A stretch of DNA of 64,000 nucleotides from an uncultured Bacteroidales bacterium (GTDB lineage: Bacteria; Bacteroidota; Bacteroidia; Bacteroidales; UBA12077). Under the pieces are notes generated by a model, which was not told the origin of the DNA, did no database searches, and was given only the letters and a program-made list of their open reading frames with translations. Below are positions 1 through 64,000 of this stretch, in pieces. The first letter of the stretch is position 1; each line of letters opens with the position of its first letter. Where the stretch lies: positions 13,153 through 77,152 of the forward strand of contig CAZPMA010000001.1 in NCBI GenBank assembly GCA_964587535.1, given 5' to 3'. A program made the translations under genes and the position numbers.

Positions 1-1071
1 GGAAAGCCCAAAGCGGATGAATATACTGGCGAAGAAGACTGGAAGAAAATCTGCGAACGCGACGATATTGATTTAATTTACATATGTACTCATTGGGATT
101 TGCATACTCCAATAGCTGTTTATGCAATGGAGCATGGTAAACATGTTGCTACTGAAGTTCCGGCAGCTTTAACTATTGATGAATGTTGGCAATTAGTGAA
201 TACAGCCGAAAAAACAAGAAAGCATTGCATGATGTTGGAAAATTGTAATTATGATTTTTTCGAAATGGCTACATTAAATATGGCTCAAAAAGGATTGTTC
301 GGAGAAATTGTTCATGCCGAAGGAGCTTATATTCACGATTTACGTCATGGATATCTTTTTAATGAAGAAAACGGATATTGGAATATGTGGCGTTTAAAAC
401 ATCTTGAAAAAGAAGATGGAAATACATATCCAACGCATGGGCTTGGACCTTTATGCCATATAATGAATATTCACAGGGGCGATAAAATGAACTATTTAGT
501 GTCTGTTTCAAGCGATCAGTTTGGATTGACGGCTTATGCAAAAGAAAAATTTGGTGAAGAATCAGAATATGCAAAAAGAGAGTACGCAAAAGGTGATATG
601 AACACTACAATTGTTAAAACGCAACAAGGAAAAACAATCATGATCCAGCATGATGTTACCAGTCCAAGACCTTATAGCCGTATTCATATGATTAGTGGCA
701 CAAAAGGTTTTGCTCAAAAATGGCCACGAAAAGGGTTGGCATTTGAGCCAAATGCCCATAGCTATTTATCTGATGGAGAAATGGATAAAATGCTTGCTGA
801 ATACGAACATCCAATTACAAAAGAAGTTGGAGAAAAAGCTAAGGAAGTTGGTGGTCATGGAGGTATGGATTTTATTATGGATTACCGTTTAATTTATTGT
901 TTAAGAAATGGATTGCCTTTAGATCAGGATGTGTATGATGCAGCCGAATGGTCTTCTATTGTCGAATTATCAAGAATTTCTGCTAATAATCAAGGAATGC
1001 CCATAAAAGTTCCTGATTTTACTCGCGGAGCATGGAATAAATTAAATACAGTAACTTATTATACTAAGTAG
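1..1071 (+). CDS. Gfo/Idh/MocA-type oxidoreductase, GH109 (alpha-N-acetylgalactosaminidase-like) family; 5' end lies outside the window
   Basis: Frame 1 is open from base 1 (GKPKADEYTGEEDWKK...) into the listed ORF. The C-terminal part of the family fold is recognisable (YAMEHGKHVATEVPAA...CMMLENCNYDFFE). Confidence 0.75.
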   Translation, partial: GKPKADEYTGEEDWKKICERDDIDLIYICTHWDLHTPIAVYAMEHGKHVATEVPAALTIDECWQLVNTAEKTRKHCMMLENCNYDFFEMATLNMAQKGLFGEIVHAEGAYIHDLRHGYLFNEENGYWNMWRLKHLEKEDGNTYPTHGLGPLCHIMNIHRGDKMNYLVSVSSDQFGLTAYAKEKFGEESEYAKREYAKGDMNTTIVKTQQGKTIMIQHDVTSPRPYSRIHMISGTKGFAQKWPRKGLAFEPNAHSYLSDGEMDKMLAEYEHPITKEVGEKAKEVGGHGGMDFIMDYRLIYCLRNGLPLDQDVYDAAEWSSIVELSRISANNQGMPIKVPDFTRGAWNKLNTVTYYTK

Positions 1072-1088
1072 AAAAATAAGCTGATATA

Positions 1089-1128
1089 AAAAAGGGCTGT
1101 AACAAAATTGTTTGTTACAGCCCTTTTA
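1089..1128 (+). terminator. Intrinsic terminator
   Basis: Perfect stem gggctgtaacaaa/tttgttacagccc followed by a T-run, about 20 nt after the stop codon. Confidence 0.8.
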
Positions 1129-1245
1129 AATTTTTGTTTAAATCGGAGGAAAAGTTAAGCCGGTAAGTTTTTATGCTTTTTTTATTGGAGAAATTGTAGT
1201 AAATTCGGGCTACGTTTTACGAATCGAGATAATTTATAAGGAAAA

Positions 1246-3846
1246 GTGGAAAAAAAGTGGCGTAGTTATATATTTCATCCTTTATTTATTGGTTTCATAA
1301 TAAGTTCTTTGGTAATTTATTTTTTTGTAAAGAGCTTCCCTCAATTTAGTACCGAAATAAAAGAGAGTTACCTATTAAAAAATAATGGACAAATATATTT
1401 TTATGACCTGGATAGTGATGGCACAAGTGAGCAGTTGCATTATTATAAATACGATAAAGTATTTGATCCAACTTTATATATTTATGATTCAAATAATAAC
1501 CTTAAATATTTAACTAATTTCAATGAACCACCGATTAATAATTTTGCATTGTTTGTAGGTGATTTTAACAATGATAACATAAAGGAGATATTTAATTTTA
1601 CGAATAAATCCGATTCAATTTTTTTATATAAAATAAATATTGCAAGCGAAAGAGAAACCAGCCAGACCCGCACTTTTATTGCAGTTGTTGATGATTATAA
1701 TATTGAAACTAAGATTAATCCAATAGGCCTTTTTGACCTGAATAATGATGGATCATCAGAATTCTTATTTTATATCGATGCATCATATCCTTTAAACCCA
1801 AGAAAAATATTTTCTTTTGATATTAAAAAGAATAATTTAATTACTTCGCCTAACCTTCAAGCTTCTATTCTTAAAGGTGTTATTGTTAAAGATATTGATA
1901 ATGATGGTTCCTTCGAAATTATTGTGCCAAATATGTCAGTGCAGGTGCCGGGTAATGGTAATATATCCCAGATTATTGTCCTAGATAGTAATTTAGATTA
2001 CAAATTTGAACCTGTTAATTTTAATGGTGAGAAATCAAAAGTAACTTGTGGCCTTATTAAAAAAGATGATCAGTGGAATATTGCATTGTTAAAGAGTGAA
2101 TATTTAAATAATAAACCATCAAACACGATGTTTGTCATTGATGATTCCGGGGAAAAGATATGCGAAAAAGAAATACAAAGTAAAAGTAACTTGAGTATTA
2201 TTGACTGGTTTGAAAATGGACAGGAATTATTGGCTTTATCTGGCAATAAATTAGTTGTAATCGATAATAATGGTGAAGTATCAAGCGAAATTAACTTGGC
2301 AAAGAATAAAAATGTGGAGTATGTAACAAATGTTAAATTGCTGAATGATAAGTTAGATACCTATATTTTTAAAAATGATTCAGACTTAATACTGTTACCT
2401 TACAATCGAGGGAAAGCAATAAAGATTGAAAATCTTGGAAAAGAATTATCGAATTTAACCGTTAAGATGGAACAGAATGAAAATGTTTTATCTATACAAT
2501 ATGCTAACCGATTACATCAAATAGCTTTTAATGAAAATGAAGCTTTTGTGCATAGTTTCTTATTTCAGATTCTCGTGTTTATTGTAATTATTCTTACCGT
2601 ATATTTTATTTCTAAAATTAGATCTTTACGATTAAAGCTTAGAGAAAAGAATGTTAAAAAAACCTTTTATTATAAATTATTAGAGAATAACCTTATTGAT
2701 AACAATAATATATCGAAAAAAGATAAAGATAAGGATGATGCAATAATTGATCGTTTACGAAATAATAAGCAAATAAATAATAGTAAAATTCATAACGATC
2801 AAGTTAAAACAGATGGTAATTTAGGATTGTTTGATATTCTTGAAAAGGTAATCGATTTTTATAAAGAAGACATAAAAATAGAATTACACGTATCTCCGAA
2901 TAAAGAAAATATCAATTTATTGCCACTGGTTGATCTGCATGTTACTAAAACATGTAAGCAGATAATTGATTTTTGTGCAGATAAGGAGAAAATCAATCGG
3001 TTAAAAGTAGAGTTTAATTTTAATGAAAAATTTCTGAATATCACTTTTGAAATAGAAGCTGGTGCAAATTTATTTAATCAATTAAAAAAGAAGATTGAGC
3101 AAAATACTTTAATAGAAAGATATAATTGGGATATATCCTATTCAAAAGAGAACGATAAAATTAATAAAATTGGCATTACGGTTCCGTTAAGCGATTCTGA
3201 TGATAATACTATAAAAGTGATTATTGCAGAAGATCATGATGTGTCGTTGTTTGGACTGATCTCACTTTTTAAAGCTCAGAATGAAATTGAGGTTATTGGT
3301 ACCGCAAAAAATGGACTGGAAGTTTTAAAGATTCTGAATCAAAATACAGCTGATGTAGTTATAACTGACATTTCGATGCCCGGAATGGATGGAATAGAAT
3401 TATCTGAGAAGCTAAAAAATGAATTTCCTGGCATTAAAGTAATTGTCTTTACAATGTATATGGAAAATTGGTTTATAGAACAGTTAGTAAAAAACGGTGT
3501 GGTTGGTTTTGTTAGTAAGAATTCAAAAATCCAGGAATTAATCGGGGCAGTAAAGCATGCTTATAAAGGAATAAATTATTATTGCCCACAGTTTAAAATG
3601 AAATTTGGTATTAATACAATCAATCAAAATACAACTGATATTAAGTTAGATTCTCTTTCTAAAAAAGAAATACAAGTGCTTAAACTTTTTGCTAAAAACT
3701 TACAAAAAGAACAAATCGCAAAAGAATTGGACATTCCTCTTCAATCATTAAATGATATGATTGCTAATATATTACTAAAAATAAATGCAGGGAATGAAGA
3801 TGAGATTATCAGAATAGCTAAACACCAAAAATTTATTTCAGAATAA
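1246..3846 (+). CDS. Membrane-anchored signalling protein: FG-GAP/VCBS-like extracytoplasmic repeats, second TM, degenerate HATPase-like segment, REC receiver, LuxR/GerE HTH
   Basis: GTG start. N-terminal TM. Motifs DLDSDGTSE, DFNNDNIKE, DLNNDGSSE, DIDNDGSFE. TM FLFQILVFIVIILTVYFI. REC (IKVIIAEDHD...VVITDISMPGMDG...IVFTMY). LuxR HTH (LSKKEIQVLKLFAKNLQKEQIAKEL). Confidence 0.8.
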   Translation: MEKKWRSYIFHPLFIGFIISSLVIYFFVKSFPQFSTEIKESYLLKNNGQIYFYDLDSDGTSEQLHYYKYDKVFDPTLYIYDSNNNLKYLTNFNEPPINNFALFVGDFNNDNIKEIFNFTNKSDSIFLYKINIASERETSQTRTFIAVVDDYNIETKINPIGLFDLNNDGSSEFLFYIDASYPLNPRKIFSFDIKKNNLITSPNLQASILKGVIVKDIDNDGSFEIIVPNMSVQVPGNGNISQIIVLDSNLDYKFEPVNFNGEKSKVTCGLIKKDDQWNIALLKSEYLNNKPSNTMFVIDDSGEKICEKEIQSKSNLSIIDWFENGQELLALSGNKLVVIDNNGEVSSEINLAKNKNVEYVTNVKLLNDKLDTYIFKNDSDLILLPYNRGKAIKIENLGKELSNLTVKMEQNENVLSIQYANRLHQIAFNENEAFVHSFLFQILVFIVIILTVYFISKIRSLRLKLREKNVKKTFYYKLLENNLIDNNNISKKDKDKDDAIIDRLRNNKQINNSKIHNDQVKTDGNLGLFDILEKVIDFYKEDIKIELHVSPNKENINLLPLVDLHVTKTCKQIIDFCADKEKINRLKVEFNFNEKFLNITFEIEAGANLFNQLKKKIEQNTLIERYNWDISYSKENDKINKIGITVPLSDSDDNTIKVIIAEDHDVSLFGLISLFKAQNEIEVIGTAKNGLEVLKILNQNTADVVITDISMPGMDGIELSEKLKNEFPGIKVIVFTMYMENWFIEQLVKNGVVGFVSKNSKIQELIGAVKHAYKGINYYCPQFKMKFGINTINQNTTDIKLDSLSKKEIQVLKLFAKNLQKEQIAKELDIPLQSLNDMIANILLKINAGNEDEIIRIAKHQKFISE

Positions 3847-3891
3847 AAATTATAATATTTACAGATATTTCTTTGCTTTATCTAAATTTGT

Positions 3892-4221
3892 ATGCAAATA
3901 TTGCATAAATTTATGGGTGAAATAATAAAACAAGTTGAGCTGTTGATTAAAGAGCAAAGATTTGATAAAGCACTGGATTTATTAAACAATGCGATTGAAA
4001 AGAATCCGGATCTTTATAAATTGCTCGAATTAAGAGGGGATATTTACCATTTAATGCAGAAATTTGGAAATGCATTAAATGATTTTAATAAGGTATTAAA
4101 ACATGATAAAAATAATAAGGAAATAATTGCAAAAGTTGAGATGGTTCGGCAGATTTTAAGATTCCAGAATTTGGATATATTTGAATCGACAAACTTAAAT
4201 TTAGATCCTTGGTTAGATTAA
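3892..4221 (+). CDS. Small TPR-repeat protein (start may be ATG 3913)
   Basis: TPR-like helical pairs (FDKALDLLNNAIEKNPD...LELRGDIYHLMQKFGNALNDFNKVLKHD). Confidence 0.6.
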   Translation: MQILHKFMGEIIKQVELLIKEQRFDKALDLLNNAIEKNPDLYKLLELRGDIYHLMQKFGNALNDFNKVLKHDKNNKEIIAKVEMVRQILRFQNLDIFESTNLNLDPWLD

Positions 4222-4227
4222 TAAAAA

Positions 4228-4725
4228 ATGCAGTTAAATTATAATTCATTAGAAGCTGATAGAGTATTCATAGAGAGAGTTTTTATGTTTGTAAAAAGAA
4301 ACTTTTGGCTCTTTTTGCTTGATTTGTTAACAATAGTATTTCTTGTTCTTCCTCCATACTCCTGGCAGGAAATGCAACTTATTATTATTCTTTTAGTGTT
4401 ATTAATTGCCCGTGATATTTTTATTTTGAGAAAAGGATATTATCACTTAGGACATTTTGAAGCAAAAGGAAATAACATAAAAATAGGCATAATTAAAGGA
4501 AGTAAAATAAAAACAGAAATTGAAGAATGGCTTCCCGATATTGATATTGAAATAAAATACTCTGTAGGTTTTCCAATACTTTGTATCACAAAAGAAAATA
4601 AGGTTCTTTTTAAACAATATGCATACGGATATTGGACTGGAGAAAAAATGAAAGAGTTTTTAAATGCTTTCTATGACTATAAGAAGGAACAAAACCTCTG
4701 GAAAATGTATAAAGGACAAGATTAA
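4228..4725 (+). CDS. Hypothetical membrane protein
   Basis: Two hydrophobic helices (FWLFLLDLLTIVFLVL, LIIILLVLLIARDIFIL). Tightly spaced in a same-strand gene run. Confidence 0.5.
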   Translation: MQLNYNSLEADRVFIERVFMFVKRNFWLFLLDLLTIVFLVLPPYSWQEMQLIIILLVLLIARDIFILRKGYYHLGHFEAKGNNIKIGIIKGSKIKTEIEEWLPDIDIEIKYSVGFPILCITKENKVLFKQYAYGYWTGEKMKEFLNAFYDYKKEQNLWKMYKGQD

Positions 4726-4739
4726 GCTATCTTTTATTC

Positions 4740-5474
4740 ATGAAATATAATTCTACTTTTCTCGATTCTTTAAGTCAAATTAACCCAAATTGGAATTCTT
4801 TTTTAACAGATGAGATGATTGATCTTATTAAAAAGATTGAATATAAAATTCTGGAGCAGGATGCTGAATTTACTCCACCAGCAAATAAGGTCTTAAGATT
4901 TTTGACAGTTCCTTTTAACGAAGTTAGTGTTATTATTTTAGGTCAGGATCCTTACCCACAACAAGGAGTTGCTACAGGTAGAGCGTTTGAAGTAGGTACA
5001 TTAAATTCCTGGCAGGATACTTTCAATAATATTTCATTAAAAAACATTATAAGAGCAATATATAAGGCCTATAAAGGAGAATATTTGAAATACAGTGAGA
5101 TAAAAAAAGAAATTGGCTTGTTTTTTCAATTAAAATCTCCCGATCAGTTATTTTTCAGCTGGGAACAACAAGGAGTACTTCTGCTTAACACATCATTTAC
5201 ATGCCAGGTAGGTAAACCCAATAGTCATGAAAAGTTGTGGAGAGAATTTACAAACCACCTATTAAATTATATTGCAAAAAATAATAAAGATGCGGTTTGG
5301 TTTATTTGGGGTAATAATGCCAAATCAATCGTTAGTGGTATTCCTATTCAGAAAAAAATAGCATCAATGCATCCTATGATGTGTTATGATAAGCCCGATA
5401 GAACAGATGATTTCTTATTTGGGGAAGTAAACTGCTTTGAAGAAACTAAAAACAAAATTAACTGGCTTGGATAA
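4740..5474 (+). CDS. Uracil-DNA glycosylase family protein (family-1-like, divergent motifs)
   Basis: ILGQDPYPQQGVATGRAFEV (compare the UNG motif GQDPYH) and QGVLLLNTSFTC...SH...W motifs. Confidence 0.75.
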   Translation: MKYNSTFLDSLSQINPNWNSFLTDEMIDLIKKIEYKILEQDAEFTPPANKVLRFLTVPFNEVSVIILGQDPYPQQGVATGRAFEVGTLNSWQDTFNNISLKNIIRAIYKAYKGEYLKYSEIKKEIGLFFQLKSPDQLFFSWEQQGVLLLNTSFTCQVGKPNSHEKLWREFTNHLLNYIAKNNKDAVWFIWGNNAKSIVSGIPIQKKIASMHPMMCYDKPDRTDDFLFGEVNCFEETKNKINWLG

Positions 5475-5504
5475 AAAAAGATCCGTCAATTAACGGATCT
5501 TTTT
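5473..5504. terminator. Bidirectional intrinsic terminator between convergent genes
   Basis: A-run, stem agatccgt/acggatct, then a T-run. Confidence 0.8.
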
Positions 5505-5523
5505 GATATATTTTCAAATTAAA

Positions 5524-6744
5524 CTATTCTTTTCCGTCTAAATAATCTTGCAGGTAAGCATATCGTTCAGTTAATTTTCCATCTTTTGCAATGGTAGCAC
5601 GCTCAATCATTCCTGTATCGTCATTACCAAATAAAGATGGATAAACCTTATCTATTAAGTTCCCGCCAAAATCTGTAGATGCATTTCGTGGTAATTCGCC
5701 AGGTAAATTATCAACTGACATTACGGTAATATTTTTAGGACTTATAAAAGGGGGTTCATCTTTTCCTGTTACCGGATTATACCCAAAAAACGGATCTGCA
5801 ATTGTAGAAGCCTTAACTGTTGATGCTATAGGCCCATCTACATCGCAGCTAACATCAGCAATAACAGTTATGTTAAAATCAGGATCAAGATAATCTTCCT
5901 TAGTTATAAATTTAGGTGATTTTGGATCCCAAAAATGACATGCTATAAATATATCAGTCACTTTGGTATATGGTTTAAAAGTAGATTTATACTCCTCAGG
6001 ATGTTTAAAGAAATGTTGCAAATCAAATTGCATTCCACCTTTGTGTTCAACATAATGCACCGGATCAATTCTGCAAATTACAGGTTCGTCAAATTCTTTA
6101 TTTAGAAATTCTTCTGGAGATACTTCGCGAATATTTAGTTGACTTAAAGTCTCCATTGCTCCCATAGCAACACGACCACCGCCGGTTACAAGAATCTTTT
6201 TCTTTTCAAGTTTTATTTTCTTCAATCCTGCATACATTTCATCCATATCCTTACATTGATGAGCAGGCTTTAAATTAAAATTGTCGGTACGTATTCCTCT
6301 TGCTCTTAGTCCGTTGTAAGCACCAACTATTCCTGCCCAACGACCAAATGCTACAATACGTTGATTGTGATAGTCAGTTAAATATTCATAATCGACAAGT
6401 GTAATTTTCTTTTTGATTATTTCTTGTAATAAACCACGATTATATGGTTGTTTTTTTGCTACGTGAGCAAAAAACATATATGTTTTATTGGCAATTAATG
6501 TTTTTGGATCAACTTCTTTTACACCCAAAAGAATATCACAATCACTTAAGTCTTCCTTCATATTTAAATCCAGATACTGGTATTCTTCGTCGGTATAACA
6601 ACGAATATCACTTGGCTGAACATATACATCCACATCAGGGAAACGTTCTGTCAATTTTACAACTTGGGATGGTGTTACCGGAACACGCTTGTCAGGTGGG
6701 TTTTTTGTTTCTCTTAAAACACCAACTTTTAACCTTTTTGCCAT
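5524..6744 (-). CDS. AlaDH/PNT-family NAD(P) dehydrogenase (saccharopine dehydrogenase / lysine-ketoglutarate-reductase-like)
   Basis: N-terminus KVGVLRETKNPPDKRVPVTP. Rossmann motif VTGGGRVAMGA. Typical length of about 400 aa. Confidence 0.6.
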   Translation of the reverse strand: MAKRLKVGVLRETKNPPDKRVPVTPSQVVKLTERFPDVDVYVQPSDIRCYTDEEYQYLDLNMKEDLSDCDILLGVKEVDPKTLIANKTYMFFAHVAKKQPYNRGLLQEIIKKKITLVDYEYLTDYHNQRIVAFGRWAGIVGAYNGLRARGIRTDNFNLKPAHQCKDMDEMYAGLKKIKLEKKKILVTGGGRVAMGAMETLSQLNIREVSPEEFLNKEFDEPVICRIDPVHYVEHKGGMQFDLQHFFKHPEEYKSTFKPYTKVTDIFIACHFWDPKSPKFITKEDYLDPDFNITVIADVSCDVDGPIASTVKASTIADPFFGYNPVTGKDEPPFISPKNITVMSVDNLPGELPRNASTDFGGNLIDKVYPSLFGNDDTGMIERATIAKDGKLTERYAYLQDYLDGKE

Positions 6745-6846
6745 ATATTATATTTTGTAGTTATTAAAGAATGCCTAAAATTATATTTTTTTAACCAAAA
6801 AAATAATAATACGTACAATATTAATGTAACTTTGCATTTCCAGTAT

Positions 6847-7241
6847 GGGGTTGTTTTGGTTTTGACGGTAAGGTAAACTGGAATGTAAGCATGTCGAGCT
6901 TTGTGTTTTGGCTCGTTAATCTCAAGGCTCAAAACAATAAACGGCGAAAATAATTACGCACTTGCTGCTTAATATTGCTAGGCAAATTAAGCTTAATTCT
7001 GACGCTAGGTCGTCAGGACAGGTTGTCTCACAAAAGCCTTTCTCGGCGGCGTTTGGTTCTGAGGCATCGTAAAAGTTGAGATAGCTTAGTTAGCGCTTCG
7101 ATAACTAAGTGAAAATTTAGAAGCTAAGGTTTAGTTCGGCTGCTTTTTGCCAGGCTATTCACGAAAAACAATAAAAAGATAAGCATGTAGAAAACATTTG
7201 GGTTTCTTATTCGGACGCGGGTTCGAGTCCCGCCAGCTCCA
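6847..7241 (+). ncRNA. ssrA: tmRNA (ssrA), tag reading frame GENNYALAA*
   Basis: 5' GGGGUUG pairs with 3' CAGCUCC. T-arm gcgggttcgagtcccgc. Tag ORF ggc gaa aat aat tac gca ctt gct gct taa at 6943-6972. CCA is not encoded. Confidence 0.92.
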
Positions 7242-7242
7242 C

Positions 7243-7641
7243 AAATCAACAAATTTTAATTTGGTAGATTTGTGAGAGTCCCGACAAAATCGTCGGGACT
7301 CCACAAAAAAAACGACTGAACCACTTCCTTCAAGAAGTGGTATTTTTCTTTAAGAAGAATTAAAATATACTTAGTAAACTTTATGCTTCCGCCTTATCCC
7401 GGCAATGTAAGTTTCTATGCGTTTAAGAAATCAACAAATTTTAATTTGGTAGATTTGTGAGAGTCCCGACAAAATCGTCGGGACTCCACAAAAAAAACGA
7501 CTGAACCACTTCCTTCAAGAAGTGGTATTTTTCTTTAAGAAGAATTAAAATATACTTAGTAAACTTTATGCTTCCGCCTTATCCCGGCAATGTAAGTTTC
7601 TATGCGTTTAAGAAATCAACAAATTTTAATTTGGTAGATTT
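7243..7641 (+). repeat. Perfect tandem duplication: 185-bp unit, two full copies (7243-7427, 7428-7612) plus a 29-bp third start (7613-7641)
   Basis: The two copies are identical by eye. Each unit carries hairpin gagtcccgac/gtcgggactc and a terminator-like hairpin ccacttc/gaagtgg followed by a T-run. Confidence 0.9.
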
Positions 7642-7747
7642 TTATTTTCCTAAAGTTAAAATTATTCTAAATAATAAGGTCTCAATTCGAGATTAACCAA
7701 ATTTTGCATCCAAAAAAACTTGCACGATTCATATATTATTTGTTACT

Positions 7748-8383
7748 TTGAAATACAAAGTACTTTTAATGAAAGAAAAATATATTAAAGATCTAAAAGA
7801 GATCAAAGACATTATGAATCGCTCAACCCGATTCATTTCCCTTAGTGGGCTTTCTGGTGTATATACCGGAATTATAGCACTAGCAGGGGCATTTTTAGCT
7901 TATAAAACCCTATTTAGGAGTCGAAATTATTTGGTTTATAATGCGCTTGACTTAAGTGATAAAGATTTACAAAATCTATTATTAATTGCAATTGGAACAT
8001 TAATTGTTTCCGTAGGGGCAGCACTCTTTTTTACTCGGCAAAAAACTAGAAAAAAGCAACAAAGTGTGTGGGATAATCAAACAAAACGATTGCTTATAAA
8101 TTTGTTAATACCATTAGCAACAGGTGGTGTTTTATGTTTAATGCTTCTGTTTAATGGTTTTGTGGGAATGGTATTACCTATAACTCTAATATTTTATGGT
8201 TTGGCTTTGGTAAATGCAAGCAAATATACATTGCCAGAAATTCGAAGTTTAGGATTAATCGAGATTTTACTCGGACTTATTGCTTTTCAATTTATAAGTT
8301 ATAGTCTTCTGTTTTGGGCATTTGGATTTGGGATTATCCAAATGGTTTACGGTATCGTTGTCCAAATAAAGTATAAGTTGTGA
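7748..8383 (+). CDS. Hypothetical multi-pass membrane protein (likely start ATG 7769)
   Basis: Several hydrophobic helices. Its stop overlaps the GTG start of the downstream regulator. Confidence 0.6.
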   Translation: MKYKVLLMKEKYIKDLKEIKDIMNRSTRFISLSGLSGVYTGIIALAGAFLAYKTLFRSRNYLVYNALDLSDKDLQNLLLIAIGTLIVSVGAALFFTRQKTRKKQQSVWDNQTKRLLINLLIPLATGGVLCLMLLFNGFVGMVLPITLIFYGLALVNASKYTLPEIRSLGLIEILLGLIAFQFISYSLLFWAFGFGIIQMVYGIVVQIKYKL

Positions 8384-8676
8384 AGGAAGTTTTAAAGAAT
8401 CTGGATAAAGCGTTTGAAAACAGGATTCGTTTGGTCATAATGTCAGCGCTGGTAGTAAACGACTCGCTGGATTTTAATGCCTTAAAAAAACTTTTAGATG
8501 TAACCGATGGAAATTTGGCAAGCCATTTAAAATCCCTGGAAAATAGTGAATACATTGTATTTACAAAGGAGTTTTTAGGCAGGAAGCCAAACACGACTTA
8601 CTTTGCAACTGAAAAAGGTAAAAAAGCTTTTACGAAGCATATCAAAGTCATCGAACAGTTATTAAACAATGGTTAA
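8380..8676 (+). CDS. Winged-helix transcriptional regulator (ArsR/MarR-like small wHTH)
   Basis: FENRIRLVIMSAL...FNALKKLLDVTDGNLASHLKSLENSEYI is the typical small wHTH family pattern. Confidence 0.7.
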   Translation: MKEVLKNLDKAFENRIRLVIMSALVVNDSLDFNALKKLLDVTDGNLASHLKSLENSEYIVFTKEFLGRKPNTTYFATEKGKKAFTKHIKVIEQLLNNG

Positions 8677-8959
8677 TATGAAAACACAATCAAAACTCAC
8701 GGTAATATCAGGATGGATATTTGGACTATTTGTACTTACAAATGGTATTTTGAATATGGCAAGAGGGAATGATTTTAATTTAGGTGTTGCTTTAACGATT
8801 TTATCATTTATTTATTATCCCCCTGTAAACAGGTTAATTAAACAAATATCCGGATATAGTTTGCATTATATGATTAAGATTATATTGGCTTTTTTAATTG
8901 TCTGGATAACAATAGCAGTAGGGGCTATTGCCGAAGGGTATTATCCGGAAATAATATAA
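8669..8959 (+). CDS. Hypothetical membrane protein
   Basis: Three hydrophobic segments. Overlaps the upstream gene by 8 nt. Confidence 0.5.
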   Translation: MVNMKTQSKLTVISGWIFGLFVLTNGILNMARGNDFNLGVALTILSFIYYPPVNRLIKQISGYSLHYMIKIILAFLIVWITIAVGAIAEGYYPEII

Positions 8960-8962
8960 AAC

Positions 8963-9298
8963 ATGATTATCAGAAGGTTGGCATATTATACTTTAGCAAT
9001 GAACTTATTGAATAATTATAAATTAAATAAAGTGATGAAAAATGGAAGGTTAATTTCAATTTTATTGTCAATAGTTATTTTACTTCTTATTCCATTTATT
9101 GCAATGCAGTTTACAAATGAAGTTAACTGGACTCTTTCTGATTTTGTAATAATGGGATTCTTATTGTTAGCTACTGGCTTATCTTGTGAGTTGGTGCTTC
9201 GAAAAGTAAAAAAGTTGGAATACAGGATTGCAATTTGTTTAGCAATTCTTGCTGTATTTTTTCTAATTTGGGCGCATTTGGCTGTTGGGATTATATAA
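8963..9298 (+). CDS. Hypothetical membrane protein
   Basis: Hydrophobic helices. Lies in an operon-like run. Confidence 0.5.
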   Translation: MIIRRLAYYTLAMNLLNNYKLNKVMKNGRLISILLSIVILLLIPFIAMQFTNEVNWTLSDFVIMGFLLLATGLSCELVLRKVKKLEYRIAICLAILAVFFLIWAHLAVGII

Positions 9299-9377
9299 GT
9301 TTAATAAAGTACTCAGGAAAATCTAAGGTTATTTTTAAGATATGGGATTGAATTGTTCTGACCGTATTAATGCATAA

Positions 9378-9411
9378 AAATAAATTAGTTGGAACACCAA
9401 CTAATTTATTT
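9378..9411. terminator. Bidirectional terminator hairpin between convergent genes
   Basis: 15-bp stem aaataaattagttgg/ccaactaatttattt with a 4-nt loop. Confidence 0.7.
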
Positions 9412-9438
9412 ACTAATTGTATCTAAATAAAGGGGAAA

Positions 9439-10635
9439 TTAATATGAACTAAGAATTTCGTATTGAGCAATTTCGATATTCTTCTGCATCTTTGACAACA
9501 TTGTTAAGCCTATTATTAATGATGTTTTCCGAAATGATTGCTCATAAGTTAAACCTGTTAATATATTAAAATCAAGTAATGCATTTAAGGTTTCTTTCTG
9601 ATATTCATCTTTAGCTAGTTCCAGGGCATGTATTCTATATGCATTAAAATCATCTCGCAGCTTATAAGCGTTATCATCTTTTAACATGGCTTTGCCAAAT
9701 GCCCTAACATCATCTTTAAATTTTATTTCTCCGTTTTCGTCTACATTACTAGTTAATTCTGCTTTAATTGTTACAATTTGTTGATCGAGATTTAATGCTA
9801 GTTTATATAATTTTTCAATATTAGGCTCTAGTTCTTTATAATCTTCTTTTAGCTTTAAAGAATCAAGTAAGGAAATGTTCTGTTTTGTAAATTTCTGACT
9901 TACCTGGTTAGCAAGTTCATTCATATTGTCAAAATTATCAACAATGGTTTTAGATAACCGAGTTGTCGAAATCATAAAAATTACTCCAAAGCCAATAAAA
10001 ACGATTAATAATGTATAACCCACTCTTGCTTTTGTTTCACTGGCTTTTTTATAAGCGTTTACTAAATATAATGGCAAGAATAACAATATAAGTAAAAGCT
10101 CACCAATCAGTAAAGATTTTGCAGCTCCTGGCCAATGCATTACTTTAAATAAAACGCCAATCATTAAAAATGAAATAGTTAAATAACCTGTAATTGAAAG
10201 AAAAATGTTTTTGTTTTCTAATTGTTCTTTATACGATGTGTAAAAAAACAAAGGAAAAAATCCTAATATTGTTAACATGGTTCCTAAAGACAATAACATA
10301 CTTGCCGGTGGAATATGATACATTTTTAAAATAGCACCTAGCCATAAAAGTAATGCACTTAAGCTTCCTATAATTACCATTGATTTTTTCATAATCTGAA
10401 ATTTTAAATTAATTGATAACAAAGTTTGATGTTGAACTTTTTTGAAAGTTGAACTTTCAATGGAGTTCATTAGATTACTGTAAGCTTCTTTAAATGAAGT
10501 TTTTTCATTAATCTTTTCTTCGAGAGAACAGCAAATATGATCAACCATTTCGTCTAATAAGACATCCATGCTTATTCCTTTTTGCTGAACATCTTGATAA
10601 ATAAAAGCAATGTTTTCTTCAGTTAAAGTGTTCAT
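9439..10635 (-). CDS. PadR-coupled multi-pass membrane protein with a C-terminal soluble helical domain
   Basis: 4-nt overlap with the upstream PadR gene. N-terminal cytosolic helix bundle, about 6 TM segments, then a coiled-coil-like tail. Confidence 0.55.
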   Translation of the reverse strand: MNTLTEENIAFIYQDVQQKGISMDVLLDEMVDHICCSLEEKINEKTSFKEAYSNLMNSIESSTFKKVQHQTLLSINLKFQIMKKSMVIIGSLSALLLWLGAILKMYHIPPASMLLSLGTMLTILGFFPLFFYTSYKEQLENKNIFLSITGYLTISFLMIGVLFKVMHWPGAAKSLLIGELLLILLFLPLYLVNAYKKASETKARVGYTLLIVFIGFGVIFMISTTRLSKTIVDNFDNMNELANQVSQKFTKQNISLLDSLKLKEDYKELEPNIEKLYKLALNLDQQIVTIKAELTSNVDENGEIKFKDDVRAFGKAMLKDDNAYKLRDDFNAYRIHALELAKDEYQKETLNALLDFNILTGLTYEQSFRKTSLIIGLTMLSKMQKNIEIAQYEILSSY

Positions 10636-10970
10636 GCTAAAGATTGATTCGGATTTAAAACATAATTCATTACTCTAACGAATTCTATGTACTCATCAAG
10701 TTTATTGCTTGCCCAACTTTTACCATTCTTGGTTAGTATATAGTAAACTCGAACTCTTTTCCCAACATTTACCTTTTCCGTATGAACATAACCTTCGGTT
10801 TCTAGCTTATGCAATACCGGATATAAAGCCCCAAAAGTTAGCTTTATTTTTCCCTGTGATAGTTCTTCTACCTTCTGAGTAATCTCATATCCATACATTC
10901 TTGGATTGTCCGACAGTAATTTTAGAACTATGGTTTTCAAAGTACCTTTTAATAAATCATTTGAAATCAT
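10632..10970 (-). CDS. PadR-family transcriptional regulator
   Basis: LKGTLKTIVLKLLSD..MYGYEI...GALYPVLHKLETEGYV...YYILTKNGK. Confidence 0.88.
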   Translation of the reverse strand: MISNDLLKGTLKTIVLKLLSDNPRMYGYEITQKVEELSQGKIKLTFGALYPVLHKLETEGYVHTEKVNVGKRVRVYYILTKNGKSWASNKLDEYIEFVRVMNYVLNPNQSLA

Positions 10971-11321
10971 AATAGCTGTTAATTTGTTTGTAATTACAAT
11001 ACAAATATATATAAGAATATTATATATAGCAAAATTATATATAAGAAACTTATATAAAATTACAGATTATATTTTGTAAAGTGTTAATAACGTATATTTC
11101 TAATCACTATGATGGTTGAATTGCTTAACTAAAAAAAAAGGAACTTTTATATAGAACTTACGTAAAGTAAAAAGATAAACCATTTTCAGTTTCAATTGTT
11201 AATAACTAAAACTGTATTAATTTCTTTTATAAGGATATAATATTATTTTTGGGGATTTAAACCATCTAAATATATATATAATTATTAAAGTATTAACGTA
11301 TATTTAAAGGTAAGTGAGCGA

Positions 11322-12947
11322 ATGAAAAAGATTAATACTAACACATTACAGGCATTATTAGACAATAGCATCGAACAGTATGGTAATAAAAAAGCATTGT
11401 CTTATGTAAATGGGGAACCATTAACTTTTAATGATCTGAAAAATGAAGTTGATAAATTAAAACTTCAGTTAGCAAAATTAGGAATTAATAGGGGAGATAA
11501 AGTGGCTATTTTAAGTAGGAATATGCCAAACTGGGGAATAGCATTTTTTGCAATTGCCAGTTTGGGTGCTATTGCTGTTCCTTTGCTACCAGACTTTCAT
11601 GAGAACGAAATAAAAACCATTCTTGAGCATTCAGAAACAAAAGCGATTTTTGTATCTAAGTTGATGTATCCAAAAATAGAAGGTTTTATTGGTACATTAA
11701 TAGACACTATTTTATATACTGACGATTTATCAACTGTTAAGGGAAATGTTGTCGTTAAAAATCCAGTGGTTGACTATAAAGTAAAAGAATCTGATTTAGC
11801 TTCAATTATTTATACATCAGGTACAACAGGTAAGTCAAAAGGTGTAATGTTATCAAATAAAAATATTGTTTTTGATGCCATTCAGGTTTTATCTATTGAG
11901 CCTGTAAAATCCAGACATAGATTTTTATCTATCTTGCCATTATCTCATACTTATGAGAACACTTTGGGATTAGTAGTTCCAATAATGCAAGGTGCTACAG
12001 TATATTACCTTGAAAAACCACCTACAGCTGCGGCACTTTTACCGGCAATGAGTATGGTTAAGCCAACTCATATTTTAAGTGTGCCAATGGTTATTGAGAA
12101 AGTATACAGGAACAGTGTATTGCCTAAGTTTACCAAAAGTACGGTTATGGCTCTTATTTATAAAGTGCCTGTATTTAGAAAGGTATTAAACTTTTTAGCT
12201 GGTAAAAAATTAAAAAAGACTTTCGGTGGATGCTTGGAATTCTTTGGTGTAGGTGGAGCAGCATTAGATCCTGTCGTTGAAAAATTCTTGCGCGAAGCAA
12301 AATTTCCTTATGCAATTGGTTATGGATTAACAGAGTCAGCTCCGTTGTTATCTGGTGCAAACCCGCATATAGTAAAATATCGCGGAACAGGACCTGCTAT
12401 GCGTGGAGTAGAGTTGAAAATTAATAATCCTGATCCTGTAACTGGAGAAGGCGAAGTATGGGCAAAAGGCGATAACATTATGCAAGGTTATTACAAAGAA
12501 CCTGAACTAACAAAAGAATTACTTACAGAAGATGGATGGCTAAAAACTGGCGACCTGGGTTATTTCGATAAGGATAATTTCTTGTTCTTAAAAGGACGTA
12601 GTAAAAATATGATTGTTGGAGCAAGTGGCGAGAATATTTATCCAGAAGAAATTGAAGCTGTTATCAATAATTTTAAATATGTTCTTGAATCTGTTGTGAT
12701 TGAAAAGAAAGGAAAGCTAGTTGCATTGGTGCATTTTAACTACGAAGAGCTAGAAAAACAATTCCAGCATCTTAAAGATGAAGCCATGAATTTTGCAAAA
12801 AGTAAAGCAGAAGAATTAAAACTTGAACTGCAAGATTATGTAAATGCTAGGGTAAATAAATTTTCAAAAATCTATGATGTTGTGCCACAGTTAATCCCCT
12901 TTGAAAAAACAGCTACTCAAAAAATTAAAAGATATTTATACTGTTAG
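11322..12947 (+). CDS. AMP-dependent synthetase/ligase (long-chain fatty-acid-CoA ligase-like)
   Basis: AMP-binding motif IYTSGTTGKSKGVMLS, plus GYGLTE and TGDLGYFD. Confidence 0.85.
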   Translation: MKKINTNTLQALLDNSIEQYGNKKALSYVNGEPLTFNDLKNEVDKLKLQLAKLGINRGDKVAILSRNMPNWGIAFFAIASLGAIAVPLLPDFHENEIKTILEHSETKAIFVSKLMYPKIEGFIGTLIDTILYTDDLSTVKGNVVVKNPVVDYKVKESDLASIIYTSGTTGKSKGVMLSNKNIVFDAIQVLSIEPVKSRHRFLSILPLSHTYENTLGLVVPIMQGATVYYLEKPPTAAALLPAMSMVKPTHILSVPMVIEKVYRNSVLPKFTKSTVMALIYKVPVFRKVLNFLAGKKLKKTFGGCLEFFGVGGAALDPVVEKFLREAKFPYAIGYGLTESAPLLSGANPHIVKYRGTGPAMRGVELKINNPDPVTGEGEVWAKGDNIMQGYYKEPELTKELLTEDGWLKTGDLGYFDKDNFLFLKGRSKNMIVGASGENIYPEEIEAVINNFKYVLESVVIEKKGKLVALVHFNYEELEKQFQHLKDEAMNFAKSKAEELKLELQDYVNARVNKFSKIYDVVPQLIPFEKTATQKIKRYLYC

Positions 12948-13635
12948 AAGAGTTATTGTAAAAATCTAAAGCAATTTTAGAATAAGAATATTGATTTGTT
13001 CCCTTATGGATTCCATAAGGGAATATTTTCATTTTAGACCATTTTGTAATTTCACTTTTAGATGCCAAAAAATCAGAGTTGTATGCTGCCGAGTAAAATG
13101 TTAATCTCTCTGTAGTGTTTATCCACTTTTCGTTTTTAAATCGGATAGATATGTATTGATAAAAACAATTTAGGTAACACAACTGCCATTTAAGTTCTTT
13201 TAGGCGCTGAATTCTTTCTTTGCGAATCTCTTTTTTATCAGTCTTGCTATACTCTACTAGTGCTTCAAATCTAGTTTTTAGGTGGTTGTTATTTAATATC
13301 TCACACTCCAACTTTTCGATAAAGGAAGGTTTCATTTGAAAATATCCTATTGAAAAATCAGCACCATCCGTTCCATAATTAACATATAACAATTCAAGGG
13401 TAGCAGTTTCAATAATATCTTTATATGCAGAATATTTTAACAGCTCAGGAAAAATGATTGCAATTTTTTCTTTTATGAGATCTTTGTCACTTCCCAGTTC
13501 TTCTATAATTAGTTCATTATGATTGTTAATAAACCCTATTGCATCTTCATACGAATCTGAAAATAAATTCTCCTTACGTTCTTCGAATGAGCAAATAAAA
13601 ATTATTATAAATAATATTGATATGAGTGATTTCAT
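12925..13635 (-). CDS. Hypothetical secreted protein
   Basis: N-terminal signal-like MKSLISILFIIIFICS. No family recognised. Confidence 0.45.
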   Translation of the reverse strand: MKSLISILFIIIFICSFEERKENLFSDSYEDAIGFINNHNELIIEELGSDKDLIKEKIAIIFPELLKYSAYKDIIETATLELLYVNYGTDGADFSIGYFQMKPSFIEKLECEILNNNHLKTRFEALVEYSKTDKKEIRKERIQRLKELKWQLCYLNCFYQYISIRFKNEKWINTTERLTFYSAAYNSDFLASKSEITKWSKMKIFPYGIHKGTNQYSYSKIALDFYNNSSNSINIF

Positions 13636-13706
13636 TTAATTACTTAATTATTTATAAATTTAAATAAATGCTTGACAATTGTAAACCAATTGAGTAATTT
13701 ATTTGA

Positions 13707-14399
13707 ATGAGATATTGTATTGGAGATATTCATGGTTGTTATAAAACGTTTAAAAAGCTGGTAGATCAGATCTTAAAAGTTGATAATGAAGCTAAATTTT
13801 ATTTGGTGGGTGATCTTATTGATCGAGGTCCGGCAACAAAAAGGGTTTTGGATTATTCTATACAGCTTTTATCAGCAAATACGATAGTAGGTATTGTAAA
13901 AGGGAATCACGAACAAATGCTTGTGGATGCATACGAGAAGAATTGTACCTTACAGGATTCTATGTGGTATGCAAATAAAGCAAATACAACAGTTAAAGAG
14001 TTCGATAAGTCATTCTCTGATAATCAGAAAGTAAATGAATTAATTCCCCAAGAGTATTATTTGTTTTTTAAAAAATTGCCTTATTATATTGAACTTGAAG
14101 ATTATTTTATTGTACATGCAGGTTTTAATCTTAGTTCAGATTTGGCATTTACAGATTACCAGTCCATGATATGGATAAGAGATATGCTTTATGACCATAT
14201 TATTCTAAAAGAAAAGAAAGTGATACATGGACATACACCAATCTTAGTTGAGAATTGTGAACAACAAATTAAGCAAAATAAGATAATTAATATTGATACA
14301 GGATGCGTTTTTACTCAATATAAAGGTTTTGGGTTCTTATCGGCTCTAAACATAGACACTATGGAACTTATTAGTATATATAATGTCGATATTTTATAG
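13707..14399 (+). CDS. Metallophosphoesterase (PPP-family Ser/Thr phosphatase / ApaH-like)
   Basis: GDIHGC, GDLIDRGP, GNHE and HGHT motifs. Confidence 0.85.
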   Translation: MRYCIGDIHGCYKTFKKLVDQILKVDNEAKFYLVGDLIDRGPATKRVLDYSIQLLSANTIVGIVKGNHEQMLVDAYEKNCTLQDSMWYANKANTTVKEFDKSFSDNQKVNELIPQEYYLFFKKLPYYIELEDYFIVHAGFNLSSDLAFTDYQSMIWIRDMLYDHIILKEKKVIHGHTPILVENCEQQIKQNKIINIDTGCVFTQYKGFGFLSALNIDTMELISIYNVDIL

Positions 14400-14426
14400 T
14401 ATATTTAAAAAAAAGATATTTAAGTT

Positions 14427-14669
14427 ATGACAGAAAATGATGATATAAAGTTGCTTTTTACTGGATCTGAGATAGATGCTGGTGTTTTAAAGGATTTTTT
14501 AGAAGACAATGGTGTGGGATGTATTTTAAGAAATGATATGAACTCAGCTAAAGCAGCAGGTTTTGGAGTTAGTTTTGGCTCAGAAGCTAAAGTGCTGGTT
14601 ATGGAAAAAGACTATGAAAAAGCGAAAGAGCTATTAGCAGAATTTTTAAACTCTTTTGAAAAAGACTAA
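14427..14669 (+). CDS. DUF2007-like small protein (putative signal-transducing fold)
   Basis: Size and pattern match: ...EIDAGVLKDFLEDNGVGCILRND... Confidence 0.55.
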   Translation: MTENDDIKLLFTGSEIDAGVLKDFLEDNGVGCILRNDMNSAKAAGFGVSFGSEAKVLVMEKDYEKAKELLAEFLNSFEKD

Positions 14670-15433
14670 ATGTTTACATAATCTCTTTTGCGATTTGTAA
14701 ACCTTGCTATTCTTGTATATCCGATCTTTTTTAAAAGGCTTATTGCTTCATTAAAGTAACGAGCCAGATCTTCTGTTTTATGTGTATCTGAACCTAATGT
14801 TACAGGAATATCATGTTGAAAAAGAATTTGTAAGAATGGTTCAGAAGGATAAAACTCATTACACCGTTTATCCAAACCACTAGTGTTAAGTTCAAAAGCT
14901 ACATCCGATTCTTTTAAAACTTTTGCCGTTTGTTGATATAATGTATTAAGATCAAAAGAAGGATAATAGTTAAATTTTTTTGCTAAATCAATATGCCCAA
15001 TTATGTCAAACAGGCCTGATTGTGCTGCCTTATTTATAAGTGAAAAGTAATCAAGATAAAACTGATCAATGTCTAGTTTTTTAAACATCTTTTTATTTGT
15101 ATCAAAATTCCAGTTTTTTATGTAATGAATAGAACCTATTGTATAATCTAATGGTAATTTATCAATAATTTCAGCAATTTCGTCTTTTTTATCATCTAAA
15201 TAATCAACTTCAAAACCAAATTTAACAATTATGTCTTTTTCATTTTTTAATAAGATTATCTTGTTTGCAATAGACTCTATATCATTTAATCCAATTGCCC
15301 AATTAGGAAAGTTTAAACATAAATGATCAGAAAATCCTATTTCTGTTAAGTTCAATTCTTTTGCCGACCTGATTATTTCCTCATGTGAATTTTTGCCGTC
15401 AGAGAAATTTGTATGTATATGATAATCGATCAT
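14666..15433 (-). CDS. PHP-domain histidinol-phosphatase family protein
   Basis: MIDYHIHTNFSDG, internal His motifs, and GSDTH near the C-terminus. Confidence 0.8.
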   Translation of the reverse strand: MIDYHIHTNFSDGKNSHEEIIRSAKELNLTEIGFSDHLCLNFPNWAIGLNDIESIANKIILLKNEKDIIVKFGFEVDYLDDKKDEIAEIIDKLPLDYTIGSIHYIKNWNFDTNKKMFKKLDIDQFYLDYFSLINKAAQSGLFDIIGHIDLAKKFNYYPSFDLNTLYQQTAKVLKESDVAFELNTSGLDKRCNEFYPSEPFLQILFQHDIPVTLGSDTHKTEDLARYFNEAISLLKKIGYTRIARFTNRKRDYVNI

Positions 15434-15558
15434 AAATATTCAATTAGAATGAATAAATATAAGTTAATATTTTCCTATTTTTTAAACATCTAACAAATTT
15501 GGGATTTAATTAAACAAAAAGTGAATCTTCTTGTTTAATCATTGAAACTTTAAGTAAG

Positions 15559-16014
15559 ATGTATAAGTTACAACAAATACAGCATATACCGGTTGATATA
15601 AATGAAGCTTGGAATTTTTTTTCATCACCAGATAATTTAAAGTTAATTACACCGGAGTATATGAACTTTAAAATATTAAACAGATCCGATGTTGGTGATA
15701 TGTATCCTGGTATGATTATAACTTATACAATTAGTCCACTATTTAACCTTTCGATTAAGTGGGCAACTGAGATAACTCAGTTAAAAGATCATAAGTATTT
15801 TATTGATAACCAGATAAAAGGGCCTTATAAAATATGGCATCATGAACATCATTTTAAGGAAACAGATAAAGGTGTTGAAATGCGTGATGTACTATTTTAC
15901 GAATTGTCATATGGTTTTTTAGGAAAATTGGTTTATAAGTTATTTGTAAAGAAAAGGGTAGAAGAAATATTCAATTATAGGTATAAGAAAATAAAAGAGC
16001 TTTTTAATAATTAA
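15559..16014 (+). CDS. SRPBCC (cyclase/dehydrase-like) ligand-binding protein
   Basis: Size and the AWNFFSSPDNLKLITP... pattern. Confidence 0.6.
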   Translation: MYKLQQIQHIPVDINEAWNFFSSPDNLKLITPEYMNFKILNRSDVGDMYPGMIITYTISPLFNLSIKWATEITQLKDHKYFIDNQIKGPYKIWHHEHHFKETDKGVEMRDVLFYELSYGFLGKLVYKLFVKKRVEEIFNYRYKKIKELFNN

Positions 16015-16028
16015 AAAGCTCTTTTTTC
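15993..16028. terminator. Terminator hairpin overlapping the stop codon
   Basis: 13-bp stem aaaagagcttttt/aaaaagctctttt followed by T residues. Confidence 0.7.
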
Positions 16029-16056
16029 AAAATCAAAATTACCTAATTTAAATACA

Positions 16057-16560
16057 CTATTGAAAATCTTTTAAACTATCCATTAGTTTCTTCCTTGTAA
16101 AGAAAATTCTACTTTTAACGGTACCTATTTTAAGATCTAATTCATCAGCAATTTCTTTGTATTTGTATCCCGATAAAAACATATTGAAAGGTTGTTTAAA
16201 TTCTTCTGGTAAACTTTCAATTTGTTTGGTTATCTCATATGTCGAATACTGATTGTCAGGTCTTTCAGGAGAAAAATCTCTTGTTAAATTAATAAAATAC
16301 TGATTTTTAGTAGTATCATTATGAGTATTCTCCTTTTGCTGTTTACGATAGTTATTAATAAAAGTATTTTTCATTATCGTAAAAGCCCAGGCTTTTAAGT
16401 TAGTATAGCCAATAAATTTATCTCTATTAGCTAAAGCTTTTAAGTAGGTTTCTTGTAAGAGATCCTGAGCTTCTTCTTTATTTAAAGTTAAACTCATCGC
16501 GAATCTTGAAAGTTTAGTTTCTAAACTTATTAATTGATGATTAAATTCTACTGCTGTCAT
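16057..16560 (-). CDS. ECF-type RNA polymerase sigma factor (start taken at ATG 16560; the listed ORF extends to 16620)
   Basis: Region 2 (AQDLLQETYLKA...AWAFTIMKNTFINNYRK) and region 4 (YKEIADELDLKIGTVKSRIFFTRKKL). Confidence 0.85.
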   Translation of the reverse strand: MTAVEFNHQLISLETKLSRFAMSLTLNKEEAQDLLQETYLKALANRDKFIGYTNLKAWAFTIMKNTFINNYRKQQKENTHNDTTKNQYFINLTRDFSPERPDNQYSTYEITKQIESLPEEFKQPFNMFLSGYKYKEIADELDLKIGTVKSRIFFTRKKLMDSLKDFQ

Positions 16561-16847
16561 AGTTGTAAGTTTTAAACAAATTGTTAAACAAATATACAAC
16601 ACAAAAAGGGCAAAATGCAAATTTTAACATGCTGAAAAGTGCTAAAAACAGGGGTGTTCTAAATAATAAAAGATGCTGCAGTCTTTATTAAATAAGGTAA
16701 AGAAATACTTAAAAGCATATAAATTCTAAATTAAAAAAACATGTATTTTTTTGTTAAACATTAACTTTTATTCAATAGACAATGCTTAAACAAAAAATCC
16801 TGCTCAAACTGAAGCAGGACAGGCTATTTAGAATAATTCTAAAGAAT

Positions 16848-17729
16848 TTATAAATTTTTTAGAATAGCGTTAAACTCTAATGGTGATGATACTTTGCTAA
16901 TATTTGATGGTAATTTAATACTGTCCTCTATAATTTGCAATCCTGTAACATATATTTTTTGATTTGAGAAAGTATTTGAAAGCTTTTTAAAATAATCTGA
17001 AATATCTTCTTTGATCATCGAAGTTGTTAAGGAAGTAAATAAATAATCAGGTTTAACCATATTAACTGTTTCCACCAAATCGTTAAAGGGCACTGAATTT
17101 CCCAAATAATAAACTCGTTTTCCCGATTTCTTTATGATATAATAATAAAAGAGTAAAGCCAGTTCATGAAATTCACCTTCGGGTAAGAATAGTACAAAAC
17201 TTTCAACATCTGTTTTATCAGTAACTAAAATATTATCAATAGCAACAAGTAATTTTTGTCTAAACAAATTCGAAACAAAATGCTCGTGTGCTGGATTAAT
17301 GGCTCCGGTTTGCCACATTAAACCTATACGTTTAAAGAAAGGAAAAATAATTTTAAGAACGCTATTCTCAAATCCTTCATGCATTATATATCTTGACAAA
17401 ACACGATCAAATTTATATTCATCCAGGTCTACCATTGCAAGAATTAAATTTTCAATATTACTTTCCGTATCCGATAGATTTGAAGAATACTGCATCACTT
17501 TTTCAGACATTTCATTGTCATTGAGTTTTGCAATATTTGAAATACGCATACCATATTTATTTAATATTGCAATATTTAAAAGTCTTTTTAAATCTTCATC
17601 GCAATAATATCTGATGTTTGTTTCTGTTCGGGCGGGCTTAATTATTCCATATCTTTTTTCCCAGATACGTATGGTGTGTGCCTTTATGCCTGATAAGTTT
17701 TCTAATTCTTTTATTGAATAACTAGCCAT
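16848..17729 (-). CDS. MerR-family regulator with a C-terminal cobalamin-binding-like domain (CarH/LitR-like)
   Basis: MerR HTH YSIKELENLSGIKAHTIRIWEKRYG. C-terminal Rossmann-like part with EFHELA in place of the ExHxxG motif. Confidence 0.65.
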   Translation of the reverse strand: MASYSIKELENLSGIKAHTIRIWEKRYGIIKPARTETNIRYYCDEDLKRLLNIAILNKYGMRISNIAKLNDNEMSEKVMQYSSNLSDTESNIENLILAMVDLDEYKFDRVLSRYIMHEGFENSVLKIIFPFFKRIGLMWQTGAINPAHEHFVSNLFRQKLLVAIDNILVTDKTDVESFVLFLPEGEFHELALLFYYYIIKKSGKRVYYLGNSVPFNDLVETVNMVKPDYLFTSLTTSMIKEDISDYFKKLSNTFSNQKIYVTGLQIIEDSIKLPSNISKVSSPLEFNAILKNL

Positions 17730-17900
17730 AAATTTTTTGTGTAATTAATAAATTATACTGGTTAAACAACTATTATTGTTAATAGTTCAAAAAAATACAA
17801 TTTTATACTTGTTTATTAATAAATATCAAAAACTGAACAAATAAAATACCTTTTTGTTTAAAAGACAATATAATATATAATATTTTATCTTTGTTTTAGT

Positions 17901-18818
17901 ATGAAAGTATTAATTTTTGGATCAACGGGTTTTGTTGGAAAAGAATTGGTTGAATATTTAATATCGGCTAACTATTTAGTGCAAGTTATTTCTCGAAATT
18001 CATCTAAGCCTGAAGCTATTTTCGGTTCAATGGTTAAAATCATTAATTGGAATTTTAAAGATGTTGAAGAATTAACTAAAATAGTTGAAGATACAGATGT
18101 CATAATAAATTTAGCTGGAGAAAACATTTCATCCAGATTATGGACTAAGCCTCAGAAAAGAAAGATATTAAACAGTAGAGTTTTTATAACAGAATTGATC
18201 TCAAAGGCAATTGAAAAAGCAAATAGGAAGCCAAGACAAGTAATACAGGCATCTGCGATTGGATATTATGGATGTGATATCAATAAAATTTGTGATGAAA
18301 ACTGTGTGAAAGGGCAGGGGTTTTTAGCCGATGTTTGCGAACATTGGGAAAGTGCATTAAAAGTAGAAACGGAAATTATAAGAACTATTGTAAGGTTTGG
18401 TGTTGTTTTAGGATCGGAAGGAGGAATGTTGCCAAAAATTATTAATCCAATAAAATTGTATTTAGGAAGTAATTTTGGGAAGGGAAATAATTATATTTCA
18501 TGGATTCATATTGAAGATGTTGTTAAAGTAATTGGTTTTCTAATTGCTAATAATAAGGAAGGAATCTATAACTTAACTTCTCCTGAACCAGTTTTATCTG
18601 GAGAACTCAATAAAGGAATTGCCAGGCAACTAAACAGACCTGTTTTATTTAATGTTCCAAAGTGGATGTTAAGGCTGTTTTTTGGCGAAATGGCTAATGA
18701 ACTGCTATTGGCTAATCAAAAGGTATATCCTCAAAAATTAATTGAAAGCGGGTACGATTTTAAGCATAAAAATATAGAGAATGCATTAAGAGCAAGCATA
18801 AAAAAAGGCCGCAAATAG
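17901..18818 (+). CDS. TIGR01777/YfcH-like NAD-dependent epimerase family protein
   Basis: N-terminal GSTGFVG and a DUF1731-like C-terminus (QKVYPQKLIESGYDFKH). Confidence 0.8.
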   Translation: MKVLIFGSTGFVGKELVEYLISANYLVQVISRNSSKPEAIFGSMVKIINWNFKDVEELTKIVEDTDVIINLAGENISSRLWTKPQKRKILNSRVFITELISKAIEKANRKPRQVIQASAIGYYGCDINKICDENCVKGQGFLADVCEHWESALKVETEIIRTIVRFGVVLGSEGGMLPKIINPIKLYLGSNFGKGNNYISWIHIEDVVKVIGFLIANNKEGIYNLTSPEPVLSGELNKGIARQLNRPVLFNVPKWMLRLFFGEMANELLLANQKVYPQKLIESGYDFKHKNIENALRASIKKGRK

Positions 18819-18845
18819 CAGCCTTTAATTTTTATATATCGCTTA

Positions 18846-20036
18846 TTAGATAGTTCCAATTGGATCAGCATTTCCATCAGGATCTCCATTAACATAACCA
18901 TCTGTTCTTGGACTTCCATTTGTCATAAGTAAAATACCACACATATGTGGAGCAGCCATTGAAGTACCACTCATTGTAGTGTAACCACCACCTTTTGCAG
19001 TTGAATAAATATTATATCCTGGTTCGCAATAATCTACAGGTGGGTTGCCATAGTTAGAGAAATATGCCCAGTTATCGTTGATATCCATTGCAGAAATTGT
19101 CCAAATTCTAGGACCGTTTACTCTTGCTGGAGAGTGGTTGTTTGCATCGTCACTTTCGTTACCGGCAGCTAGTGCAAAATAAATACCTTGTTGAGAAGCA
19201 GCATAAACGGCATCATCAATTGCTTGATATGCACCACCACCTAGACTCATATTAGCAGCATCCCCGGCATTTGCATTTGCAACCACATAGTCGATACCAG
19301 AAATAATTCCTGAGTATGCACCACTGCCTCTTCTGTCAAGAACTTTTACAGGAACTACTGTAGCTCCGGCAGCAACACCTACAACACCAATTTCGTTATC
19401 AATAGCAGCAACTGTTCCAGCACAATGCGTACCGTGTCCGTTATCATCGTCAGCGCTTTTACTACGTACGAATGTAACACCTCTTGCAGCATCTACATTT
19501 AAGTCTGGATGATCAAAATCAATACCTGTATCGATAATCCATGCAGTTTTACCAACACCATTTCCATATCCTACACGTGCAATTCCCCAAGGAATTTCTT
19601 GTGCACTTGGTTCTGGATCAGGATCAGGAGTTGGAACAGGCTTTTTCATAATATACATTCTGTCAGGAAGAATATATTTCACTCTTTTATCGCCTTTTAA
19701 ATGCAAAACATCTTCGGCAGACATTTTTGCACTAAAACCTACTAAGGCAGCTGCATAAGTTTTTTCAACCTGAGCACTTGTAGATGTAGCAACCATTGAC
19801 ATTGCTAAGGTTTTTACTTCATTTAATTTTTCATTATAATCTACTGCTGCAGATTTAAATGAACCGTCGTTTAAAACAACTACATACTGTCCTTCAATAA
19901 TTGGACTTTCTTCAGAATCAGCTAAAACTAAATTGTCCTTCTCAATCGTTACATCTTTAGTAACATCTTCTTTGTTACAAGCAGTTAATACTACTGCACC
20001 TATTGCAACAACTGACAATAATCTTCTAAATTTCAT
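18846..20036 (-). CDS. S8 (subtilisin) serine peptidase lipoprotein with an N-terminal I9-like propeptide
   Basis: Lipobox LTAC. Catalytic triad contexts DTGID, HGTHCAGT and GTSMAAPH. Confidence 0.9.
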   Translation of the reverse strand: MKFRRLLSVVAIGAVVLTACNKEDVTKDVTIEKDNLVLADSEESPIIEGQYVVVLNDGSFKSAAVDYNEKLNEVKTLAMSMVATSTSAQVEKTYAAALVGFSAKMSAEDVLHLKGDKRVKYILPDRMYIMKKPVPTPDPDPEPSAQEIPWGIARVGYGNGVGKTAWIIDTGIDFDHPDLNVDAARGVTFVRSKSADDDNGHGTHCAGTVAAIDNEIGVVGVAAGATVVPVKVLDRRGSGAYSGIISGIDYVVANANAGDAANMSLGGGAYQAIDDAVYAASQQGIYFALAAGNESDDANNHSPARVNGPRIWTISAMDINDNWAYFSNYGNPPVDYCEPGYNIYSTAKGGGYTTMSGTSMAAPHMCGILLMTNGSPRTDGYVNGDPDGNADPIGTI

Positions 20037-20287
20037 AATGAGTATTTTTAGTTAATAAATTTTAAGTTGTATACAATAAGTGAATAAAATATGAAAAAAC
20101 CAAGATATGTTCATAATTATGTATGCTTATTCAGCTCAAAATACGTTATTTTCACATTTATTAGATACATATTTACAATTAGTTATATGCTAAATTAGAA
20201 TGAATATAAACTAGGTTAATATTGAAACTTTTTTTTAATATTTTTCGTTATCCGTTTTTTTTAATAAAATACATGGTGTGAGTAAAT

Positions 20288-20321
20288 AAAAAAAGCTGCT
20301 TAATTAGGCAGCTTTTTTTTT
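20288..20321. terminator. Bidirectional intrinsic terminator (serves ppiD)
   Basis: A-run, stem agctgc/gcagct, then a 9-nt T-run. Confidence 0.75.
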
Positions 20322-20339
20322 GTATTAAAATTTATTATT

Positions 20340-22457
20340 CTAGTAAAATTTAGCTCTTTTATCAACAATGTTTGCTGTTTCTTTTAAAGCTTCAAAAGCT
20401 TCATAATTAGCTCTGTTTTTATATTGATTCATTGTTTGTAATTGTTGAAGATCAACATTACTGTTCTCATCAGTACGTATTGATTTTACGTTAAGAATAA
20501 AAACACCGTTATTTCCAATAACCGGACTAGATAATTCATCCATATCCAGAGCTGTTGCTACTGCTACTAATTTTGGTTCTATTCCAGCATTAGGAACAGA
20601 GTAAGTTCTAAAGTTTATATCATTTGCTTCGAAAACTTCAGTGTTTAGTTTTTCAGCAACAAAACTCAGGTCAGAATTTTCGTTCAAGGCTGCCAGCATT
20701 TCTTTTTCAATTATCTCTGCTTTCTTTTCTTTCTTTACTTGCACGGTAATTTGATTTTTAACCTGTTCAAATGGAGCAATACCTTCTTCTTTAATTTCTG
20801 ATACAAATCCAATAACAAATCTATTGCCTAATTCAAAAATAGGATTGTTTTGAGATTTAATAATCTTATTATTATCTGTATTATAGATTGATCGTATTAA
20901 TTCTCTTGGATTTTCTAATCCTCCTAATTGTCTGTCGTTTTCTTTTATATCAGAAGCAACTTTTTTGGTGATACCTTCTTCTTCTATAGCTTTTACAAAT
21001 TCATCATAGGTATGATTATTTCCAGCAAATTTACTAGCCTGAGCATATGTTTTCTGATAAGTTTCTGTACTTGGTAATAATTTTCTTGAAAGAACTGCAA
21101 TTTTTACTTTCTTTTCATCTTTTGATTTATCAGTAACCTGAACAATATGCATTCCATATTGTGTAGCAACTAATTTATATTCTCCAACTTTTGCAATAAA
21201 ACATGTATCGCTAAATGGAGAAACCATTTGATTTGCTCTAAACCATCCTAAATCACCACCTTTTTCATTTGCAGCTTTATCTGCAGAAAATTTATTTGAA
21301 AGTTCAGAAAAATCTTTACCGTTTTCTAATAATGACTTAATGCTATCTGCTTGAGCTAATAGCTGACTATAATTTTCATTATTAGTAGGTTGAATCAAAA
21401 TATGTCTTGCTTTAACTGAATCGGGAAGATATTTTACTTCAGAAACTTTTGCTATAGAGAATATCTCATTCTCAAAATAAGGGCCATAAACAAAACCTTC
21501 TTTTTCAGCAAATAATACATCTTGCAATAATTCTGGCAATTCATCTTTTTTATAAAAGTTATTATCAAAAGTTAAATCACCATTTAAGTTAACAAAATCA
21601 GCATCATCTTCAGTGGTTTCAAAATCAGATTTAATATCATTAATCCAGTTTTCTGCTTCTAACTTATCATTTTCTGATGGTGTTACATCAAATGTTATGT
21701 ATTCAATGCTTCTAGATGCAGTTTGCTTATATTCCTTAGAATTTTTATTGTAATAATCTTTTAGATCTGCATTTGAAACGCTTACTAAACTATCAGGTAT
21801 AGTGCTTATGCTTTTATATACAAAATCTACATCTACAGTTTTATTTAAAAAGTTGATTTCATTTTGTGCTTCAGATTTTGTTGCATATAAACCTTTTTGA
21901 ATTAATGTATTATATTTTGAAAACATTCTTTCTTGTACCATTTGATCTTCAACAAATAACCAATATGCTTTTTGCTGACCTGTTGGGTCCTGATCATATG
22001 ATTTTAAAAATCGTATAACTGCAACTGTGTTAAGCTCACCTGTTTCAGGGTTTGTAAATAAGTTTTGTATTATTGGATGGATGTTTTCTCCCTGAACCAT
22101 ATCCCAAAGTTCTGCACTGCTAACGTCTAACCCAAGTTCTTCATATTCATCTTGCAGAATATAATCTCGAACTAATTGATTCCATGTTTGCTCTTGTACT
22201 CTTAATGTTGTATTCTCATCTAAAGAGTTTTGGCCAGATGTGAATTTTGTAATTTCCATAATATCATTTAATTCTTTTTGATATTTCTGGTAAGGGATAG
22301 ACTTTCCTGAGATTTCTGCAATCTCAAATTGTGAATTTGAGAATAATGCTCCTCCTGAATTTAAAAAGTCACCTAAAATAAAAGCAAGCAATGCCATTCC
22401 AATTACTATTGCTACTAAAACTCCTGCTCGATTTCTAATTTTCTCTAAAGTTGCCAT
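20340..22457 (-). CDS. ppiD: Periplasmic chaperone / parvulin-type PPIase, PpiD-like
   Basis: N-terminal TM anchor, SurA-like N domain, parvulin core (ARHILI...GGDLGWF). Confidence 0.8.
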   Translation of the reverse strand: MATLEKIRNRAGVLVAIVIGMALLAFILGDFLNSGGALFSNSQFEIAEISGKSIPYQKYQKELNDIMEITKFTSGQNSLDENTTLRVQEQTWNQLVRDYILQDEYEELGLDVSSAELWDMVQGENIHPIIQNLFTNPETGELNTVAVIRFLKSYDQDPTGQQKAYWLFVEDQMVQERMFSKYNTLIQKGLYATKSEAQNEINFLNKTVDVDFVYKSISTIPDSLVSVSNADLKDYYNKNSKEYKQTASRSIEYITFDVTPSENDKLEAENWINDIKSDFETTEDDADFVNLNGDLTFDNNFYKKDELPELLQDVLFAEKEGFVYGPYFENEIFSIAKVSEVKYLPDSVKARHILIQPTNNENYSQLLAQADSIKSLLENGKDFSELSNKFSADKAANEKGGDLGWFRANQMVSPFSDTCFIAKVGEYKLVATQYGMHIVQVTDKSKDEKKVKIAVLSRKLLPSTETYQKTYAQASKFAGNNHTYDEFVKAIEEEGITKKVASDIKENDRQLGGLENPRELIRSIYNTDNNKIIKSQNNPIFELGNRFVIGFVSEIKEEGIAPFEQVKNQITVQVKKEKKAEIIEKEMLAALNENSDLSFVAEKLNTEVFEANDINFRTYSVPNAGIEPKLVAVATALDMDELSSPVIGNNGVFILNVKSIRTDENSNVDLQQLQTMNQYKNRANYEAFEALKETANIVDKRAKFY

Positions 22458-22612
22458 TTAATGTTAATTTTATCTAGATTTTTTAAAGGTTCGAATATAA
22501 TAATTTTTAATTTTTTTATAACTAATTCTCTAAATTTAATCCGCAAATTTAGTATTTTATTATATTCTTTTGTAAATATTAAGCTTAATAATTTAATTTA
22601 TGCCAAATAAAT

Positions 22613-23848
22613 CTATGTTGTTTCCTTAATTTCTAACTTAATAAGTTCAATTTTGGTATTAATAACTTTTAAAACTTTAAATTGAAAACTTCCAAGAATG
22701 ATGTTATCATTTATTTGCGGTAGCTTCTCGGCAAGATATAATACAATACCCGCTATGGTCTCATACTCATCGCTTTTCGGAAGATTAAGTTTGTATTTCT
22801 CATTCAAATAATCAATTTCTAACCTGCCTGAAAAAATAAAATCATTTTCCGATAATCTTTTTTCGATTAACTCATCTGTATCATGTTCGTCTTCTATTTC
22901 ACCAAAAATTTCTTCAAGTATATCCTCAATTGTTACGATCCCCGATGTTCCGCCAAATTCATCAACAATAACTGCTATATTCTGACCTGTTCTAATAAAA
23001 TGGCCAAGCAGTTTGTTTGCTTGCATGGTTTCAGGGAAGATGGAAATGTTATTTATCTGAAAGTCTGACTTGGTTAGTACAGATTTGCTTTTTATGTAAC
23101 CCACAATTTCATCTATTGTTCCCTTATAAACAATAATTTTTGAAAAGCCTGTATCGATAAATCTCTGTTTTAATTCTTTTTCAATATCCTTTATCTCAAT
23201 TGACTCTATTTCTGTTCTGGGGATCATACAATCACGTATTTTAATTTCTGAAAAATCCAGGGCGTTCTTAAAAAGTTTTATTTCTGATATTGTACTTTCA
23301 TTTTGTGTTGTATGAAGCTGACTTTCTCTTACCAATTCATTTAAATCATCTTTGTTAAAATTAGATTTTAGTTCAGATTTTAATTTATCTTTTAAAAATA
23401 ACCTTAAAGGGGCATTTGATAAAATTATTAGTAAGTAGGTTAACGGTGAAATCAGTATAAACAATAAAACCAGAATAGGGGCAAATGTAGTAATTATGTT
23501 GTTGGAAAAGTATTCGCTTAATGTTTGAGGTATAATAATAAAAACAGGTAAAATTAATATGCTAAAAATAAAAAGAAACAGGATTAGAAAATGTAAACTT
23601 ATATGGTTACTTAATACGGTTGTAAGATATAAAACAAGAATAACTAAATTAAAGGTATAATATATTTTGATGCTTAGCTGAAATTCAATAAAATTTCTTC
23701 TTATAAAACTTATTATTAAAGAGTTATAGATTACATTTTGTTTATCTAATTCTAATTTAAGTTGATTTATAGATCCAAAGGCAGAATCAAATAAAATAAA
23801 AATTAATAGGGTTGAAAATAAAAATATATATATGAACGTATCGTCCAT
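22613..23848 (-). CDS. CNNM/HlyC-CorC family protein (DUF21 TM domain + CBS pair + CorC_HlyC), GldE-like
   Basis: Hydrophobic N-terminal half, CBS region (MIPRTEI...VDEFGGTSGIVTIEDILEEIFGEIEDEHD) and a CorC C-terminus. Confidence 0.8.
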   Translation of the reverse strand: MDDTFIYIFLFSTLLIFILFDSAFGSINQLKLELDKQNVIYNSLIISFIRRNFIEFQLSIKIYYTFNLVILVLYLTTVLSNHISLHFLILFLFIFSILILPVFIIIPQTLSEYFSNNIITTFAPILVLLFILISPLTYLLIILSNAPLRLFLKDKLKSELKSNFNKDDLNELVRESQLHTTQNESTISEIKLFKNALDFSEIKIRDCMIPRTEIESIEIKDIEKELKQRFIDTGFSKIIVYKGTIDEIVGYIKSKSVLTKSDFQINNISIFPETMQANKLLGHFIRTGQNIAVIVDEFGGTSGIVTIEDILEEIFGEIEDEHDTDELIEKRLSENDFIFSGRLEIDYLNEKYKLNLPKSDEYETIAGIVLYLAEKLPQINDNIILGSFQFKVLKVINTKIELIKLEIKETT

Positions 23849-24052
23849 TTAAATTTGTTTTTGGTTAGATTTACGAGTGTGTTTTCTAATTAAGTACATT
23901 AAAAAAGCAACTATTGCAAATATAAAGAATATATAACTTTTTGTAATGCCTTCGTAAATTGTTTGATGAATTGCAGTTAATAAACATAGTAAGGATGTTA
24001 TTAACCATATGATTTCAAGTATTTTAGGTAAATTATTTTTCATTATCAACAC
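23849..24052 (-). CDS. Small two-helix membrane protein
   Basis: Two hydrophobic helices. Abuts neighbouring genes in the same operon-like run. Confidence 0.4.
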   Translation of the reverse strand: MLIMKNNLPKILEIIWLITSLLCLLTAIHQTIYEGITKSYIFFIFAIVAFLMYLIRKHTRKSNQKQI

Positions 24053-24632
24053 TTATTGTTCCTGATGTTTGTTTTATTTTCCAGTTTGATAAATCTTCGT
24101 TTGATTCAAATCCTTTACCGTGTATTATTCCATCCTGGTTTGTGATTTTTACATATCTGTCAGAATAAATTTTACCTAAATTCTGATCCCAAACTAGAAA
24201 TTCAGTATTTAACGTATCTCCACTTTCATTTACCGAAACTACATTGTTTTCTGCAGTCCATATTTTAGTATTTTCATCGTAAATACAGTAGTTTGCTTTT
24301 ATATAAGAAGTAACTTTTTGGGTTGTGTCGAAAAATTGAACATGAATACCTTTTGGGAATTCAATATACGGTTCTTCTGTATTTAAATAGCGATTAATTT
24401 CATCTGCAATCATTTTATTTTTTATGATTGCGTTTTCACTATATATAATTTCGGTATTGTATACAGATAGTGCAGGAGCATTTAATTCACTTGTTAATTG
24501 ATTTATCTTTTCGATGCTATTTCGTTGGCAAGCACCAAAAAACATAATAATTCCTGCTAACACAGGAATTATTATGTTTTTAGTGCAAAAAATGCAGACT
24601 GTATTATCTTGCTCGAACCGTTGTTTTTTCAT
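24033..24632 (-). CDS. LptC-like periplasmic protein (LPS export)
   Basis: N-terminal anchor, about 190-aa beta-rich body, and the conserved Bacteroidota context (coaX, OMP, TPR, this gene, CNNM). Confidence 0.45.
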   Translation of the reverse strand: MKKQRFEQDNTVCIFCTKNIIIPVLAGIIMFFGACQRNSIEKINQLTSELNAPALSVYNTEIIYSENAIIKNKMIADEINRYLNTEEPYIEFPKGIHVQFFDTTQKVTSYIKANYCIYDENTKIWTAENNVVSVNESGDTLNTEFLVWDQNLGKIYSDRYVKITNQDGIIHGKGFESNEDLSNWKIKQTSGTISVDNEK

Positions 24633-25989
24633 TGATCCAACATTCTACAGTATAAATATCACCAACTTTTAAATTATAGAAGAATATAGTTTCATTATCA
24701 GGGAAATGAGGTTTATATGCTTCAATAAATTTATTTGCATCATCGGTTAATGCAGGATCAATTGCTTTTGCTTTCATAAACTTATCAACAGCAACCCAGT
24801 AAACAGTTTTTTGATAAAATTCATCTTCGCTACAAGATTTACTTGATGCCGCATAAATATTTCCTATTAATAAATATGGGTATCCGCTATTAGGATCAAG
24901 TTCTGCAGATTTAAGTGCATATGATCTTGCTTTTGGATAATCGCCAATACGACGTGTAACATCTCCTAGTTCTAAATAATATTTAGCTTTTTGAGTTGCA
25001 TCTTCTTGCAATTCAATTGCTTGTAGGTAATAATTTACAGACGCTTCTAGTTTTTCTGACTGATTTGCAAGTTTAGCAAGCTCATAAGCAGGATTTGCTG
25101 CTGGTTCTAATGAATTTAACTTATCAAGCATTTTAAAGAATAAATCAGAATCAGTACATTTTGTTGAACGTAATAAATCTGTTGATTTCTTTAAAAATTC
25201 TAAATCTTCAGGAGTTTCAGAAAATTTAGTAGCATAGAAAGGAACTAAATCTTCACAACTTGCTGCTCCGCTTGTTTCAAATACTTGATCAATAGCTGCT
25301 TTAGCTTTTTCAACATTCTCCCATCCTTTTATCTGATTCTTAATGATATGATCAGCTATTTCAGATATTACGCCATAATCTTCAACCACTATACCGCCTT
25401 CAATAGAGTTTGCCTGAAATAAAGCATTTGAAGTTTGCATAAAGGTTAATAGTTCAGCTGCACCTGATTTGTGTTTTTCCAATGATATTGATTCTTTTAA
25501 CCACTCATATGCTTTTTGCATATTCTCAGTGGTATTTTCAGCATACTTAATATAATCAATACCCATATTGCCAAGTACGAATCCTTTTTGACCATAATAT
25601 TGAATTCTTTTCTTATAAATATTCATCATACTATCAACAAGAGCTGCCTTTTCTTCACCTTCAGCTTTTTGTATGTCTCTTTCGATCATTTTAATACCAT
25701 CAATATAAATGTATTTTGTAGACTTAGGACATTCGGTGTAAACAATTTTCCATGGTTCAATTGCTAAATCGTAGTTTTTTTGTTTAACATATTCTCTAAA
25801 CATAGAATAGTTTTTAATACATCGTACACTATCTTCACCATGTCCAAATCTTGAACCGTCTTCGACACCCTTCTGGCTGTATCCAAACGATACAATCATC
25901 ATCAAGATTAATGTAATTAAAATTTCTTTAACTAATGTTTTCATTTTTATTGATTTTAAAATTATTGATATTTTCTTTTTATAAACCAA
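24604..25989 (-). CDS. TPR-repeat protein, secreted
   Basis: Signal/anchor sequence and TPR-like helices (AKYYLELGDVTRRIGDYPKARSYALKSAELDPN). Confidence 0.6.
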   Translation of the reverse strand: MVYKKKISIILKSIKMKTLVKEILITLILMMIVSFGYSQKGVEDGSRFGHGEDSVRCIKNYSMFREYVKQKNYDLAIEPWKIVYTECPKSTKYIYIDGIKMIERDIQKAEGEEKAALVDSMMNIYKKRIQYYGQKGFVLGNMGIDYIKYAENTTENMQKAYEWLKESISLEKHKSGAAELLTFMQTSNALFQANSIEGGIVVEDYGVISEIADHIIKNQIKGWENVEKAKAAIDQVFETSGAASCEDLVPFYATKFSETPEDLEFLKKSTDLLRSTKCTDSDLFFKMLDKLNSLEPAANPAYELAKLANQSEKLEASVNYYLQAIELQEDATQKAKYYLELGDVTRRIGDYPKARSYALKSAELDPNSGYPYLLIGNIYAASSKSCSEDEFYQKTVYWVAVDKFMKAKAIDPALTDDANKFIEAYKPHFPDNETIFFYNLKVGDIYTVECWINEKTTVRAR

Positions 25990-27296
25990 AAGTCATACAA
26001 GGTAAAATTAATTCCAAATGTATTGTAACTTTCTTTAATTAAATTATTGTCTGTTGTTCCTCTGGTACCAATTACATACGATAAATTTAAAGTTGTTTTT
26101 TTGTTTATTATTGGTAAACCTAGTCCAAAAGTTATGCCATAATTATTTATCTGATTATCAAATATTTGAAGATAGCTTTTGTTGTAATAAAATCCTAATC
26201 GGTAATTTATACGTTTTAAATAATTATTATAAGAATACTTTTCTGGTATATACTCTAAACCAAGATTAATAAAATGATCGTTAGTAAAATTAACTGTTTC
26301 TTTTATTGATTCAGTGCTATTTATATCAAATAATGATGAGCCAGACCAGTTTTGTAATGTATAGTCAAGTCCTACTGTAAGTTTATTAACTATTCCTACT
26401 GTAAAACCAATGCTGTACTTTTCCGGAATAGTAAAACTATAATTTTTATCTACGGATGCAGAAATCGTATCTATGGTTGTTCCAAACTGATTTAAATATT
26501 CTTTAATATTATACTTGTCTGCATCAAAGTATGATGTAGATAAGATCAGATTATCTTTATTATTTTTAAATAGTATTTTATTTGAATAAGTTACTCCAAC
26601 AGTGTAAAAAAACTTATTGTCAAAAGTTTTGTAATATTGAAGTCCTGCTTCAAATGCAAATTTTTTCAGAAAAATACTATTTTCAGTAATTGCTACATTA
26701 TTTCCAGTACCATCTTCAAATGAAGTTAAGGAGTATTGTTCAATATTACCAAATAGGTAATTTATGTTAAAACCAAAAGATAAATTATCAAGTATATTAA
26801 ATGAGTTTGTTAGGAATAGTTGATTTATTCCACCTTCTCCATAATTATAAAAATTCATACTTAGTGTGTCAACAAAATTATTAACTTCTGTTTGCTTAAC
26901 ATTATAACCAACTTTTGAGTAGGGCGTTAGGCCAAGTGACATAAACCACCATTTTCTAACAGGAAATGCAACTGCCAAATGGTCAAATTCAATATTTGTG
27001 AATGATGCATTATCTGAACTAGTTTCTAAGTGCTTGGAAATGTTTTTAAACCCCAGATCGAAAATAAATGAGAAAGTATCTTGTGCACTAACTGCTGCAG
27101 GATTCATGTAATTAATCTGATTATTTGTTCTTAATCCTGTTGCAATTCCTCCCATTGCCACACTATTATTAAAACCGTTCCTGTTAATTTCACCTATGCC
27201 AAATCTTGTATATGGAGAATTTGTTCCACTTTGTCCAAAAGTATTTGCGCTAGCAAATAGTGCAAAAAATATAATTGTAAAATATCTTTTTATCAT
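25962..27296 (-). CDS. Outer-membrane beta-barrel protein (putative porin-like)
   Basis: Signal peptide ending FGQ, NSPYTRFGIGE motif, and alternating amphipathic strands throughout. Confidence 0.55.
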   Translation of the reverse strand: MIKRYFTIIFFALFASANTFGQSGTNSPYTRFGIGEINRNGFNNSVAMGGIATGLRTNNQINYMNPAAVSAQDTFSFIFDLGFKNISKHLETSSDNASFTNIEFDHLAVAFPVRKWWFMSLGLTPYSKVGYNVKQTEVNNFVDTLSMNFYNYGEGGINQLFLTNSFNILDNLSFGFNINYLFGNIEQYSLTSFEDGTGNNVAITENSIFLKKFAFEAGLQYYKTFDNKFFYTVGVTYSNKILFKNNKDNLILSTSYFDADKYNIKEYLNQFGTTIDTISASVDKNYSFTIPEKYSIGFTVGIVNKLTVGLDYTLQNWSGSSLFDINSTESIKETVNFTNDHFINLGLEYIPEKYSYNNYLKRINYRLGFYYNKSYLQIFDNQINNYGITFGLGLPIINKKTTLNLSYVIGTRGTTDNNLIKESYNTFGINFTLYDFWFIKRKYQ

Positions 27297-28021
27297 CTTG
27301 ATTTATTGTATTCTAGTATAATGTTTAATCCTATTAAGTTTAAATTTAAGTTTACAAAGATGGTATTTTTTAGTTTTTTATCAAAGAAAATAGCATCTCC
27401 TCCTGTTAAAATTGTTTTTAGCTCATCTTTTTCCTCAATTAATTGGTTAATATAGCTGTTTATTTCAAAAATAATTCCGTTCTGAACTCCTGAGATAATA
27501 GCTTTATTCGTATCATCACCTATTAAATTAAAATTCTCATTTTTACTTAATAATGGAAGTTTTCCGGTAAAATGATTTAGCGCTTTAAATCTCATTTGTA
27601 ATCCTGGTGATATTGTTCCACCAAGGTATTGGTTTTTATCATTAATAAAATCAAAAGTTATGGCAGTACCTACATCAATCACCAAAACGTTTTTGTTCGG
27701 GAAAATATTGTTTGCGCCAACAACGGCAGCTAACCTATCTTTACCTAAAGTGCTTTTGGATTTATATAAGTTTTCAATCGGAATCTTAGTGTATTCATTT
27801 AGTTCAATATATTTACTAAAATTAGATTGAAAATAGTTCGTTAAGTTATCATTAATTTCTTTAACCGTAGATAATATTATTTGATCAATTTTTTTTTCTG
27901 CAATAAATGATTGAATAGAATTTACTGATAATTGATCTAAAATAGTATAATCAATTAATTCATTATTGTTAAAAATTGCAAGCTTATTTCTTGTATTACC
28001 AATATCTACAGCAAGATTCAT
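27293..28021 (-). CDS. coaX: Type III pantothenate kinase (start taken at ATG 28021; a TTG at 28048 is also open)
   Basis: LAVDIGNTRNK, VIDVGTAITFD, and GGDA near the C-terminus. Confidence 0.85.
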   Translation of the reverse strand: MNLAVDIGNTRNKLAIFNNNELIDYTILDQLSVNSIQSFIAEKKIDQIILSTVKEINDNLTNYFQSNFSKYIELNEYTKIPIENLYKSKSTLGKDRLAAVVGANNIFPNKNVLVIDVGTAITFDFINDKNQYLGGTISPGLQMRFKALNHFTGKLPLLSKNENFNLIGDDTNKAIISGVQNGIIFEINSYINQLIEEKDELKTILTGGDAIFFDKKLKNTIFVNLNLNLIGLNIILEYNKSR

Positions 28022-28096
28022 CTGAAAGTCTTTAAAAATCAGTTGCAAAGATATAAATTATCTGAATACAAGACTCATAAAAGAAGTTAAACCCTA

Positions 28097-31000
28097 TTAA
28101 ATATTCTTAAATTTTTCAATTGCCGACAAAATATTTGCAATATTTTCAAAAGTCATTATAAGCCGGTCTTTATTTTCTTTCATTTTTACATTTTTAGGAT
28201 TTTGTTGCAGATAATTTAGAATTTGGACAAATTTTGGAGATTTGAAGAATAAAGAATCCTGATCGTTAATGAAATAAGCAACAAGTTTATTGTTTTTTAA
28301 TATAATCTTTTCTATTCCGAAATCTAATGCAATCCAGCGAAGTCTTACTATATTTAATAACTCTTGAGTTTCTTTTGGTATTTTTCCAAACCTGTCAATC
28401 AATTGATTTTCAAAAATTATAAGGGATTCTTCGGATTCAATATTATCCAATTCACGATATAATTTAATTCTTTCAGAGATATTACTGATATATGTATCGG
28501 GGAAAAGTATTTCAAGATCAGTTTCAATCTGACAATCGCTCACAAATCGCTGATCTTTTATTTGTTTTTCTAATTCTTCTTTTTTCTCGCTTTCATAAAG
28601 ATCTTTAAATGAAGATTCTTTTAATTCTAATATGGCTTCATTTAATATTCTGTGATATGTTTCAAATCCTATATCGGTAATAAAACCACTTTGCTCAGCT
28701 CCCAGCAGGTTTCCTGCACCTCGAATATCAAGGTCTTGCATAGCTATATTAAATCCGCTACCCAGCTCAGAGAATTCTTCAATTGCTTTTAGTCTTCTTC
28801 GGGCTTCTTGAGTAACAGATGTAAGGGGTGGGGCAAGTAAATAACAAAAAGCTTTTTTATTTGATCGGCCTACACGACCACGTAACTGATGAAGGTCGCT
28901 TAAGCCAAAATTTTGAGCATTATTAATAAGAATAGTATTTGTATTTGGTATATCCAGACCCGATTCAATAATTGTTGTTGCAATTAAAACATCATATTCA
29001 TAGTTAATGAAATCGAGCATTACTTTTTCAAGTTTTTTAGCTTCCATTTGTCCATGAGCATGAACAGTTCTAACATCAGGGCAAAGCTTATTAATCAATA
29101 ACTCGATTTCCTGAATATTCTGAACCCGGTTGTGAATGAAAAATACCTGTCCGTTTCGCTGAAATTCATACTCTATAGCTTCTTTAATGATATCTTCATT
29201 AAAAGTATGTAACTCGGTAATTATCGGAAATCTATTTGGTGGTGGAGTATTAATAATTGAAAGATCACGGGCTCCCATCATAGAAAATTGTAATGTACGT
29301 GGTATTGGTGTAGCGGTAAGTGTTAAAGTGTCAACATTAACCTTAAGTTTTTTTAGTTTATCCTTTACTGCAACGCCAAACTTTTGTTCTTCATCAATGA
29401 TAAGTAGTCCAAGATCTTTGAATTTAATTTCTTTACCAACTAATTTATGTGTGCCAATAATAATATCAATTTTACTTTCTTCTATATCCTTAATAATCTG
29501 AGTTTGATCTTTTCTTGATCTTAATCTGCTTAAATGATCAATATTACACGGGAAATCTTCCAGTCTGTTTTTAAAAGTCTGATAATGCTGCAAAGCTAAA
29601 ATGGTTGTAGGGACTAAAACGGCAACCTGTTTATTATCGGCAACTGCCTTAAATGCAGCGCGAATGGCTATTTCTGTTTTCCCAAAACCAACATCTCCAC
29701 ATACAAGCCTATCCATGGGAGTATCAGATTCCATATCTTTTTTAACCGCCGAAGTAGATGAAAGCTGGTCGGGTGTGTCTTCATAAATAAACGATGATTC
29801 AAGCTCTCTCTGGAGGTAAGTGTCAGCAGCAAATGAAAACCCTTTTTGTTCTTTTCGTTTTGCGTAAAGTTGAATTAATTCTTTGGCAATATCTTTTACT
29901 TTACTTTTTGTTGTTTGCTTTAGTTTTTGCCATGCACCTGTTCCAAGCTTGTATATTTTCGGCGGATCAGCATCTTTGCTTTTATATTTTGAAATTTTAT
30001 GTAAAGAATGAATATTAACATAAAGAGTATCTTTATCTTTATAAACTAACTTAATAGCTTCTTGTTTTTTTCCGTTAATATCTATTTTTTCAAGACCTCC
30101 AAATTTTCCAATACCATGATCAATGTGCACAATATAATCTCCAGGATGCAATCCGGTAAGTTCTCTTAAGGTAATTTGTTCTTTTTTCTGTAAACTATTT
30201 TTGATCTTGAATTTATGATATCTGCCAAAAATTTGATGATCGGTATAAAAACAAATTTTTAAGTCATGATCTATAAAACCCTGATGAATAGTATTGTTAA
30301 TTGGGATGAAATTTATATCAGAGTTTATATCAAAGAAAATATTTTTTAAGCGTTCGTTTTGTTTTTCATTATCAGATAATATATAGTTGGTGTATTCCTT
30401 ATTCTGGTTTTCGATTAAATTGTTGGCAAGTAATTCGAAATTTTTATTAAAACTTGGTTGATGCGCAGTTGAGAATACTATTTCTGTTGATTTGTAAAAG
30501 TTTTTTTGACCAAACTCAAAAAATTTATAATCCTGGATTGTTAATTTAAGATCATGTGATGTCAATATTTCTTTTGAATCAGATTCATCTTTAACTTTTT
30601 CTTCTATTTCAGCTATTCTTTCAATTATGTATCCGATATTATTTGCCCAAAGAGTTGTATCAGAATTTAAATAGCTGAATAAAGATTCTGTTTGTTTAAA
30701 TTCTGTGTTAATGCTTGATGGATTTACAATTTTTGGTAATATGGAAATTTCATTGTATGAGTCTTTTGATAGTTGATTATCAATATCAAACGACCTGATA
30801 GATTCAACTTCGTCACCAAAGAAATCAACCCTAAAAGGATAATCTGAAGCAAAGGAAAAAATATCTACAATGCTTCCACGAATAGAATATTGACCTGGTT
30901 CATAAACAAAATCAACCAATTGAAAATCATATTCTTTTAACACTTCTTCAATAAAATCAATCGATATAACTTCTCTAACAGATAACTTTAATGTTGATTT

Positions 31001-31414
31001 TATTATATTTTCCTTTTTTACAACTTTTTCAACAATAGCTTCAGGATAGGTAACTACAATACAATTTTCATTATTTGATAATGCCTGAAGTGTTTCTGCC
31101 CTTAAAAGAGTATTAGCGCTATCTTCCTGTCCATAAATAATTGAACGCTTAAAGGATGTAGGTAAAAAATAGATTGGATACTTACCAAAAAGTGAAATGT
31201 CATTATGAAAATAGGCTGCTTCTTCCTTATCCTGAAGAATAAAAAGATGAGTTTGTTTTAATTTATGTATTAATGTCGAAGCGTAAAAAGCAACAGACGA
31301 TCCAACCAGGTTTTTTAGATAGAGTTTACTTGAAGAATTACCGTGCTTAAGAACTTCCTCTAATTTAAAATTATTTTCTATAATCCTATTTAATCCAGAA
31401 ATTTCCAAAATCAA
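28097..31414 (-). CDS. mfd: Transcription-repair coupling factor
   Basis: 1105 aa. Helicase motifs GDVGFGKTE, DEEQKFGV, TATPIPRT and QLRGRVGRS, plus the TRG region. Confidence 0.95.
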   Translation of the reverse strand: MILEISGLNRIIENNFKLEEVLKHGNSSSKLYLKNLVGSSVAFYASTLIHKLKQTHLFILQDKEEAAYFHNDISLFGKYPIYFLPTSFKRSIIYGQEDSANTLLRAETLQALSNNENCIVVTYPEAIVEKVVKKENIIKSTLKLSVREVISIDFIEEVLKEYDFQLVDFVYEPGQYSIRGSIVDIFSFASDYPFRVDFFGDEVESIRSFDIDNQLSKDSYNEISILPKIVNPSSINTEFKQTESLFSYLNSDTTLWANNIGYIIERIAEIEEKVKDESDSKEILTSHDLKLTIQDYKFFEFGQKNFYKSTEIVFSTAHQPSFNKNFELLANNLIENQNKEYTNYILSDNEKQNERLKNIFFDINSDINFIPINNTIHQGFIDHDLKICFYTDHQIFGRYHKFKIKNSLQKKEQITLRELTGLHPGDYIVHIDHGIGKFGGLEKIDINGKKQEAIKLVYKDKDTLYVNIHSLHKISKYKSKDADPPKIYKLGTGAWQKLKQTTKSKVKDIAKELIQLYAKRKEQKGFSFAADTYLQRELESSFIYEDTPDQLSSTSAVKKDMESDTPMDRLVCGDVGFGKTEIAIRAAFKAVADNKQVAVLVPTTILALQHYQTFKNRLEDFPCNIDHLSRLRSRKDQTQIIKDIEESKIDIIIGTHKLVGKEIKFKDLGLLIIDEEQKFGVAVKDKLKKLKVNVDTLTLTATPIPRTLQFSMMGARDLSIINTPPPNRFPIITELHTFNEDIIKEAIEYEFQRNGQVFFIHNRVQNIQEIELLINKLCPDVRTVHAHGQMEAKKLEKVMLDFINYEYDVLIATTIIESGLDIPNTNTILINNAQNFGLSDLHQLRGRVGRSNKKAFCYLLAPPLTSVTQEARRRLKAIEEFSELGSGFNIAMQDLDIRGAGNLLGAEQSGFITDIGFETYHRILNEAILELKESSFKDLYESEKKEELEKQIKDQRFVSDCQIETDLEILFPDTYISNISERIKLYRELDNIESEESLIIFENQLIDRFGKIPKETQELLNIVRLRWIALDFGIEKIILKNNKLVAYFINDQDSLFFKSPKFVQILNYLQQNPKNVKMKENKDRLIMTFENIANILSAIEKFKNI

Positions 31415-31480
31415 AATTTAATAAATAAAAAGGTAGTTGAATACAACCACCTTAGATATACAAATATATTTTCGATAAGT

Positions 31481-32497
31481 TTATTTACCATGTTCTTCTA
31501 AAAAACCTTCTGCATTTTCAACCATTTTTTTTGATCCTGTATAAAAAGGAACTCTTTGATGTAATGTCTTAGGTTTTATATCTAAAATTCTAATATGTCC
31601 GTTTGTTGCTTTCCCGCCAGCTTGTTCTGCTATAAAAGCAATCGGGTTACATTCATATAAAAGTCTTAATTTACCTGATGGAGCACTTGCCGTTTCAGGA
31701 TAAATAAAAACACCACCTTTAAGCAGATTTCTGTGGAAATCAGCTACCAATGAACCAATATATCTTGCTGAATATGGTCTGTTTGTAGATTTATCATTTT
31801 CCTGGCAATGCTTAATGTATTTTTTCACCCCCTCTGGAAATTTATTGTAGTTTCCTTCATTTAATGAATATATTTTGCCTTGTTCAGGGGTTTTAATGTT
31901 TGGGTGCGATAAACAAAATTCACCAATGCCAGTATCTAATGTAAAACCATTTACATCAATTCCAGTTGTGTAAACTAACATTGTTGATGAGCCATAAATA
32001 ATATACCCAGCAGCAATTTGCTGATTACCTTCTTGTAAAAAGTCTTTAAGTTGAGCTTTTTCTCCCCGTGGCGAAATTCTTTTATAAATTGAAAAGATGG
32101 TTCCTATAGATACATTTACATCAATATTAGAAGAACCATCCAGGGGGTCCATACAAACAATGTATTTACCATCCATTGACATTTCATCGTCGAAAGTAAT
32201 AATTTCTTGATTTTCTTCCGATGCTACACCACAACATTCTCCACTATCTCTTAATGCTGCAGTAAACTGCATATCAGCAAAAACATCTAATTTTTGTTGA
32301 TTTTCACCTTGAATATTAATATTGCCTGCTTCGCCAAGTACATCAACCAAACCTGCTTTGTTTACTTTTTTATGTACAACTTTAGCAGCAATACTGATGT
32401 GATGTAATAAGTTTGATAGTTCACCTTTAGCGTATGGAATATGTGCTTGACGACGAATGATAAATTCATTGAGAGTGGTTATATTATAGCCTTTCAT
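31481..32497 (-). CDS. fbp: Class 1 fructose-1,6-bisphosphatase (start taken at ATG 32497)
   Basis: [17 protein letters not shown] and YECNP motifs. Confidence 0.92.
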
Positions 32498-32699
32498 CAA
32501 ATTAAAATTAAGGTTAAATTCAGATGAATTTAACTGTGGTTTCATTTAAATATTTACAAAAATAAGGTTAATTTCATGAATAAGAACAAAATATTAGAAA
32601 AAACAACCTAATAAAAATATAGTTGATATTTATAATGTTAATAAAAATAAGAAATACTAAATTTGTAAGATTTTGTCTTTAAAAACGGGCTATTTAGGT

Positions 32700-33950
32700 A
32701 TGATTATTTATAAGTTTGGTGGTGCTTCTGTTAAAAATGCACAAGGAGTAAGAAATTTGTTAAGTATTATTAAAGATACTAAACTAAATATAGTGGTAGT
32801 AGTTTCGGCATTAGGGAAAACAACAAATGCCTTAGAAGAAATTCTAGACTTGTCAATAAATAAGAATCATTGGGAAAATAAACTAAATGAATTAAAAGCT
32901 TTTCATTATAATATTACTGGCGAACTATTTGATAATGATTTTAGTGTTGTAAAAGATTTGTTGGAAAAAGATTTTGAAAAACTTCATTCAATTTTATCAG
33001 ACTCAAATCTTACCGATTTTGATTTAAAGTATGATCAGGTGGTTTCTTTTGGCGAAATATTTTCAACTCGAATTGTAAGCGAATTTTTAACGCAAAACAA
33101 ATTTTCAAATCAATGGATTGATATTAGAGACTATTTAATTACTGATAAAACTTACCGAGAAGCAAAAATAAACTGGGATATCTCAAAAAACAAAATTAGA
33201 AAGTTAATGGACTTTCAGACTACTTCGGCGTATGTTACACAAGGTTTTATTGGTGGTACTGTTGATGGAATGGTTACAACTCTTGGCAGGGAAGGATCTG
33301 ATTTCACAGCTGCTGTTTTAGCCAATATATTAAATGCTGAAAAAGTGGTTGTGTGGAAAGATGTTGATGGCATATTAAATGCTGACCCACAATATTTTGA
33401 AGCTACAAGTAAGTTAGATAAATTATCATATCAGGAAACAGTTGAATTAGCATATTTTGGGGCTAAAGTGATACACCCAAAAACATTAAAACCTTTACAT
33501 AACAAAAATATTCCTTTACAGGTTAGATCATTTATAAATAAAGATAACGAAGGTACCATAATACATTGTTTTAAAGAATATGATCAGGATTATCCCATTT
33601 ATATTTTAAAGAAAAGTCAGGTGTTAATCAGTTTATTCCCAAAAGATTTATCTTTTGTTATCGAATATGAGTTAAGTAAAATATTTAAATATCTTTCGGA
33701 ACACAGAATAAAAGTAAATATTATTCAAAATTCTGCGATTAGTGTATCTTTTTGCGTGGATAATGTGAACAACAAAGTGAAGAAACTTATTGAGCATTTG
33801 AAAGAAGACTTTAAAGTTTTATATAACGATCAGTTAGAGCTGCTAACCATCAGGCATTATAATGAAGATGCCATAAAGAAAGTAATTCAAAACAGAAAAA
33901 TTTATATTGAACAACGCAGTCGTCATACTGCTCATTTTGTAATTAAGTAA
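32700..33950 (+). CDS. lysC: Aspartate kinase (start taken at ATG 32700; a TTG at 32673 is also open)
   Basis: KFGGASV, LGREGSDFTAA, and C-terminal ACT-like repeats. Confidence 0.88.
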   Translation: MIIYKFGGASVKNAQGVRNLLSIIKDTKLNIVVVVSALGKTTNALEEILDLSINKNHWENKLNELKAFHYNITGELFDNDFSVVKDLLEKDFEKLHSILSDSNLTDFDLKYDQVVSFGEIFSTRIVSEFLTQNKFSNQWIDIRDYLITDKTYREAKINWDISKNKIRKLMDFQTTSAYVTQGFIGGTVDGMVTTLGREGSDFTAAVLANILNAEKVVVWKDVDGILNADPQYFEATSKLDKLSYQETVELAYFGAKVIHPKTLKPLHNKNIPLQVRSFINKDNEGTIIHCFKEYDQDYPIYILKKSQVLISLFPKDLSFVIEYELSKIFKYLSEHRIKVNIIQNSAISVSFCVDNVNNKVKKLIEHLKEDFKVLYNDQLELLTIRHYNEDAIKKVIQNRKIYIEQRSRHTAHFVIK

Positions 33951-33957
33951 TTCAAAT

Positions 33958-34614
33958 ATGAAAATTCTGGAAACTCAGGATAAATCAAATACTTTATTTT
34001 CGGATGAGTTTAATCAATCATATCATTCTGTTTATGGAGCATTAAGCGAATCAAGTCTTGTTTTTATCGAGTATGGACTGAAAAATGTTGAAAAAAATAA
34101 AATCAAAATTTTTGAACTAGGATTCGGAACAGGACTAAATGCAATTCTTACTCTTATAGAAAGTAAAAAACTCGGTTTGGACATTAGTTATCATACAATA
34201 GAAAAATATCCATTGAATGAGCACTTAATTTCAAGCTTAAACTTTAGTAATTTTCTAAACAAAGATGAGTTAGAACTGTTTAAACAATTGCATTCTGTAG
34301 AATGGGGTAAAGAATGCTTAATTAAAAATGGGTTTAAGATAAAAAAGATAGAATCAGATTTTAGTAATTTTAGCATGGAAGAAAATTATGATTTAGTTTA
34401 TTTTGATGCATTTTCTCCGGAGTCACAACCGGAATTATGGTCAGAAAAAGAATTTAATAAAATTTTCCATTCATTAAATAAAAATGGTGTTTTAACTACT
34501 TATAGTAGTAAAGGTATTGTAAAACAAAATTTACGTAATGCAGGATTTAATGTTAAACGACTTAAAGGTCCTGTTGGGAAAAGACATGTGCTAAGGGCAA
34601 TTAAAATAAACTAA
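33958..34614 (+). CDS. MnmC-type SAM-dependent tRNA methyltransferase domain protein (DUF752-like)
   Basis: ELGFGTGLN and VYFDAFSPESQPELWS. Confidence 0.75.
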   Translation: MKILETQDKSNTLFSDEFNQSYHSVYGALSESSLVFIEYGLKNVEKNKIKIFELGFGTGLNAILTLIESKKLGLDISYHTIEKYPLNEHLISSLNFSNFLNKDELELFKQLHSVEWGKECLIKNGFKIKKIESDFSNFSMEENYDLVYFDAFSPESQPELWSEKEFNKIFHSLNKNGVLTTYSSKGIVKQNLRNAGFNVKRLKGPVGKRHVLRAIKIN

Positions 34615-34713
34615 TATTTTAACTTTTTTTAAAAAATCATACTTTGACATTAAAAATAAAATGGTCAAATTTGCACATTAATAACACGAAATAACAATTA
34701 AAAATAAACAACT

Positions 34714-35412
34714 ATGAAAATTAAAATTTTATTAATCACTGCAGTAAGCCTTATATTCTTTTTATCTTCTTGTGATAAAAGTATAACATCAAAAGCAGAA
34801 GTGGAAACTGAATTAGACACAGTAAGTTATTACATCGGAATTGACGTGGCTAAAAGTTTAAAAGCAAGCTATTTTGAAGATGTAAATGTGGATGCATTTA
34901 TTGAAGGTTTAAAAAGAGAATTAAAAGAAGAAGAACATCAAATAAAAGTATTAAATCCTGAAATAATCATGCAAAAGTTCATGTCAGAAAGACAAAGACT
35001 GAGGATTCAAAAAAATTTAGAAGATGGCCGAGCATTTTTAGAAGAAAACAAAAATAAAAAAGGAATAATTGTTACAGAATCAGGGTTACAATATGAAATC
35101 TTAAAAGAAGGAACAGGAAAATCTCCATCCGTAAAAGATACCGTAGTATGTCATTATGAAGGTACTTTGATTAATGGGACTGTTTTTGATAGTTCTTATG
35201 AAAAAGAAGAGCCTGCAAAATTTGGATTAAACAATTTAATAAAGGGATGGGAAGAAGGACTTCCTTTAATGAAAGAGGGAGCAAAATACAGATTTTATAT
35301 ACCAACTGAGTTGGCTTATGGAATGAAAGTTAGAAGAGGTGGTAAAATTGAACCTAACATGGCTTTAATTTTTGATGTTGAATTAATTGAGGTTATTCAA
35401 ACAGAACAATAA
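34714..35412 (+). CDS. FKBP-type peptidyl-prolyl isomerase lipoprotein
   Basis: Lipobox LSSC. FKBP core (YEGTLINGTVFDSS...GWEEGL...IPTELAYG). Confidence 0.88.
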   Translation: MKIKILLITAVSLIFFLSSCDKSITSKAEVETELDTVSYYIGIDVAKSLKASYFEDVNVDAFIEGLKRELKEEEHQIKVLNPEIIMQKFMSERQRLRIQKNLEDGRAFLEENKNKKGIIVTESGLQYEILKEGTGKSPSVKDTVVCHYEGTLINGTVFDSSYEKEEPAKFGLNNLIKGWEEGLPLMKEGAKYRFYIPTELAYGMKVRRGGKIEPNMALIFDVELIEVIQTEQ

Positions 35413-35478
35413 TATAAAATAATAGTAATAATGTGGTAAGTACACTTCTTGTGTACTTACTTTTTCTATCATACTTAT

Positions 35479-35916
35479 ATGAAAAAAGCAGAAATTATAA
35501 CAGAAAAAGGAACAATGATGGTGGAGTTCTTTGATAAAGATGCTCCAGGAACAGTAGCAAACTTTATAAAACTCTCAAAAGAAGGATTTTATGATGGATT
35601 AACTTTTCACCGTGTAATCCCCAACTTTGTTATTCAAGGTGGTTGTCCGGATGGAACCGGCATGGGTGGACCAGGTTATTCAATTAAATGTGAACTAGAT
35701 GGAGATAATCAGTATCATGACCGTGGAGTTCTTTCTATGGCACATGCTGGTAGAGATACTGGAGGATCTCAGTTTTTTATCTGCCATAATAGAGAAAATA
35801 CGCAGCATTTAGATCGTAATCATACTGTATTCGGTAAAGTATATGAAGGTCTTGAAGTAATTGACCAAATTACACAAGGTGATAAAATTGAAAAAATAAA
35901 CATAACAGAAGAATAA
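35479..35916 (+). CDS. Cyclophilin-type peptidyl-prolyl isomerase (start taken at ATG 35479)
   Basis: [27 protein letters not shown]. Confidence 0.9.
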
Positions 35917-36296
35917 TGAGTTTCGAGATTTCAGGTAAACTGATAGAAAAATATAATACAGTTCAGGTAAATGATCGTTTTAAAAAACGTGAGTTTGTAA
36001 TTGAAAGAACAGAATCGAACGGTGGAATGGAATTTACCGATCATATTAAATTTCAATTAACACAGGATAGGTGTGATTTGATAGAAAGTATTGGTGTTAA
36101 TGAAGAGATAAAAGTTAATTTCAATATCAGAGGTAATAAGTGGGAAAAAGAAGGTAGAGTAAATTATTTTACAAACCTGGATGCATGGCGAATTGAGAAA
36201 GCACAAGGTCAGGAATCAGAACAAGATTATCCGCCACCACCATCATTAGATGATTTGCCACTTGAAAATGATGAATCTGACGACTTACCGTTTTAA
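35916..36296 (+). CDS. DUF3127-like protein with an acidic SSB-like C-terminal tip
   Basis: Starts at the ATGA overlap with the cyclophilin stop. Tail is ...PPPPSLDDLPLENDESDDLPF. Confidence 0.6.
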   Translation: MSFEISGKLIEKYNTVQVNDRFKKREFVIERTESNGGMEFTDHIKFQLTQDRCDLIESIGVNEEIKVNFNIRGNKWEKEGRVNYFTNLDAWRIEKAQGQESEQDYPPPPSLDDLPLENDESDDLPF

Positions 36297-36301
36297 TATA
36301 A

Positions 36302-36331
36302 AGAAATCCAAATTTTTATTTGGATTTTTTT
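36302..36331. terminator. Bidirectional intrinsic terminator
   Basis: Stem aaatccaaa/tttggattt followed by a T-run. Confidence 0.7.
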
Positions 36332-36348
36332 ATTCGTAATGGTATGAT

Positions 36349-37182
36349 TTATTCTTTCTTTTCAAGTATATAATTATTAATTAAATCATCATAAAGAATT
36401 AAAAGTCTCTTTAGCAATTTATTATTTGTATTAAATTCAATTCCTTCAATGTTTTTTACTGGCAAAACTTTTAATGAAGTACCACTTATAAATGCAGAAT
36501 CCATTTGTTTTAATTCAGAAAGATGCACTTTTCTTTCAATGTGATTAATTAAATTCTTTTTACATAAATTAATGATGTTATTCCTGGTAATTCCCATCAA
36601 TACATCTTGGTGTGGAGATGTTATTACTGTATCGTCTTTTATAAAAAAGATATTTGATCTGCTTCCTTCAGTGATGTTTTGATTTTTATCTATCAGTAAA
36701 ACTTCAAATAATTTATTTTCTATTATGTAATGATTGGCTTTCTGTCGGGCTCTTGTATTTAAAATTTTCGCATTTGGATTGTTTCGTACTGCTTTACACA
36801 ATCCTATGTTAATACCTTCTTTGTATTCTTTTTCAGAAGGGAAATAATGTGGAGTAAAATAGAGTAAAATGTCTTTTTCTTGATTTTTGTTATCAGCCTT
36901 ATAATGCAATACGATTTTAATTTTACCGTTTTCAACTTTATTTTTTTTAATTAATTCATAAATTAAAGTTTCAAAATCACAATAACTTTCAGTTACATTA
37001 AATCTGGATAAATCAGCCGAATTAAATAGCCTGTTTAAGTGATTTTCAAGGAATAAAGATGTAGATTTTTCAATTCTGATAACTTCATAAATTGAGGTCC
37101 CTTCTGCAAAAATTTCTTCGCTAAATTGAGAATTCTCAATGAATTTAAAATTATGGATATAATATTTATGAATGCATTCCAT
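36349..37182 (-). CDS. Class IV aminotransferase (branched-chain aminotransferase / ADC-lyase-like)
   Basis: Fold-type IV pattern (EGSRSNIFFIKD..., GITR, SGTS). Confidence 0.75.
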   Translation of the reverse strand: MECIHKYYIHNFKFIENSQFSEEIFAEGTSIYEVIRIEKSTSLFLENHLNRLFNSADLSRFNVTESYCDFETLIYELIKKNKVENGKIKIVLHYKADNKNQEKDILLYFTPHYFPSEKEYKEGINIGLCKAVRNNPNAKILNTRARQKANHYIIENKLFEVLLIDKNQNITEGSRSNIFFIKDDTVITSPHQDVLMGITRNNIINLCKKNLINHIERKVHLSELKQMDSAFISGTSLKVLPVKNIEGIEFNTNNKLLKRLLILYDDLINNYILEKKE

Positions 37183-37552
37183 ATCTTAATAATTAATTGT
37201 TAAATGTAATAAATTGAGTAAAAATTATACTTATAGTTAAAAGATTATTTTTTAGTGTGCGATTTAGTACACAAAGGTTCGTATTCGTGCAAAAAAAAAC
37301 ATCGTTTTTGTAAAGTGTTTTTGTAAAACTTATTGTAAATTAGTAAATAATATTTTTTGGTATAGTAATTGGAGCTAAAAAATGAGTTTAAAAATAAATA
37401 ACACTCTAGTATGGTTTTTTTGATATTAATCGTTGTAATATTGGTTATTAATTTTTTTAAAATTATATTTTAATTAAAATTAGCCATAGAAAATATTTAA
37501 GTTATTTCAAGTCTCAAACGGATTGTAAGAGTTATTATTACTTGAGATATAT

Positions 37553-37584
37553 AGGTCTGTAAATGAAATTTACAGACCTTTTTT
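37553..37584 (+). terminator. Strong orphan intrinsic terminator inside a 518-bp intergenic region
   Basis: 12-bp perfect stem aggtctgtaaat/atttacagacct, 3-nt loop, T-run. No annotated upstream + strand gene. Confidence 0.75.
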
Positions 37585-37700
37585 AAACCTACCATAAATA
37601 AAAACATCATATATGCATAAAAAATCTGAATTTTGAACTTTATCAAATATTGTTACATTTGTTAGCAATTCATTTTTGATACTTAAAGAGATTAATTATT

Positions 37701-39419
37701 ATGCAACAATTAAACGACTTTTTTCAAACAATACATAGTTTCCTTGGAGGGCACGAATGGTTCGTATTTTTTCTTATTGGTACGGGATTGTTTTTCACTC
37801 TTTATTTGAAATTTCCTCAGATAAGATATTTTAAACATGCTATTAGAATTGTTAGTGGCAAATTTGACAAAAAGGGGGATCAGGGAGACACATCACATTT
37901 TCAAGCACTTACAACAGCTCTTTCCGGAACTGTTGGAACCGGAAATATTGCAGGTGTTGCATTGGCAATTCATATGGGGGGGCCGGCAGCATTATTTTGG
38001 ATGTTGGTTACAGCATTTTTTGGAATGACAACCAAATTCGTGGAAGTAACATTATCGCATAAATACAGAGATTTTGATGAAAAAGGTCAGGTGGCAGGTG
38101 GACCAATGTATTACATGAAAAAACGCCTTAACATTAACCTTAAAAATGGGAAAATACTAAAAACAGGGAAGTGGTTAGGAATATTCTTTGCTGCTGCAAC
38201 AATTTTATCATCTTTTGGATCCGGTAGTATGCCACAAATAAATAGTATTACAGATTCAGTTTTAGCAACTTTCGGAGTTGAAAGGATTATAACTGGTGCT
38301 ATTATGTCAGTTTTGCTAGCCGTGGTAATTATTGGTGGTATTAAGAGAATCGCAAAAGTAACCGAGAAACTGGTTCCTGGAATGGCATTAATTTATTTAA
38401 TTGGAGCTTTTGCAGTGATAATTACAAATTATGAGAATATTATACCATCTTTTGTTTCAGTGTTTTCTAACGTATTTTCAGGATCTGCAGCAATGGGTGG
38501 ATTTATTGGAGCAAGTTTTGCATTTATGTTTAATCAAGGTGTTAATCGTGGGTTGTTCTCGAATGAAGCAGGACAGGGGTCTGCTCCAATTGCACACTCT
38601 GCTGCCAGAGCACATGAGCCTGTTTCAGAAGGAATGGTAGCAATTTTAGAGCCCTTTATTGATACTATAATTATTTGTACAATTACAGGTTTAGTATTAT
38701 TATCTTCTGGAGTGTGGAAAGAAAAGGTTGATAATCAATTCCAGAATACTGATGTGGTCGTTTTTGCTAATAATTATGACGAAAATATTAATGCAGATAA
38801 AAAAGCCATATTTAATCATTTGTCAGGAGAGTATGCTTTGCCATTATTTAATGGAGAACTTAACGTTGTTGAAGGAAATATCCAAGATGAACCTACAATT
38901 GTTCATGCTAGATCATTTGCAGAAAACATTGTTGTTTATAATGATAATAATTTATATAATGGTAAGATCAAGATAGAAAATGGAAGCATAACCAATGGAG
39001 AACAAAATATAGTCTTGATGGGGGAATCATTAATACACAGTGCACCATTAACGGCTCAAGCATTTACAAAAAGTTTCTTTGGAGAGTGGGGTAAGTATAT
39101 TGTATCAATCGGATTATTACTATTTGCTTTCTCTACTGCAATATCATGGTCATATTATGGCGATAGATCGGTTACATTTCTGTTTGGATCGAGATATGTT
39201 TTTGTTTACAGGATTTTATATGTTGTAGGTTTCTTCTTTGCTGGATTTACAGATACTACAATAATATGGAACCTTTCATTATTAACGGTTGTGTTTATGG
39301 CTATTCCTAACTTATTTGGAATACTTATGTTGCATAGAGAAGTTAAATTTACAATTAAAGATTACTGGAAAGGATTTAAAAAAGAACATCCGGATTTAAA
39401 AATTCCTGAAAAGGTATAG
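37701..39419 (+). CDS. Alanine/glycine:cation symporter (AGCS) family transporter with a hydrophilic insert
   Basis: [26 protein letters not shown] signature and [12 protein letters not shown]. 572 aa. Confidence 0.88.
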
Positions 39420-39437
39420 TAGATAAACTAATATGAT

Positions 39438-39476
39438 AAAAAAGGGTCATGCAAACATTGCATGACCTTATTTTTA
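39438..39476. terminator. Bidirectional intrinsic terminator
   Basis: Stem ggtcatgca/tgcatgacc with flanking A-run and T-run. Confidence 0.75.
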
Positions 39477-40865
39477 TATTTTGAATCCAAATATGATCAT
39501 GTCATCAATCTGTTCATGTTTTTTACCCATCCATTTTTTCAGATTTAAGTCAATAAAATCTTTTTGAATTAATAATGGTTTTTCATGAATTTCAAGAAGC
39601 AAATGTTTAAACCTTCTGGATCTGAACTTTTTTCCATCATCTCCACCAAACTGATCGATAAATCCATCAGAGAACAGATAAAAAACATCATTGGATGTAT
39701 ATTCAATTTCATTATTTTTAAATGGAATCTCTATTGGAGTAAGTCCAATTGGGTTACGTGTTGGTTTATATTCAATAAGTTTTTTATTTCTGATCATATA
39801 TAATGGTAAATTTGCACCCGAAAATTGCAATACTTTATTTTTGTGATCAATTATACATAATCCGATGTCCATTCCATTATTAGTTGAATAATCGCTTTCC
39901 GACTGGTTAAGGGTTTCCTTTAATTCGTGTCTTAAAATTTCCAGTGTTTTATTTGCTTTCTTAACTTCTTTGCGTTGTACTATCTCATTTAATAATGAAA
40001 TACCCAAAACGCTCATAAATGCTCCCGGGACACCATGCCCAGTGCAATCTGCTATGGCAATAATTGTTAAGTTGTTTTGATGTTTAACCCAATAAAAATC
40101 ACCGCTTACAATATCTTTAGGTTTATAAAATATAAAATGATTAGGAATGTATTTTTTAATTAAAGTGGTATCAGTTAAAATAGCATTTTGAAGGTTTTTT
40201 GCATATAAAATACTATCTGTAATTTGATTTTTTTGAAAAATCAGTTTGTCTCTCTGTAAAGTATTTATAATTTTTTCATCTCTATAGCTTTTTACTAAAA
40301 TAGCCACAACCCAATAAATAAGAATAAAAGAAAACAGAAACGTAATTGTAACATCATAAAACTTTATAAAATCACTTTCATAAGGTGTAATTAAATTTGG
40401 AAATACTCTTTCCAATGTAAATAATAATAAAAGGTTTAACAAAAAAAAGGAAATTACAATTATTCTATTTCGTCCTTCAGTAATTATTACAAATAGTACC
40501 AATCCTACTAAATATACAAAAACTACTGGTCCTTCTGATCCGGCATTAAAAAACCAGACTATACTCAGAACAATTAATGAGTAGATAATAAAAGGAGATA
40601 CAAGATTTTTAAATTTTCTTTTTTTTCTCGAAAGGAAATAAAAACCAAAGGTAATTATACTAGAAACAAAAGTAAATAAAGTAAGTTTTATATTTAATTG
40701 TAGTGCAATGTTGGTAATTGTTGCAAAAGTAGCTGCCAATGCAGAAAATAGACTTACCGAATTAAAAAAACGGTGTTCAAGGCTAAAATCTTCACGTCGC
40801 CCAAAAAGTAAATCTGTATAATTATATGGCTCTTTTTTATCAGAACTGTTTTGATCTGGTGTCAT
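39474..40865 (-). CDS. PP2C/SpoIIE-family phosphatase with an N-terminal multi-TM sensor domain
   Basis: About 6-7 TM helices followed by a SpoIIE domain (SGDFYW...ADCTGHGVPGA...SDGFIDQFGG). Confidence 0.82.
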   Translation of the reverse strand: MTPDQNSSDKKEPYNYTDLLFGRREDFSLEHRFFNSVSLFSALAATFATITNIALQLNIKLTLFTFVSSIITFGFYFLSRKKRKFKNLVSPFIIYSLIVLSIVWFFNAGSEGPVVFVYLVGLVLFVIITEGRNRIIVISFFLLNLLLLFTLERVFPNLITPYESDFIKFYDVTITFLFSFILIYWVVAILVKSYRDEKIINTLQRDKLIFQKNQITDSILYAKNLQNAILTDTTLIKKYIPNHFIFYKPKDIVSGDFYWVKHQNNLTIIAIADCTGHGVPGAFMSVLGISLLNEIVQRKEVKKANKTLEILRHELKETLNQSESDYSTNNGMDIGLCIIDHKNKVLQFSGANLPLYMIRNKKLIEYKPTRNPIGLTPIEIPFKNNEIEYTSNDVFYLFSDGFIDQFGGDDGKKFRSRRFKHLLLEIHEKPLLIQKDFIDLNLKKWMGKKHEQIDDMIIFGFKI

Positions 40866-41029
40866 TATTTATATACTATATTTTACCCGATTGAGAGAAT
40901 CAGATTAACTCACTTGAATAAAGGTAGCTAAATTAAATAAATATTAGAAATAAAAAAAACGTATAGCCTGATTGTTTGAGAGATAACGTTTTATCGGGTT
41001 TTAGCCGGGTTAAAGTTTGTAATTCTAAC

Positions 41030-42436
41030 TTATTTTCTTTCTAATAATGCAATATTTTCAACATGGAATGTGTGTGGAAACATATCAACAGGTTGCACTT
41101 TAGTAACTTTATAATTGATGTCGAGTAAATTTATATCTCTTGCTTGTGTTGCAGGATTGCAACTTACATAAACTATTTTTGCAGGATTTGCTTTTAATAT
41201 AGTTTCAATTACATCTTTATGCATTCCTGCACGCGGTGGGTCAGAGATGATAACATCCGGTGTCCCATGTGTGTTAATAAAAGACTTATTCAGTATATCT
41301 TTCATATCTCCAGCAAAAAACGCAGTATTAGTAATGCTGTTTATCTCAGAATTTACTTTTGCATCTTCTATTGCTTCAGGGACATACTCAATACCTATTA
41401 CTTTTTTTGCTTTTTTTGCAATAAAATTGGCAATTGTTCCCGTTCCAGTATAAAGGTCATATACGATTTCGTTTCCTGTTAGATTTGCAAATTCCCTTGC
41501 TTTTGAGTATAAATTATAAGCCTGTTCTGAATTTGTCTGATAAAAAGATTTTGGACCGATCTTAAATTTAAGATCTTCCATTTGTTCATAAAAGAAATCA
41601 TTTCCTTTATATAAAATAACTTCCTGATCCGTAATTGAATCGTTCGATTTGGAGTTTACAATATACATCAATGAAGTAATCTCTGGGAACTTGTTGGCAA
41701 TATGGTTTAATAAGTTTTTAATAGCATTCTTATCATCATGATAAAAAACAATAATTACCATCAATTCATTAGTAGTTGATGTTCTAATGATTAAATTTCT
41801 TAAAAGTCCTTCTTGTTTTCGAATGTCGAAATATGAAAGTTTATTTTCATCGGCATATTTTTTTACTTCTAACCGAATAGCATTTGAAGGGTCCTTTTGT
41901 AAATGGCACTTATTAATATTTACTATTTTATCCCATATTTTAGGAACATGAAATCCAAGAGCATTATCTTGCTTAAGTTCATCTTGAGTAGAAATTTCTT
42001 CTTTGGTTAACCAGCGTTTATTTGAAAAAGTAAATTCCAGTTTGTTTCTGTAAAATGCAGTATTTTCAGATGCAAGTATATAATCGATTTCTGGCAAATC
42101 AACTTTCGCTATTCTTTCAAGGTTGTCAACTACCTGTTGGTGTTTGTATTTTAGTTGGTCTTTATAGGGAAGATTTTGCCATTTACATCCACCACAAACA
42201 CCAAAATGCTCACAAAATGGTTCAACCCTTAGGTCGGAATATTTGTGAAATTTTACCGGGATGGCCTCCATAAAGCTGCTTCGCTTTTTTGTTACTTGTA
42301 TGTCAACAATATCACCAGGAATAACCTGGGTTATAAATACAACTTTATTATCTATTTTGGCAATGGATTTTCCTTCAGCAGCAATATTTAATATTTCTAC
42401 TTTCTCAATAAATGGTAATGGATTTTTTCTTCCCAT
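41030..42436 (-). CDS. rlmD: 23S rRNA (uracil-C5)-methyltransferase RlmD/RumA family (start taken at ATG 42436)
   Basis: TRAM domain, Fe-S cysteines CEHFGVCGGC, SAM motif DLYTGTGT, and DPPRAG. Confidence 0.88.
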   Translation of the reverse strand: MGRKNPLPFIEKVEILNIAAEGKSIAKIDNKVVFITQVIPGDIVDIQVTKKRSSFMEAIPVKFHKYSDLRVEPFCEHFGVCGGCKWQNLPYKDQLKYKHQQVVDNLERIAKVDLPEIDYILASENTAFYRNKLEFTFSNKRWLTKEEISTQDELKQDNALGFHVPKIWDKIVNINKCHLQKDPSNAIRLEVKKYADENKLSYFDIRKQEGLLRNLIIRTSTTNELMVIIVFYHDDKNAIKNLLNHIANKFPEITSLMYIVNSKSNDSITDQEVILYKGNDFFYEQMEDLKFKIGPKSFYQTNSEQAYNLYSKAREFANLTGNEIVYDLYTGTGTIANFIAKKAKKVIGIEYVPEAIEDAKVNSEINSITNTAFFAGDMKDILNKSFINTHGTPDVIISDPPRAGMHKDVIETILKANPAKIVYVSCNPATQARDINLLDINYKVTKVQPVDMFPHTFHVENIALLERK

Positions 42437-42556
42437 TTGATACGATTTTAAATTTTTACAAAGATATAATATCAAAACATAAATCTTTAATGTATCTGTT
42501 TAAATGATAAAATTCTATGTAGAAATTTTATCTTTGCTGAAATTATAAATGAGCAT

Positions 42557-44497
42557 ATGATTTCGGTAGATCAGTTAACAGTTGAATTTGGTGGCTTTCA
42601 GTTATTTAACAATGTGTCTTTTTTAATTAACCCTAAAGACAGAATTGGTTTAGTTGGAAGAAATGGAGCAGGAAAATCGACTTTGTTGAAGATTTTTATG
42701 GGATTACAGTCTCCGGCCAAAGGAACAGTAACTGTACCTGCAGATATAAGCCTGGGATATCTTCCACAAAATATGATTTGCCGTGACAGTCGTACTGTTT
42801 TTGAAGAAGCCAGACTGGCTTTTTCTGAAGTATTAAAGTTAAACGAAAAGATAAAAAAGATAAATACTCAGCTAGCTGACCGAACAGACTATGAATCAAA
42901 AGAATATTTGAATCTTATTCATGATCTAACAGAAGCAAGTGACAGATACCAATTATTGGGTGGAGGATCTATTGAAGCAAATATTGAACAGACTTTAATA
43001 GGTCTGGGATTTAAATCAACAGATTTTTCAAGACAAACATCTGAGTTTAGTGGTGGTTGGAGAATGCGCATTGAATTGGCCAAAATTTTATTGCAAAAGC
43101 CTAATGTGTTGCTGCTTGATGAGCCTACAAATCATCTGGATATTGAAGCAATTCAGTGGTTTGAAGATTTCTTAAAAGAATACCCCGGAGCTGTTTTACT
43201 AATATCGCACGACAGGGCATTTTTAGATAACATTACAAATCGTACAGTTGAAATTTCATTGGGGAAAATTTATGATTACAATGTTTCTTATTCCAACTAT
43301 GAAGTTTTAAGAAAAGAAAGACGTGAGCAACAATTAGCAGCATACAGAAATCAGCAAAAGCTAATTGAAGAAACGGAAGATTTTATAGAACGGTTTAGGT
43401 ACAAAGCTACCAAGGCTGTACAGGTTCAATCAAGAATAAAACAGCTGGAGAAAATAAACAGGATTGAAGTGGAAGAAGAGGATAATTCAGCAATGAATAT
43501 CAAATTTCCACCGGCGCCCAGATCAGGAGATCTTGTTATACAGGCAAAGGAAGTTGAAAAAAAGTATGGCGAATTAACGGTTTTTAGCGATATAGATCTA
43601 ACTGTTCAACGTGGAGAGAAAATTGCATTTGTAGGGAGAAATGGAGAAGGAAAAACAACTTTATCGCGAATAATTATGAATGACCTTGATTATTCTGGTG
43701 AGATGAAAATTGGTCATAATGTTTCTATCGGATACTTTGCACAGAACCAGGATGAGTTGTTGGATGAGAAAAAAACAGTTTTTCAAACTATTGATGATAT
43801 TGCGGTTGGTGATGTTAGACTAAAAATCCGTGATATTTTAGGAGCATTTCTATTTAGTGGTGAAGATATTGATAAAAAAGTTAAGGTGCTTTCGGGTGGC
43901 GAGCGCTCAAGACTGGCAATGGCGAAGTTACTTCTGAAACCATATAATTTGCTTGTTCTCGATGAGCCAACAAATCATCTTGATATGCATTCAAAAGATA
44001 TTTTAAAAAATGCCTTAAACAATTATGAAGGCACATTAATTATTGTATCGCACGATAGGGAATTTTTAGACGATCTTGTTGAAAAGGTTTATGAATTCCG
44101 CGATAAAAAAATAAAAGAACATATAGGAGGTATATATGATTTTTTAAGAAAAAGAAAACTTGAAAATCTTAAAGAGATTGAACGCAAAGAGAAGGAGATA
44201 AAAAGCCCTAAAGAAAAAATTATTACAGATAACAAACAATCTTACCTGGAACGAAAGGAATTTGATAAAAAAATCCGAAAAATTGAGAATAAAGTTAAGG
44301 ATTGTGAAAAATATATTGAAGATATTGAACTAGAGATGGAGAAGATAAATGAGATATTAGCAGATCCCGAAAAAATGAATGATGATCTAAGCTTGTTTTC
44401 TAAGTATGAAGAGCTAAAAAAACAACTTGAAAAGGAAATGCATAGTTGGGAAGGCTTAACTCTGGAGTTAGAAGAATTGAAACAAGAAAGAAATTAA
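42557..44497 (+). CDS. ABC-F family ATPase (two ABC cassettes plus a C-terminal coiled coil)
   Basis: Two Walker A motifs (GRNGAGKST, GRNGEGKTT), two signatures (FSGGWRMR, LSGGERSR), and no TM domain. Confidence 0.9.
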   Translation: MISVDQLTVEFGGFQLFNNVSFLINPKDRIGLVGRNGAGKSTLLKIFMGLQSPAKGTVTVPADISLGYLPQNMICRDSRTVFEEARLAFSEVLKLNEKIKKINTQLADRTDYESKEYLNLIHDLTEASDRYQLLGGGSIEANIEQTLIGLGFKSTDFSRQTSEFSGGWRMRIELAKILLQKPNVLLLDEPTNHLDIEAIQWFEDFLKEYPGAVLLISHDRAFLDNITNRTVEISLGKIYDYNVSYSNYEVLRKERREQQLAAYRNQQKLIEETEDFIERFRYKATKAVQVQSRIKQLEKINRIEVEEEDNSAMNIKFPPAPRSGDLVIQAKEVEKKYGELTVFSDIDLTVQRGEKIAFVGRNGEGKTTLSRIIMNDLDYSGEMKIGHNVSIGYFAQNQDELLDEKKTVFQTIDDIAVGDVRLKIRDILGAFLFSGEDIDKKVKVLSGGERSRLAMAKLLLKPYNLLVLDEPTNHLDMHSKDILKNALNNYEGTLIIVSHDREFLDDLVEKVYEFRDKKIKEHIGGIYDFLRKRKLENLKEIERKEKEIKSPKEKIITDNKQSYLERKEFDKKIRKIENKVKDCEKYIEDIELEMEKINEILADPEKMNDDLSLFSKYEELKKQLEKEMHSWEGLTLELEELKQERN

Positions 44498-44530
44498 GTA
44501 TCTTTAGATATCTAATTCTGCAAAAATTAT

Positions 44531-45799
44531 ATGTTAAATAAACTCAAATATTTCTTTTTAATTATTATCCTTATTGATGTAAGTTGCAAATCTAATAAAG
44601 ATACTATCCCTCGAAATTTAGAGATGATCTATAATCCAATAAGGTCTTCAATACATCCGGAATATCGAGTTTATAATACTTCTGATTCAACTTCCATTAT
44701 TGCCGGAAAAATAAAAAACAGTGAATTATTATTTAATCAGGCTAACGATGAAAATAAGCTTTTAGCAAGGATTAAGGTTGAATGTAATCTCTATGATTTA
44801 AACAAAAAGGAAAAATTAATTGACAGTTCAGTACATTTTTTCAATTATGAGAGAAATTCTGAAATTCAATTTAGAAATATTGAAATTCCTTTTAATTCTA
44901 TATTGGGGGAAATTCTAATATTGGAAATTATTACCACAGATTTAAACAGAAAAAGCATACAGTTTTCTTTTTTATATGTTGACAGGAGTGAAGGAAAGAT
45001 GCTGCAAGATTTTATTTTAAAAAATAGAATTAATCAGCAACTAATAACGAAAAATGTTTATAATAATGATACGTTATTTGAAATAGATTCTTATAATGAG
45101 AAGTATGATTCGTTAAATGTTTTCTTTTTTAATTCTAACTATGAAATACCTAAACCGCCAGAAGAAATTCATGATGTAGAATATTCTTTTACAGAATACG
45201 ATACATCTTGGGTTGAATACACAGACTCCATAAGATACGAACACTTTTTTAAAGAAGGATTGTATTATATTACAAACAGAGATGTACCTGCAAATGGTTT
45301 TACTTTATTGAACTTTGGTTCTGAATTTCCAAAAGTAAAAACTCCAAAAGAATTGTTAGGACCATTGCAGTATTTTGGTTTACAGGATACTTTAAAGCAA
45401 GATTCAACCGGAAGATACAGCAAATTGCTTGTTGATAATTTTTGGCTGGAAAGAGCAAATAATATTAATAAATCAAGAGAATTACTTCAAAAATTCTATA
45501 ATAGGGTAATGTTTGCAAATCTCTATTTTACTTCATTTATGGAAGGATGGAAAACAGATCGCGGAATGATATATATTATTTATGGTCAACCAGATTATGT
45601 TTTTAAATCGGATGAAGAAGAAAGGTGGATTTATAATCCAATTGATTTAGGACCAGGTTATGGTTTTGTATTTAAATATTACGCAAATCCGTTCAGTTTA
45701 AATCACTATGTTTTAGATAGAGAAAAAGCAAAATCAACGGGCTGGGAAGAAGCAATAAATATTTGGTTAAAGGGAGAAGTAAATTATTATCAAAATTGA
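44531..45799 (+). CDS. GWxTD-domain protein, secreted
   Basis: Signal-like N-terminus and GWKTDRGMIYIIYGQPD. Confidence 0.8.
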   Translation: MLNKLKYFFLIIILIDVSCKSNKDTIPRNLEMIYNPIRSSIHPEYRVYNTSDSTSIIAGKIKNSELLFNQANDENKLLARIKVECNLYDLNKKEKLIDSSVHFFNYERNSEIQFRNIEIPFNSILGEILILEIITTDLNRKSIQFSFLYVDRSEGKMLQDFILKNRINQQLITKNVYNNDTLFEIDSYNEKYDSLNVFFFNSNYEIPKPPEEIHDVEYSFTEYDTSWVEYTDSIRYEHFFKEGLYYITNRDVPANGFTLLNFGSEFPKVKTPKELLGPLQYFGLQDTLKQDSTGRYSKLLVDNFWLERANNINKSRELLQKFYNRVMFANLYFTSFMEGWKTDRGMIYIIYGQPDYVFKSDEEERWIYNPIDLGPGYGFVFKYYANPFSLNHYVLDREKAKSTGWEEAINIWLKGEVNYYQN

Positions 45800-45928
45800 A
45801 TATGATGTAATGAACATGAACTTTATTTATCATAAGTTTACACAAGGGGATGATAAAAAAGTACATTGTGAGTTAATGAATGTACTAAAGTTTTTGGTGC
45901 ATTTTACAAGAACAAAAATTTTAAACAG

Positions 45929-46669
45929 ATGAAAGAAAGTAAAGAATATATATTCGGAATAAGAGCTGTAATAGAAGCGATTAAATCAGGAAAAACTATT
46001 GATAAGTTAATGATTAGTAGCGGATTAAAGGGGGAGTTATTCCATGAATTAATGATTTTAGTAAAAGAGTTTCAAATATCTTTTCAATATGTTCCAAATG
46101 AGCGTATTAATAGAGTAACAATGAAAAATCATCAGGGGGTATTAGCTTTTATTTCTCCCATAGAATTTCAAAATATTGAAAATATCTTACCATCACTATA
46201 CGAAAAAGGCGAAACTCCTTTGTTCATAATTCTTGATAGTGTAACTGATGTAAGAAATTTTGGGGCTATTACAAGAACAGCTGAATGTGCAAAAGTACAT
46301 GCAATAATAATCCCTGAAAAAGGATCTGCACGAATATCTGCAGATGCAGTAAAAACTTCAGCAGGTGCTTTACATAAAATTCCTGTTTGCAGAGTTAAAA
46401 ATTTATCGAAAACAATAAAATTTATGCAAGAATCCGGAATTCAGATTGTGGCAGCTACAGAAAAAGCCAATGAAAATTACTATCAGGTTGATTTTAAAGT
46501 GCCAACAGCAATCTTAATGGGAGCAGAAGATACAGGTGTGTCGATGGATTATTTGCGTATAGCTGATAAAATGGTAAATATTCCTATTCTGGGAGAAATT
46601 GAATCATTAAATGTTTCTGTGGCAGCAGGAATATTAGTTTATGAAGCAGTAAAACAAAGATTAAATTAG
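45929..46669 (+). CDS. rlmB: 23S rRNA (guanosine-2'-O)-methyltransferase, SpoU/TrmH class
   Basis: SpoU motifs (NFGAITRTAE, LMGAEDTGVS, ESLNVSVAAGI) and an N-terminal substrate-binding domain. Confidence 0.88.
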   Translation: MKESKEYIFGIRAVIEAIKSGKTIDKLMISSGLKGELFHELMILVKEFQISFQYVPNERINRVTMKNHQGVLAFISPIEFQNIENILPSLYEKGETPLFIILDSVTDVRNFGAITRTAECAKVHAIIIPEKGSARISADAVKTSAGALHKIPVCRVKNLSKTIKFMQESGIQIVAATEKANENYYQVDFKVPTAILMGAEDTGVSMDYLRIADKMVNIPILGEIESLNVSVAAGILVYEAVKQRLN

Positions 46670-46804
46670 GCTTTTTTTAAGGTAAAAGTAAATGTGGTTC
46701 TTTCGCCAGCTTTGCTGTCTACATTTATTTCGCGACCATTTCTTTTATATAAATTCTTTACAAATAATAAGACCTAAACCAGAACCTTTTTCGTCATTGA
46801 TTCC
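46666..46804 (-). pseudogene. Relic of a histidine-kinase C-terminus (HATPase G2 box to stop), frameshifted
   Basis: Minus strand reads GINDEKGSGLGLIICKEFI* (stop at 46745-46747). In another frame it continues NGREINVDSKAGERTTFTFTLKKA*. This parallels EEKGSGLGLILCKEFVEKNGGKIWVESEINKGSAFIFTLPKK of the neighbouring kinase. Confidence 0.7.
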
Positions 46805-46985
46805 TTATTAGAAAAGCTTTGATCAAGTTTAATTATCAAACTATCAATATTATTGTGGATGAAAATGGATAGAGTAAAGCAATCAGTAAGAGAAATTCTG
46901 TATAAAATGTATGGCACATTATTTTGTTAAATATAAAAACTTGTTAAGAAAATGGAACAATAAAAATCAAAACATCCAATTGACT

Positions 46986-48191
46986 TTATACCATACTTTT
47001 CTTAGGGAGTGTAAATATAAAAGCAGAACCTTTATTAATTTCACTTTCTACCCAAATTTTCCCTCCATTCTTTTCAACAAACTCTTTACATAATATTAAT
47101 CCTAAACCAGAGCCTTTTTCTTCCTTTGTGCCTTCAGTTGTTACATGCTGATCAATTCTAAAAAGCTTTTCTTGTACATCTTTAGGAATTCCGATACCAT
47201 GATCGATTACAGCAAACTCAATATTCTGATCTTTACTAATACATCTAAGATTAATTGATGAATCAGAATTTGAAAATTTAATAGCATTACTAACAAGATT
47301 TCTGATAACCGTAGTTATCATATTTTCATCAGCAAAAACGATCATTTCAGGATTAATGTTTAGATTAATTTTAAGTTGTTTATTTTCAATGTTAAGCATC
47401 ATCGAATCTAGAGCATTATCAACCATTTTTTTCAATGAAATATAATGAGGCTCATAATTCATATTTCCTGTTTGTGCTCTAGACCATTCTAATAAATTTT
47501 CAAGCAGATTATATAATTGTTTTGATGCCTGGTTCATTACATCAACAAACTCTTTTCTCTCTTTTTCAGATAAAATATCAAAGTTTGCAGATAAAACATC
47601 TGTTAAATTAAGAAAACCTGCTATTGGATTTCTTAGATCATGAGCAACAATTGAAAAGAATTTATCTTTACTTGCATTTAATTCTGTTAGCTGCTCACTT
47701 TGCAAACTAATAGTCTTTTTAGCTTTTTTAAGATCAATCATTTTCCCAAAAAGCTCGATAGTTCTGTCTCTAAACTTTTCAGATGAATTTTTTAACAGTA
47801 TTTGATGTTTTTCAATTTCTTTTTGTTGTAGCTCTAATTTTTGATTCTGCACACTAATAGTCTTTTTGGCTTTTTTTAAATCAATCATTTTGCCAAAAAG
47901 ATTAATTGTTCTTGCTCTAAACTTATCTGAAGCTTCTTCTAGTTTTTTTTGCTGATCTTCTAACTCTAGTCTCTGTAGTTCTAGTGTTTTAAATTGTTCA
48001 AAAATAATATCCTGCGCTTTTTCCAGGCTTGCAACTTTATCTGAAAGTTTAACTTTTTCAGCCTGCGATTCCTTTAAATGTTCATTTAATTCTGAAAGCT
48101 CATTCGCAAAGTTTTGTTCAGATCCAGATTTTTCATCTAAATTATTAGGTATATTTTCTTCAAAAGATTTATTTAAATTCTGGACAGCCAT
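46986..48191 (-). CDS. Cytoplasmic sensor histidine kinase with a long N-terminal coiled coil (internally duplicated)
   Basis: H-box FFSIVAHDLRNP, N box NLVSNAIKFS, G1 DHGIGI, G2 GSGLGL. No TM segment. Confidence 0.88.
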   Translation of the reverse strand: MAVQNLNKSFEENIPNNLDEKSGSEQNFANELSELNEHLKESQAEKVKLSDKVASLEKAQDIIFEQFKTLELQRLELEDQQKKLEEASDKFRARTINLFGKMIDLKKAKKTISVQNQKLELQQKEIEKHQILLKNSSEKFRDRTIELFGKMIDLKKAKKTISLQSEQLTELNASKDKFFSIVAHDLRNPIAGFLNLTDVLSANFDILSEKERKEFVDVMNQASKQLYNLLENLLEWSRAQTGNMNYEPHYISLKKMVDNALDSMMLNIENKQLKINLNINPEMIVFADENMITTVIRNLVSNAIKFSNSDSSINLRCISKDQNIEFAVIDHGIGIPKDVQEKLFRIDQHVTTEGTKEEKGSGLGLILCKEFVEKNGGKIWVESEINKGSAFIFTLPKKSMV

Positions 48192-48342
48192 ATTAGCTCA
48201 TTATATTTAATATATTATTATGTAGTTACGTTTTTAAAATGCAAATGTTTCCTTTCTCTTCATTTACATTTTACTTTATGCTCGTAATCAAAAAAATAAA
48301 TTACTTAAAGTCTAGCATTAGCTTTTTTAAATAAAGTTTTTA

Positions 48343-49611
48343 TTAAATTTTTGATAAACTTTTAAAATCATCTCCGGTTGGATTCTGAAAAACGTGAAGA
48401 TCAAATTCTGAAACAACAGCTAAGATATGATCAAATATATCTGCTTGGATTTGCTCATAAACACCCCACGCTTGTTCTTTACTAAAACAATATATTTGGA
48501 TGGGTAAACCTATTTCTGTTGGTTGTAAATGTCTTACAAGCAAAGTGTACCCCGATCCTTTACTATGAATTTTTGGATGATTTTCAAGATACATCTCAAC
48601 ATATTTTCGAAACACACCTACATTTGTTAAATTTCTTCTGCTAACCTTATCCTTGTCATCAATTCCAAGTTCTTTGTTGTAGTTTTCGATTTCTTCTTGC
48701 TTCTGAATAATATAATCTTGAATTAGCTTAATTTTCTTAAATTTTTCTAACATTTCATGATCACAAAATTTGATGCTTTTTAAATCAACATAAATTGAAC
48801 GTGCAATTCTTCTTCCTTCCGACTCTTCCATTCCTTTCCAGTTTTGGAACGATTCAGATATTAATGCATAAGTAGGAACAGTAACAATAGTTCTATCAAA
48901 ATTCTGAACTTTAACGGTATTTAATGTGATCTCTAACACTGTTCCGTCAGCATTTCTACTTGGCATGGTAATCCAATCGCCTGGTTTTACCATTTGATTT
49001 GCAGAAAGTTGTATGCTGGAAACAAATCCTAGAATAGTATCTTTAAAAACTAAAATTAGTATTGCAGCAATTGCACCTAAACTGGCTAACAAAGTACCTG
49101 GAGATTTACCAAGTATTACTGAAAGTATTACAATTATACCAAATGCAAAAATGATAATCTTGACACTCTGAATATATCCTTTTATGGGTCGTTCTTTTGA
49201 TACCGGAAGTGTTAAATAAGCATCATGCAAGGCAGTTAAAAATGCATCAAGCACAAGCATCCCGGTAAAAATCATATATATATAAGTAGCTGATTGGACG
49301 AACTTTGCAGCATTTGGAAAGTCGATCAATCCAACTTTTGCAAAAACATAAATGACAATAGCGGGTGCTAAGTGTGAAAGTCGTTTAAAAACTTTGGGTT
49401 GAAAAAGCACATCATCCCAACTATATTTTGTCTTCTTTATCAAATTACGAATAAATCTAAATAGAATTCTATTTGAAATAAAAAACACTATATAAGAAAG
49501 TAATAAAATTAGGATGATGATAATGGCTGATTTTATCATAATAGCATAATGTTCAGTCAAGCCTAATTGTAAAAGCCAATCTTTTAATTTTAATCCAAAA
49601 TTAGAATTCAT
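48343..49611 (-). CDS. MscS-family mechanosensitive channel
   Basis: TM helices followed by the MscS beta-domain (VKPGDWITM...GTVLEITLNTVKVQNFDRTIVTVP). Confidence 0.85.
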   Translation of the reverse strand: MNSNFGLKLKDWLLQLGLTEHYAIMIKSAIIIILILLLSYIVFFISNRILFRFIRNLIKKTKYSWDDVLFQPKVFKRLSHLAPAIVIYVFAKVGLIDFPNAAKFVQSATYIYMIFTGMLVLDAFLTALHDAYLTLPVSKERPIKGYIQSVKIIIFAFGIIVILSVILGKSPGTLLASLGAIAAILILVFKDTILGFVSSIQLSANQMVKPGDWITMPSRNADGTVLEITLNTVKVQNFDRTIVTVPTYALISESFQNWKGMEESEGRRIARSIYVDLKSIKFCDHEMLEKFKKIKLIQDYIIQKQEEIENYNKELGIDDKDKVSRRNLTNVGVFRKYVEMYLENHPKIHSKGSGYTLLVRHLQPTEIGLPIQIYCFSKEQAWGVYEQIQADIFDHILAVVSEFDLHVFQNPTGDDFKSLSKI

Positions 49612-49684
49612 AGTCCAATAATTTTTAAGATGTTATTTGTAAATTTAGCCACGAAAATAGGATTATTCTTAAAATAATAAAAAT

Positions 49685-50950
49685 ATGAGAAATATATTAT
49701 TGATACTTATTGTTTTAATCGGAACAGGCTGTATAGCTCAGGTTAACTATGATAGGTTCTTTACCGAAAATTCTATGAGAGTTGATTTGGTTATTGCGGG
49801 CGATTCAAATAGTGAAAACATTTATTTCCATTCTATTAAAAAAGAACAATTTTGGGGTGGTTCTAAAAATAGTTTATTGGATGTGTTTGATTATGGAGAG
49901 TTTACATACAAGGTTTTTGATAAAGAATCTGGAGAATTAATTTTTTCCGGAGGTTTTTGTAATCTGTTTAATGAATGGCAAACCATTGAAGAAGCAACAA
50001 AAATTGAAAAAAGTTTTTTTCAGACAATCGTTTTTCCATTCCCACAAAAAGAAATTGAGTTGAAGATATTTGCAAGAACAAGAGATGGGAAACAAAATCA
50101 GGTTTTTACACAGGATATCAATCCAGATAATTATTTTATTAATCCCGAAAAGCAAAGGTATAATTACGAAAAATTAGTTTATAATGGTAATCCTGAAAAA
50201 AAAGTAGACCTTGTTTTTATTGCTGAAGGATATTCAGCAGATGAAATGGAAAAGTTTAAGAACGATTCAAAGAAATTTGCTGATTTTCTTTTTTCACAAA
50301 AACCTTTTGATCGATTTAAAGATGAATTTAATATTTGGATTGTAGAATCTGTATCTGAAGAAGCAGGAACTGATATTCCGGGGTATAATATCTATAAACG
50401 AACAGTTGTCAATAGTAGTTTCTATACTTTTGATAGTGAGCGTTATTTAATGAGTGAAGATATTTTTAAAATTAGAGATATCGCTTCGGTTGTCCCTTAT
50501 GATGATATTTGTGTATTAGTAAATACAGATAAGTATGGTGGTGGAGGTATTTATAATTACCATGCGATCTTTTCTGTCGATAATGATTATTCGGATAAAG
50601 TGTTTGTGCATGAATTTGGCCATTCATTTGCCGGTTTAGGAGATGAGTATTATTATGCAAACGATGAGGAATTTTACAATTTAACAATTGAACCCTGGGA
50701 ACCTAATTTGACAACACTTGTAGATTTTGAAAAAAAATGGAAGGATAAAATTGATGAACAGATACCTATTCCAACTCCAAGAGAAAAGGATTATGAAAAA
50801 TCTATTGGTGTTTTTGAAGGAGGAGGGTATGTAAATAAAGGGATGTATAGTCCTTATATGGATTGTAGAATGAAAACCAATGCTGCTGATCAGTTTTGTC
50901 CTGTATGTCAGGAGGCTATAATTAAAATGATTCAGTTTAAGATAAAATAA
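49685..50950 (+). CDS. M64-family (IgA-peptidase-like) metallopeptidase, secreted
   Basis: Signal peptide and HEFGHSFAGLGDEY. Confidence 0.85.
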   Translation: MRNILLILIVLIGTGCIAQVNYDRFFTENSMRVDLVIAGDSNSENIYFHSIKKEQFWGGSKNSLLDVFDYGEFTYKVFDKESGELIFSGGFCNLFNEWQTIEEATKIEKSFFQTIVFPFPQKEIELKIFARTRDGKQNQVFTQDINPDNYFINPEKQRYNYEKLVYNGNPEKKVDLVFIAEGYSADEMEKFKNDSKKFADFLFSQKPFDRFKDEFNIWIVESVSEEAGTDIPGYNIYKRTVVNSSFYTFDSERYLMSEDIFKIRDIASVVPYDDICVLVNTDKYGGGGIYNYHAIFSVDNDYSDKVFVHEFGHSFAGLGDEYYYANDEEFYNLTIEPWEPNLTTLVDFEKKWKDKIDEQIPIPTPREKDYEKSIGVFEGGGYVNKGMYSPYMDCRMKTNAADQFCPVCQEAIIKMIQFKIK

Positions 50951-50978
50951 AGAAAGCAGCTGTTAAAGCTGCTTTTTC
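50951..50978. terminator. Bidirectional intrinsic terminator
   Basis: Stem aaagcagct/agctgcttt followed by T residues, between convergent genes. Confidence 0.75.
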
Positions 50979-50985
50979 AGTATAA

Positions 50986-51315
50986 TTATTCTGTTCTTTT
51001 ATGCTTTCTGGCAATAAAGTAGTAAACAACTAATCCTATTCCACCAAATAAGAAAATCATTGATAAATAAGCTACACCTTCATTAATATGAGTGTATTCG
51101 CATAGAAGCTCACCTAAAAGAAATCCGATAGCAATTCCTATACAGAATATACCATATTTTAAACTAGGAGCTACATTTGCTTCGCTATTGAAAATCGAAG
51201 CTGTTAATCCTTTGTCAATTAAAGCTAATCTTTCTTTTCTTCTTACATATAAATGGAAAATACCATATACAACAAGAAAGAATGCTATACCTACTAAAAA
51301 ATCTAAATCTTCCAT
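50986..51315 (-). CDS. Small three-helix membrane protein, probable ECF regulon member
   Basis: Hydrophobic helices. Preceded by an ECF-type promoter identical in its key boxes to that of the divergent sigma gene. Confidence 0.6.
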   Translation of the reverse strand: MEDLDFLVGIAFFLVVYGIFHLYVRRKERLALIDKGLTASIFNSEANVAPSLKYGIFCIGIAIGFLLGELLCEYTHINEGVAYLSMIFLFGGIGLVVYYFIARKHKRTE

Positions 51316-51349
51316 AATTAATTTGTTTTAGTTCAACATTGTTTTATTG

Positions 51350-51379
51350 CTATGACGCCGCCTTTTTTTATCTGGTTAC
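51350..51379 (-). promoter_or_regulatory. ECF-type promoter GTAACC-N16-CGTCATAG (minus strand)
   Basis: Minus strand reads gtaaccagataaaaaaaggcggcgtcatag, about 35 nt upstream of the start at 51315. Confidence 0.6.
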
Positions 51380-51424
51380 ACTTTTTGCAAAAAAAAAATA
51401 GTGTAACTTGTCTTCTTATTTTAT

Positions 51425-51453
51425 GTAACCTGTTTTTAGTTTTTGCGTCATAG
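51425..51453 (+). promoter_or_regulatory. ECF-type promoter GTAACC-N15-CGTCATAG (plus strand, probably autoregulatory)
   Basis: gtaacctgtttttagtttttgcgtcatag, 17 nt upstream of the sigma-factor GTG start at 51470. Confidence 0.6.
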
Positions 51454-51469
51454 ATAAAAAAGAGATGGA

Positions 51470-52039
51470 GTGAAAGACGATAAACATTATATACAGCGCG
51501 TAATTAATGGAGATGTAAATGCTTTTAGCTATTTGGTTGAGATGCACAAAGGATTGGTTTATACAATTGCTCTTAGAATGCTAAAAAATACTGAAGATGC
51601 AGAAGAATTAGCTCAGGATACTTTTGTTAAGGCCTATAATTCCTTAAAAGATTTTAAATTTGAATCTAAATTCTCTACCTGGCTATATAGAATAACATAT
51701 AATGGAGCTATTTCCAAATTAAGAAAAAAACAAATTGAATTAGCTGATGTTGAAAGTGAGAATTTACCAGAGCATGAAGTTATTTCTGCTTTTAACTCAA
51801 TAAATGAACTTCAAAGAAATGAACAGAAAAAATATATAAATGAAGCAATTGAGCAATTAAAACAAGAAGATGCTTTATTAATTACATTATATTATTTTGA
51901 CGAAAGTACAATAGAAGAAATTAGTCAGATAACTCAACTTACTGTTTCAAACGTTAAGGTTAAATTACATAGAGCCAGGAAACGTTTTTATGATGAACTG
52001 AAATATATTTTAAAAGAAGAAGTGAGGGCTATATTATGA
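51470..52039 (+). CDS. ECF-type RNA polymerase sigma factor
   Basis: Region 2 (AEELAQDTFVKAY...FSTWLYRITYNGAISKLRK) and region 4 (IEEISQITQLTVSNVKVKLHRARKRF). Confidence 0.88.
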   Translation: MKDDKHYIQRVINGDVNAFSYLVEMHKGLVYTIALRMLKNTEDAEELAQDTFVKAYNSLKDFKFESKFSTWLYRITYNGAISKLRKKQIELADVESENLPEHEVISAFNSINELQRNEQKKYINEAIEQLKQEDALLITLYYFDESTIEEISQITQLTVSNVKVKLHRARKRFYDELKYILKEEVRAIL

Positions 52040-52452
52040 ACAATAAAAAATTAAATATTGACGAATACACTAAAAAACTAGTGCGAAAAGGAGATATTAA
52101 TCAACCCGGTCCTGATTTTACAAAAAGTGTGATGGGTCAAATACTAAAAGATCCTAAGGTTCAGGTAAGCCTTTTTACTGCAGATGATAAAAAAAGTAAC
52201 TGGTGGTTATTTATCTCCGTTGGGGTAATGTTTATTGCCTATCTTATCTATTATTTTATTAAAAATGGATTTAATATTAATTCGGGTAATGGTTTGTTGG
52301 AATCTTTTGGATTTGTAAAAGCTTTCTCTGATTTTTTCATTAATTTATTTAGCGAGTTAAGTATTTCTCCGTTTATTTTATTAGCCTTAATAGGGGTTGT
52401 GGTTCTAGTTATTCTTGATAAAACGATAGTTCGGTATTTATATTCAATTTAA
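52036..52452 (+). CDS. Membrane protein co-transcribed with the ECF sigma (candidate anti-sigma factor)
   Basis: 4-nt overlap with the sigma gene. Cytoplasmic N-terminus followed by two TM helices. Confidence 0.5.
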   Translation: MNNKKLNIDEYTKKLVRKGDINQPGPDFTKSVMGQILKDPKVQVSLFTADDKKSNWWLFISVGVMFIAYLIYYFIKNGFNINSGNGLLESFGFVKAFSDFFINLFSELSISPFILLALIGVVVLVILDKTIVRYLYSI

Positions 52453-52473
52453 AACATAAAAACATAATTAATT

Positions 52474-52509
52474 AAGGATCGTAAATTTTGCGATCCTTAT
52501 TTATTTTTT
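52474..52509 (+). terminator. Intrinsic terminator
   Basis: Stem aaggatcg/cgatcctt followed by a T-rich tract. Confidence 0.75.
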
Positions 52510-52548
52510 AAATTTGAGAGCAAATAAAAGATTAATTGATCCCATAAA

Positions 52549-53106
52549 TTGAAATATAATAATAGCTTAATAAAAGGTATTCGTAATCAGGACCAATTTA
52601 TACTGCAGAAAATTTATTCTGATTATTTTCCTACTATTAGAAGATATATTATAGAAAATAATGGAAGCGAGCAGGATGCCAAGGATGTATTTCAAGATGC
52701 AATTATTATAATTTACAGAAAAATAAAAGAAGGAACATTTGAACTAACTTCATCGTTTAAATCATATATATATTCTGTGTGTCGTTTTTTGTGGTTAAAG
52801 GAATTGTCAAAAAATAAGGAAAGAATAGAAAAAACAAATAGTTATCTTGAATATGAAGAAGTTCCTGAAATATCTGAAGATGAGTTTGTAAAAAACGAAC
52901 AATATAAATTATATCAACATCATTTTAAAAGGTTAAGTAAAGATTGTCAAAAGGTATTGCAGTTGTTTTTAAATAAAGTTGCATTAAAAGATATTGCCGA
53001 AGAGTTAGGAATTGATAGTATGCAATATATAAAAAGAAAAAAGTTTAAATGTAAAGAGCAACTTGTAAAATATATCAAGAGCGATCCTAAATTTAAAGAA
53101 AAATAA
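52549..53106 (+). CDS. Sigma-70-family (ECF-like) sigma factor, TTG start
   Basis: Region 2-like DAKDVFQDAIIIIYRKI...YIYSVCRFLWLKELSKN and region 4-like LKDIAEELGIDSMQYIKRKKFKCKEQL. There is no ATG in the first 150 codons. Confidence 0.75.
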   Translation: MKYNNSLIKGIRNQDQFILQKIYSDYFPTIRRYIIENNGSEQDAKDVFQDAIIIIYRKIKEGTFELTSSFKSYIYSVCRFLWLKELSKNKERIEKTNSYLEYEEVPEISEDEFVKNEQYKLYQHHFKRLSKDCQKVLQLFLNKVALKDIAEELGIDSMQYIKRKKFKCKEQLVKYIKSDPKFKEK

Positions 53107-53840
53107 TGGAGAATAAGTTTGAACAAATAGAAAGTTACCTGGCAGGAGAGATGTCCATTAAAGAACAATTAGCTTTTGAAGAGCTGCTTCGAAAAGATAG
53201 GGAACTTATGCTCGAATTCAAACTTAGAAAAAGCATAAATAATGCTATTAATGAAAATGATGTGATGGAATTAAGAGAATCTTTATCTAATATTACCTCA
53301 ATTCCTGTTAAAAAGAAACCTATAATATTAAACCCATATATAATTACAACAGCTGCTGCCATAATTATATTTGCCATAGTTTCAAGTCTATATTTAAATA
53401 ATCGAAGTTATAATACAAATGACTTATTTAATCAATATTATAAGAAATATCCATCGATTATAAATTCTAGATCAATTGCAGAATCAGAAAAGGAGCAACT
53501 TTTTATTGATGTGTTTAACTATTATGATGATAATAATTATGAAAATGTTATCTTAACTATTAAAGAGCTTTTAAAAACCAATGATAACAATAGTTTATTG
53601 TTGTTTTATTTGTCGGTTAGTTTAATGGAGCAAAATGAACTAAAACAATCTGAACACTATTTAAAGCAATTGGTCAACAATAAAAACCATGTATTTTGGG
53701 AACAGTCACATTGGTATTTAGCATTAAATCTTATAAAACAGAATGATAAGTTTGAAGCAATAAGAATCTTAAAAGTTATTGTTGACGAAGACATGTCTAA
53801 AAGAAAGGAAGCAGAGAAATTAATTAAGATCTTGGAATAA
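53106..53840 (+). CDS. Anti-sigma-like single-pass membrane protein with a periplasmic TPR domain
   Basis: ATGA overlap with the sigma stop. N-terminal about 75-aa cytoplasmic helix domain, TM PYIITTAAAIIIFAIVSSLYL, and a TPR-like C-terminus. Confidence 0.65.
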   Translation: MENKFEQIESYLAGEMSIKEQLAFEELLRKDRELMLEFKLRKSINNAINENDVMELRESLSNITSIPVKKKPIILNPYIITTAAAIIIFAIVSSLYLNNRSYNTNDLFNQYYKKYPSIINSRSIAESEKEQLFIDVFNYYDDNNYENVILTIKELLKTNDNNSLLLFYLSVSLMEQNELKQSEHYLKQLVNNKNHVFWEQSHWYLALNLIKQNDKFEAIRILKVIVDEDMSKRKEAEKLIKILE

Positions 53841-56628
53841 ATTTCTTTATGAATATTGTTATTATAATTGATAACAATATAATACCCCCTAACAGAACAT
53901 ATATAAATTTATTTGAGAATAGGGCATCCTTATTACCAATTATAACATATCCAGACCAAAAATAAGGATGTGCATGCAATTGGTCAGAATTTTTAATAAA
54001 CTCAAGTTTAGACTTTTGTAATGATTTTGACTTGTTAAATCCTTTGATAAGGTTTCTATAATATTCAGCCATTAGGTTAACTCCCGATTTATCTTCTACC
54101 GACCATAAAGTCATAACAAGTGAAGGACAGCCAGCGTAAAAGAATCCTCTTGCCAGGCTAATAACTCCTTCGCCTTTATGCAATTTCCCGCTTCCGCTAT
54201 TACATGAACTTAATACCGCCATACGGCTGTTCAGCTTTAAGTTATATAATTCATAAGTATTTAAAAAATCATCTTCAAGGGAATCGGCAGTCTGCGAAAA
54301 TGCCATTTTAGAATACATCGGATTTTCATCATCCATTATGGTATGCATTGCTAAATGAAGAATATCGTAATTAGCTGCAACTTCTTTAAACCTTTTTTCA
54401 CTTGCTTTACTACCAATATATGTATTTCCTTTTGTTAACTCTGAAATTGCAATTGCTTCTTCCTTAATTCCTTTTAGTGGAAATAACTTTTCTCTGTATT
54501 GTTGTCGGATCGAAATAAAGTTACTATCCATTGTTTCAACAGGTTCATAGCTTGGTGCAAAAGCAGCTAAACTTTTTACCTTTTTTCTTTTATGATGTTT
54601 CTTATCAATTAAAAACCTAGCTGAATATGAATATGATATTGTATTGGTTTTAATTAAATATGGTAAATCCGTATAATTTAGTTTATCATATTTTTTAATA
54701 TCAGAAATAAGTGTTTCAAAAGGCAAATAAGCAAGTTCTCCATCTGGTATAATCGTAATGTGTTTTCTTTTTAGATGATGGTTAATTGGTTTAATGAGAA
54801 TGTTGTAAACATAATTAGATTTTTCTTGAAATAAATACAAATCATTTAATCCATGATACGAGAAATTGTTTTGGGAAAGTGATTTTAATAATAAATCAAG
54901 ATTAGAATAAAATGTGGTATCTATATTACTCTTATATAGATAAATATTATATTTTGAAATGATAAAAGAATAGATGGAACTATCATTAATGGAAAAATCA
55001 ACTAATACATCATTGAACTTAAGTGATTTCTGTAATTCTTTTAATTTTGTCTCTGAATTTGAGTATTTTAATGAGTAATAATCGTTAAAGTTATTTTCAA
55101 GGTAATTTATTAATTCATCGTGCTTTTGTTTTTTTTCAAACAGATATTTGTTCCAATAGGATAATTTATTTTCATCTGGAGTTTTTTTCTTATTTTCTTC
55201 ATAAATAAGTTCTTCGTAGTTCCAAATACTTTTTTCAAGTTCTTTTTCCAGATTTATTAGAGAGTCTGGTATTCCGCCAATATTTAATGCATAATTGTTT
55301 TTTATTGATTCAGTTAATACAGCAGATTTACTCGATTCACAATAATTAAAAGCTTTTTCAAGATATTTTTGCTCCTTAGTAATTTCATATAAACTATAAC
55401 TGGCATTTAAAGCCTTTGAAAAAGTTTCATTTTCATTATCAGCTAAAATAAGTTTACTTTCTTCACTAATATATCCTGATCTTATTTTATTAATTGCATC
55501 AATAGCCAGGTCATAGGTTTGTATACTTAAATTATATAAATCAATATTCTTATTTTTTGAAGCAATTTCTGTCAGCGTAATTGCTTTGTTTTTTATGGCA
55601 TTTAAATAATGTGTTTTAGAAAGGACATTATTTATATCGGGGTTTGTTTTAATATCATTATTCTCAAAATTTGGTGAAATTGCAATTAAAGATTTTTGAA
55701 AGTAGAACAGTGCACTATCTAGCATTTTATTTCTAAGAAAATGTTTTCCAAAATCATTATAGGCACCTGCAAGATAAGGGTGTTTCTCACCAAAGTTCAA
55801 TTTATAAATATTAATAGCAGATTCAAAATAGTCATAAGTATTCTCATTTTTATTTTGCTGTGATAGAAATACTGCATAATTTAAAAAAGTACCTGCACTT
55901 TTAATATTATTTGTTCCAAACTCGTTAACAGCATTTTTAATTGCTTCTCTATAATGCATGTCTGCTAATTTATAGTTTCTTAAGTTATTATAGCAAATGG
56001 CAAGATTTCCTAATGTTGTATATTTACTATTTGGATTTAAAATAATGCTCTTTTTATAGTGTTGTATAGCAGTTGAATAGTCAGATGTGTTTTTATAAAT
56101 ATTTCCTAAGTTATTATATGCTATTGAAATATATTTTTTGTTTTTTATAGTATCACGGTTATATATATTATAAGCCATAAGCAGGTAGTCTTTTGACTTA
56201 GAGTAATCTTTTTGTTTACTGTAAATATTAGCCTTATTTGCATATACATATGCAGTGAGTATTTCATTTCTTTTATTTAAATAAATGGTTTCTGCTTTAT
56301 TATAACAATCAATTGCTTCTGAATATTTTCCATTTATTTTATAGATAATTCCTAGACTTTGATAGGCGTTAGCTAAAGCAATAGAGTCGATGTGGTTTAA
56401 GTTTTCATAAAGTTTAACTGCAAATTGACTGTAAAAAAGAGCACTATCAATAATCCCAGTTTTACCAAAATCCATTCCCTTCTGATAATATAATTCAGCT
56501 AATTTATGATCTTTAATATCATTCCTTTCATTAGCTGCAGTATAAAAAACAGATATAAATAAAATTGTTAAGTAAGTAAGTACATTTTTAAAAAACATAA
56601 TTGTTATTTTGGTAACGTTTTTATACAT
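53824..56628 (-). CDS. TPR-repeat CHAT-domain (caspase-like) protein with an N-terminal signal/anchor and a C-terminal TM helix
   Basis: Many TPRs in the N-terminal 400 aa. CHAT His/Cys dyad contexts ILHLAMHT and AVLSSCNSGSG. C-terminal FIYVLLGGIILLSIIITIFI. Confidence 0.85.
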   Translation of the reverse strand: MYKNVTKITIMFFKNVLTYLTILFISVFYTAANERNDIKDHKLAELYYQKGMDFGKTGIIDSALFYSQFAVKLYENLNHIDSIALANAYQSLGIIYKINGKYSEAIDCYNKAETIYLNKRNEILTAYVYANKANIYSKQKDYSKSKDYLLMAYNIYNRDTIKNKKYISIAYNNLGNIYKNTSDYSTAIQHYKKSIILNPNSKYTTLGNLAICYNNLRNYKLADMHYREAIKNAVNEFGTNNIKSAGTFLNYAVFLSQQNKNENTYDYFESAINIYKLNFGEKHPYLAGAYNDFGKHFLRNKMLDSALFYFQKSLIAISPNFENNDIKTNPDINNVLSKTHYLNAIKNKAITLTEIASKNKNIDLYNLSIQTYDLAIDAINKIRSGYISEESKLILADNENETFSKALNASYSLYEITKEQKYLEKAFNYCESSKSAVLTESIKNNYALNIGGIPDSLINLEKELEKSIWNYEELIYEENKKKTPDENKLSYWNKYLFEKKQKHDELINYLENNFNDYYSLKYSNSETKLKELQKSLKFNDVLVDFSINDSSIYSFIISKYNIYLYKSNIDTTFYSNLDLLLKSLSQNNFSYHGLNDLYLFQEKSNYVYNILIKPINHHLKRKHITIIPDGELAYLPFETLISDIKKYDKLNYTDLPYLIKTNTISYSYSARFLIDKKHHKRKKVKSLAAFAPSYEPVETMDSNFISIRQQYREKLFPLKGIKEEAIAISELTKGNTYIGSKASEKRFKEVAANYDILHLAMHTIMDDENPMYSKMAFSQTADSLEDDFLNTYELYNLKLNSRMAVLSSCNSGSGKLHKGEGVISLARGFFYAGCPSLVMTLWSVEDKSGVNLMAEYYRNLIKGFNKSKSLQKSKLEFIKNSDQLHAHPYFWSGYVIIGNKDALFSNKFIYVLLGGIILLSIIITIFIKKFIPRS

Positions 56629-56806
56629 GGGAACTTTTAAAAGGTTTTAAATATTAAAAAATAATGTTCATATTATCAGCTTATTAGCGTAAAAATATCA
56701 AAAAAGTAAAAAAAAAATCAAATTCAGGGGTCACCTTTTTATTAGTTCCGGAATAAATAGGTGAAAGCTTATTAAACCAAACAAAAATATTTAAAATAAA
56801 AGAACT

Positions 56807-56977
56807 ATGAAAACGCTTAAAGGCATATTTGAAAATAAGACATCAAATAAATCGATGAATACATTTACAGAAACGTTAGATATTAAAAGTATGTTGTTGA
56901 TAAAAGGAGGAGATGGAGATGATGATGATAAAGACTCATGGCCTCCAGCAAGTGATCCTTCAAATACAAGTAACTAG
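56807..56977 (+). CDS. Unannotated 56-aa peptide with a double-glycine leader (bacteriocin/pheromone-type precursor)
   Basis: MKTLKGIFENKTSNKSMNTFTETLDIKSMLLIKGG|DGDDDDKDSWPPASDPSNTSN. Hydrophobic residues sit at -4, -7 and -12 relative to GG. It has its own strong terminator, and a C39 exporter lies in the same cluster. Confidence 0.65.
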   Translation: MKTLKGIFENKTSNKSMNTFTETLDIKSMLLIKGGDGDDDDKDSWPPASDPSNTSN

Positions 56978-57015
56978 TACTCCCTTTCGATTCAAATATA
57001 CGTTCTAAACAGTAA

Positions 57016-57050
57016 TGATCAACTCAAAGCCCTTTGGGTTGGTCATTTTT
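57016..57050 (+). terminator. Intrinsic terminator after the GG-leader peptide gene
   Basis: 13-bp stem (tgatcaactcaaa/tttgggttggtca, two G-U pairs), loop gccc, then TTTTT. Confidence 0.8.
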
Positions 57051-57075
57051 ATAAAATGATAAACTATTAATACTC

Positions 57076-57822
57076 ATGCATATGAACCTTGAAACTATTG
57101 AAAAGTATATTGATGGTGAATTAGCCGGAAAAGAATTACTGAATTTTGAAGAATTAATTTCAACTAATTCAAGTTTAAATCGAGATTATCGATTGAGTCT
57201 CGAAATTAATAAGTCTATTGTCGAAGATGATGTAATGCAGCTTCGGGAAACCCTTGATTATATGTATAATGAGAATGTTAAAATTAAACGTTCACCAAAT
57301 ACATTTGCCAAACGTAAAGTATTTTATGCTGCTGCCTCTATTGCTCTATTATTAGCTATAGGTGGTTTTTATAAAAATTTTACGGACGGTAAAATGTCTG
57401 GCTCATCTATTTATGATAAATATTACCAGCCTTACGAAGTATCTGTTACATACAGATCAGGAAACACAGAAGTTGATAAGGTATTTCTTTCTGCATTGCA
57501 AAAATATGAAGAACGCGAGTATGAAAAAGCAATGGTTCTTTTTGAACAATTATTAGAAATTAAAAAGAATGATATGGCATTAAACCTTTATTCCGGTATA
57601 ACATATATGGAAGAAAAAGAATACCAAAACGCATCAAATTCATTTAATAACATTATTGATAACAAGAATAATTTATTTGTTGAGCAAGCCAAATGGTATT
57701 TATCATTATGCTACGTAATTACTGAAGATAAAGAAAATGCAATTACACTTTTAAATGAATTAGTGCAAGAAGAAAGTTACTATAAAAAAGATGCAAAACA
57801 TATTTTACGAGAAATAAACTAG
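57076..57822 (+). CDS. Paralogue of the 53106 TM-TPR anti-sigma-like protein
   Basis: N-terminus aligns by eye (IEKYIDGELAGKELLNFEELI...DDVMQLRETL versus IESYLAGEMSIKEQLAFEELL...NDVMELRESL). It has a TM helix and a TPR C-terminus. Confidence 0.7.
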   Translation: MHMNLETIEKYIDGELAGKELLNFEELISTNSSLNRDYRLSLEINKSIVEDDVMQLRETLDYMYNENVKIKRSPNTFAKRKVFYAAASIALLLAIGGFYKNFTDGKMSGSSIYDKYYQPYEVSVTYRSGNTEVDKVFLSALQKYEEREYEKAMVLFEQLLEIKKNDMALNLYSGITYMEEKEYQNASNSFNNIIDNKNNLFVEQAKWYLSLCYVITEDKENAITLLNELVQEESYYKKDAKHILREIN

Positions 57823-57828
57823 TAGCTT

Positions 57829-58572
57829 ATGAGACAGAGTATTAGGCCACCAAAAACGTTAAAAATGAATGATAATGCAATTGAAGTCGAAAAGATTTCA
57901 TTTTTATCACACATTTCTCATGGAATAAGAACACCGCTAAATGCAATTATGGGATTTTCTAAACTTCTAAATTTTAAAAATAATAGTCTTAGCAAGCAAA
58001 AAAGGTATATCAGGGAAATTCTTAAAGGAAGTAATTTGTTATTGCAATTTGTTGATAATGTGGTTGACCTTAGTCTGTTAGAAAATAACAAATATGCTTT
58101 AAACATTAAAAAGTTCAATGTTAATCAATTAATATGGGATTTTATTGAGTACTTCTACGATAAAAAGAATGAAGAAAAGATTTCTGATCTTAACCTTATG
58201 TTAGTTTGGGATGATGAAGTTAAGGACCTTGAGATGCTATCAGATTCATTTTTAGTAAAAAAATGCTTACAGTTACTTTTTAATATTATAACTACAAGAT
58301 ATTCAGAGAAAAATTTCGAATTAGGATATTCAATCTATAATGAGAATATGTTAAAAATTTTTATGCGACCATCAAACAAAAACCTGGAGAATGTTCAAAT
58401 TGAAAAGAACTTCTTTTTGTATGATGTGGATACAAATAATTCGTTTGAGATGTTTAACTATCAGGTTCTTTGTAGAAGCATTAACCTTTTAAATGGAGAT
58501 TTAAATTTGTTTTCAGAAGACAATGAGTATTGGTTTGCAATACCCATCAATTTAAACTATAAAATAAATTAA
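57829..58572 (+). CDS. Sensorless HisKA-domain protein with a degenerate ATPase domain
   Basis: H-box FLSHISHGIRTPLNAIMGFSKLL lies about 25 aa from the N-terminus. No TM segment. No recognisable G1 (DxGxG) or G2 (GxGLG) box downstream. Confidence 0.7.
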   Translation: MRQSIRPPKTLKMNDNAIEVEKISFLSHISHGIRTPLNAIMGFSKLLNFKNNSLSKQKRYIREILKGSNLLLQFVDNVVDLSLLENNKYALNIKKFNVNQLIWDFIEYFYDKKNEEKISDLNLMLVWDDEVKDLEMLSDSFLVKKCLQLLFNIITTRYSEKNFELGYSIYNENMLKIFMRPSNKNLENVQIEKNFFLYDVDTNNSFEMFNYQVLCRSINLLNGDLNLFSEDNEYWFAIPINLNYKIN

Positions 58573-58573
58573 T

Positions 58574-58927
58574 ATGAGAGATTTTAATATATGTATACCG
58601 TCAACCGAAGGTAAAGAAGTGTTGAACTGCAATGAAATAATGTATGCAGAAGCAGAACATGATTATTCAAGAATCGTTTTTAAAGACGAAGGAGTAATTG
58701 AAGTATTGTTAACAATAACTGAATTGGAATACTTTTTATCGAAAAGGGGATTTTTCCGATTTAATAATACGACACTGGTTAATTTAAGATATGTTCAGGT
58801 AATATTTCCTTTAGATGCATCGATAGTTATACTGGAAAATGGTGAAGAGATTTCTGTTAGTAAGGAAAGAAGAGAAGATTTGTTTGAAGGTTTAAAAGAA
58901 GTTTTTGAATTACAAGAAGCGGTTTAA
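58574..58927 (+). CDS. Stand-alone LytTR DNA-binding domain protein (1 of 3)
   Basis: 117 aa. Contains ...IMYAEAEHDYSRIVF...LEYFLSKRGFFRFNNTTLVNLRYV. No receiver domain. Confidence 0.75.
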   Translation: MRDFNICIPSTEGKEVLNCNEIMYAEAEHDYSRIVFKDEGVIEVLLTITELEYFLSKRGFFRFNNTTLVNLRYVQVIFPLDASIVILENGEEISVSKERREDLFEGLKEVFELQEAV

Positions 58928-58981
58928 TTTCAATAATGTTATTTTAAAAAAAATTTATTAACCACCCAATATTATAAAGTT

Positions 58982-59317
58982 ATGGAATCAGTTAGTTTAA
59001 AACCCACAATTGAAAAAATAACTAACCTCAAAAATGTTATTTATTTTGAATCAATAGGAGAGTTTACAAAAATACATTTCTATAATGGTACTAAGAACTT
59101 AGTTGATGAAGATATAAGTTATATTGAAAGTTTACTTCCTAAAAATAAGTTCTTTAAAATTCACGATCTGTTTATTATCAATCTTGATTACCTAAAACTG
59201 ATTAAGGGGCAAGCAAATAAAAATGCCAGGTTACACCATAATCTGGAAATTGCAATTGATCCGAATAGGTACAATGAGCTAATCGTGTTTATGAAAGAAG
59301 ATTATGTGGTGTGGTAA
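58982..59317 (+). CDS. Stand-alone LytTR DNA-binding domain protein (2 of 3)
   Basis: 111 aa. Contains VIYFESIGEFTKIHF...IESLLPKNKFFKIHDLFIINLDYL. Confidence 0.8.
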   Translation: MESVSLKPTIEKITNLKNVIYFESIGEFTKIHFYNGTKNLVDEDISYIESLLPKNKFFKIHDLFIINLDYLKLIKGQANKNARLHHNLEIAIDPNRYNELIVFMKEDYVVW

Positions 59318-59364
59318 ATAAAAAGCACTAATAAAAACCTTGTTATAACCCAAAATAATTATTA

Positions 59365-59712
59365 ATGAAAAGAAAAGTAGTTCTATTTGATGATGAAGAA
59401 AATATTGTATTAAAAAAAATCGAAGAAATTGTATATTTTGAATCATTAGGCAAAAAAACAAAAACAATTTGTTGTGAACGTGATGAATACATCATTAAAG
59501 AAAGTTTATCAACAGTGGAAGAAAAATTGCCTGATAGTACATTTTTTAAGATACATAAGTCATTTATTATAAATATTGATTGCATTAAAGGAATCAATCT
59601 GGATAATAATAAGAAGGTACTTCTTAATAATGGGATACAATTAAATGTAGCTCACCGTAAATATCGAGAATTTTTAGAGTTTGTAAGATGTAGGTTTGAA
59701 TTCTGGCAGTAA
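59365..59712 (+). CDS. Stand-alone LytTR DNA-binding domain protein (3 of 3)
   Basis: 115 aa. Contains IVYFESLGKKTKTIC...VEEKLPDSTFFKIHKSFIINIDCI. Confidence 0.8.
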   Translation: MKRKVVLFDDEENIVLKKIEEIVYFESLGKKTKTICCERDEYIIKESLSTVEEKLPDSTFFKIHKSFIINIDCIKGINLDNNKKVLLNNGIQLNVAHRKYREFLEFVRCRFEFWQ

Positions 59713-59756
59713 TGTTAATTCTTTATTGTTTATAAATTTTAATCAAAATTTTCACT

Positions 59757-59798
59757 ACGAAAAGCTTAATATTATTGACGAAAGTGATAAATATTAAT
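59757..59798 (+). promoter_or_regulatory. Candidate LytTR-type direct repeat (ACGAAA(A/G) + AT-rich arm, 21-bp register)
   Basis: acgaaaagcttaatatta at 59757 and acgaaagtgataaatatta at 59778. A TAnnTTTG-like box (tagttttg) sits at 59872-59879, and the peptide gene starts at 59950. Confidence 0.25.
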
Positions 59799-59949
59799 AC
59801 AGAATTGAATTTTTTTATATTTCCTATTTCTAAGTAGTGTTTTATTAAAATAAAATTTAAAACAGTTTTGTTAGTTTTGGTATGTCGAGCTCGAAGGCGT
59901 AAACCGAAAAGCCTAAATAGAGTAGGAACAATTTTAATTAATTATAATT

Positions 59950-60141
59950 ATGAAAAAAATAGAAAGTATCAAGAATGATCTATTTAAAAAGTTTGAAGAT
60001 GATCAAATAATTGACATGAGTGAATGCAAAGGAAAAGGAAGATATAGTACAGGATTAGGTTATAGATATGACCAGTTATGTGAAGATTTTTTGCGTACAT
60101 ATGAAAATGGTGATTATCGTTTAGAACTTGAATTTAGATAG
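59950..60141 (+). CDS. 63-aa small protein, candidate RiPP precursor for the downstream ATP-grasp/SPASM enzymes
   Basis: MKKIESIKNDLFKKFEDDQIIDMSECKGKG-RYSTGLGYRYDQLCEDFLRTYENGDYRLELEFR. First gene of the biosynthetic run and followed by a hairpin. Confidence 0.5.
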   Translation: MKKIESIKNDLFKKFEDDQIIDMSECKGKGRYSTGLGYRYDQLCEDFLRTYENGDYRLELEFR

Positions 60142-60157
60142 GTTTTTAAGTTAAACT

Positions 60158-60191
60158 AGAAAGTAATCTTTTTTATATAAGGTTACTTTCT
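60158..60191 (+). terminator. Hairpin after the small peptide gene (possible partial terminator or processing site)
   Basis: 11-bp stem agaaagtaatc/ggttactttct (one G-U pair) with a 12-nt loop and a weak T tract. Confidence 0.45.
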
Positions 60192-60227
60192 TATCCTAAT
60201 ATTTAGAAATAAAAAAGCGCTACTAAA

Positions 60228-61304
60228 ATGAAAAAAAGTTTTTTAACAGCTATTTTATTTTTACTTTTTATTAATATTTATTCGAGAAGTAATATTAATA
60301 AAGATTATAAGAAATATTACGAGTTTATCAATAGTGCTGAGTTACTGATCGTAGAAAATGATTTTTTTAATGCTCATCAGATTTATTCTGAAGCATTTAG
60401 GCAATGGCCAAAGGCTCCTTCGATTGATTATTATAATGCATTACTATGTGCTGTGAAATCAAACATTTATTCTGAAGCATTTAGTTATTTAGAAATATTA
60501 GCAAAAAAGGGTTGGGAATTAGACTATTTTTTAGAAAATCCATACCTTTCCGAGTTAAGAAAAGAAAGCGAATGGGAAAGATTTGTAGAAAATTATCCCA
60601 AATTTAATCAATTATATACAGAATCGTTAGATACTGAGCTGTTAAATGAATTAGCTAATATGTTAATTAAAGATCAATCTCTTGCAAAGTCGAATAGGTA
60701 TAATGAATATTTAAAAACAGTGATAAGTAATGCTGACCGAATTTATGAACTAATCTATAAAAACCAAACCAATAATATACATTTTGGTTCGGTATATTCG
60801 ATCTTGTATAGCCCATTCCCTGTTGTTCTATTGAGACATTATTGTGGGATTTATAATGAAGTACAGAAAGGGTATATTGATGTGTCAAAAATAATTAATG
60901 ATACATTGATGTTAGTAAATTTAGAAGATGCTTTATTAAAAGAAATTGAGAATGGAAATCTCTCACCACTTGTTTATGACTTAGCTGTTACGTATAGTAA
61001 TGATGCAAATCTTTATGGGAATGATTTATTTTTAGAGGTTGATACCGTTATTATTAGAAGAAAGATAGAAATTGAAGAGGAAAAACAAATTAATGAAAAG
61101 CGTTTAAAGATTGGTCAAGAACCAATTAGAGATTACATAAAAAAGTTGGAATTTAAGAGCAAGAAAATTGATGAAAATTTAGAAAAATATTTTTTTAAAT
61201 TCAGGATATCAAGTTCTTATACTTTAATTAAAGGTAATCCAGAAAGATTGAAAAGTTTTATAGAAGACAGATTAAATGAAGGATGGGTAAGAGTTACACC
61301 TTAA
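60228..61304 (+). CDS. Secreted hypothetical protein (TPR-like helical N-terminal part)
   Basis: Signal-like MKKSFLTAILFLLFINIYS. Its 3' end overlaps the ATP-grasp gene start by 22 nt. Confidence 0.6.
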   Translation: MKKSFLTAILFLLFINIYSRSNINKDYKKYYEFINSAELLIVENDFFNAHQIYSEAFRQWPKAPSIDYYNALLCAVKSNIYSEAFSYLEILAKKGWELDYFLENPYLSELRKESEWERFVENYPKFNQLYTESLDTELLNELANMLIKDQSLAKSNRYNEYLKTVISNADRIYELIYKNQTNNIHFGSVYSILYSPFPVVLLRHYCGIYNEVQKGYIDVSKIINDTLMLVNLEDALLKEIENGNLSPLVYDLAVTYSNDANLYGNDLFLEVDTVIIRRKIEIEEEKQINEKRLKIGQEPIRDYIKKLEFKSKKIDENLEKYFFKFRISSSYTLIKGNPERLKSFIEDRLNEGWVRVTP

Positions 61305-62284
61305 TAATTACAAATAAATTTGATTATTGTACAGATAGTATTATAAAATGGTTAAAGTTTTACAATCAAAGTTTTATAATAATTGATACAAATAAAAAAG
61401 TACAAATCACAAAAATTCTTATTAGTAATAAAGAAAAGAGAATTGAGTTATTAATCGATAATAAAAATATCGAATTAAAACAAATTGATTCTGTTGTTTT
61501 TTGGAAAGGAAGAATCCAATTCGACATACCAATAGTTCAATTAGAAAATAAAAAAGGAGATTACAAAAGAGAAGTGGATAGGTTCCTTAAAAGAGAATTA
61601 GAGACTATAACTAATTTAATTTATGATGATTTAAATAAAAAGAAAATTTTTGGTTTATGTATAACTAAGAACCCGAATAAACTTATATTATTAAATCTTG
61701 CAAAAGAAGTCGGATTGAATATTCCCGAAACAACAATTTCTTCAGTATCTAAAATTATTAAAGATAAAGTTAATGATACGGTATCAATTACCAAACCAAT
61801 ACAAGAGATATTTAATTATAGAGAAAGAGATAGAGCTTATGCAACCTTCACACAAATTATAAGTGTCAGAAAGGATCAAAGTTGGGATAAAATAATCTTT
61901 CCTTCTTTAATACAGAATAATATTGAGAAAAAATATGAATTAAGAATATTCTATTTTAATGACGAATTTTATACAATGGCTATATTTTCCCAATCTGATC
62001 AAAAAACTAGTACAGATTTTAGAGATTACAATTATGAAAAGCCCAATAGAATGGTTCCTTTTTTATTACCAAATGACATTAAAAAGAAATTAAGAACTTT
62101 AATAGCTCAAATAGGATATAATTCATGTTCAACTGATATAATTGTTAATAAGGATGGTGATTATATCTTTTTAGAAACTAATCCTTTAGGTCAGTTTGAT
62201 TTGGAATCATTGGTTTGTAATTATAAAATTGAAAAAAAGATTGTTGAATATTTAAAAAATAAAAGCTTGTGTGCAATAATATAG
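61283..62284 (+). CDS. ATP-grasp peptide maturase (MvdC/D-like; grasp-with-spasm type)
   Basis: N-terminus LIITNKFDYCTDSIIKWL. ATP-grasp core NK..LLNLAKEVGLNIPET, ELRIFYF, DFRDYN and FLETNPLGQFD. Confidence 0.8.
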   Translation: MGKSYTLIITNKFDYCTDSIIKWLKFYNQSFIIIDTNKKVQITKILISNKEKRIELLIDNKNIELKQIDSVVFWKGRIQFDIPIVQLENKKGDYKREVDRFLKRELETITNLIYDDLNKKKIFGLCITKNPNKLILLNLAKEVGLNIPETTISSVSKIIKDKVNDTVSITKPIQEIFNYRERDRAYATFTQIISVRKDQSWDKIIFPSLIQNNIEKKYELRIFYFNDEFYTMAIFSQSDQKTSTDFRDYNYEKPNRMVPFLLPNDIKKKLRTLIAQIGYNSCSTDIIVNKDGDYIFLETNPLGQFDLESLVCNYKIEKKIVEYLKNKSLCAII

Positions 62285-62425
62285 GATTACCCATATTATT
62301 CGAATATATTAAAGTAGAGGAAACTGATAAAAAAAGAAATCCTAAGATTAAGTTTATCCAAATGAAAACTGGTGAAACTAGTATTGTAGTTCCCTCTAAT
62401 AAAAGAATATCAAAATTATTTTAAA

Positions 62426-63532
62426 ATGGTTTATAAACTCTTTTCTAATTGTATTCCTGTTAAGGGATATAGAAGAAGTATTATTGTAGATACTCAAAGA
62501 GAGAATTATTATATTATTCCTAATGGATTATATGAAATACTGGTAAATGATACATTTTATTCAATTAAAGATATAAAAAGTAAAATTATGTTTGAATATC
62601 ATGATATTATAGACGAATACTTTGAGTATTTAAAAAATAGGGATTTGATTTTTAGTTGTGATATTAATGAAGTTAAATATTTTCCAAACTTGGATTTATG
62701 TTGGGATGAACCACATACTATTATAAATTCTATTATAGATGTAAATAAATATAGTCAACATAATTTCAAAGAAATATTTATACAACTAGATGAATTATTA
62801 TGTAAACACCTTGAAATAAGGTTTTTTAATTATGTGAAGTCAACTGATTTATATGAAATTATTGCAAAAACAGATAATAAATCTTTTCAAAGTATTGATA
62901 TAATTATGCCCTATAATAAAGAGTTTTCTATATTCGATTTAAATGAGATTTTAGATAAGTTCAAAAGGGTATCAAGCATTGTTATTTATAATTCTCCAAA
63001 TATTATTACCAACAAAGGAATAGAAAATTGTGATAATCACATTTTTTTTATTAAAAATGAGATTTCAGATAAAACAAATTGTGGAGTAATTAAAACATCT
63101 TCATTTTCTATGAACTTAAGTTTTTTCTGTGAGGCACAAGAATATAACACTTGCTTAAATAAAAAGTTGTGTATTGATACAGATGGAAATATAAAGAATT
63201 GTCCAAGTATTAATAAGTCTTATGGGAAAATAGAAAATATAGCTTTAAAAGATATTATAAATAAAAAAAAATTTCAATCTTATTGGCATATATCAAAAGA
63301 TCAAATTGAAGTGTGTAATTTATGCGAGTACAGATATATGTGTAATGATTGCAGAGCTTACGTAAAGGTTAATGACAATTTATACTCTCAACCTTTGAAA
63401 TGTAATTATAATCCATTTATTGCTAAGTGGGAAGGTGAAAAAGGGTACATTCCTATTGAAAATTTTGGATCTTATAATACTCAAGGTAAGTATATAGTTA
63501 ATTTAGAATATATGAAAGAGATAGATATATAA
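62426..63532 (+). CDS. SPASM-domain peptide maturase lacking the radical-SAM CxxxCxxC motif
   Basis: C-terminus C..C(x4)G(x4)C ... CNLCEYRYMCNDC ... KCNYNP, a 7-Cys SPASM pattern. No CxxxCxxC anywhere. The position where it is expected reads VNKYSQHN. Confidence 0.75.
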   Translation: MVYKLFSNCIPVKGYRRSIIVDTQRENYYIIPNGLYEILVNDTFYSIKDIKSKIMFEYHDIIDEYFEYLKNRDLIFSCDINEVKYFPNLDLCWDEPHTIINSIIDVNKYSQHNFKEIFIQLDELLCKHLEIRFFNYVKSTDLYEIIAKTDNKSFQSIDIIMPYNKEFSIFDLNEILDKFKRVSSIVIYNSPNIITNKGIENCDNHIFFIKNEISDKTNCGVIKTSSFSMNLSFFCEAQEYNTCLNKKLCIDTDGNIKNCPSINKSYGKIENIALKDIINKKKFQSYWHISKDQIEVCNLCEYRYMCNDCRAYVKVNDNLYSQPLKCNYNPFIAKWEGEKGYIPIENFGSYNTQGKYIVNLEYMKEIDI

Positions 63533-63577
63533 TAAATTTAAATGGAAAAAATATTAATCTTATCTTTATGACAAAAA

Positions 63578-64000
63578 ATGTCCTTCCCATTTTATAAACA
63601 ACTCGATGCTATGGATTGTGGCCCTTCGTGTTTACGGATGGTTGCAAAACATTATGGTAAAAATTATACCTTACAAACCCTTCGCGATAAAAGCTATATA
63701 ACCCGCGAAGGCGTTTCAATGCTAGGAATTAGCGATGCTGCAGAATCGATAGGTTTTCGAACAATGGGTGTTCGCATTACATTTGATCAACTTATGGAAG
63801 AAGCTCCGTTACCCTGTATCGCGCATTGGAAGCAAAATCATTTTGTTGTTGTTTACGAAATTAAAAAGGCTCGTAAGGGTAACATTATAGTGAAAGTTTC
63901 TGATCCTGCAAGAGGATTAATAAATTTTACCAAAGAAGAATTTCAACAGGGATGGGCCAATACAATCGAAGATGGCGAGAATAAAGGTTTATGCCTTTTG
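63578..64000 (+). CDS. Peptidase-C39-domain ABC exporter, N-terminal fragment (runs off the window)
   Basis: MSFPFYKQLDAMDCGPSCLRMVAKHYGKNYTL... (catalytic Cys context) ...CIAHWKQNHFVVV. Open to base 64000. Confidence 0.85.
   Translation, partial: MSFPFYKQLDAMDCGPSCLRMVAKHYGKNYTLQTLRDKSYITREGVSMLGISDAAESIGFRTMGVRITFDQLMEEAPLPCIAHWKQNHFVVVYEIKKARKGNIIVKVSDPARGLINFTKEEFQQGWANTIEDGENKGLCLL

Follow-up and report, generated by a model that had tools for sequence, protein, structure and literature searches.

A conserved Bacteroidota gene module of an ECF sigma factor, a membrane TPR protein, a TPR-CHAT protease and a small peptide

In DdvA of Myxococcus xanthus, an anti-sigma factor and a periplasmic TPR-CHAT part are fused, and the protein has been put forward as the site-1 protease that cuts itself (PMC11506125; PDB 8rot, 8rw5). 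When the TPR-CHAT part is taken away, DdvA is degraded in an RseP-dependent manner. That CHAT makes the site-1 cut remains a hypothesis even for DdvA, and mutants in its catalytic dyad have no phenotype at rest (PMC11506125). DdvA is described as the sole anti-sigma factor with a TPR-CHAT domain that has been characterised, and as narrowly distributed; DdvA-like proteins have been reported only from Myxococcota and one Comamonas. Its active site is without three helices that are present in other CHAT proteases (PMC11506125). In the classical systems of regulated intramembrane proteolysis (RIP; RseA/DegS/RseP, RsiW/PrsW and RsiV/signal peptidase), a membrane anti-sigma factor is removed by cleavage first at site 1 in the periplasm and then within the membrane (PMC11506125).

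Craspase is described in PMC10028731 as a type III-E CRISPR system in which Cas7-11 is found with the TPR-CHAT protease Csx29 and its substrate Csx30. Craspase is cytoplasmic, is activated by target RNA on Cas7-11, and has neither a membrane topology nor a peptide. Csx30 reportedly holds an ECF sigma factor, and its cleavage is said to act on that sigma factor. Double-glycine peptide pheromone circuits are known from Firmicutes (ComC/ComAB/ComDE and BlpC/BlpAB/BlpHR). HdrRM and BrsRM are treated in PMC6193735 as LytTR regulatory systems.

We analyzed a stretch of 64,000 nucleotides from an uncultured Bacteroidales bacterium (the window). We found that an ECF sigma factor, a membrane TPR protein, a predicted periplasmic CHAT protease and a small exported peptide appear to constitute one widespread and conserved signalling module of Bacteroidota that is apparently undescribed. 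By analogy, the module looks like the DdvA anti-sigma factor divided between two proteins. As in DdvA-DdvS, a single-pass membrane protein, together with a periplasmic TPR-CHAT domain that has a His-Cys dyad, would control an ECF sigma factor, and the proposed logic is the same, with CHAT as site-1 protease followed by RseP. Whereas DdvA combines a zinc-binding anti-sigma domain, a TM helix, TPR and CHAT in a single chain, here there are two proteins encoded on opposite strands. A small 3-TPR domain belongs to the membrane protein itself, which lacks the zinc motif, and the CHAT protein has its own signal or anchor segment and a C-terminal TM helix. The hosts differ as well, this family being from Bacteroidota. 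DdvS drives CBASS and CRISPR genes, whereas the candidate regulon here is a double-glycine peptide and regulators beside RiPP genes. No CRISPR genes were found here, and PADLOC gave zero matches.

The other systems share parts of this arrangement. As in classical RIP, a putative membrane anti-sigma factor would be lost through a site-1 cut in the periplasm followed by a second cut in the membrane, but the site-1 enzyme would be a caspase-fold cysteine protease encoded within the module. The module has a GG-leader peptide in common with the Firmicutes circuits, as well as a C39 ABC exporter. As far as PMC6193735 describes HdrRM and BrsRM, the module also shares with them and with the Firmicutes circuits LytTR regulators beside bacteriocin or RiPP genes, and receiver-less LytTR proteins encoded next to a membrane protein. 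Unlike the Firmicutes circuits, the module is from a Gram-negative phylum and is without a membrane histidine kinase receptor; its HisKA-like protein is soluble, with no ATPase domain detected, and signal entry would run via the ECF sigma factor, the membrane TPR (TM-TPR) protein and the CHAT protease.

The sigma, TM-TPR and CHAT genes

The core of the locus is as follows.

52473..52499, plus strand: strong intrinsic terminator, 12-bp stem and T run
52509..52516, plus strand: TAAATTTG, -7-box-like, fits TAnnTTTG, 33 nt upstream of the TTG start
52549..53106, plus strand: ECF-type sigma factor, 185 aa, conserved TTG start (Pfam, TIGR02937)
53106..53840, plus strand: TM-TPR1, putative anti-sigma factor, 244 aa, single-pass with C-terminal TPR
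53824..56628, minus strand: TPR-CHAT caspase-fold protease, 934 aa (Pfam CHAT and TPR_12), predicted periplasmic

The terminator ends an upstream ECF sigma/anti-sigma pair (51470-52452) and parts that pair from the module sigma gene. TAnnTTTG is the -7 box of Bacteroidota housekeeping promoters, and the TAAATTTG element is kept as TAGATTTG in most close orthologues. The genes are where a preliminary description of this DNA had put them, and the sigma gene does start at TTG, as it had proposed. This TTG is the sole canonical start (ATG, GTG or TTG) past the upstream in-frame stop, and about 20 orthologues have a TTG at this position of the alignment. The product matched the TIGR02937 ECF model with 61.8 bits (cut-off 42.9; residues 19-175) and Pfam Sigma70_r2 with 30 bits (cut-off 24); Pfam did not detect region 4 on its own. 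By sequence, the protein falls among the ECF (group 4) sigma-70 factors.

The sigma gene was said to be joined to the TM-TPR1 gene by ATGA. The junction actually reads aaaTAATGgag; that is, the start overlaps the sigma stop by 1 nt (TAATG). In the structure model, residues 1-65 of TM-TPR1 form four helices that are predicted to be cytoplasmic. A single hydrophobic segment follows (about residues 79-97; TM helix 78-97). A non-helical juxtamembrane loop (112-127) then links the membrane to a 3-TPR domain that is predicted to be periplasmic (128-243). This agrees with the earlier view of a single-pass protein with a periplasmic TPR part. There were more K and R residues before the TM helix than after it in 57 of 61 TM-TPR proteins (mean 4.5 versus 1.5), and because of this excess the N-terminus is predicted to be inside. 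In the loop, R122 is invariant and S123 nearly so, across both paralogue families and down to 22% identity.

We call TM-TPR1 a putative anti-sigma factor from its context and architecture: its gene is coupled to the sigma gene, the pairing is conserved, and it is a predicted single-pass, N-in protein with a small helical cytoplasmic domain. By sequence it does not belong with the class I or zinc-binding anti-sigma domains. None of the 61 members had a Pfam anti-sigma domain match, a profile of the N-terminal part found no anti-sigma chain in the PDB, and NCBIfam anti-sigma matches were only marginal (E 0.05-0.23, or 2e-4 for the paralogue). The HxxxCxxC zinc motif is absent, and residues 1-72 of TM-TPR1 contain no Cys or His. 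Strong relatives formed 1,469 clusters (50% identity), which without exception carry generic TPR or hypothetical-protein annotations, and there were no CHAT-length fusions among the best 150 of these.

The CHAT protein matched Pfam CHAT (PF12770, 3.3e-57) and TPR_12. An N-terminal hydrophobic segment (signal or anchor; residues 10-28) precedes a TPR superhelix of some 500 aa. The CHAT domain covers 603-899; behind it, a C-terminal TM helix starts near residue 909 and is followed by a positive tail, KKFIPRS. All 93 orthologues had the N-terminal segment, and 92 of them had the TM helix with its positive tail. The hydropathy and charge pattern, kept in 92/93, predicts that the CHAT domain faces the periplasm, the same compartment as the TPR part of TM-TPR1, as had been suggested. 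The LHLAMHT and SSCNSG motifs of the dyad are intact; the catalytic residues are His762 and Cys809, and His758, His762 and Cys809 are invariant (93/93). The domain match and the dyad are those of a clan CD caspase-fold CHAT protease. In the AlphaFold model (pLDDT 88.9, pTM 0.85) the TPR superhelix is packed against the C-terminal CHAT domain, a predicted arrangement like that of separase and Craspase. The best Foldseek match in the PDB was the TPR-CHAT protease of Craspase, Csx29 (7y9x_B, 2.5e-14, TM-score 0.51 on target); further top matches were separase and also DdvA, the latter with 7e-11 and 1.6e-10.

Linkage across Bacteroidota

The CHAT gene is convergent with the sigma/TM-TPR pair, with a 17-nt overlap of the 3' ends (53824-53840), as described before. 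The arrangement recurs far above chance. Among species-representative genomes, a convergent CHAT gene was directly downstream of 21 of 24 sigma/TM-TPR pairs (loci anchored on TM-TPR), and 6 of these 21 loci lack the flanking synteny of the window. Both partners were present at 49 of 80 metagenome loci anchored on CHAT, and at 19 of the 21 that had at least 6 kb on each side. The linkage is thus more than local synteny. Overlap or near-abutment also recurs, with gaps between TM-TPR and CHAT genes of -24 to +34 nt in most orthologous loci.

There were at least five gene orders among the CHAT-anchored loci. Where CHAT and sigma are on the same strand, the two are adjacent or overlap slightly, as in L074 (CHAT end 9877, sigma start 9874). 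A Saprospiraceae locus has TM-TPR convergent with CHAT and no sigma gene alongside. The genes stay together through these rearrangements and in differing genomic neighbourhoods, which supports the notion that the TPR-CHAT protein truly belongs to one functional unit with the sigma/TM-TPR pair. On this point, and on the predicted location and invariant dyad of the CHAT protein, the preliminary description holds. Its claim of a new variant of regulated proteolysis should be made more modestly, given the precedent of DdvA and given Craspase.

A promoter-like motif, the peptide and the downstream genes

Beyond the CHAT gene, the window contains the following.

56727..56764, plus strand: conserved two-part promoter-like element, GGGGTCACCTTTTT-N9-CCGGAATAAATAGGTGA
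56807..56977, plus strand: double-glycine-leader peptide gene, 56 aa, ...MLLIKGG before the cleavage point and DGDDDDKDSWPPASDPSNTSN after it, motif upstream
57028..57050, plus strand: weak terminator-like hairpin and T run between the peptide gene and TM-TPR2
57076..57822, plus strand: TM-TPR2, paralogue of TM-TPR1, same architecture and same invariant residues
57829..58572, plus strand: soluble HisKA (DHp) protein, 247 aa (Pfam)
58574-58927, plus strand: receiver-less LytTR DNA-binding protein (Pfam)
58982-59317, plus strand: receiver-less LytTR DNA-binding protein (Pfam)
59365-59712, plus strand: receiver-less LytTR DNA-binding protein (Pfam)
59950-60141, plus strand: 63-aa peptide, downstream cargo
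60228-61304, plus strand: 358-aa protein without assigned function, downstream cargo
61283-62284, plus strand: grasp-with-spasm ATP-grasp maturase, downstream cargo
62426-63532, plus strand: SPASM maturase, downstream cargo
63578..64000, plus strand: N-terminal C39 peptidase domain of a peptide-cleaving ABC exporter (Peptidase_C39, 1.2e-35); the gene exceeds the window end

The motif GGGTnACCTTTT-N9-11-GAATAAA occurred 71 times versus 1.6 expected. Its strict core is found once in the 64-kb window, and the element at 56727..56764 is a candidate promoter for the module sigma factor. A double-glycine peptide ORF was downstream of 46 of 76 distinct occurrences. In nine variant loci the motif begins 33-42 nt upstream of the sigma start codon, the pattern expected for ECF autoregulation. 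In 11 loci, a T9SS-sorted protein of about 410 aa is encoded directly upstream of CHAT; it is preceded by the motif in L068, L107 and L117. In L001 and L012, a second CHAT gene is beside peptides with lanthipeptide-type leaders.

The peptide of the window, whose leader ends in ...MLLIKGG with hydrophobic residues ahead of the GG, belongs to a conserved family. The cores left after GG cleavage are about 10-25 residues and very different between lineages. A C39 peptide exporter is often near the module (23 C39-domain ORFs across the loci and the window), and the leader and exporter look like a cognate pair. The hairpin at 57028..57050 may be an attenuator. TM-TPR2 is a paralogue of TM-TPR1, as had been noted (29% identity, E = 3e-32). 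HisKA was the only Pfam match in the 247-aa protein, with no HATPase_c detected, and the three LytTR proteins (111-117 aa) matched LytTR alone. By these matches the genes do not encode a two-component phosphorelay of a HATPase_c kinase and a receiver-domain regulator.

Proposed mechanism and alternatives

The best explanation, which we hold tentatively and at somewhat less than an even chance, is a peptide-responsive ECF switch whose signal is its own exported peptide and in which CHAT would clear the TM-TPR anti-sigma factor, like a split DdvA. In the resting state little sigma factor would be made, we propose because of the TTG start and the housekeeping-type promoter, and the cytoplasmic N-terminal domain of TM-TPR1 would keep it at the membrane. 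The TPR-CHAT protein would be in the periplasm with its C-terminal helix as a tether. On signal, the His762/Cys809 site would cleave the TM-TPR protein on the periplasmic side, a step that we infer; the most likely place for this cut would be in the conserved juxtamembrane loop (YYxxY...RS...E). An intramembrane site-2 protease would complete the removal and free the sigma factor, which would then read the GGGTnACC-N16-GAATAAA promoter before the double-glycine peptide gene and the operon of TM-TPR2, HisKA-like and LytTR genes. The C39 ABC transporter would cleave and export the peptide, and the peptide would probably return as ligand for a periplasmic TPR domain, making an autoinducing loop. 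The LytTR proteins would then activate the neighbouring RiPP genes.

Several observations count against this explanation. The motif is absent from the sigma gene in the window's own lineage, partners are missing at two well-flanked CHAT loci (L085 and L095) and at one sigma/TM-TPR locus (L037), the TM-TPR N-terminal domain has no significant anti-sigma match and no zinc motif, and many TM-TPR relatives are about 500 aa with the N-terminal module in three or four repeats, which is unusual for an anti-sigma factor. The peptide gene, moreover, is linked to CHAT no less tightly than the sigma gene is, so the peptide may be a CHAT substrate and not a ligand. A broader form is possible but doubtful: in many Bacteroidota a double-glycine peptide, driven by the ECF sigma factor from a dedicated promoter and released by a C39 exporter, would be sensed by the TPR array of the periplasmic CHAT protease, and TM-TPR would be cut in trans to give more free sigma factor, an undescribed autoinducer pathway.

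We consider it unlikely that CHAT acts on the exported peptide rather than on TM-TPR, trimming it to an active form or destroying the signal, with the pair only sensing and regulating; peptide processing was also the alternative named in the preliminary description. The peptide gene adjoins CHAT in nearly all variants, usually divergently, and in L076 and L078 motif, peptide and CHAT follow each other on one strand. The lanthipeptide-type leaders beside a second CHAT gene (L001, L012) also fit, and long TPR arrays often bind peptides. But C39 peptidase exporters normally remove double-glycine leaders, and this notion is weakened because such an exporter is in the window and at many related loci and already accounts for that cleavage. 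In addition, the peptide cores are short and variable, in contrast to the invariant CHAT active-site region and the TM-TPR juxtamembrane motif, and DdvA joins CHAT to an anti-sigma factor rather than to a peptide system.

It is also improbable, in our estimate, that TM-TPR is no substrate of CHAT but its partner in a periplasmic receptor complex, with a conformational change freeing the sigma factor. TM-TPR would then be an inhibitor or adaptor of CHAT, as securin is for separase, and CHAT would cut another target, for example the T9SS-secreted protein that is its neighbour in some variants, or be a non-proteolytic scaffold. Separase and Craspase are indeed controlled by bound partner proteins or RNA, the DdvA dyad mutants have no resting phenotype, and the T9SS-sorted protein is directly upstream of CHAT in 11 loci and motif-preceded in three. 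However, the invariant dyad speaks against a purely structural role, and the T9SS protein is confined to one family branch whereas TM-TPR is nearly universal. Least probable by far is that the adjacency is synteny inherited in one lineage, with the genes functionally uncoupled: the closest relatives do share the entire neighbourhood, including an unrelated histidine kinase, MscS, M64 peptidase and DUF6249, but the sequence comparisons already contradict this, with the three genes kept despite differing flanks and rearranged order and strand, both partners retained at nearly all well-flanked CHAT loci, a common promoter motif linking the genes, and protein identities of 30-58% between loci, which are not those of near-identical copies of one mobile element.

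Our results suggest that the principle of DdvA may exist as a common two-protein system in Bacteroidota. With the protease and its presumed substrate on different polypeptides, trans cleavage could be tested directly, so far impossible for DdvA, and because the module offers the peptide as a candidate signal and also a candidate for the output promoter, the question is experimentally approachable. If true, the autoinducer reading would amount to peptide quorum sensing in a Gram-negative phylum through regulated proteolysis and without a kinase. The peptide loop would then represent an unusual type of cell-cell signalling for a phylum important in gut, marine and sediment communities, and also a regulator of RiPP gene clusters.

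The sigma, TM-TPR and CHAT genes and their products

We found all of the genes claimed in the preliminary description among the open reading frames of the window, at the coordinates claimed for them. These genes and the features beside them are:

52549-53106 (+), ECF sigma factor gene
53106-53840 (+), TM-TPR1, putative single-pass anti-sigma factor, 244 aa
53824-56628 (-), CHAT, a 934-aa TPR-CHAT caspase-fold protease
56727-56764, two-part promoter-like motif
56807-56977, 56-aa peptide ORF with a double-glycine leader (...MLLIKGG, then the core DGDDDDKDSWPPASDPSNTSN), between the CHAT and TM-TPR2 genes
57076-57822, TM-TPR2, paralogue of TM-TPR1
57829-58572, soluble HisKA protein, after TM-TPR2; matches HisKA only, with a conserved His box (SHGIRTPL) and no detectable ATPase domain
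58574-59712, three LytTR proteins of ~115 aa each, after the HisKA-like gene, without receiver domains
59950-64000, RiPP cluster of the grasp-with-spasm type, encoding a peptide of 63 aa, a protein of unknown function (358 aa), two maturases and the first part of a C39 ABC exporter

The only canonical start codon (ATG, GTG or TTG) of the sigma gene past the in-frame stop at 52537-52539 is a TTG. The product matches Pfam Sigma70_r2 and, above cut-off, the ECF model TIGR02937 (residues 19-175); it had no match among PDB sequences. Nearly all close orthologues (~20 loci) align a TTG with this codon, and more distant ones have GTG or ATG. Judged from the alignment, weak initiation of translation seems to have been selected for. 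The sigma gene had been described as coupled to TM-TPR1 through ATGA. The junction is actually TAATG (aaaTAATGgag), with a 1-base overlap of the sigma stop codon and the ATG of TM-TPR1. A second, separate ECF sigma gene lies directly upstream (51470-52452). It encodes a 189-aa protein with clear regions 2 and 4 and is coupled to a gene for a 138-aa membrane protein. This sigma/anti-sigma pair ends at a strong terminator (52473-52499) and is syntenic in close relatives.

TM-TPR1 has a single hydrophobic segment (~residues 79-97) and weak TPR matches in its C-terminal half. The 15 residues before the segment include three lysines or arginines, and one follows it. TM-TPR2 is a real paralogue, 29% identical to TM-TPR1. 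In CHAT, a long TPR region is followed by a strong match to the CHAT domain (3.3e-57). Both of the catalytic motifs claimed for it are present, as are the hydrophobic N-terminus and the C-terminal helix, which is very hydrophobic and is followed by KKFIPRS. The 17-nt overlap reported for the convergent TM-TPR1 and CHAT genes (53824-53840) is correct. In most loci with this canonical gene order the two 3' ends overlap by 4-24 nt with no intervening terminator, and therefore transcripts of both strands must overlap.

We compared 93 distinct full-length CHAT orthologues from the scanned loci described below. The two histidines of HLAMH were invariant, as was the cysteine of SxCNxG. All 93 had the N-terminal hydrophobic segment, which is also preceded by lysines, and 92 had the C-terminal transmembrane helix with a net positive tail. 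By the positive-inside rule, this pattern of charge and hydropathy places the TPR-CHAT body in the periplasm. Most TM-TPR proteins (57/61) had more lysines and arginines before the transmembrane helix than after it, and therefore their TPR domain is predicted to be periplasmic as well. That is, hydropathy and charge, on which these assignments rest, put both domains in the compartment that the preliminary description had proposed.

The structure model of CHAT was confident (pLDDT 88.9, pTM 0.85). A fold search against the PDB gave as best matches, in order, Csx29 of Craspase, human separase and DdvA, the Myxococcus anti-sigma factor fused to a periplasmic TPR-CHAT part. By sequence, full-length CHAT gave TPR matches only in the PDB; these three were reached by fold. 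The model of TM-TPR1 (pLDDT 79) begins with four N-terminal helices and the transmembrane helix; after these come a short helix, a loop that is not helical (residues 112-127) and a compact domain of three TPRs, which resembles YbgF, BamD, SycD-type chaperones and the peptide-binding TPR1 of HOP. In the loop R122 is invariant and S123 nearly so, and conserved Y111, Y112, Y115 and E128 flank them. These residues are conserved in both TM-TPR paralogue families, down to 22% identity. This exposed, conserved juxtamembrane loop stands out as a candidate site of cleavage or docking. It is also possible that TM-TPR is a regulator of CHAT and not its substrate.

The N-terminal part of TM-TPR had no significant anti-sigma match in Pfam (61 members), the PDB (N-terminal profile) or NCBIfam, and because of this we use the anti-sigma label as a putative one; TM-TPR cannot be placed by sequence in any anti-sigma family.

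A promoter-like motif, peptides and cargo

Orthologous loci have in common a motif upstream of the peptide gene, GGGGTCACCTTTTT-N9-CCGGAATAAATAGGTGA. Across loci this becomes the two-part motif GGGTnACCTTTT-N9-11-(C/G)G(A/T)AT(A/T)AA. The 64-kb window has a single copy of its strict core, and across all loci there are 71 occurrences, versus 1.6 expected. In nine variant loci the motif begins 33-42 nt upstream of the start codon of sigma, where autoregulated ECF promoters are normally found. Compared with the general layout of ECF promoters, its geometry fits: an ACC-containing -35 element with a T run, ~16-nt spacing, and GAATAA or GTATTA. A scan with the sigma-70 consensus was uninformative (67 sites versus 65 expected).

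In the lineage of the window, the sigma gene has, instead of the motif, TAnnTTTG ~30 nt upstream, the housekeeping -7 box of Bacteroidota. Also in this lineage, TCACCT and AGGTGA inside the motif form an inverted repeat, which may be an operator or an RNA hairpin.

The commonest context of the motif is a small ORF with a double-glycine leader, found 41-134 nt past it in 46 of 76 distinct occurrences. The leaders are alike (e.g., ...EELxxIKGG). Core sequences are short, many of them acidic or proline-rich, and each lineage has its own (DDDLWPP-type, YGIPVPIIITE, MSDKSVLDDCLV, CSNHTGVEDEDCWL, poly-Pro or poly-Glu). Examples besides that of the window (56807-56977) are in L074 (~6780, -), L059 (~5900-6550, -) and L076 (~3806, +), and some loci (L059, L057, L062) have two to four tandem copies. 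An apparent restriction of the peptide to the lineage of the window was an artefact of a narrow profile; double-glycine peptides are downstream of the motif in almost all variants.

The motif also precedes the HisKA-like gene and, in one branch, a protein with a type IX secretion (T9SS) sorting domain directly upstream of CHAT. In this branch (L068, L075, L079, L082-L084, L089, L094 (weak), L100, L107, L117) the protein is ~410 aa, is encoded on the same strand as CHAT, and combines the C-terminal sorting domain (Por_Secre_tail) with an Ig-like or carboxypeptidase-regulatory-like domain (e.g., L083 4828-6033). It comes after the motif in L068, L107 and L117.

The HisKA-like protein and the LytTR set do not make up an ordinary two-component system. 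In variant loci, too, a HisKA-like gene adjoins TM-TPR. In the RiPP cluster, the maturases are of the ATP-grasp (TIGR04192, 2e-75) and SPASM (TIGR04193, 3.6e-93) types, and the C39 peptidase domain of the peptide-exporting ABC transporter is at the very end of the window. ORFs with C39 domains are frequent in related loci.

It is possible that CHAT acts on the peptide, as the preliminary description had also suggested. The close adjacency of the two genes favors a link between them, but removal of the leader is already accounted for by the C39 exporter.

Cargo 3' of the conserved regulatory cassette differs among loci. In L005 there is only the exporter and a protein with a weak match to Pfam Beta-barrel_AprE. 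L001 has peptides with lanthipeptide leaders and a second TPR-CHAT gene (~1,000 aa), also found in L012; in both (L001 18967-20741, L012 18741-20729), several small ORFs beside it match PF28317, a domain of lanthipeptide leaders, weakly. CHAT proteins may thus have ties to other peptide systems as well. PADLOC defence models matched none of seven module proteins, and we dropped the reading as a known defence system.

Association of sigma, TM-TPR and CHAT in other genomes

We measured the association in two independent scans, the first anchored on TM-TPR and the second on CHAT. The first, with one genome per species, gave 37 loci, almost all from uncultured Bacteroidales MAGs. CHAT was convergent and immediately 3' of 21 sigma/TM-TPR pairs and absent from that place in three. 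Many of them have the entire neighbourhood of the window in common, which alone would mean little. Six (L026, L027, L029, L031, L033, L036) retain the cassette in different surroundings. One Saprospiraceae locus has no sigma gene alongside TM-TPR, which is convergent there with a CHAT protein of 1,059 aa. Marinilabiliales are also among the sources of the loci, and Sunxiuqinia rutila (L040) has both a sigma gene and a TM-TPR-like gene.

The second scan, of metagenome contigs, used an 8-sequence CHAT alignment (a larger one, of 17 sequences, was too divergent) and yielded 80 loci, with CHAT identities of 31-58%. Both TM-TPR and a sigma of this subfamily were present in 49, TM-TPR only in 10, sigma only in 7 and neither in 14. 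Among those 14, only L085 and L095 had at least 6 kb on both sides of CHAT; of all loci so flanked, 19 of 21 had both partners. The genes were found in at least five orders:

Order 1 (canonical), CHAT, then TM-TPR and sigma convergent
Order 2, CHAT convergent with sigma; TM-TPR divergent upstream
Order 3, CHAT and sigma co-directional, adjacent or with a slight overlap; TM-TPR divergent
Order 4, sigma/TM-TPR ~1.7 kb upstream of CHAT
Order 5, CHAT, sigma and TM-TPR all on one strand

Partners kept together through such rearrangement usually indicate a functional unit. We rejected the notion of mere synteny with no functional unit, which is contradicted by the rearrangements and by both scans.

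The TM-TPR family comprises 1,469 clusters (E <= 1e-30), annotated only as TPR or hypothetical protein. A second size class (~440-515 aa; L074 5045-6361, P0242-P0254 and others) carries three or four copies of the N-terminal cytoplasmic module ahead of the transmembrane helix.

A proposed ECF switch

The best-supported reading makes the module an ECF switch built of four core parts: sigma, TM-TPR, the periplasmic TPR-CHAT protease and the exported peptide. The strongest outside support for the mechanism comes from DdvA, where a single polypeptide combines these domains. DdvA is degraded by RseP after loss of its TPR-CHAT part, and CHAT-dependent cleavage was not seen there (PMC11506125).

The module would work like DdvA and its sigma factor DdvS and, more loosely, like Craspase with its substrate Csx30 and classical regulated intramembrane proteolysis. 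It falls outside the DdvA family, as it lacks the fusion by which that family is defined. We found no description of the split arrangement in the papers searched. Neither CHAT nor TPR is mentioned in the main text of the ECF reclassification paper; the supplementary group descriptions may hold a prior mention.

The analysis establishes gene content, conservation, predicted topology, the catalytic dyad, fold and motif placement; each biochemical step of the switch is inferred. TM-TPR would hold the sigma factor. Activated CHAT would cut TM-TPR on the periplasmic side, and a site-2 protease would then complete the release of sigma. Freed sigma would read the motif promoter, giving more peptide, TM-TPR2, HisKA-like protein and LytTR regulators. 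The C39 exporter would release the peptide, and feedback would probably be through a TPR domain.

Follow-up and report, generated by a model that had tools for sequence, protein, structure and literature searches.

A regulatory cassette of about 7 kb, apparently not previously described, precedes interchangeable RiPP gene sets at a single chromosomal site in a lineage of uncultured Bacteroidales/Marinilabiliales. It is composed of a sigma/anti-sigma pair, a predicted periplasmic CHAT protease, a small, presumably exported peptide, a second anti-sigma-like sensor, a dead histidine kinase and one to three receiver-less LytTR factors. In the explanation which, taken as a whole, we consider on balance the probable one, this membrane/periplasmic sensing cassette would act through a LytTR cascade to switch on a swappable RiPP island; it would thus control an interchangeable RiPP/bacteriocin payload, here a grasp-with-spasm cluster. 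In the window, i.e. the whole 64-kb stretch of DNA that was analyzed, the cassette has the following parts:

52549..53106, + strand: sigma-2, an ECF-type sigma factor (NCBIfam TIGR02937 sigma70-ECF, 61.8 bits against a cut-off of 42.9; Pfam Sigma70_r2).
53106..53840, + strand: TM-TPR-1, a single-pass anti-sigma-like protein, translationally coupled to sigma-2.
53824..56628, − strand: TPR-CHAT, a caspase-like protease (Pfam CHAT, E = 3.3e-57, and several TPR families).
56727..56776, + strand: P_WPP, a conserved promoter-region motif (GGGGTYACC-TTTT..TTCCGGAAY..ATARGTGR..ATTAA, from an alignment of related loci).
56807..56977, + strand: the gene of the 56-aa 'WPP' peptide, a GG-leader (...LLIKGG) followed by the acidic core DGDDDDKDSWPPASDPSNTSN.
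57028..57050, + strand: weak terminator-like hairpin and T-run between the WPP and TM-TPR-2 genes (hairpin kept in loci L006 and L010).
57076..57822, + strand: TM-TPR-2, an anti-sigma-like protein with a helical N-domain, one TM helix, a flexible YRSG loop and an 8-helix periplasmic TPR domain.
57829..58572, + strand: HisKA-only, a soluble DHp and CA-like core without ATP-binding boxes, i.e. a pseudokinase (Pfam HisKA, E = 1.7e-13).
58574..58927, + strand: LytA, a REC-less LytTR protein of the core orthogroup (Pfam LytTR, 54.9 bits, residues 16-105 of 117).
58982..59317, + strand: LytB, a REC-less LytTR protein of an optional orthogroup (Pfam LytTR, 37.4 bits, residues 14-85 of 111).
59365..59712, + strand: LytC, a REC-less LytTR protein with the canonical FFKIHKSFIIN motif (Pfam LytTR, 74.1 bits, residues 13-105 of 115).

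Our locus comparison covered 7 loci with Pfam gene lists and 11 further loci. The order WPP peptide, TM-TPR-2, HisKA-only, LytA is constant across 17 related loci (LytA comes next after HisKA-only in 17/17, HisKA-only next after TM-TPR-2 in 16/16, and the WPP gene lies ahead of them in 12/12), and the payload varies across them, being LanBC, LanM, YcaO/rSAM, ATP-grasp/SPASM or an exporter alone. This make-up, the gene order and the payload swapping are direct observations. A C39 ABC transporter is the last gene of every locus, and in every long related locus the TPR-CHAT and WPP genes point away from each other. In the window, the TM-TPR-2/LytTR genes are directly flanked on their 5' side by the genes for the WPP peptide and the TPR-CHAT protease, and on their 3' side by a precursor gene, grasp-with-spasm maturases and a C39 ABC exporter. 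The initial annotation had placed TM-TPR-2 at the head of the gene run, a position that is instead taken by the conserved 56-aa WPP ORF. TM-TPR-2 and HisKA-only are separated by 6 nt, LytA starts 1 nt past the HisKA-only stop, and a terminator scan found no terminator-like site between TM-TPR-2 and LytC. The host organisms are uncultured.

The ORFs of the initial annotation were all recovered at the coordinates given there. The proposal that those starting at 58574, 58982 and 59365 encode LytTR proteins agrees with Pfam, where all three lie above the gathering score of PF04397 (22.6) and the domain fills nearly all of each 111-117 aa protein. They are also, as suggested, diverged paralogues, with pairwise identities of just 16-29%. 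Two of the three can be aligned with the solved LytTR domains 3D6W and AgrA, and LytC aligns to both structures. A hydrophobicity scan found no hydrophobic segment in LytA, LytB or LytC, which marks them as soluble. The reported lack of a receiver domain in the cluster likewise held: Pfam and NCBIfam scans detected none in any ORF from 49.6 to 64 kb, precomputed Pfam lists contained none within ±10 kb of 7 related loci, and the sole match in a phmmer scan of all window ORFs for CheY/Spo0F was ORF 1246-3846, about 54 kb distant. Having no N-terminal REC and a LytTR domain of nearly full length, these proteins are not two-component response regulators of the AgrA/ComE/BlpR type.

The three had been treated as equivalent, which they are not. 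Judged from their sequences, LytA, LytB and LytC are three old, distinct orthogroups with different distributions. Identity within the LytA group is 40-79%, against 15-25% between LytA and LytB/LytC, and a search of 1.84 billion representatives places LytA in a narrow clade. LytA adjoins the HisKA-only gene and is universal (17/17 loci), whereas LytB (orthologues in L006, L010, L014 and L015) and LytC (orthologues in 11 related loci) are optional, missing from many cassettes and tied to repeats at the payload promoter. LytB has an acidic residue (D/E) at the position aligned with N201 of AgrA, which we take to be a DNA-contacting residue.

The payload operon and its upstream region begin directly behind LytC:

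59741..59806, + strand: candidate LytTR operator, a AATCAAAATTT box followed by the direct repeats TACGAAAAG (59756), GACGAAAGT (59777) and TACAGAATT (59798).
59872..59879, + strand: candidate Bacteroidetes-type −7 promoter box TAGTTTTG, from sequence reading and alignment of related loci.
59894..59928, + strand: Rfam RF02914 'DUF805b' element, serving here as 5' leader to the payload precursor gene (51.3 bits, gathering score 35.6, E = 2e-12).
59950..60141, + strand: payload precursor peptide of 63 aa, directly behind DUF805b.
60228..61304, + strand: 358-aa protein conserved with the grasp-with-spasm payload (orthologue in L003, E = 5e-148).
61283..62284, + strand: grasp-with-spasm ATP-grasp peptide maturase (TIGR04192, 254 bits against a cut-off of 230).
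62426..63532, + strand: grasp-with-spasm SPASM-domain maturase (TIGR04193, 312.7 bits against a cut-off of 175).
63578..64000, + strand: N-terminus of a C39-peptidase ABC exporter (QLDAMDCGPSCL in translation), continuing beyond the window.

The paired TIGR04192 and TIGR04193 matches, both above their trusted cut-offs, identify the payload as a grasp-with-spasm RiPP system. The analogy to bacteriocin-controlling LytTR systems drawn in the initial annotation is therefore apt, as a bacteriocin/RiPP cluster, unnoticed there, lies directly downstream. The precursor has an orthologue ahead of the same maturases in L003 (E = 3e-32), and the exporter N-terminus corresponds to complete C39/ABC_membrane/ABC_tran genes that the related loci have at this position. 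The 358-aa protein has no Pfam or NCBIfam matches; at its position, L005 encodes a protein of comparable size. DUF805b recurs at the equivalent position in L003 (47.2 bits) and L006 (42.9 bits), with sub-threshold copies in L013 (two) and L018. Since the L013 copy has a disrupted 4-bp stem, the element may be either an RNA structure or a DNA/sequence signal.

The three operator repeats recur at exact 21-bp intervals. Upstream of the payload promoter, a triple TACGAAAA direct repeat is present in all LytC-bearing loci with enough sequence (9/9) and in none of the LytA-only loci (0/5), from which we conclude that it is the likely LytC site. Within the 64 kb, ACGAAA-N15-ACGAAA occurs exactly once, in the operator, and the triple repeat is duplicated ahead of second precursor operons in L013 and L018. 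The distant locus L005 shares this design: behind a stand-alone LytTR come four ACCACTTAT-type repeats at 21-bp intervals, and after them a GG precursor and ATP-grasp/SPASM. For LytTR regulators, the arrangement on record is a 9-bp repeat and a spacer of 12 bp (PMC6193735). Counting against our explanation, the short contigs L017 and L025 contain LytC and no detectable repeats.

On the sensing side, sigma-2 is kept in 8 related loci and has ahead of it a terminator hairpin (52473-52499) as well as a housekeeping-type box of the form TAnnTTTG, the promoter consensus of Bacteroides. Its stop overlaps the start of TM-TPR-1 (TAATG), in line with the translational coupling noted earlier. The view of TM-TPR-2 as a paralogue of this coupled protein was equally sound (29% identity, E = 5e-32), one sensor architecture having been duplicated. 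TM-TPR-1 has one TM helix (residues 72-98), and TM-TPR-2 has one hydrophobic helix (residues 81-100) with the TPR domain C-terminal to it; they share 45% identity in the N-domain and 24% in the remainder. TM-TPR-2 has about 100 orthologues of about 248 aa. Its AF2 model has a pLDDT of 73.5, and structural matches to the TPR part are BamD, SycD/PcrH and CHIP TPRs. R127-S128, located in a low-confidence loop, is invariant and kept in both paralogue families. The N-domains of TM-TPR-1 orthologues match Pfam zf-HC2 (26.4 bits for the L014 copy, above the gathering score of 22.2); the TM-TPR-2 N-domain in the window has no zf-HC2 match of its own in Pfam and no adjoining sigma gene, and zinc ligands are absent from the N-domains of both paralogues. 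By homology to its sigma-coupled paralogue, the TM-TPR-2 N-domain would be of the anti-sigma type; the lack of a zf-HC2 match in the window copy counts against our explanation. TM-TPR-2 is unrelated to inhibitors of the HdrM/BrsM type.

TPR-CHAT has hydrophobic segments at residues 8-28, an N-terminal signal-like helix, and 902-934, a C-terminal membrane anchor, and its bulk is therefore predicted to be periplasmic. A His motif (HLAMH, at about residue 758) and a Cys motif (LSSCNSG, at about residue 809) are found. It is not a DdvA-like TPR-CHAT anti-sigma factor, as 53824-56628 lacks an ASD and the TM-TPR proteins lack a CHAT domain.

HisKA-only, whose gene invariably lies between those of TM-TPR-2 and LytA, has no Pfam match to HATPase_c at E ≤ 1, and 88 full-length family members (232-262 aa) contain PF00512 alone. 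H31 and the H-box FLSHISHGIRTPLN are invariant among 44 members, and the G1 (DxGxG) and G2 (GxGxG) boxes are missing from the family, with F(I/V)RP and NSFDYFN in their place. Despite these losses the AF2 model (pLDDT 78.5) has a CA-like fold. In fold it comes closest to the kinase region of RetS, GacS, ZraS and DivL, with RetS chains as the top Foldseek matches (E = 3e-13, TM 0.6-0.7). With a conserved His and DHp but without a catalytic HATPase_c bearing G1/G2, it is not a full sensor histidine kinase. RetS (structure entry 7N0E) and DivL are histidine-kinase cores that signal without kinase activity. HisKA-only resembles them in its DHp and CA-like fold, and by analogy a RetS-like kinase-independent mode of action through protein contacts would be expected. 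Unlike RetS, it is a 247-aa soluble stand-alone core without sensor, TM or receiver domains, in which the H-box is fully conserved and G1/G2 are lost.

The 12 WPP copies in related loci have in common the leader MKTLKN.F...KK.IN.FS...ML.IKGG and a D/E-rich core with WPP (WAPP in one copy), and a profile search found no family match, again a point against our explanation. The peptide occurs whatever the payload type, has no Cys, in contrast to the payload precursors, and is the sole GG peptide of maturase-less loci that still have the exporter. P_WPP is unique in each locus and lies ahead of 13/15 WPP gene copies, LytA-only loci included, with a constant 21-nt gap from TYACC to ATARGTG. It is the sole DNA motif conserved cassette-wide and is dyad-like, not a direct repeat; the regulators' own promoter region (56629-56806) has no direct repeats of 21-bp period. 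Because GTYACC resembles the ECF −35 element GTAACC of sigma-1's own promoter, P_WPP could equally be a sigma-2 promoter as a target of LytA, which speaks against our explanation. In L003 the motif is also found ahead of a small HTH gene.

According to the explanation we favor, the best candidate for an extracellular signal would be the WPP peptide, which might leave via the C39 ABC transporter. TPR-CHAT, as the likely site-1 protease, would cut both TM-TPR paralogues at the flexible juxtamembrane loop with the invariant Arg-Ser and so release sigma-2 and the HisKA-only/LytA module; DdvA/DdvS is an earlier case in which an anti-sigma is the proposed substrate of a periplasmic TPR-CHAT (PMC11506125). 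Since their genes are always adjacent and tightly spaced, membrane-bound TM-TPR-2, the soluble pseudokinase and LytA may form one unit, parallel to the sigma-2/TM-TPR-1 pair. LytC would bind the three TACGAAAA repeats and activate the payload precursor/maturase operon. LytB may act together with LytC; given its acidic residue at the DNA-contact position, it could modulate instead of bind.

A lesser possibility, which we hold only tentatively, is a purely transcriptional cascade, in which sigma-2, upon inactivation of TM-TPR-1, would transcribe the WPP/TM-TPR-2/HisKA-only/LytTR operon from P_WPP. TM-TPR-2 would be a second, feedback anti-sigma for sigma-2, the LytTRs would act merely by being synthesized, without post-translational control, and HisKA-only would be an accessory. 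That the N-domain is the most similar region of the two TM-TPRs favors a sigma-like partner for both over LytTR or HisKA and thus speaks against our explanation; the zf-HC2 matches of orthologue N-domains point the same way. Further, the housekeeping-type promoter of sigma-2 has no autoregulatory motif, so its target promoter must be elsewhere, and P_WPP, with its ECF-like GTYACC, occurs once per locus and is conserved across every type of cassette. The uninterrupted stretch from TM-TPR-2 to LytC would also fit, but a hairpin with a T-run lies between the WPP gene and TM-TPR-2, and the spacing of the P_WPP elements does not fit the −35/−10 spacing of sigma-1's promoter. Such a cascade moreover leaves unexplained the invariant, translationally coupled TM-TPR-2/HisKA-only/LytA triad of 17 loci and the invariant H-box of a kinase unable to bind ATP.

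One or two of the LytTRs, most likely LytB and possibly LytA, might alternatively be BlpS-like competitors for DNA sites or repressors, with the payload silent until LytC displaces them. In gallocin regulation of S. gallolyticus, the LytTR-only protein BlpS is described as an anti-activator component (PMC8545106), and the acidic residue of LytB would suit this role. One of the three repeats departs from ACGAAA in 4/4 loci with LytA, LytB and LytC, and most loci with LytA and LytC have three perfect copies, a pattern that is confounded by the relatedness of the loci. There is also no REC-LytTR activator to antagonise, and we regard this model as unlikely. More doubtful still is a mechanism as in LRS (HdrRM and BrsRM of Streptococcus mutans), in which TM-TPR-2 would be a membrane inhibitor directly sequestering at least one REC-less LytTR, and a signal would free the LytTRs to turn on their own operon and the bacteriocin genes. 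The cassette resembles LRS in having genes for soluble LytTRs without receiver beside that of a membrane protein, in the bacteriocin-like cluster as its probable output, and in the 9-bp direct repeats with 12-bp spacer at the payload promoter (PMC6193735); the linkage of TM-TPR-2 with LytA is, in addition, invariant. However, TM-TPR-2 is an anti-sigma-like single-pass TPR protein outside the LRS inhibitor families, and a pseudokinase, always encoded between it and LytA, would be an obligatory third partner. There are one to three LytTR orthogroups, and as many cassettes lack LytB and LytC, only LytA could be the sequestered partner. The definition of LRS includes positive autoregulation through a pair of ~9-bp direct repeats, separated by 11-13 bp and placed 4-11 bp ahead of the −35 of their own operon (PMC6193735). 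Here the repeats are triple and about 35 bp away from a putative −33 box on its upstream side, a distance that also counts against our explanation, and they precede the payload and not the regulators' operon, which has the dyad P_WPP and no direct-repeat pair. The cassette thus has soluble REC-less regulators but not the autoregulatory feature that defines LRS, and does not belong to them. It further differs in its ECF sigma pair, TPR-CHAT protease and GG-leader peptide, and in its Gram-negative Bacteroidales host.

Our preferred explanation has parallels in DdvS/DdvA of Myxococcus xanthus (PMC11506125) and in craspase (Csx29 TPR-CHAT with an anti-sigma-like partner): an ECF sigma that would be held by a single-pass anti-sigma, and a periplasmic TPR-CHAT with a His-Cys dyad and a proposed site-1 cut in a flexible juxtamembrane linker before RseP. 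DdvA carries anti-sigma and TPR-CHAT on one polypeptide, whereas here TPR-CHAT is a separate, C-terminally anchored protein, and the anti-sigma-like proteins are two paralogues with a small TPR domain of their own and an N-domain without zinc ligands. The output would be a RiPP cluster via LytTR factors, not CBASS/CRISPR.

In the streptococcal blp locus (BlpC/BlpAB/BlpHR/BlpS), the regulatory module is conserved and the bacteriocin payload hypervariable. The cassette is similar to blp and com (ComCDE) in this combination at one locus, in a GG-leader peptide that a C39 ABC transporter would process and export, and in LytTR-domain outputs that would act on direct repeats. It also shares with blp a LytTR-only protein in the locus (BlpS; PMC8545106). 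Unlike blp/com, the cassette has neither an HPK10 kinase nor a response regulator of the REC-LytTR type; the sensing parts would be the anti-sigma-like TPR protein, the TPR-CHAT protease and the kinase-dead HK core, with WPP as candidate signal. Receiver-less LytTR regulators of Bacteroidota are also known from LRS-like operons of Bacteroides, which have 11-bp direct repeats at the promoter (PMC6193735). Those regulators have N-terminal TM segments and are paired with NfeD/DUF2154 proteins, whereas the three LytTRs described here are soluble and part of a different cassette.

The three small ORFs reported in the initial annotation are present, and all three encode LytTR proteins: against a Pfam gathering score of 22.6 bits, the products of 58574, 58982 and 59365 score 54.9, 37.4 and 74.1 bits, with the domain spanning almost their full length. 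We call them LytA, LytB and LytC and list them with the other genes of the locus.

51470: sigma-1, a SigW-like sigma factor (start of gene)
52036-52452: two-TM protein of 138 aa, coupled to sigma-1
52549-53106: sigma-2, an ECF sigma factor
53106-53840: TM-TPR-1, anti-sigma-like protein coupled to sigma-2
53824-56628, minus strand: CHAT-TPR, a protease
56807-56977: WPP peptide, 56 aa
57076-57822: TM-TPR-2, paralogue of TM-TPR-1
57829-58572: HisKA-only, a kinase-dead core
58574-58927, plus strand: LytA
58982-59317, plus strand: LytB
59365-59712, plus strand: LytC

As had been proposed, the three are diverged paralogues, with pairwise identities of only 16-29%; two of them can be aligned to the solved LytTR domains 3D6W and AgrA. 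The claim that the cluster has no receiver domain also held: Pfam and NCBIfam searches found none encoded between 49.6 and 64 kb, and there is none within ±10 kb in seven related loci. A scan of every ORF in the window with CheY and Spo0F gave ORF 1246-3846 as the sole match, about 54 kb distant. This 866-aa protein (Spo0F phmmer E = 7e-13) is the window's only receiver-domain protein.

We compared the neighbourhoods of seven HisKA-only family members (39-51% identity) and of eleven metagenomic loci. Searched with the HisKA-only profile, the metagenomes yielded mainly ordinary kinases that have the H-box in common, true family members being only those of loci L015-L025; a scan of genome contigs with the ATP-grasp protein alone found only three loci. 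The conserved gene series opens with an MS-channel, an M64 peptidase, DUF6249, sigma-1 and the 138-aa TM protein, continues with sigma-2, TM-TPR-1 and, on the opposite strand, CHAT-TPR, and ends with the WPP gene in one or two copies, TM-TPR-2, HisKA-only and LytA. Where contigs allow, LytA directly follows HisKA-only in 17 of 17 loci, TM-TPR-2 stands ahead of it in 16 of 16, and a WPP gene is found upstream in all 12.

In the window, the third LytTR gene is followed by a 63-aa ORF and then a 358-aa protein that belongs to no family; further downstream are an ATP-grasp maturase (TIGR04192, 254 bits versus a cut-off of 230), a SPASM maturase (TIGR04193, 312.7 bits versus 175) and, at the window's end, the start of a C39-peptidase ABC exporter. 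By these matches, this payload is a complete 'grasp-with-spasm' RiPP cluster. The genes at this position differ between loci.

Payload found after the LytTR genes, by locus
Window and L022: grasp-with-spasm
L006: class I lanthipeptide genes
L010: radical-SAM/SPASM and three Cys-rich precursors
L013: LanM, plus YcaO/rSAM
L014: YcaO, two rSAM genes and LanC
L008, L012 and L019: C39 ABC exporter, bAvd-like gene and HlyD only

The series is a conserved regulatory cassette that occupies a fixed chromosomal site, and the payload behind it is interchangeable. The 358-aa protein (60228-61304) is kept with grasp-with-spasm payloads, its L003 orthologue matching with E = 5e-148. At its position in L005 stands a protein of comparable length, which gives no phmmer match at E ≤ 1e-3. 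Pfam and NCBIfam gave no match for the 358-aa protein, the 63-aa precursor, a 51-aa ORF or the WPP peptide. A gene of the bAvd/23S-rRNA-IVP type, encoding a four-helix bundle, regularly lies between the C39 ABC exporter and an HlyD/AprE-like gene (L008 13707-14078; L010 20347-20721; L012 13942-14316).

LytA, LytB and LytC are three separate orthogroups, which occur as A alone, A+C or A+B+C. LytA (117 aa, non-canonical FFRFN motif) starts 1 nt past the HisKA-only stop and is found in every cassette, with 40-79% identity between loci and only 15-25% to the LytB and LytC groups. LytB (110-111 aa) is restricted to some loci; LytC (115-122 aa, canonical FFKIHKSFIIN motif) is present in most loci that carry a payload. 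A search of 1.84 billion representatives placed LytA in a narrow clade of about five clusters at E < 1e-16, all of 114-118 aa, which is specific to the cassette. Outside this clade, the search returned various short LytTR proteins as well as REC-LytTR regulators of the ordinary kind (about 250 aa), so that receiver-less LytTRs as such are not rare.

In an alignment of the region 3' of the last LytTR gene, a conserved box, GTCAAAAAATA, stands ahead of three TACGAAAA repeats. Their period is exactly 21 bp, formed by a 9-bp repeat and a 12-bp spacer, and LytTR regulators are reported to have this geometry (PMC6193735). In the window, the repeats stand ahead of the payload as follows.

59756, 59777 and 59798: starts of the three repeats
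59872-59879: TAGTTTTG, of Bacteroidetes-type -33/-7 elements located about 35 bp past the third repeat
59894-59928: Rfam RF02914 'DUF805b', 51.3 bits versus 35.6, about 88 bp past the triple repeat
59950: precursor ATG

The exact pattern ACGAAA-N15-ACGAAA occurs at this one site in the 64-kb window. A relaxed scan found the triple repeat in all nine LytC-bearing loci with at least 0.8 kb of downstream sequence and in none of five LytA-only loci (Fisher's exact p ~5e-4 by hand calculation, for loci that are not independent); in L013 and L018 it occurs twice, each copy ahead of a precursor operon. We infer that LytC is the pathway-specific activator and acts on the triple repeat. For LytA, no operator motif was common to the LytA-to-ABC-exporter regions of LytA-only loci. 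In LytB, the residue aligned with AgrA N201, a DNA-contact residue, is acidic, and one of the three repeats deviates in four of four A+B+C loci; together these weakly hint at a modulatory or heteromeric role of LytB.

The same design is seen in L005, a distant Bacteroidales grasp-with-spasm locus, where, at 8044-8470, the gene of a stand-alone 116-aa LytTR protein stands ahead of four ACCACTTAT-type repeats with a 21-bp period, and these ahead of a GG precursor. Further on (15799-16110), the LytTR gene recurs as a truncated duplicate, again with these repeats, ahead of a second precursor and an rSAM gene. A small HTH_11 gene after the triple repeat in L013 (12000-12260) is similar to an 82-aa HTH-like gene of L003.

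DUF805b is found at the same place in L003 (923-958), L006 (12136-12171), L013 and L018, the copies of L013 (two) and L018 being sub-threshold. An L013 copy has a disrupted 4-bp stem, so the element may act as a signal at the level of sequence and not of RNA structure. We rejected it as a sigma-2 promoter, the conserved blocks being merely ~12 nt apart; a 5' leader is more likely, since it lies downstream of the TAnnTTTG box. Rfam matches to RAGATH-30 and snoRNAs were weak, far under the gathering score, and were discarded.

The protein at 57076, TM-TPR-2, is the TM-TPR protein it was annotated to be, with one hydrophobic helix and a C-terminal TPR domain, and its paralogy to the sigma-coupled protein was confirmed (29% identity, E = 5e-32). 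The start of TM-TPR-1 overlaps the stop of the sigma-2 gene (TAATG). TM-TPR-2 has some 100 orthologues, for which 'TPR protein' is the only annotation. Its model runs from a four-helix N-domain through the TM helix and a low-confidence loop to a confident eight-helix TPR domain, which resembles small peptide-binding modules (SycD/PcrH, CHIP, YbgF, BamD). The flexible juxtamembrane loop, predicted to be periplasmic, contains an invariant R127-S128 (57454-57459); this Arg-Ser loop is common to both paralogue families, with the equivalent residues in TM-TPR-1 (about 53106+). The N-domain is the most similar part of the two paralogues (45% identity versus 24%). Of 24 family N-domains, six matched the anti-sigma zf-HC2 domain, and one of these six passed the gathering score; the zinc ligands are absent; an N-domain profile gave no significant match to PDB sequences (best Nif11, E = 0.26).

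HisKA-only (247 aa) is a soluble pseudokinase core. Its family of about 90 proteins (232-262 aa), all from Bacteroidales/Marinilabiliales MAGs, has HisKA as sole Pfam domain and an invariant H-box, FLSHISHGIRTPLN, with Gly in place of the Glu/Asp of kinases; the G1 and G2 boxes are absent. The AF2 model (pLDDT 78.5) shows a DHp hairpin and a CA-like alpha/beta domain with a disordered loop at the expected position of the ATP lid, and the best fold matches in PDB are kinase-region chains of RetS, then GacS, ZraS, CusS and DivL.

The CHAT-TPR gene (CHAT E = 3e-57, Pfam) is divergent from the WPP gene, and the His and Cys motifs of its product are intact. Because the protein has an N-terminal signal-like helix and a C-terminal anchor, it should be located in the periplasm, beside the TPR domains of both TM-TPR proteins. 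Proteases of clan CD often accept Arg at P1, and the shared flexible Arg-Ser loop is a plausible candidate cleavage site. DdvA of Myxococcus is a single-pass anti-sigma factor with a fused periplasmic TPR-CHAT, proposed to cut its own juxtamembrane linker ahead of RseP action (PMC11506125); whereas these parts are fused in DdvA, the cassette has them on separate genes. An anti-phage defence island, prompted by the CHAT and ECF parallels with DdvA, was considered and rejected, the payload genes being RiPP maturases and exporters in every locus.

Between the CHAT-TPR gene and TM-TPR-2, the WPP ORF encodes a double-glycine leader and an acidic core, DGDDDDKDSWPPASDPSNTSN. A word-indexed homologue search proved too insensitive (three relatives only), so we extracted ORFs from the loci; the resulting 12 copies have a conserved leader, an acidic core with WPP, a variable tail and no Cys. 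The peptide is present under any payload and is the sole GG peptide in exporter-bearing loci that have no maturase, from which we conclude that it is a component of the cassette and of no payload, and that it is what the exporter naturally carries. The most economical guess, although only a guess, is that it serves as a signal. A conserved block, ACTCCCTTTCGATTCAAATATACGTTCT (56978-57027; also in L006 and L010), lies between its stop codon and a hairpin.

Sigma-1 has a textbook ECF promoter, TGTAACC-N15-CGTCATA (51316-51469), which is kept in related loci, and the coupled 138-aa protein is probably its anti-sigma factor. A terminator and a TAnnTTTG box of housekeeping type lie ahead of the sigma-2 gene, which is therefore probably not autoregulated. 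Ahead of the WPP gene stands a unique, conserved motif with fixed internal spacing, P_WPP (GGGGTYACC...TTCCGGAAY...ATARGTGR...ATTAA), found at 13 of 15 WPP gene copies, including those of LytA-only loci. In L003 the motif (GGGGGTTACC...GGAAC...ATAGGT, 505-832) is ahead of the 82-aa HTH-like gene, itself directly upstream of DUF805b and the grasp-with-spasm precursor. The GTYACC of P_WPP is like the -35 of the sigma-1 promoter, but a CGT-like -10 does not stand at the distance expected of a strict ECF promoter; P_WPP may be read by sigma-2, by LytA or by both. A sigma-70 consensus scan (100 sites versus 84 expected) was uninformative in AT-rich Bacteroidota DNA.

In the model we favour, LytC, possibly together with LytB, would activate the payload, and TM-TPR-2, HisKA-only and LytA would make up a signalling unit linked to the membrane, in parallel with sigma-2/TM-TPR-1. 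The CHAT protease would gate both units, with the WPP peptide as candidate signal. The main rival of this model is a pure transcriptional cascade, in which TM-TPR-2 would be no more than a feedback anti-sigma factor of sigma-2 and expression alone would suffice for the LytTRs to act. The high similarity of the paralogous N-domains favours the cascade, as does the missing target promoter of sigma-2; the invariance and tight coupling of the TM-TPR-2/HisKA-only/LytA triad speak against it, as does an H-box that is conserved in a dead kinase. Direct sequestration of a LytTR protein by its membrane partner, proposed in the initial annotation by analogy to the LytTR Regulatory Systems (LRS) HdrRM and BrsRM of Streptococcus mutans, would be a special case. 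Of the LRS features, the cassette has soluble REC-less regulators and, in TM-TPR-2, a linked membrane protein that may be an inhibitor; its direct repeats stand ahead of the payload, not ahead of the regulators' own operon.

The cassette could also be a peptide-based, quorum-sensing-like circuit for cell-cell signalling in a Gram-negative lineage of Bacteroidota. After cleavage at its GG leader, the unmodified acidic WPP peptide would be exported through the C39 ABC transporter; in the periplasm, the anti-sigma-like proteins with their TPR domains, the TPR-CHAT protease or both would sense it; CHAT would cut the invariant Arg-Ser loop, freeing the ECF sigma factor together with the pseudokinase-bound, REC-less LytTR; and these two outputs, by way of LytC and the triple repeat, would turn on whichever RiPP payload the island carries. 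That all four steps hold jointly we consider unlikely. If they did, protease-gated anti-sigma paralogues as receptors and this mode of LytTR control would have no described counterpart.

Every part of the cassette has a known relative, in LRS, blp/com loci, DdvA or RetS. The literature searched contained no description of the cassette, nor of LytTR-controlled RiPP clusters in Bacteroidota. The REC-less LytTRs of this Gram-negative phylum belong to a sensing apparatus that differs from streptococcal LRS and has three parts: an anti-sigma paralogue, a kinase-dead HK core and a TPR-CHAT protease. As a split-gene counterpart of DdvA, the cassette makes protease and anti-sigma factor separable, and with candidates for both the cleavage loop and the peptide ligand the trigger of TPR-CHAT anti-sigma systems becomes approachable. 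For the silent RiPP clusters of uncultured Bacteroidales it offers a testable regulatory logic: the candidate activator LytC, the candidate operator 3 x TACGAAAA and the promoter/leader unit could turn on payloads as different as lanthipeptides, YcaO/rSAM products and graspetides. It also defines a genomic role for the orphan Rfam motif DUF805b, that of a leader in front of RiPP precursor genes.

The pneumococcal blp locus combines conserved regulators with a variable payload. The layout of the cassette mirrors it, which suggests a convergent organisation of bacteriocin warfare loci. Elsewhere in the window, 6847-7244 is a tmRNA gene (Rfam RF00023, 170.7 bits).

Follow-up and report, generated by a model that had tools for sequence, protein, structure and literature searches.

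A 63-codon gene that most likely encodes a grasp-with-spasm graspetide precursor in an uncultured Bacteroidales bacterium, flanked by a DUF805b motif and a 3' stem-loop

Organization of the locus

The window analysed here is a 64,000-nucleotide stretch of DNA from an uncultured Bacteroidales bacterium (GenBank assembly GCA_964587535.1, contig CAZPMA010000001.1, positions 13,153 to 77,152 of the forward strand), and the subject of this work is an open reading frame of 63 codons on its + strand (59950-60141) that starts with ATG, ends with TAG and encodes a peptide of 63 amino acids. A first-pass annotation had placed this peptide gene at the head of a biosynthetic operon. Its translation matches the frame at 59950..60141 exactly, and its figure of 237 bp for the upstream region is the distance from the end of the preceding LytTR gene (59712) to the ATG. 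The annotation also placed the gene immediately before the ATP-grasp and SPASM genes, which has to be corrected in that a gene for a 358-residue signal-peptide protein (60228..61304, +) sits between them; the ATP-grasp and SPASM genes lie 1.1-2.3 kb downstream, on the same strand as the peptide gene.

On the upstream side, and likewise on the + strand, are a gene for a HisKA-domain protein (57829..58572; PF00512) and three genes for stand-alone LytTR DNA-binding proteins (58574..58927, 58982..59317 and 59365..59712; PF04397), and from their position we infer that these regulators belong to the system. A LytTR gene is also found upstream of the precursor in one of the homologous loci (designated here by L numbers), L010, while L001 and L137 have a short upstream gene instead, with a sub-threshold HTH_11 match in L001 and no Pfam match in L137. 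Direct repeats of the LytTR type were not found upstream of the peptide gene in the window, and L010 has such repeats at a spacing of 21 nt.

The cassette consists of the peptide, the exported protein, a TIGR04192 ATP-grasp, a small LPL protein, a TIGR04193 SPASM protein and, usually, a C39-ABC exporter. The order from peptide to SPASM protein recurs in L001, L015, L012-L014, L010, L137, L139/140, L141 and L143, and in L142 without the exported protein at that position; the gene of a peptidase-containing ABC exporter (PCAT) follows the cassette in L001, L010, L013, L014 and L141. When contigs were scanned with the ATP-grasp, only 3 loci came back, including a duplicate of L001, and more than 1000 clusters of SPASM proteins were retrieved at E <= 1e-20, grasp-with-spasm systems being common in Bacteroidota.

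The exported protein has an N-terminal signal sequence and no match in Pfam or NCBIfam, and its features agree with those described for the 'cluster 23' family (Makarova et al. 2022, PMC8939145). L001 (61% identity), L015 (52%) and L013/L014 (25%) encode homologues in the corresponding place, a search of 5.8 billion proteins gave no more than 7 sequence relatives, and the AF2 model built from 7 sequences is poor (pLDDT 62). The next gene (61283..62284, +) encodes an ATP-grasp peptide macrocyclase of the grasp-with-spasm type (TIGR04192, 254 bits with the cut-off at 230, E 2e-75); among solved structures it is closest to MdnC (5IG9, E 1e-19), MdnB (5IG8), AMdnB (7M4S) and CdnC (7MGV, E 5e-15). 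It is followed by the gene for the 51-residue 'LPL' small protein (62269..62424, +; GLPILFEY...SNKRISKLF), with an uncertain GTG start. L001 and L015 also carry this protein (67% and 72% identity), its gene immediately preceding the SPASM gene, a placement that has been reported for branch-5 loci (PMC8939145). Small ORFs in the LPL position of L009, L010 and L013 share a C-terminal ...FYKPISK motif among themselves and gave no BLASTP match to the 51-residue protein of the window.

The SPASM-domain peptide maturase (62426..63532, +; 368 residues) scores 312.7 bits with TIGR04193 (cut-off 175) and also matches TIGR04085. Of its Cys residues, eight in the C-terminal half (between positions 219 and 326) are invariant, the N-terminal half has no more than the nearly invariant C9 and C126, and the radical-SAM CxxxCxxC motif is absent from the protein in all five loci compared (the window, L001, L009, L010 and L013); judged by these sequences it cannot be a classical radical-SAM enzyme. 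The AF2 model (pLDDT 92) has CteB (5WHY, E 4e-6) and SuiB (5V1Q, E 2e-4) as its best Foldseek matches in the PDB, with low TM-scores of 0.35, and its N-terminus is predicted to have the beta-beta-beta-alpha-alpha-alpha order of an RRE. A profile search of PDB sequences with the SPASM family found no relative. Finally, the window ends within the N-terminal part of a PCAT gene, where a C39 peptidase domain is encoded (63575..64000, +; PF03412, E 1.2e-35) with its catalytic Cys (DCGP) and His (NHFVV) both present. In L001 and L013 the PCAT gene is full-length and is followed by a gene that matches the AprE beta-barrel family (membrane-fusion/HlyD-like).

Coding potential, leader and core of the 63-residue peptide

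Nei-Gojobori dN/dS ratios of the ORF range from 0.11 to 0.43 in comparisons with three relatives (0.11 against L001, 0.20 against L015 and 0.13 against L016), and by this measure the ORF is real, protein-coding and under purifying selection. The identical peptide was called on 5 independent metagenome contigs, and the annotation's expectation that a small ORF would be conserved upstream of grasp-with-spasm pairs was borne out in every one of 12 distinct loci. Searching 1.84 billion representatives with a profile gave only small peptides of the same design (P numbers); the contigs of P0004 and P0008 carry the same cassette, and those of P0005 and P0010 end one gene past the peptide. The peptide itself matches none of PF14406, TIGR04139 and TIGR04149, nor any other family in Pfam or NCBIfam (E <= 0.01), and 79 of the 87 branch-5 precursor clusters likewise fail curated precursor models (PMC8939145).

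Alignment of eight peptides (A3) divides the precursor into a putative leader of 29 residues (59950..60036, +; MKKIESIKNDLFKKFEDDQIIDMSECKGK) and a predicted core. The leader carries the conserved motif ES[IL]K...F.KF...D, with E5, F12, F15, D22 and G28 invariant. As the annotation had observed, it ends in KGKG and no true Gly-Gly site exists, there being no GG, GA or GS dipeptide anywhere in the 63 residues; positions -2 and -1, where Gly-Gly (or Gly-Ala/Ser) would be expected, are taken by G28-K29. This pair aligns gap-free with the Gly-Gly of P0008, P0010 and L010, and position 29 is Gly in these three and in L137, a close relative that reads ...IIDMSECKGG|SIYDTG. The L141 precursor (MKKLESLNSDTFKKFEKLSFSDLKSIKGG), which has a tblastn match to the 63-residue ORF (E 1e-5), has the same leader form with a KGG ending. 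Among seven distinct close family members the site is Gly-Lys (or Gly-Met) in six and Gly-Gly only in L137. On the strength of the alignment, the leader and true double-glycine leaders are homologous.

C39 peptidases prefer small residues at -1 and -2, and cleavage by the PCAT at Gly-Lys is therefore uncertain. The C39 domains of Gly-Lys and Gly-Gly loci are 59-71% identical and agree in their catalytic residues; they differ consistently only in DPARG versus DPAHG/DPGHG, a contrast between 2 and 3 sequences that is too small to interpret. A TPR-CHAT protease encoded at 53824..56628 was considered as the enzyme that cuts after K29 and was set aside, as no CHAT gene lies near the other Gly-Lys loci (L139/140).

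The predicted core comprises residues 30-63 (GRYSTGLGYRYDQLCEDFLRTYENGDYRLELEFR; 60037..60141, +, with the stop codon). Within it T34 is invariant in all eight aligned peptides, and T50, D/E41 and D/E46 are conserved within the close subfamily, a conservation that fits ester rings of the ATP-grasp type and makes T34, T50, D41 and D46 the candidate ester-forming residues. Branch-5 precursors have been reported to carry a conserved pair of Thr/Ser and Asp/Glu (PMC8939145), and the core agrees with this pattern. The annotation had also counted two Cys in the C-terminal half; both exist in the peptide, but C26 falls in the leader and neither is conserved family-wide. We considered these Cys as a mark of SPASM chemistry and rejected the idea, C44 being Gly or Val in P0005 and P0008; because they are not conserved across the family they are weak evidence for such chemistry.

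RNA motifs flanking the peptide gene

Upstream of the peptide gene, at 59894..59928 (+), lies a match to the DUF805b RNA motif (Rfam RF02914) over the full length of the model, at 51.3 bits against a gathering threshold of 35.6 (E 1e-11). It comprises a 4-bp stem (AGGC/GCCU), a loop of 12 nt and, as its conserved tail, AAAUAGAGUAGG; the minimum-free-energy fold includes the stem, and the 3' end of the motif is 21 nt from the ATG. The motif was absent from the first-pass annotation. DUF805b is a candidate cis-regulatory RNA of Weinberg et al. 2017; we found nothing usable about it in the literature, and the main text of that paper does not contain it.

DUF805b stands upstream of this peptide family in 6 distinct loci; matches that exceed the gathering threshold precede the homologous gene in L001, L002, L016, L137, L139 and L140, with two copies 75 nt apart in L016. 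The motif is absent from the more distant loci L010-L015 and L141-L143, and since it is missing there it is not required by the system. In metagenomic data, where instances were collected with a strict sequence pattern and not with the RF02914 covariance model, the motif stands about 19-30 nt upstream of start codons; 117 of 125 instances have an ATG-initiated ORF 10-45 nt downstream, most commonly at 21-25 nt. Small peptides with Gly-Gly leaders make up 27 of the 98 distinct downstream ORFs, and a single one looks DUF805-like. The stem is supported by covariation of its closing pair, the three other pairs being fixed by the search pattern: this position is paired in 77 of 114 instances (A-T 42, T-A 16, C-G 10, G-C 4), compared with 46 +/- 4.5 after shuffling and 39 for slid controls. 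In L137, moreover, one of the inner pairs has changed from C-G to U-A.

A candidate Bacteroidota -7 box (TAGTTTTG, consensus TAnnTTTG) was found by pattern match at 59872..59879 (+), 14 nt upstream of DUF805b, and is the only such box on the + strand between 59691 and 61315. It is weak, with no well-placed -33 TTTG and a pattern frequency of 0.75 per kb in the window, and its role as a promoter is conjecture from sequence. A sigma-70 promoter scan, a model ill-suited to Bacteroidota, gave 55 sites against 54.7 expected.

The annotation had proposed that a hairpin with an 11-bp stem at 60158-60191 follows the stop codon and sets the ratio of precursor to enzyme. An inverted repeat is indeed present on the + strand (60158-60170 and 60179-60191), and its stem is longer than stated, with 13 pairs (12 Watson-Crick and one G.U) around an 8-nt loop. 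It begins 16 nt past the stop codon, and 36 nt separate its end from the following ATG. The hairpin alone has a dG of -13.6 kcal/mol and the whole intergenic fold -19.1 kcal/mol (z = -3.5; none of 200 shuffles folds as well). Only 3 of the 13 pairs are G-C and the tail TATCCTAATA has 4 T in 10 positions, with no U-tract; the hairpin is hence not a textbook intrinsic terminator, which combines a G+C-rich stem with a U-tract, it was not listed in a consensus terminator scan, and it may have no terminator activity.

All 12 distinct loci carry a stem-loop behind the stop codon of the precursor gene; the stems are 11-17 bp long and their sequences are unrelated. In six of the loci (the window, L001, L010, L011, L012 and L143) 16-38 nt lie between the stem and the following ATG, and because this gap is so short in several loci the downstream genes most likely depend on read-through. 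A T-run follows the stem in L016 and L141, and a weaker one in L015. Among genes located behind DUF805b-like motifs, about 41-44% are likewise followed by a hairpin with a stem of 9 bp or more; since about 44% of the large genes in this set have one, the 3' hairpin is not special to precursors.

Discussion

Comparison strongly supports the precursor reading of the first-pass annotation, through the small ORF in 12 of 12 loci, the homology of its leader to Gly-Gly leaders and the conserved Thr and Asp/Glu of the core, and we conclude that the product of the 63-codon gene is most likely the precursor peptide in a grasp-with-spasm cluster of Bacteroidota. The explanation as a whole, in which the ORF is such a graspetide precursor and is expressed as a module of 5' motif, ORF and 3' stem-loop, we consider probable; every chemical step in it, the cleavage site and the effect of both RNA elements are inferred. 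The N-terminal 29 or so residues would act as a leader of the double-glycine type in which the second Gly is replaced by Lys (G28-K29), and would dock the peptide to the maturation proteins, the candidates for this contact being the ATP-grasp, the LPL protein and, in the SPASM protein, the RRE-like N-terminus. The ATP-grasp ligase may then form side-chain esters from T34/T50 to D41/D46 in the core of about 34 residues, and the SPASM protein, which lacks the radical-SAM motif, may add a further modification or serve as a scaffold; the ring chemistry and the SPASM role are guesses. Lastly, the C39-ABC exporter would cut the leader at or beside G28-K29-G30 and secrete the product. The DUF805b 5'-leader motif, the ORF and the 3' stem-loop would form a compact expression module, in which most transcripts most likely stop at the stem-loop just past the precursor, or are protected by it, and a fraction reads through into the enzyme genes, so that precursor mRNA would exceed enzyme mRNA.

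A different substrate for the ATP-grasp is conceivable, in that the 63-residue product might be an unmodified exported peptide (a bacteriocin or signal) or an accessory, with the true substrate elsewhere, for example the 56-residue peptide encoded at 56807..56977. This peptide has a canonical LLIKGG leader, and hence the textbook Gly-Gly site absent from the 63-residue peptide, together with a tail rich in Asp, Lys, Ser and Thr; it is the only other small ORF of the window that resembles a Gly-Gly leader peptide, it adjoins the HisKA and LytTR regulators, and branch-5 loci can carry several unrelated precursors (Makarova et al., PMC8939145). We nevertheless regard this as very improbable, for the gene is 3 kb away with five genes between and has its own terminator-like hairpin, and the cassette in L001, L015, L012-14, L010, L137, L139 and L141-143 has only the peptide directly upstream, with no homologue of the 56-residue ORF in that place, while the conserved Thr and Asp/Glu of the 63-residue family fit ATP-grasp chemistry. 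That the hairpin sets the ratio of precursor to enzyme is plausible from its placement, and its conserved position, together with the little room left for a promoter, favours a read-through attenuator or a stabiliser; it could equally be a 3' stabiliser after RNA processing. The opposing account, which strikes us as unlikely, makes the hairpin an efficient terminator or the 3' stabiliser of a monocistronic precursor transcript, gives the enzyme genes their own promoter and leaves no ratio to be set by leaky read-through. Such a promoter would have room in L139/140, L141 and L015, where the gap from the precursor to the next gene is 156-313 nt, the T-runs of L016 and L141 (weaker in L015) make their stem-loops resemble complete intrinsic terminators, and the frequency of hairpin-ended genes behind DUF805b-like motifs suggests many self-contained units. 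It fits poorly with the 16-38 nt between stem and ATG in the window and five other loci, with the fact that no TAnnTTTG box occurs on the + strand between 59880 and 61315 of the window, and with the missing U-tract of the window's hairpin.

It has also to be asked whether the block at 59894-59928 acts as RNA at all, or instead as DNA, whether as an alternative-sigma-factor promoter or as the binding site of a regulator. Its sequence is very strongly conserved though the stem has only 4 pairs, no positioned TAnnTTTG box was found upstream of 106 de-duplicated DUF805b instances, the fixed 19-30 nt to the ATG would also suit a promoter with a very short 5' leader, and L016 has its two copies 75 nt apart. 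Against these stand the covariation of the closing pair and the inner-pair change in L137, both described above, as well as the variability of the would-be -35 positions, which are the most variable ones, and the TAnnTTTG box that lies 14 nt upstream of the motif in the window; we accordingly judge a DNA-level role to be rather improbable, and keep to the reading of DUF805b as a 5'-leader RNA motif.

A broader proposal can be advanced tentatively, and on present evidence we would sooner doubt than accept it: that DUF805b is a widespread Bacteroidota 5'-leader RNA element for exported products, chiefly small precursors, that together with the 3' stem-loop it makes a self-contained and highly expressed module, and that Gly-Gly has drifted to Gly-Lys/Gly-Met with C39 kept. 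If true, the motif would not be tied to DUF805 genes and would be fixed at about 20-25 nt from the start codon, a precursor-mRNA module would be placed before maturation operons, and the drift of the cleavage site with C39 kept would imply either a PCAT of relaxed -1 specificity or a different leader protease. The association of DUF805b with small leader-peptide genes offers a testable biological context for an orphan Rfam motif, which could also help to locate short precursor genes overlooked by gene callers. The locus itself is a compact test case, having a single precursor with two conserved Thr and two conserved acidic residues, a SPASM protein that lacks the radical-SAM motif and a natural Gly-Lys variant of the double-glycine site. 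In the literature that we searched no characterised grasp-with-spasm product was found, and neither the 2023 Bacteroidales RiPP-mining paper nor the 2025 aminomalonate paper covers the system.

Relation to known systems

In lantibiotic and other RiPP operons, such as nisA-nisB, a stem-loop follows the structural gene. The hairpin described here likewise lies between precursor and enzyme genes, in a placement conserved across loci, but in contrast to stem-loops of the nisA-nisB type it is AT-rich and without a U-tract. With the Gly-Gly leaders of PCAT substrates (class II bacteriocins, ComC/ComA and the LahT type) the leader shares its acidic character at -8 and its hydrophobic character at -7 and -4, and as in those systems a C39 domain with a complete active site is encoded at the end of the operon; it differs from them in having Lys at -1 and G-x-[G/A/S] in place of G-G. 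The SPASM protein resembles the RRE-rSAM-SPASM maturases CteB (5WHY) and SuiB (5V1Q) in its predicted fold over the whole length and in its invariant SPASM Cys, but unlike them it has no CxxxCxxC motif. The window's DUF805b copy has the same hairpin and tail as the Rfam motif, which is named for DUF805 genes, whereas this copy precedes a RiPP precursor gene.

Microviridin and chryseoviridin (MdnA with MdnB/MdnC; CdnC) share with the locus a homologous ATP-grasp macrocyclase and the design of leader plus core, and by analogy the expected chemistry would be side-chain ester or amide rings. In contrast to microviridin, the precursor has neither a PFFARFL-type leader motif nor a TxKxPSD core, and the window has a single ligase instead of two, to which a SPASM partner, the LPL protein and the exported protein are added. 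Gene set and order agree with those of the branch 5 Bacteroidetes graspetide clusters (Makarova et al. 2022, Biol Direct, PMC8939145), which match the locus in an upstream MKK(L)-leader precursor, a cluster 23 protein, ATP-grasp, LPL, SPASM, a C39-ABC exporter and an HlyD-like protein, and in the conserved Thr/Ser plus Asp/Glu pair of the core. The DUF805b motif and the 3' stem-loop are not mentioned in that paper, its OmpR-type regulator contrasts with the HisKA protein and three receiver-less LytTR proteins of the window, and none of the curated precursor models matches the peptide. Judged by its gene content the locus is a further member of the Bacteroidota branch 5 graspetide systems, known so far from computation, and it extends this known class without overturning current ideas.

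The probable precursor gene and its cassette

The open reading frame at 59950..60141 (+) is present with exactly the 63-residue translation quoted in the first-pass annotation, and the 237-bp gap upstream of it is the distance from the end of the last of three LytTR genes (59365..59712). Metagenome recurrence, relatives and substitution rates together show that it is a genuine gene: gene calls on five independent metagenome contigs give the identical peptide, relatives at 75-76% identity were found, and dN/dS (Nei-Gojobori) was 0.11, 0.20 and 0.13 against the homologous loci L001, L015 and L016, respectively, and 0.11 to 0.43 over all six pairwise comparisons. Four further small peptides came from a full HMMER profile search of 1.84 billion representative proteins. 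The window carries a single copy of the gene, and its product has no family match in Pfam or NCBIfam. We conclude that the ORF most likely encodes the precursor peptide of a graspetide cluster of the grasp-with-spasm (branch 5) type, and that the peptide is a new sequence family inside a known, computationally described kind; every chemical step in the cluster, and the role of each RNA element, is what we infer. What sets this precursor apart is Gly-Lys where a double glycine would be expected, together with a conserved stem-loop 3' of the gene and a DUF805b motif in its 5' leader.

The precursor gene had been placed immediately before the ATP-grasp and SPASM genes, which is incorrect, as a gene for a 358-aa signal-peptide (exported) protein (60228..61304, +) intervenes. 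It is followed by a 333-aa ATP-grasp (61283..62284, +; TIGR04192, 254 bits, NCBIfam cut-off 230) homologous to the microviridin and chryseoviridin ligases (MdnC, 5IG9, E 1e-19; CdnC, 7MGV), a 51-aa ORF (62269..62424, +), a 368-aa SPASM protein (62426..63532, +; TIGR04193, 312.7 bits, cut-off 175) and, in the final 426 bases of the window (+), the start of an ABC exporter whose N-terminal C39 peptidase domain (PF03412, E 1e-35) retains both the catalytic Cys and His. Neither the 358-aa protein nor the 51-aa ORF had a Pfam or NCBIfam match. Conservation of the small ORF at grasp-with-spasm loci had been proposed as a check, and such an ORF heads the same cassette in every locus examined: L001 (a Bacteroidales MAG), L015, L012-L014, L010 (Bacteroidales UBA5281), L137, L139/L140, L141, L142 (Pedobacter cryoconitis) and L143 (Flavobacterium jejuense), with the sequences of L011 and L016 ending shortly 3' of the peptide gene. 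The exported protein, ATP-grasp, small protein and SPASM protein are each homologous between loci. In L137 (10501..14543) the C39 exporter is missing 3' of the SPASM gene and its place is taken by an RloB/AAA_21 gene pair and a group II intron (RT gene, Rfam intron domains); the adjacent exporter is likewise absent from L139/L140.

Leader, core and the Gly-Lys site

Residues E5, F12, F15, D22, G28 and T34 are invariant in all eight family peptides aligned with MAFFT. The alignment places G28-K29 of the window peptide, gap-free, over the Gly-Gly of the family peptides P0008 (...LTQLKGG/ETVRTG) and P0010 (...LQAIKGG/TKEATG) and of the L010 precursor (...FRIVGG/APQSTT). This placement is confirmed by two precursors: that of the close relative L137, whose leader is nearly identical to that of the window and ends ...IIDMSECKGG/SIYDTG, and that of L141 (MKKLESLNSDTFKKFEKLSFSDLKSIKGG/ACIFTG), a tblastn match to the window ORF (E 1e-5). 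Alignment to these five GG leaders bears out the earlier assignment to the Bacteroidota GG type; the true GG is indeed absent, as had been noted, and its former position can now be located at G28-K29. The second Gly is replaced by Lys in the window, P0002, P0003, P0004 and L139, and by Met in P0005, the residue after the replacement being G, A or S. The C39 domains of Gly-Lys and Gly-Gly loci are 59-71% identical, with catalytic residues unchanged.

Within the core, every peptide has T34, always as x-T-G five residues past the aligned GG, and the close subfamily also conserves T50, D/E41 and D/E46. To form two ester rings, a ring chemistry predicted here from sequence, an ATP-grasp macrocyclase would require just such a set of two Thr and two acidic residues. 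Cys is not conserved: C26 belongs to the leader (position -4), and P0005 and P0008 have G or V in place of C44.

The stem-loop behind the precursor gene

The hairpin reported after the stop codon is a real inverted repeat (60158-60170/60179-60191, 8-nt loop), but its stem is formed by 13 pairs, 12 of them Watson-Crick and one G.U, and not by 11. With a folding energy of -19.1 kcal/mol (z = -3.5), the intergenic region is matched by none of 200 shuffles. The stem contains only three G-C pairs, has no U-tract and was not among the matches of a consensus terminator scan. Stem-loops occupy the gap past the precursor stop codon in all 12 distinct loci, 11 of them with uninterrupted stems of 11-17 bp and L142 with a 14-bp stem closed by an extra pair within the loop; their sequences are unrelated between loci (AATAGGAAAGATTATA/TATAATCTTTCCTATT in L001, AAAGGGTAGG/CCTACCCTTT in L010, AAATAGCCCACAT/ATGTGGGCTATTT in L137). 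A caveat to this conservation is that, among the matches listed in the metagenome scan described below, 41-44% of the genes behind DUF805b-like motifs also end in a hairpin with a stem of 9 bp or more, versus 7-9% in shuffles.

The proposal that a leaky hairpin sets the precursor:enzyme ratio is supported in outline by this conserved structure at the precursor/enzyme boundary. In the window, L001, L010, L011, L012 and L143 just 16-38 nt separate the stem from the next ATG, and from 59880 to 61315 the window lacks a TAnnTTTG box; for these reasons the downstream genes most likely need read-through where the gap is short. A T-run 3' of the stem, like that of a classical terminator, is found in L016 and L141, is weaker in L015 and is absent in the window, and in loci with long gaps the hairpin could possibly be an efficient terminator. 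Alternatively, once the transcript has been processed it may stabilise the 3' end.

A DUF805b motif in the 5' leader

Upstream of the ATG lies a DUF805b motif (RF02914; 59894..59928, +; 51.3 bits, gathering score 35.6, E 1e-11), listed in Rfam as a candidate cis-regulatory RNA and not noticed in the first-pass annotation. When the window is aligned with L001 and L002, similarity begins approximately 65 nt 5' of the ATG, with none further upstream. The motif scores above gathering 5' of the homologous peptide gene in L001, L002, L016 (two copies), L137, L139 and L140, and was not found in the more distant loci of the set. The two L016 copies (2645..2677 and 2720..2754) lie 75 nt apart before one peptide gene, the first with no ORF at the usual distance.

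A strict DUF805b-like pattern (GGCGNNNNCNGAAAAGCC..AANAGAGTAGG) gave at least 125 instances in metagenome contigs (L017-L136). An ATG-ORF starts 10-45 nt downstream in 117 of the 125 instances listed, with a sharp peak at 21-25 nt (23 nt in the window by the same count). The motif is widespread in metagenomes and, among the matches listed, sits at a fixed spacing 19-30 nt 5' of start codons. Of the 98 distinct downstream ORFs listed, 27 encode small peptides with a GG-type leader, 6 encode small peptides rich in Cys, 13 are small ORFs of other kinds, 22 have N-termini resembling signal peptides, 29 fall outside these groups and only 1 is DUF805-like. Roughly one third of the genes listed thus encode small GG-leader or Cys-rich peptides (e.g. 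MLTEVFTVNEN..CCDVFGYGCSCACNNS, or the three tandem genes of contig L024), and lipoproteins and proteorhodopsin-like proteins also occur among the matches listed. The stem pair left free by the pattern covaries, being paired in 77 of 114 instances listed with four pair types (46 +/- 4.5 in shuffles, 39 in slid controls), and in L137 an inner pair has changed from C-G to U-A. The fixed distance to the start codon and the covariation favour a putative 5'-leader RNA element over a promoter.

Regulators and other features nearby

Genes for a HisKA protein and for three LytTR proteins that lack a receiver lie upstream of the precursor. This regulatory set (57829..59712, +) is unusual: the HisKA-domain protein is soluble, with 247 aa and no detected ATPase domain, and the three tandem proteins 3' of it (~111-117 aa) are made up of the LytTR DNA-binding domain alone, without a receiver domain. 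Adjoining these genes and that of a 248-aa TPR protein is a gene for a 56-aa peptide (56807..56977, +) with a textbook Bacteroidota GG leader (MKTLKGIFEN...KSMLLIKGG/DGDDDDKDSWPPASDPSNTSN), followed by a terminator-like hairpin and T-run (57028..57040). The peptide could be a second exporter substrate or could act as a signal to the LytTR regulators. Divergent from its gene is that of a 934-aa TPR and CHAT (caspase-like protease) protein (53824..56628, -), which was not seen near other loci of the precursor family. L010 carries direct repeats (ACCAGTTATACGAT and ACCACTTATACGAT, 21-nt spacing, plus a third partial copy; 4398..4460) in the interval from its LytTR gene to the promoter region of the precursor; these resemble LytTR binding sites, and no equivalents were found in the window. 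The 52-64 kb region has a G+C content of only about 23-30%, and a tmRNA gene (6847..7244, +; RF00023, 170.7 bits) indicates that the window is chromosomal.

Comparison with known maturases and graspetide systems

The grasp-with-spasm SPASM protein is termed a radical SAM enzyme in the literature (PMC8939145). No CxxxCxxC motif was found in the SPASM proteins of five loci, that of the window included, and eight C-terminal Cys are invariant among 50 homologues. The confident AF2 model (pLDDT 92) best matches, over its whole length, CteB (5WHY, E 4e-6) and SuiB (5V1Q), RRE-rSAM-SPASM peptide maturases that it resembles in predicted fold; its N-terminus, four strands and then three helices, looks RRE-like in the order of these elements. 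From the missing motif and the fold match, the protein is a relative of radical-SAM maturases that is unable to hold the radical-SAM cluster as such enzymes normally do, and it may act as a scaffold or in some other chemistry.

The gene architecture of the window and its homologous loci is that assigned by Makarova et al. (2022) to "branch 5" of the graspetide ATP-grasps, which has diverse precursors with MKK(L) leaders in its upstream part, a "cluster 23" signal-peptide protein, a C39-ABC exporter, an HlyD-like protein and an "LPL" small protein directly 5' of the SPASM gene (PMC8939145). The window 51-aa ORF, which carries GLPILF, appears to fit the LPL family, and branch 5 precursors likewise have a conserved Thr/Ser and Asp/Glu pair of the same kind (PMC8939145).
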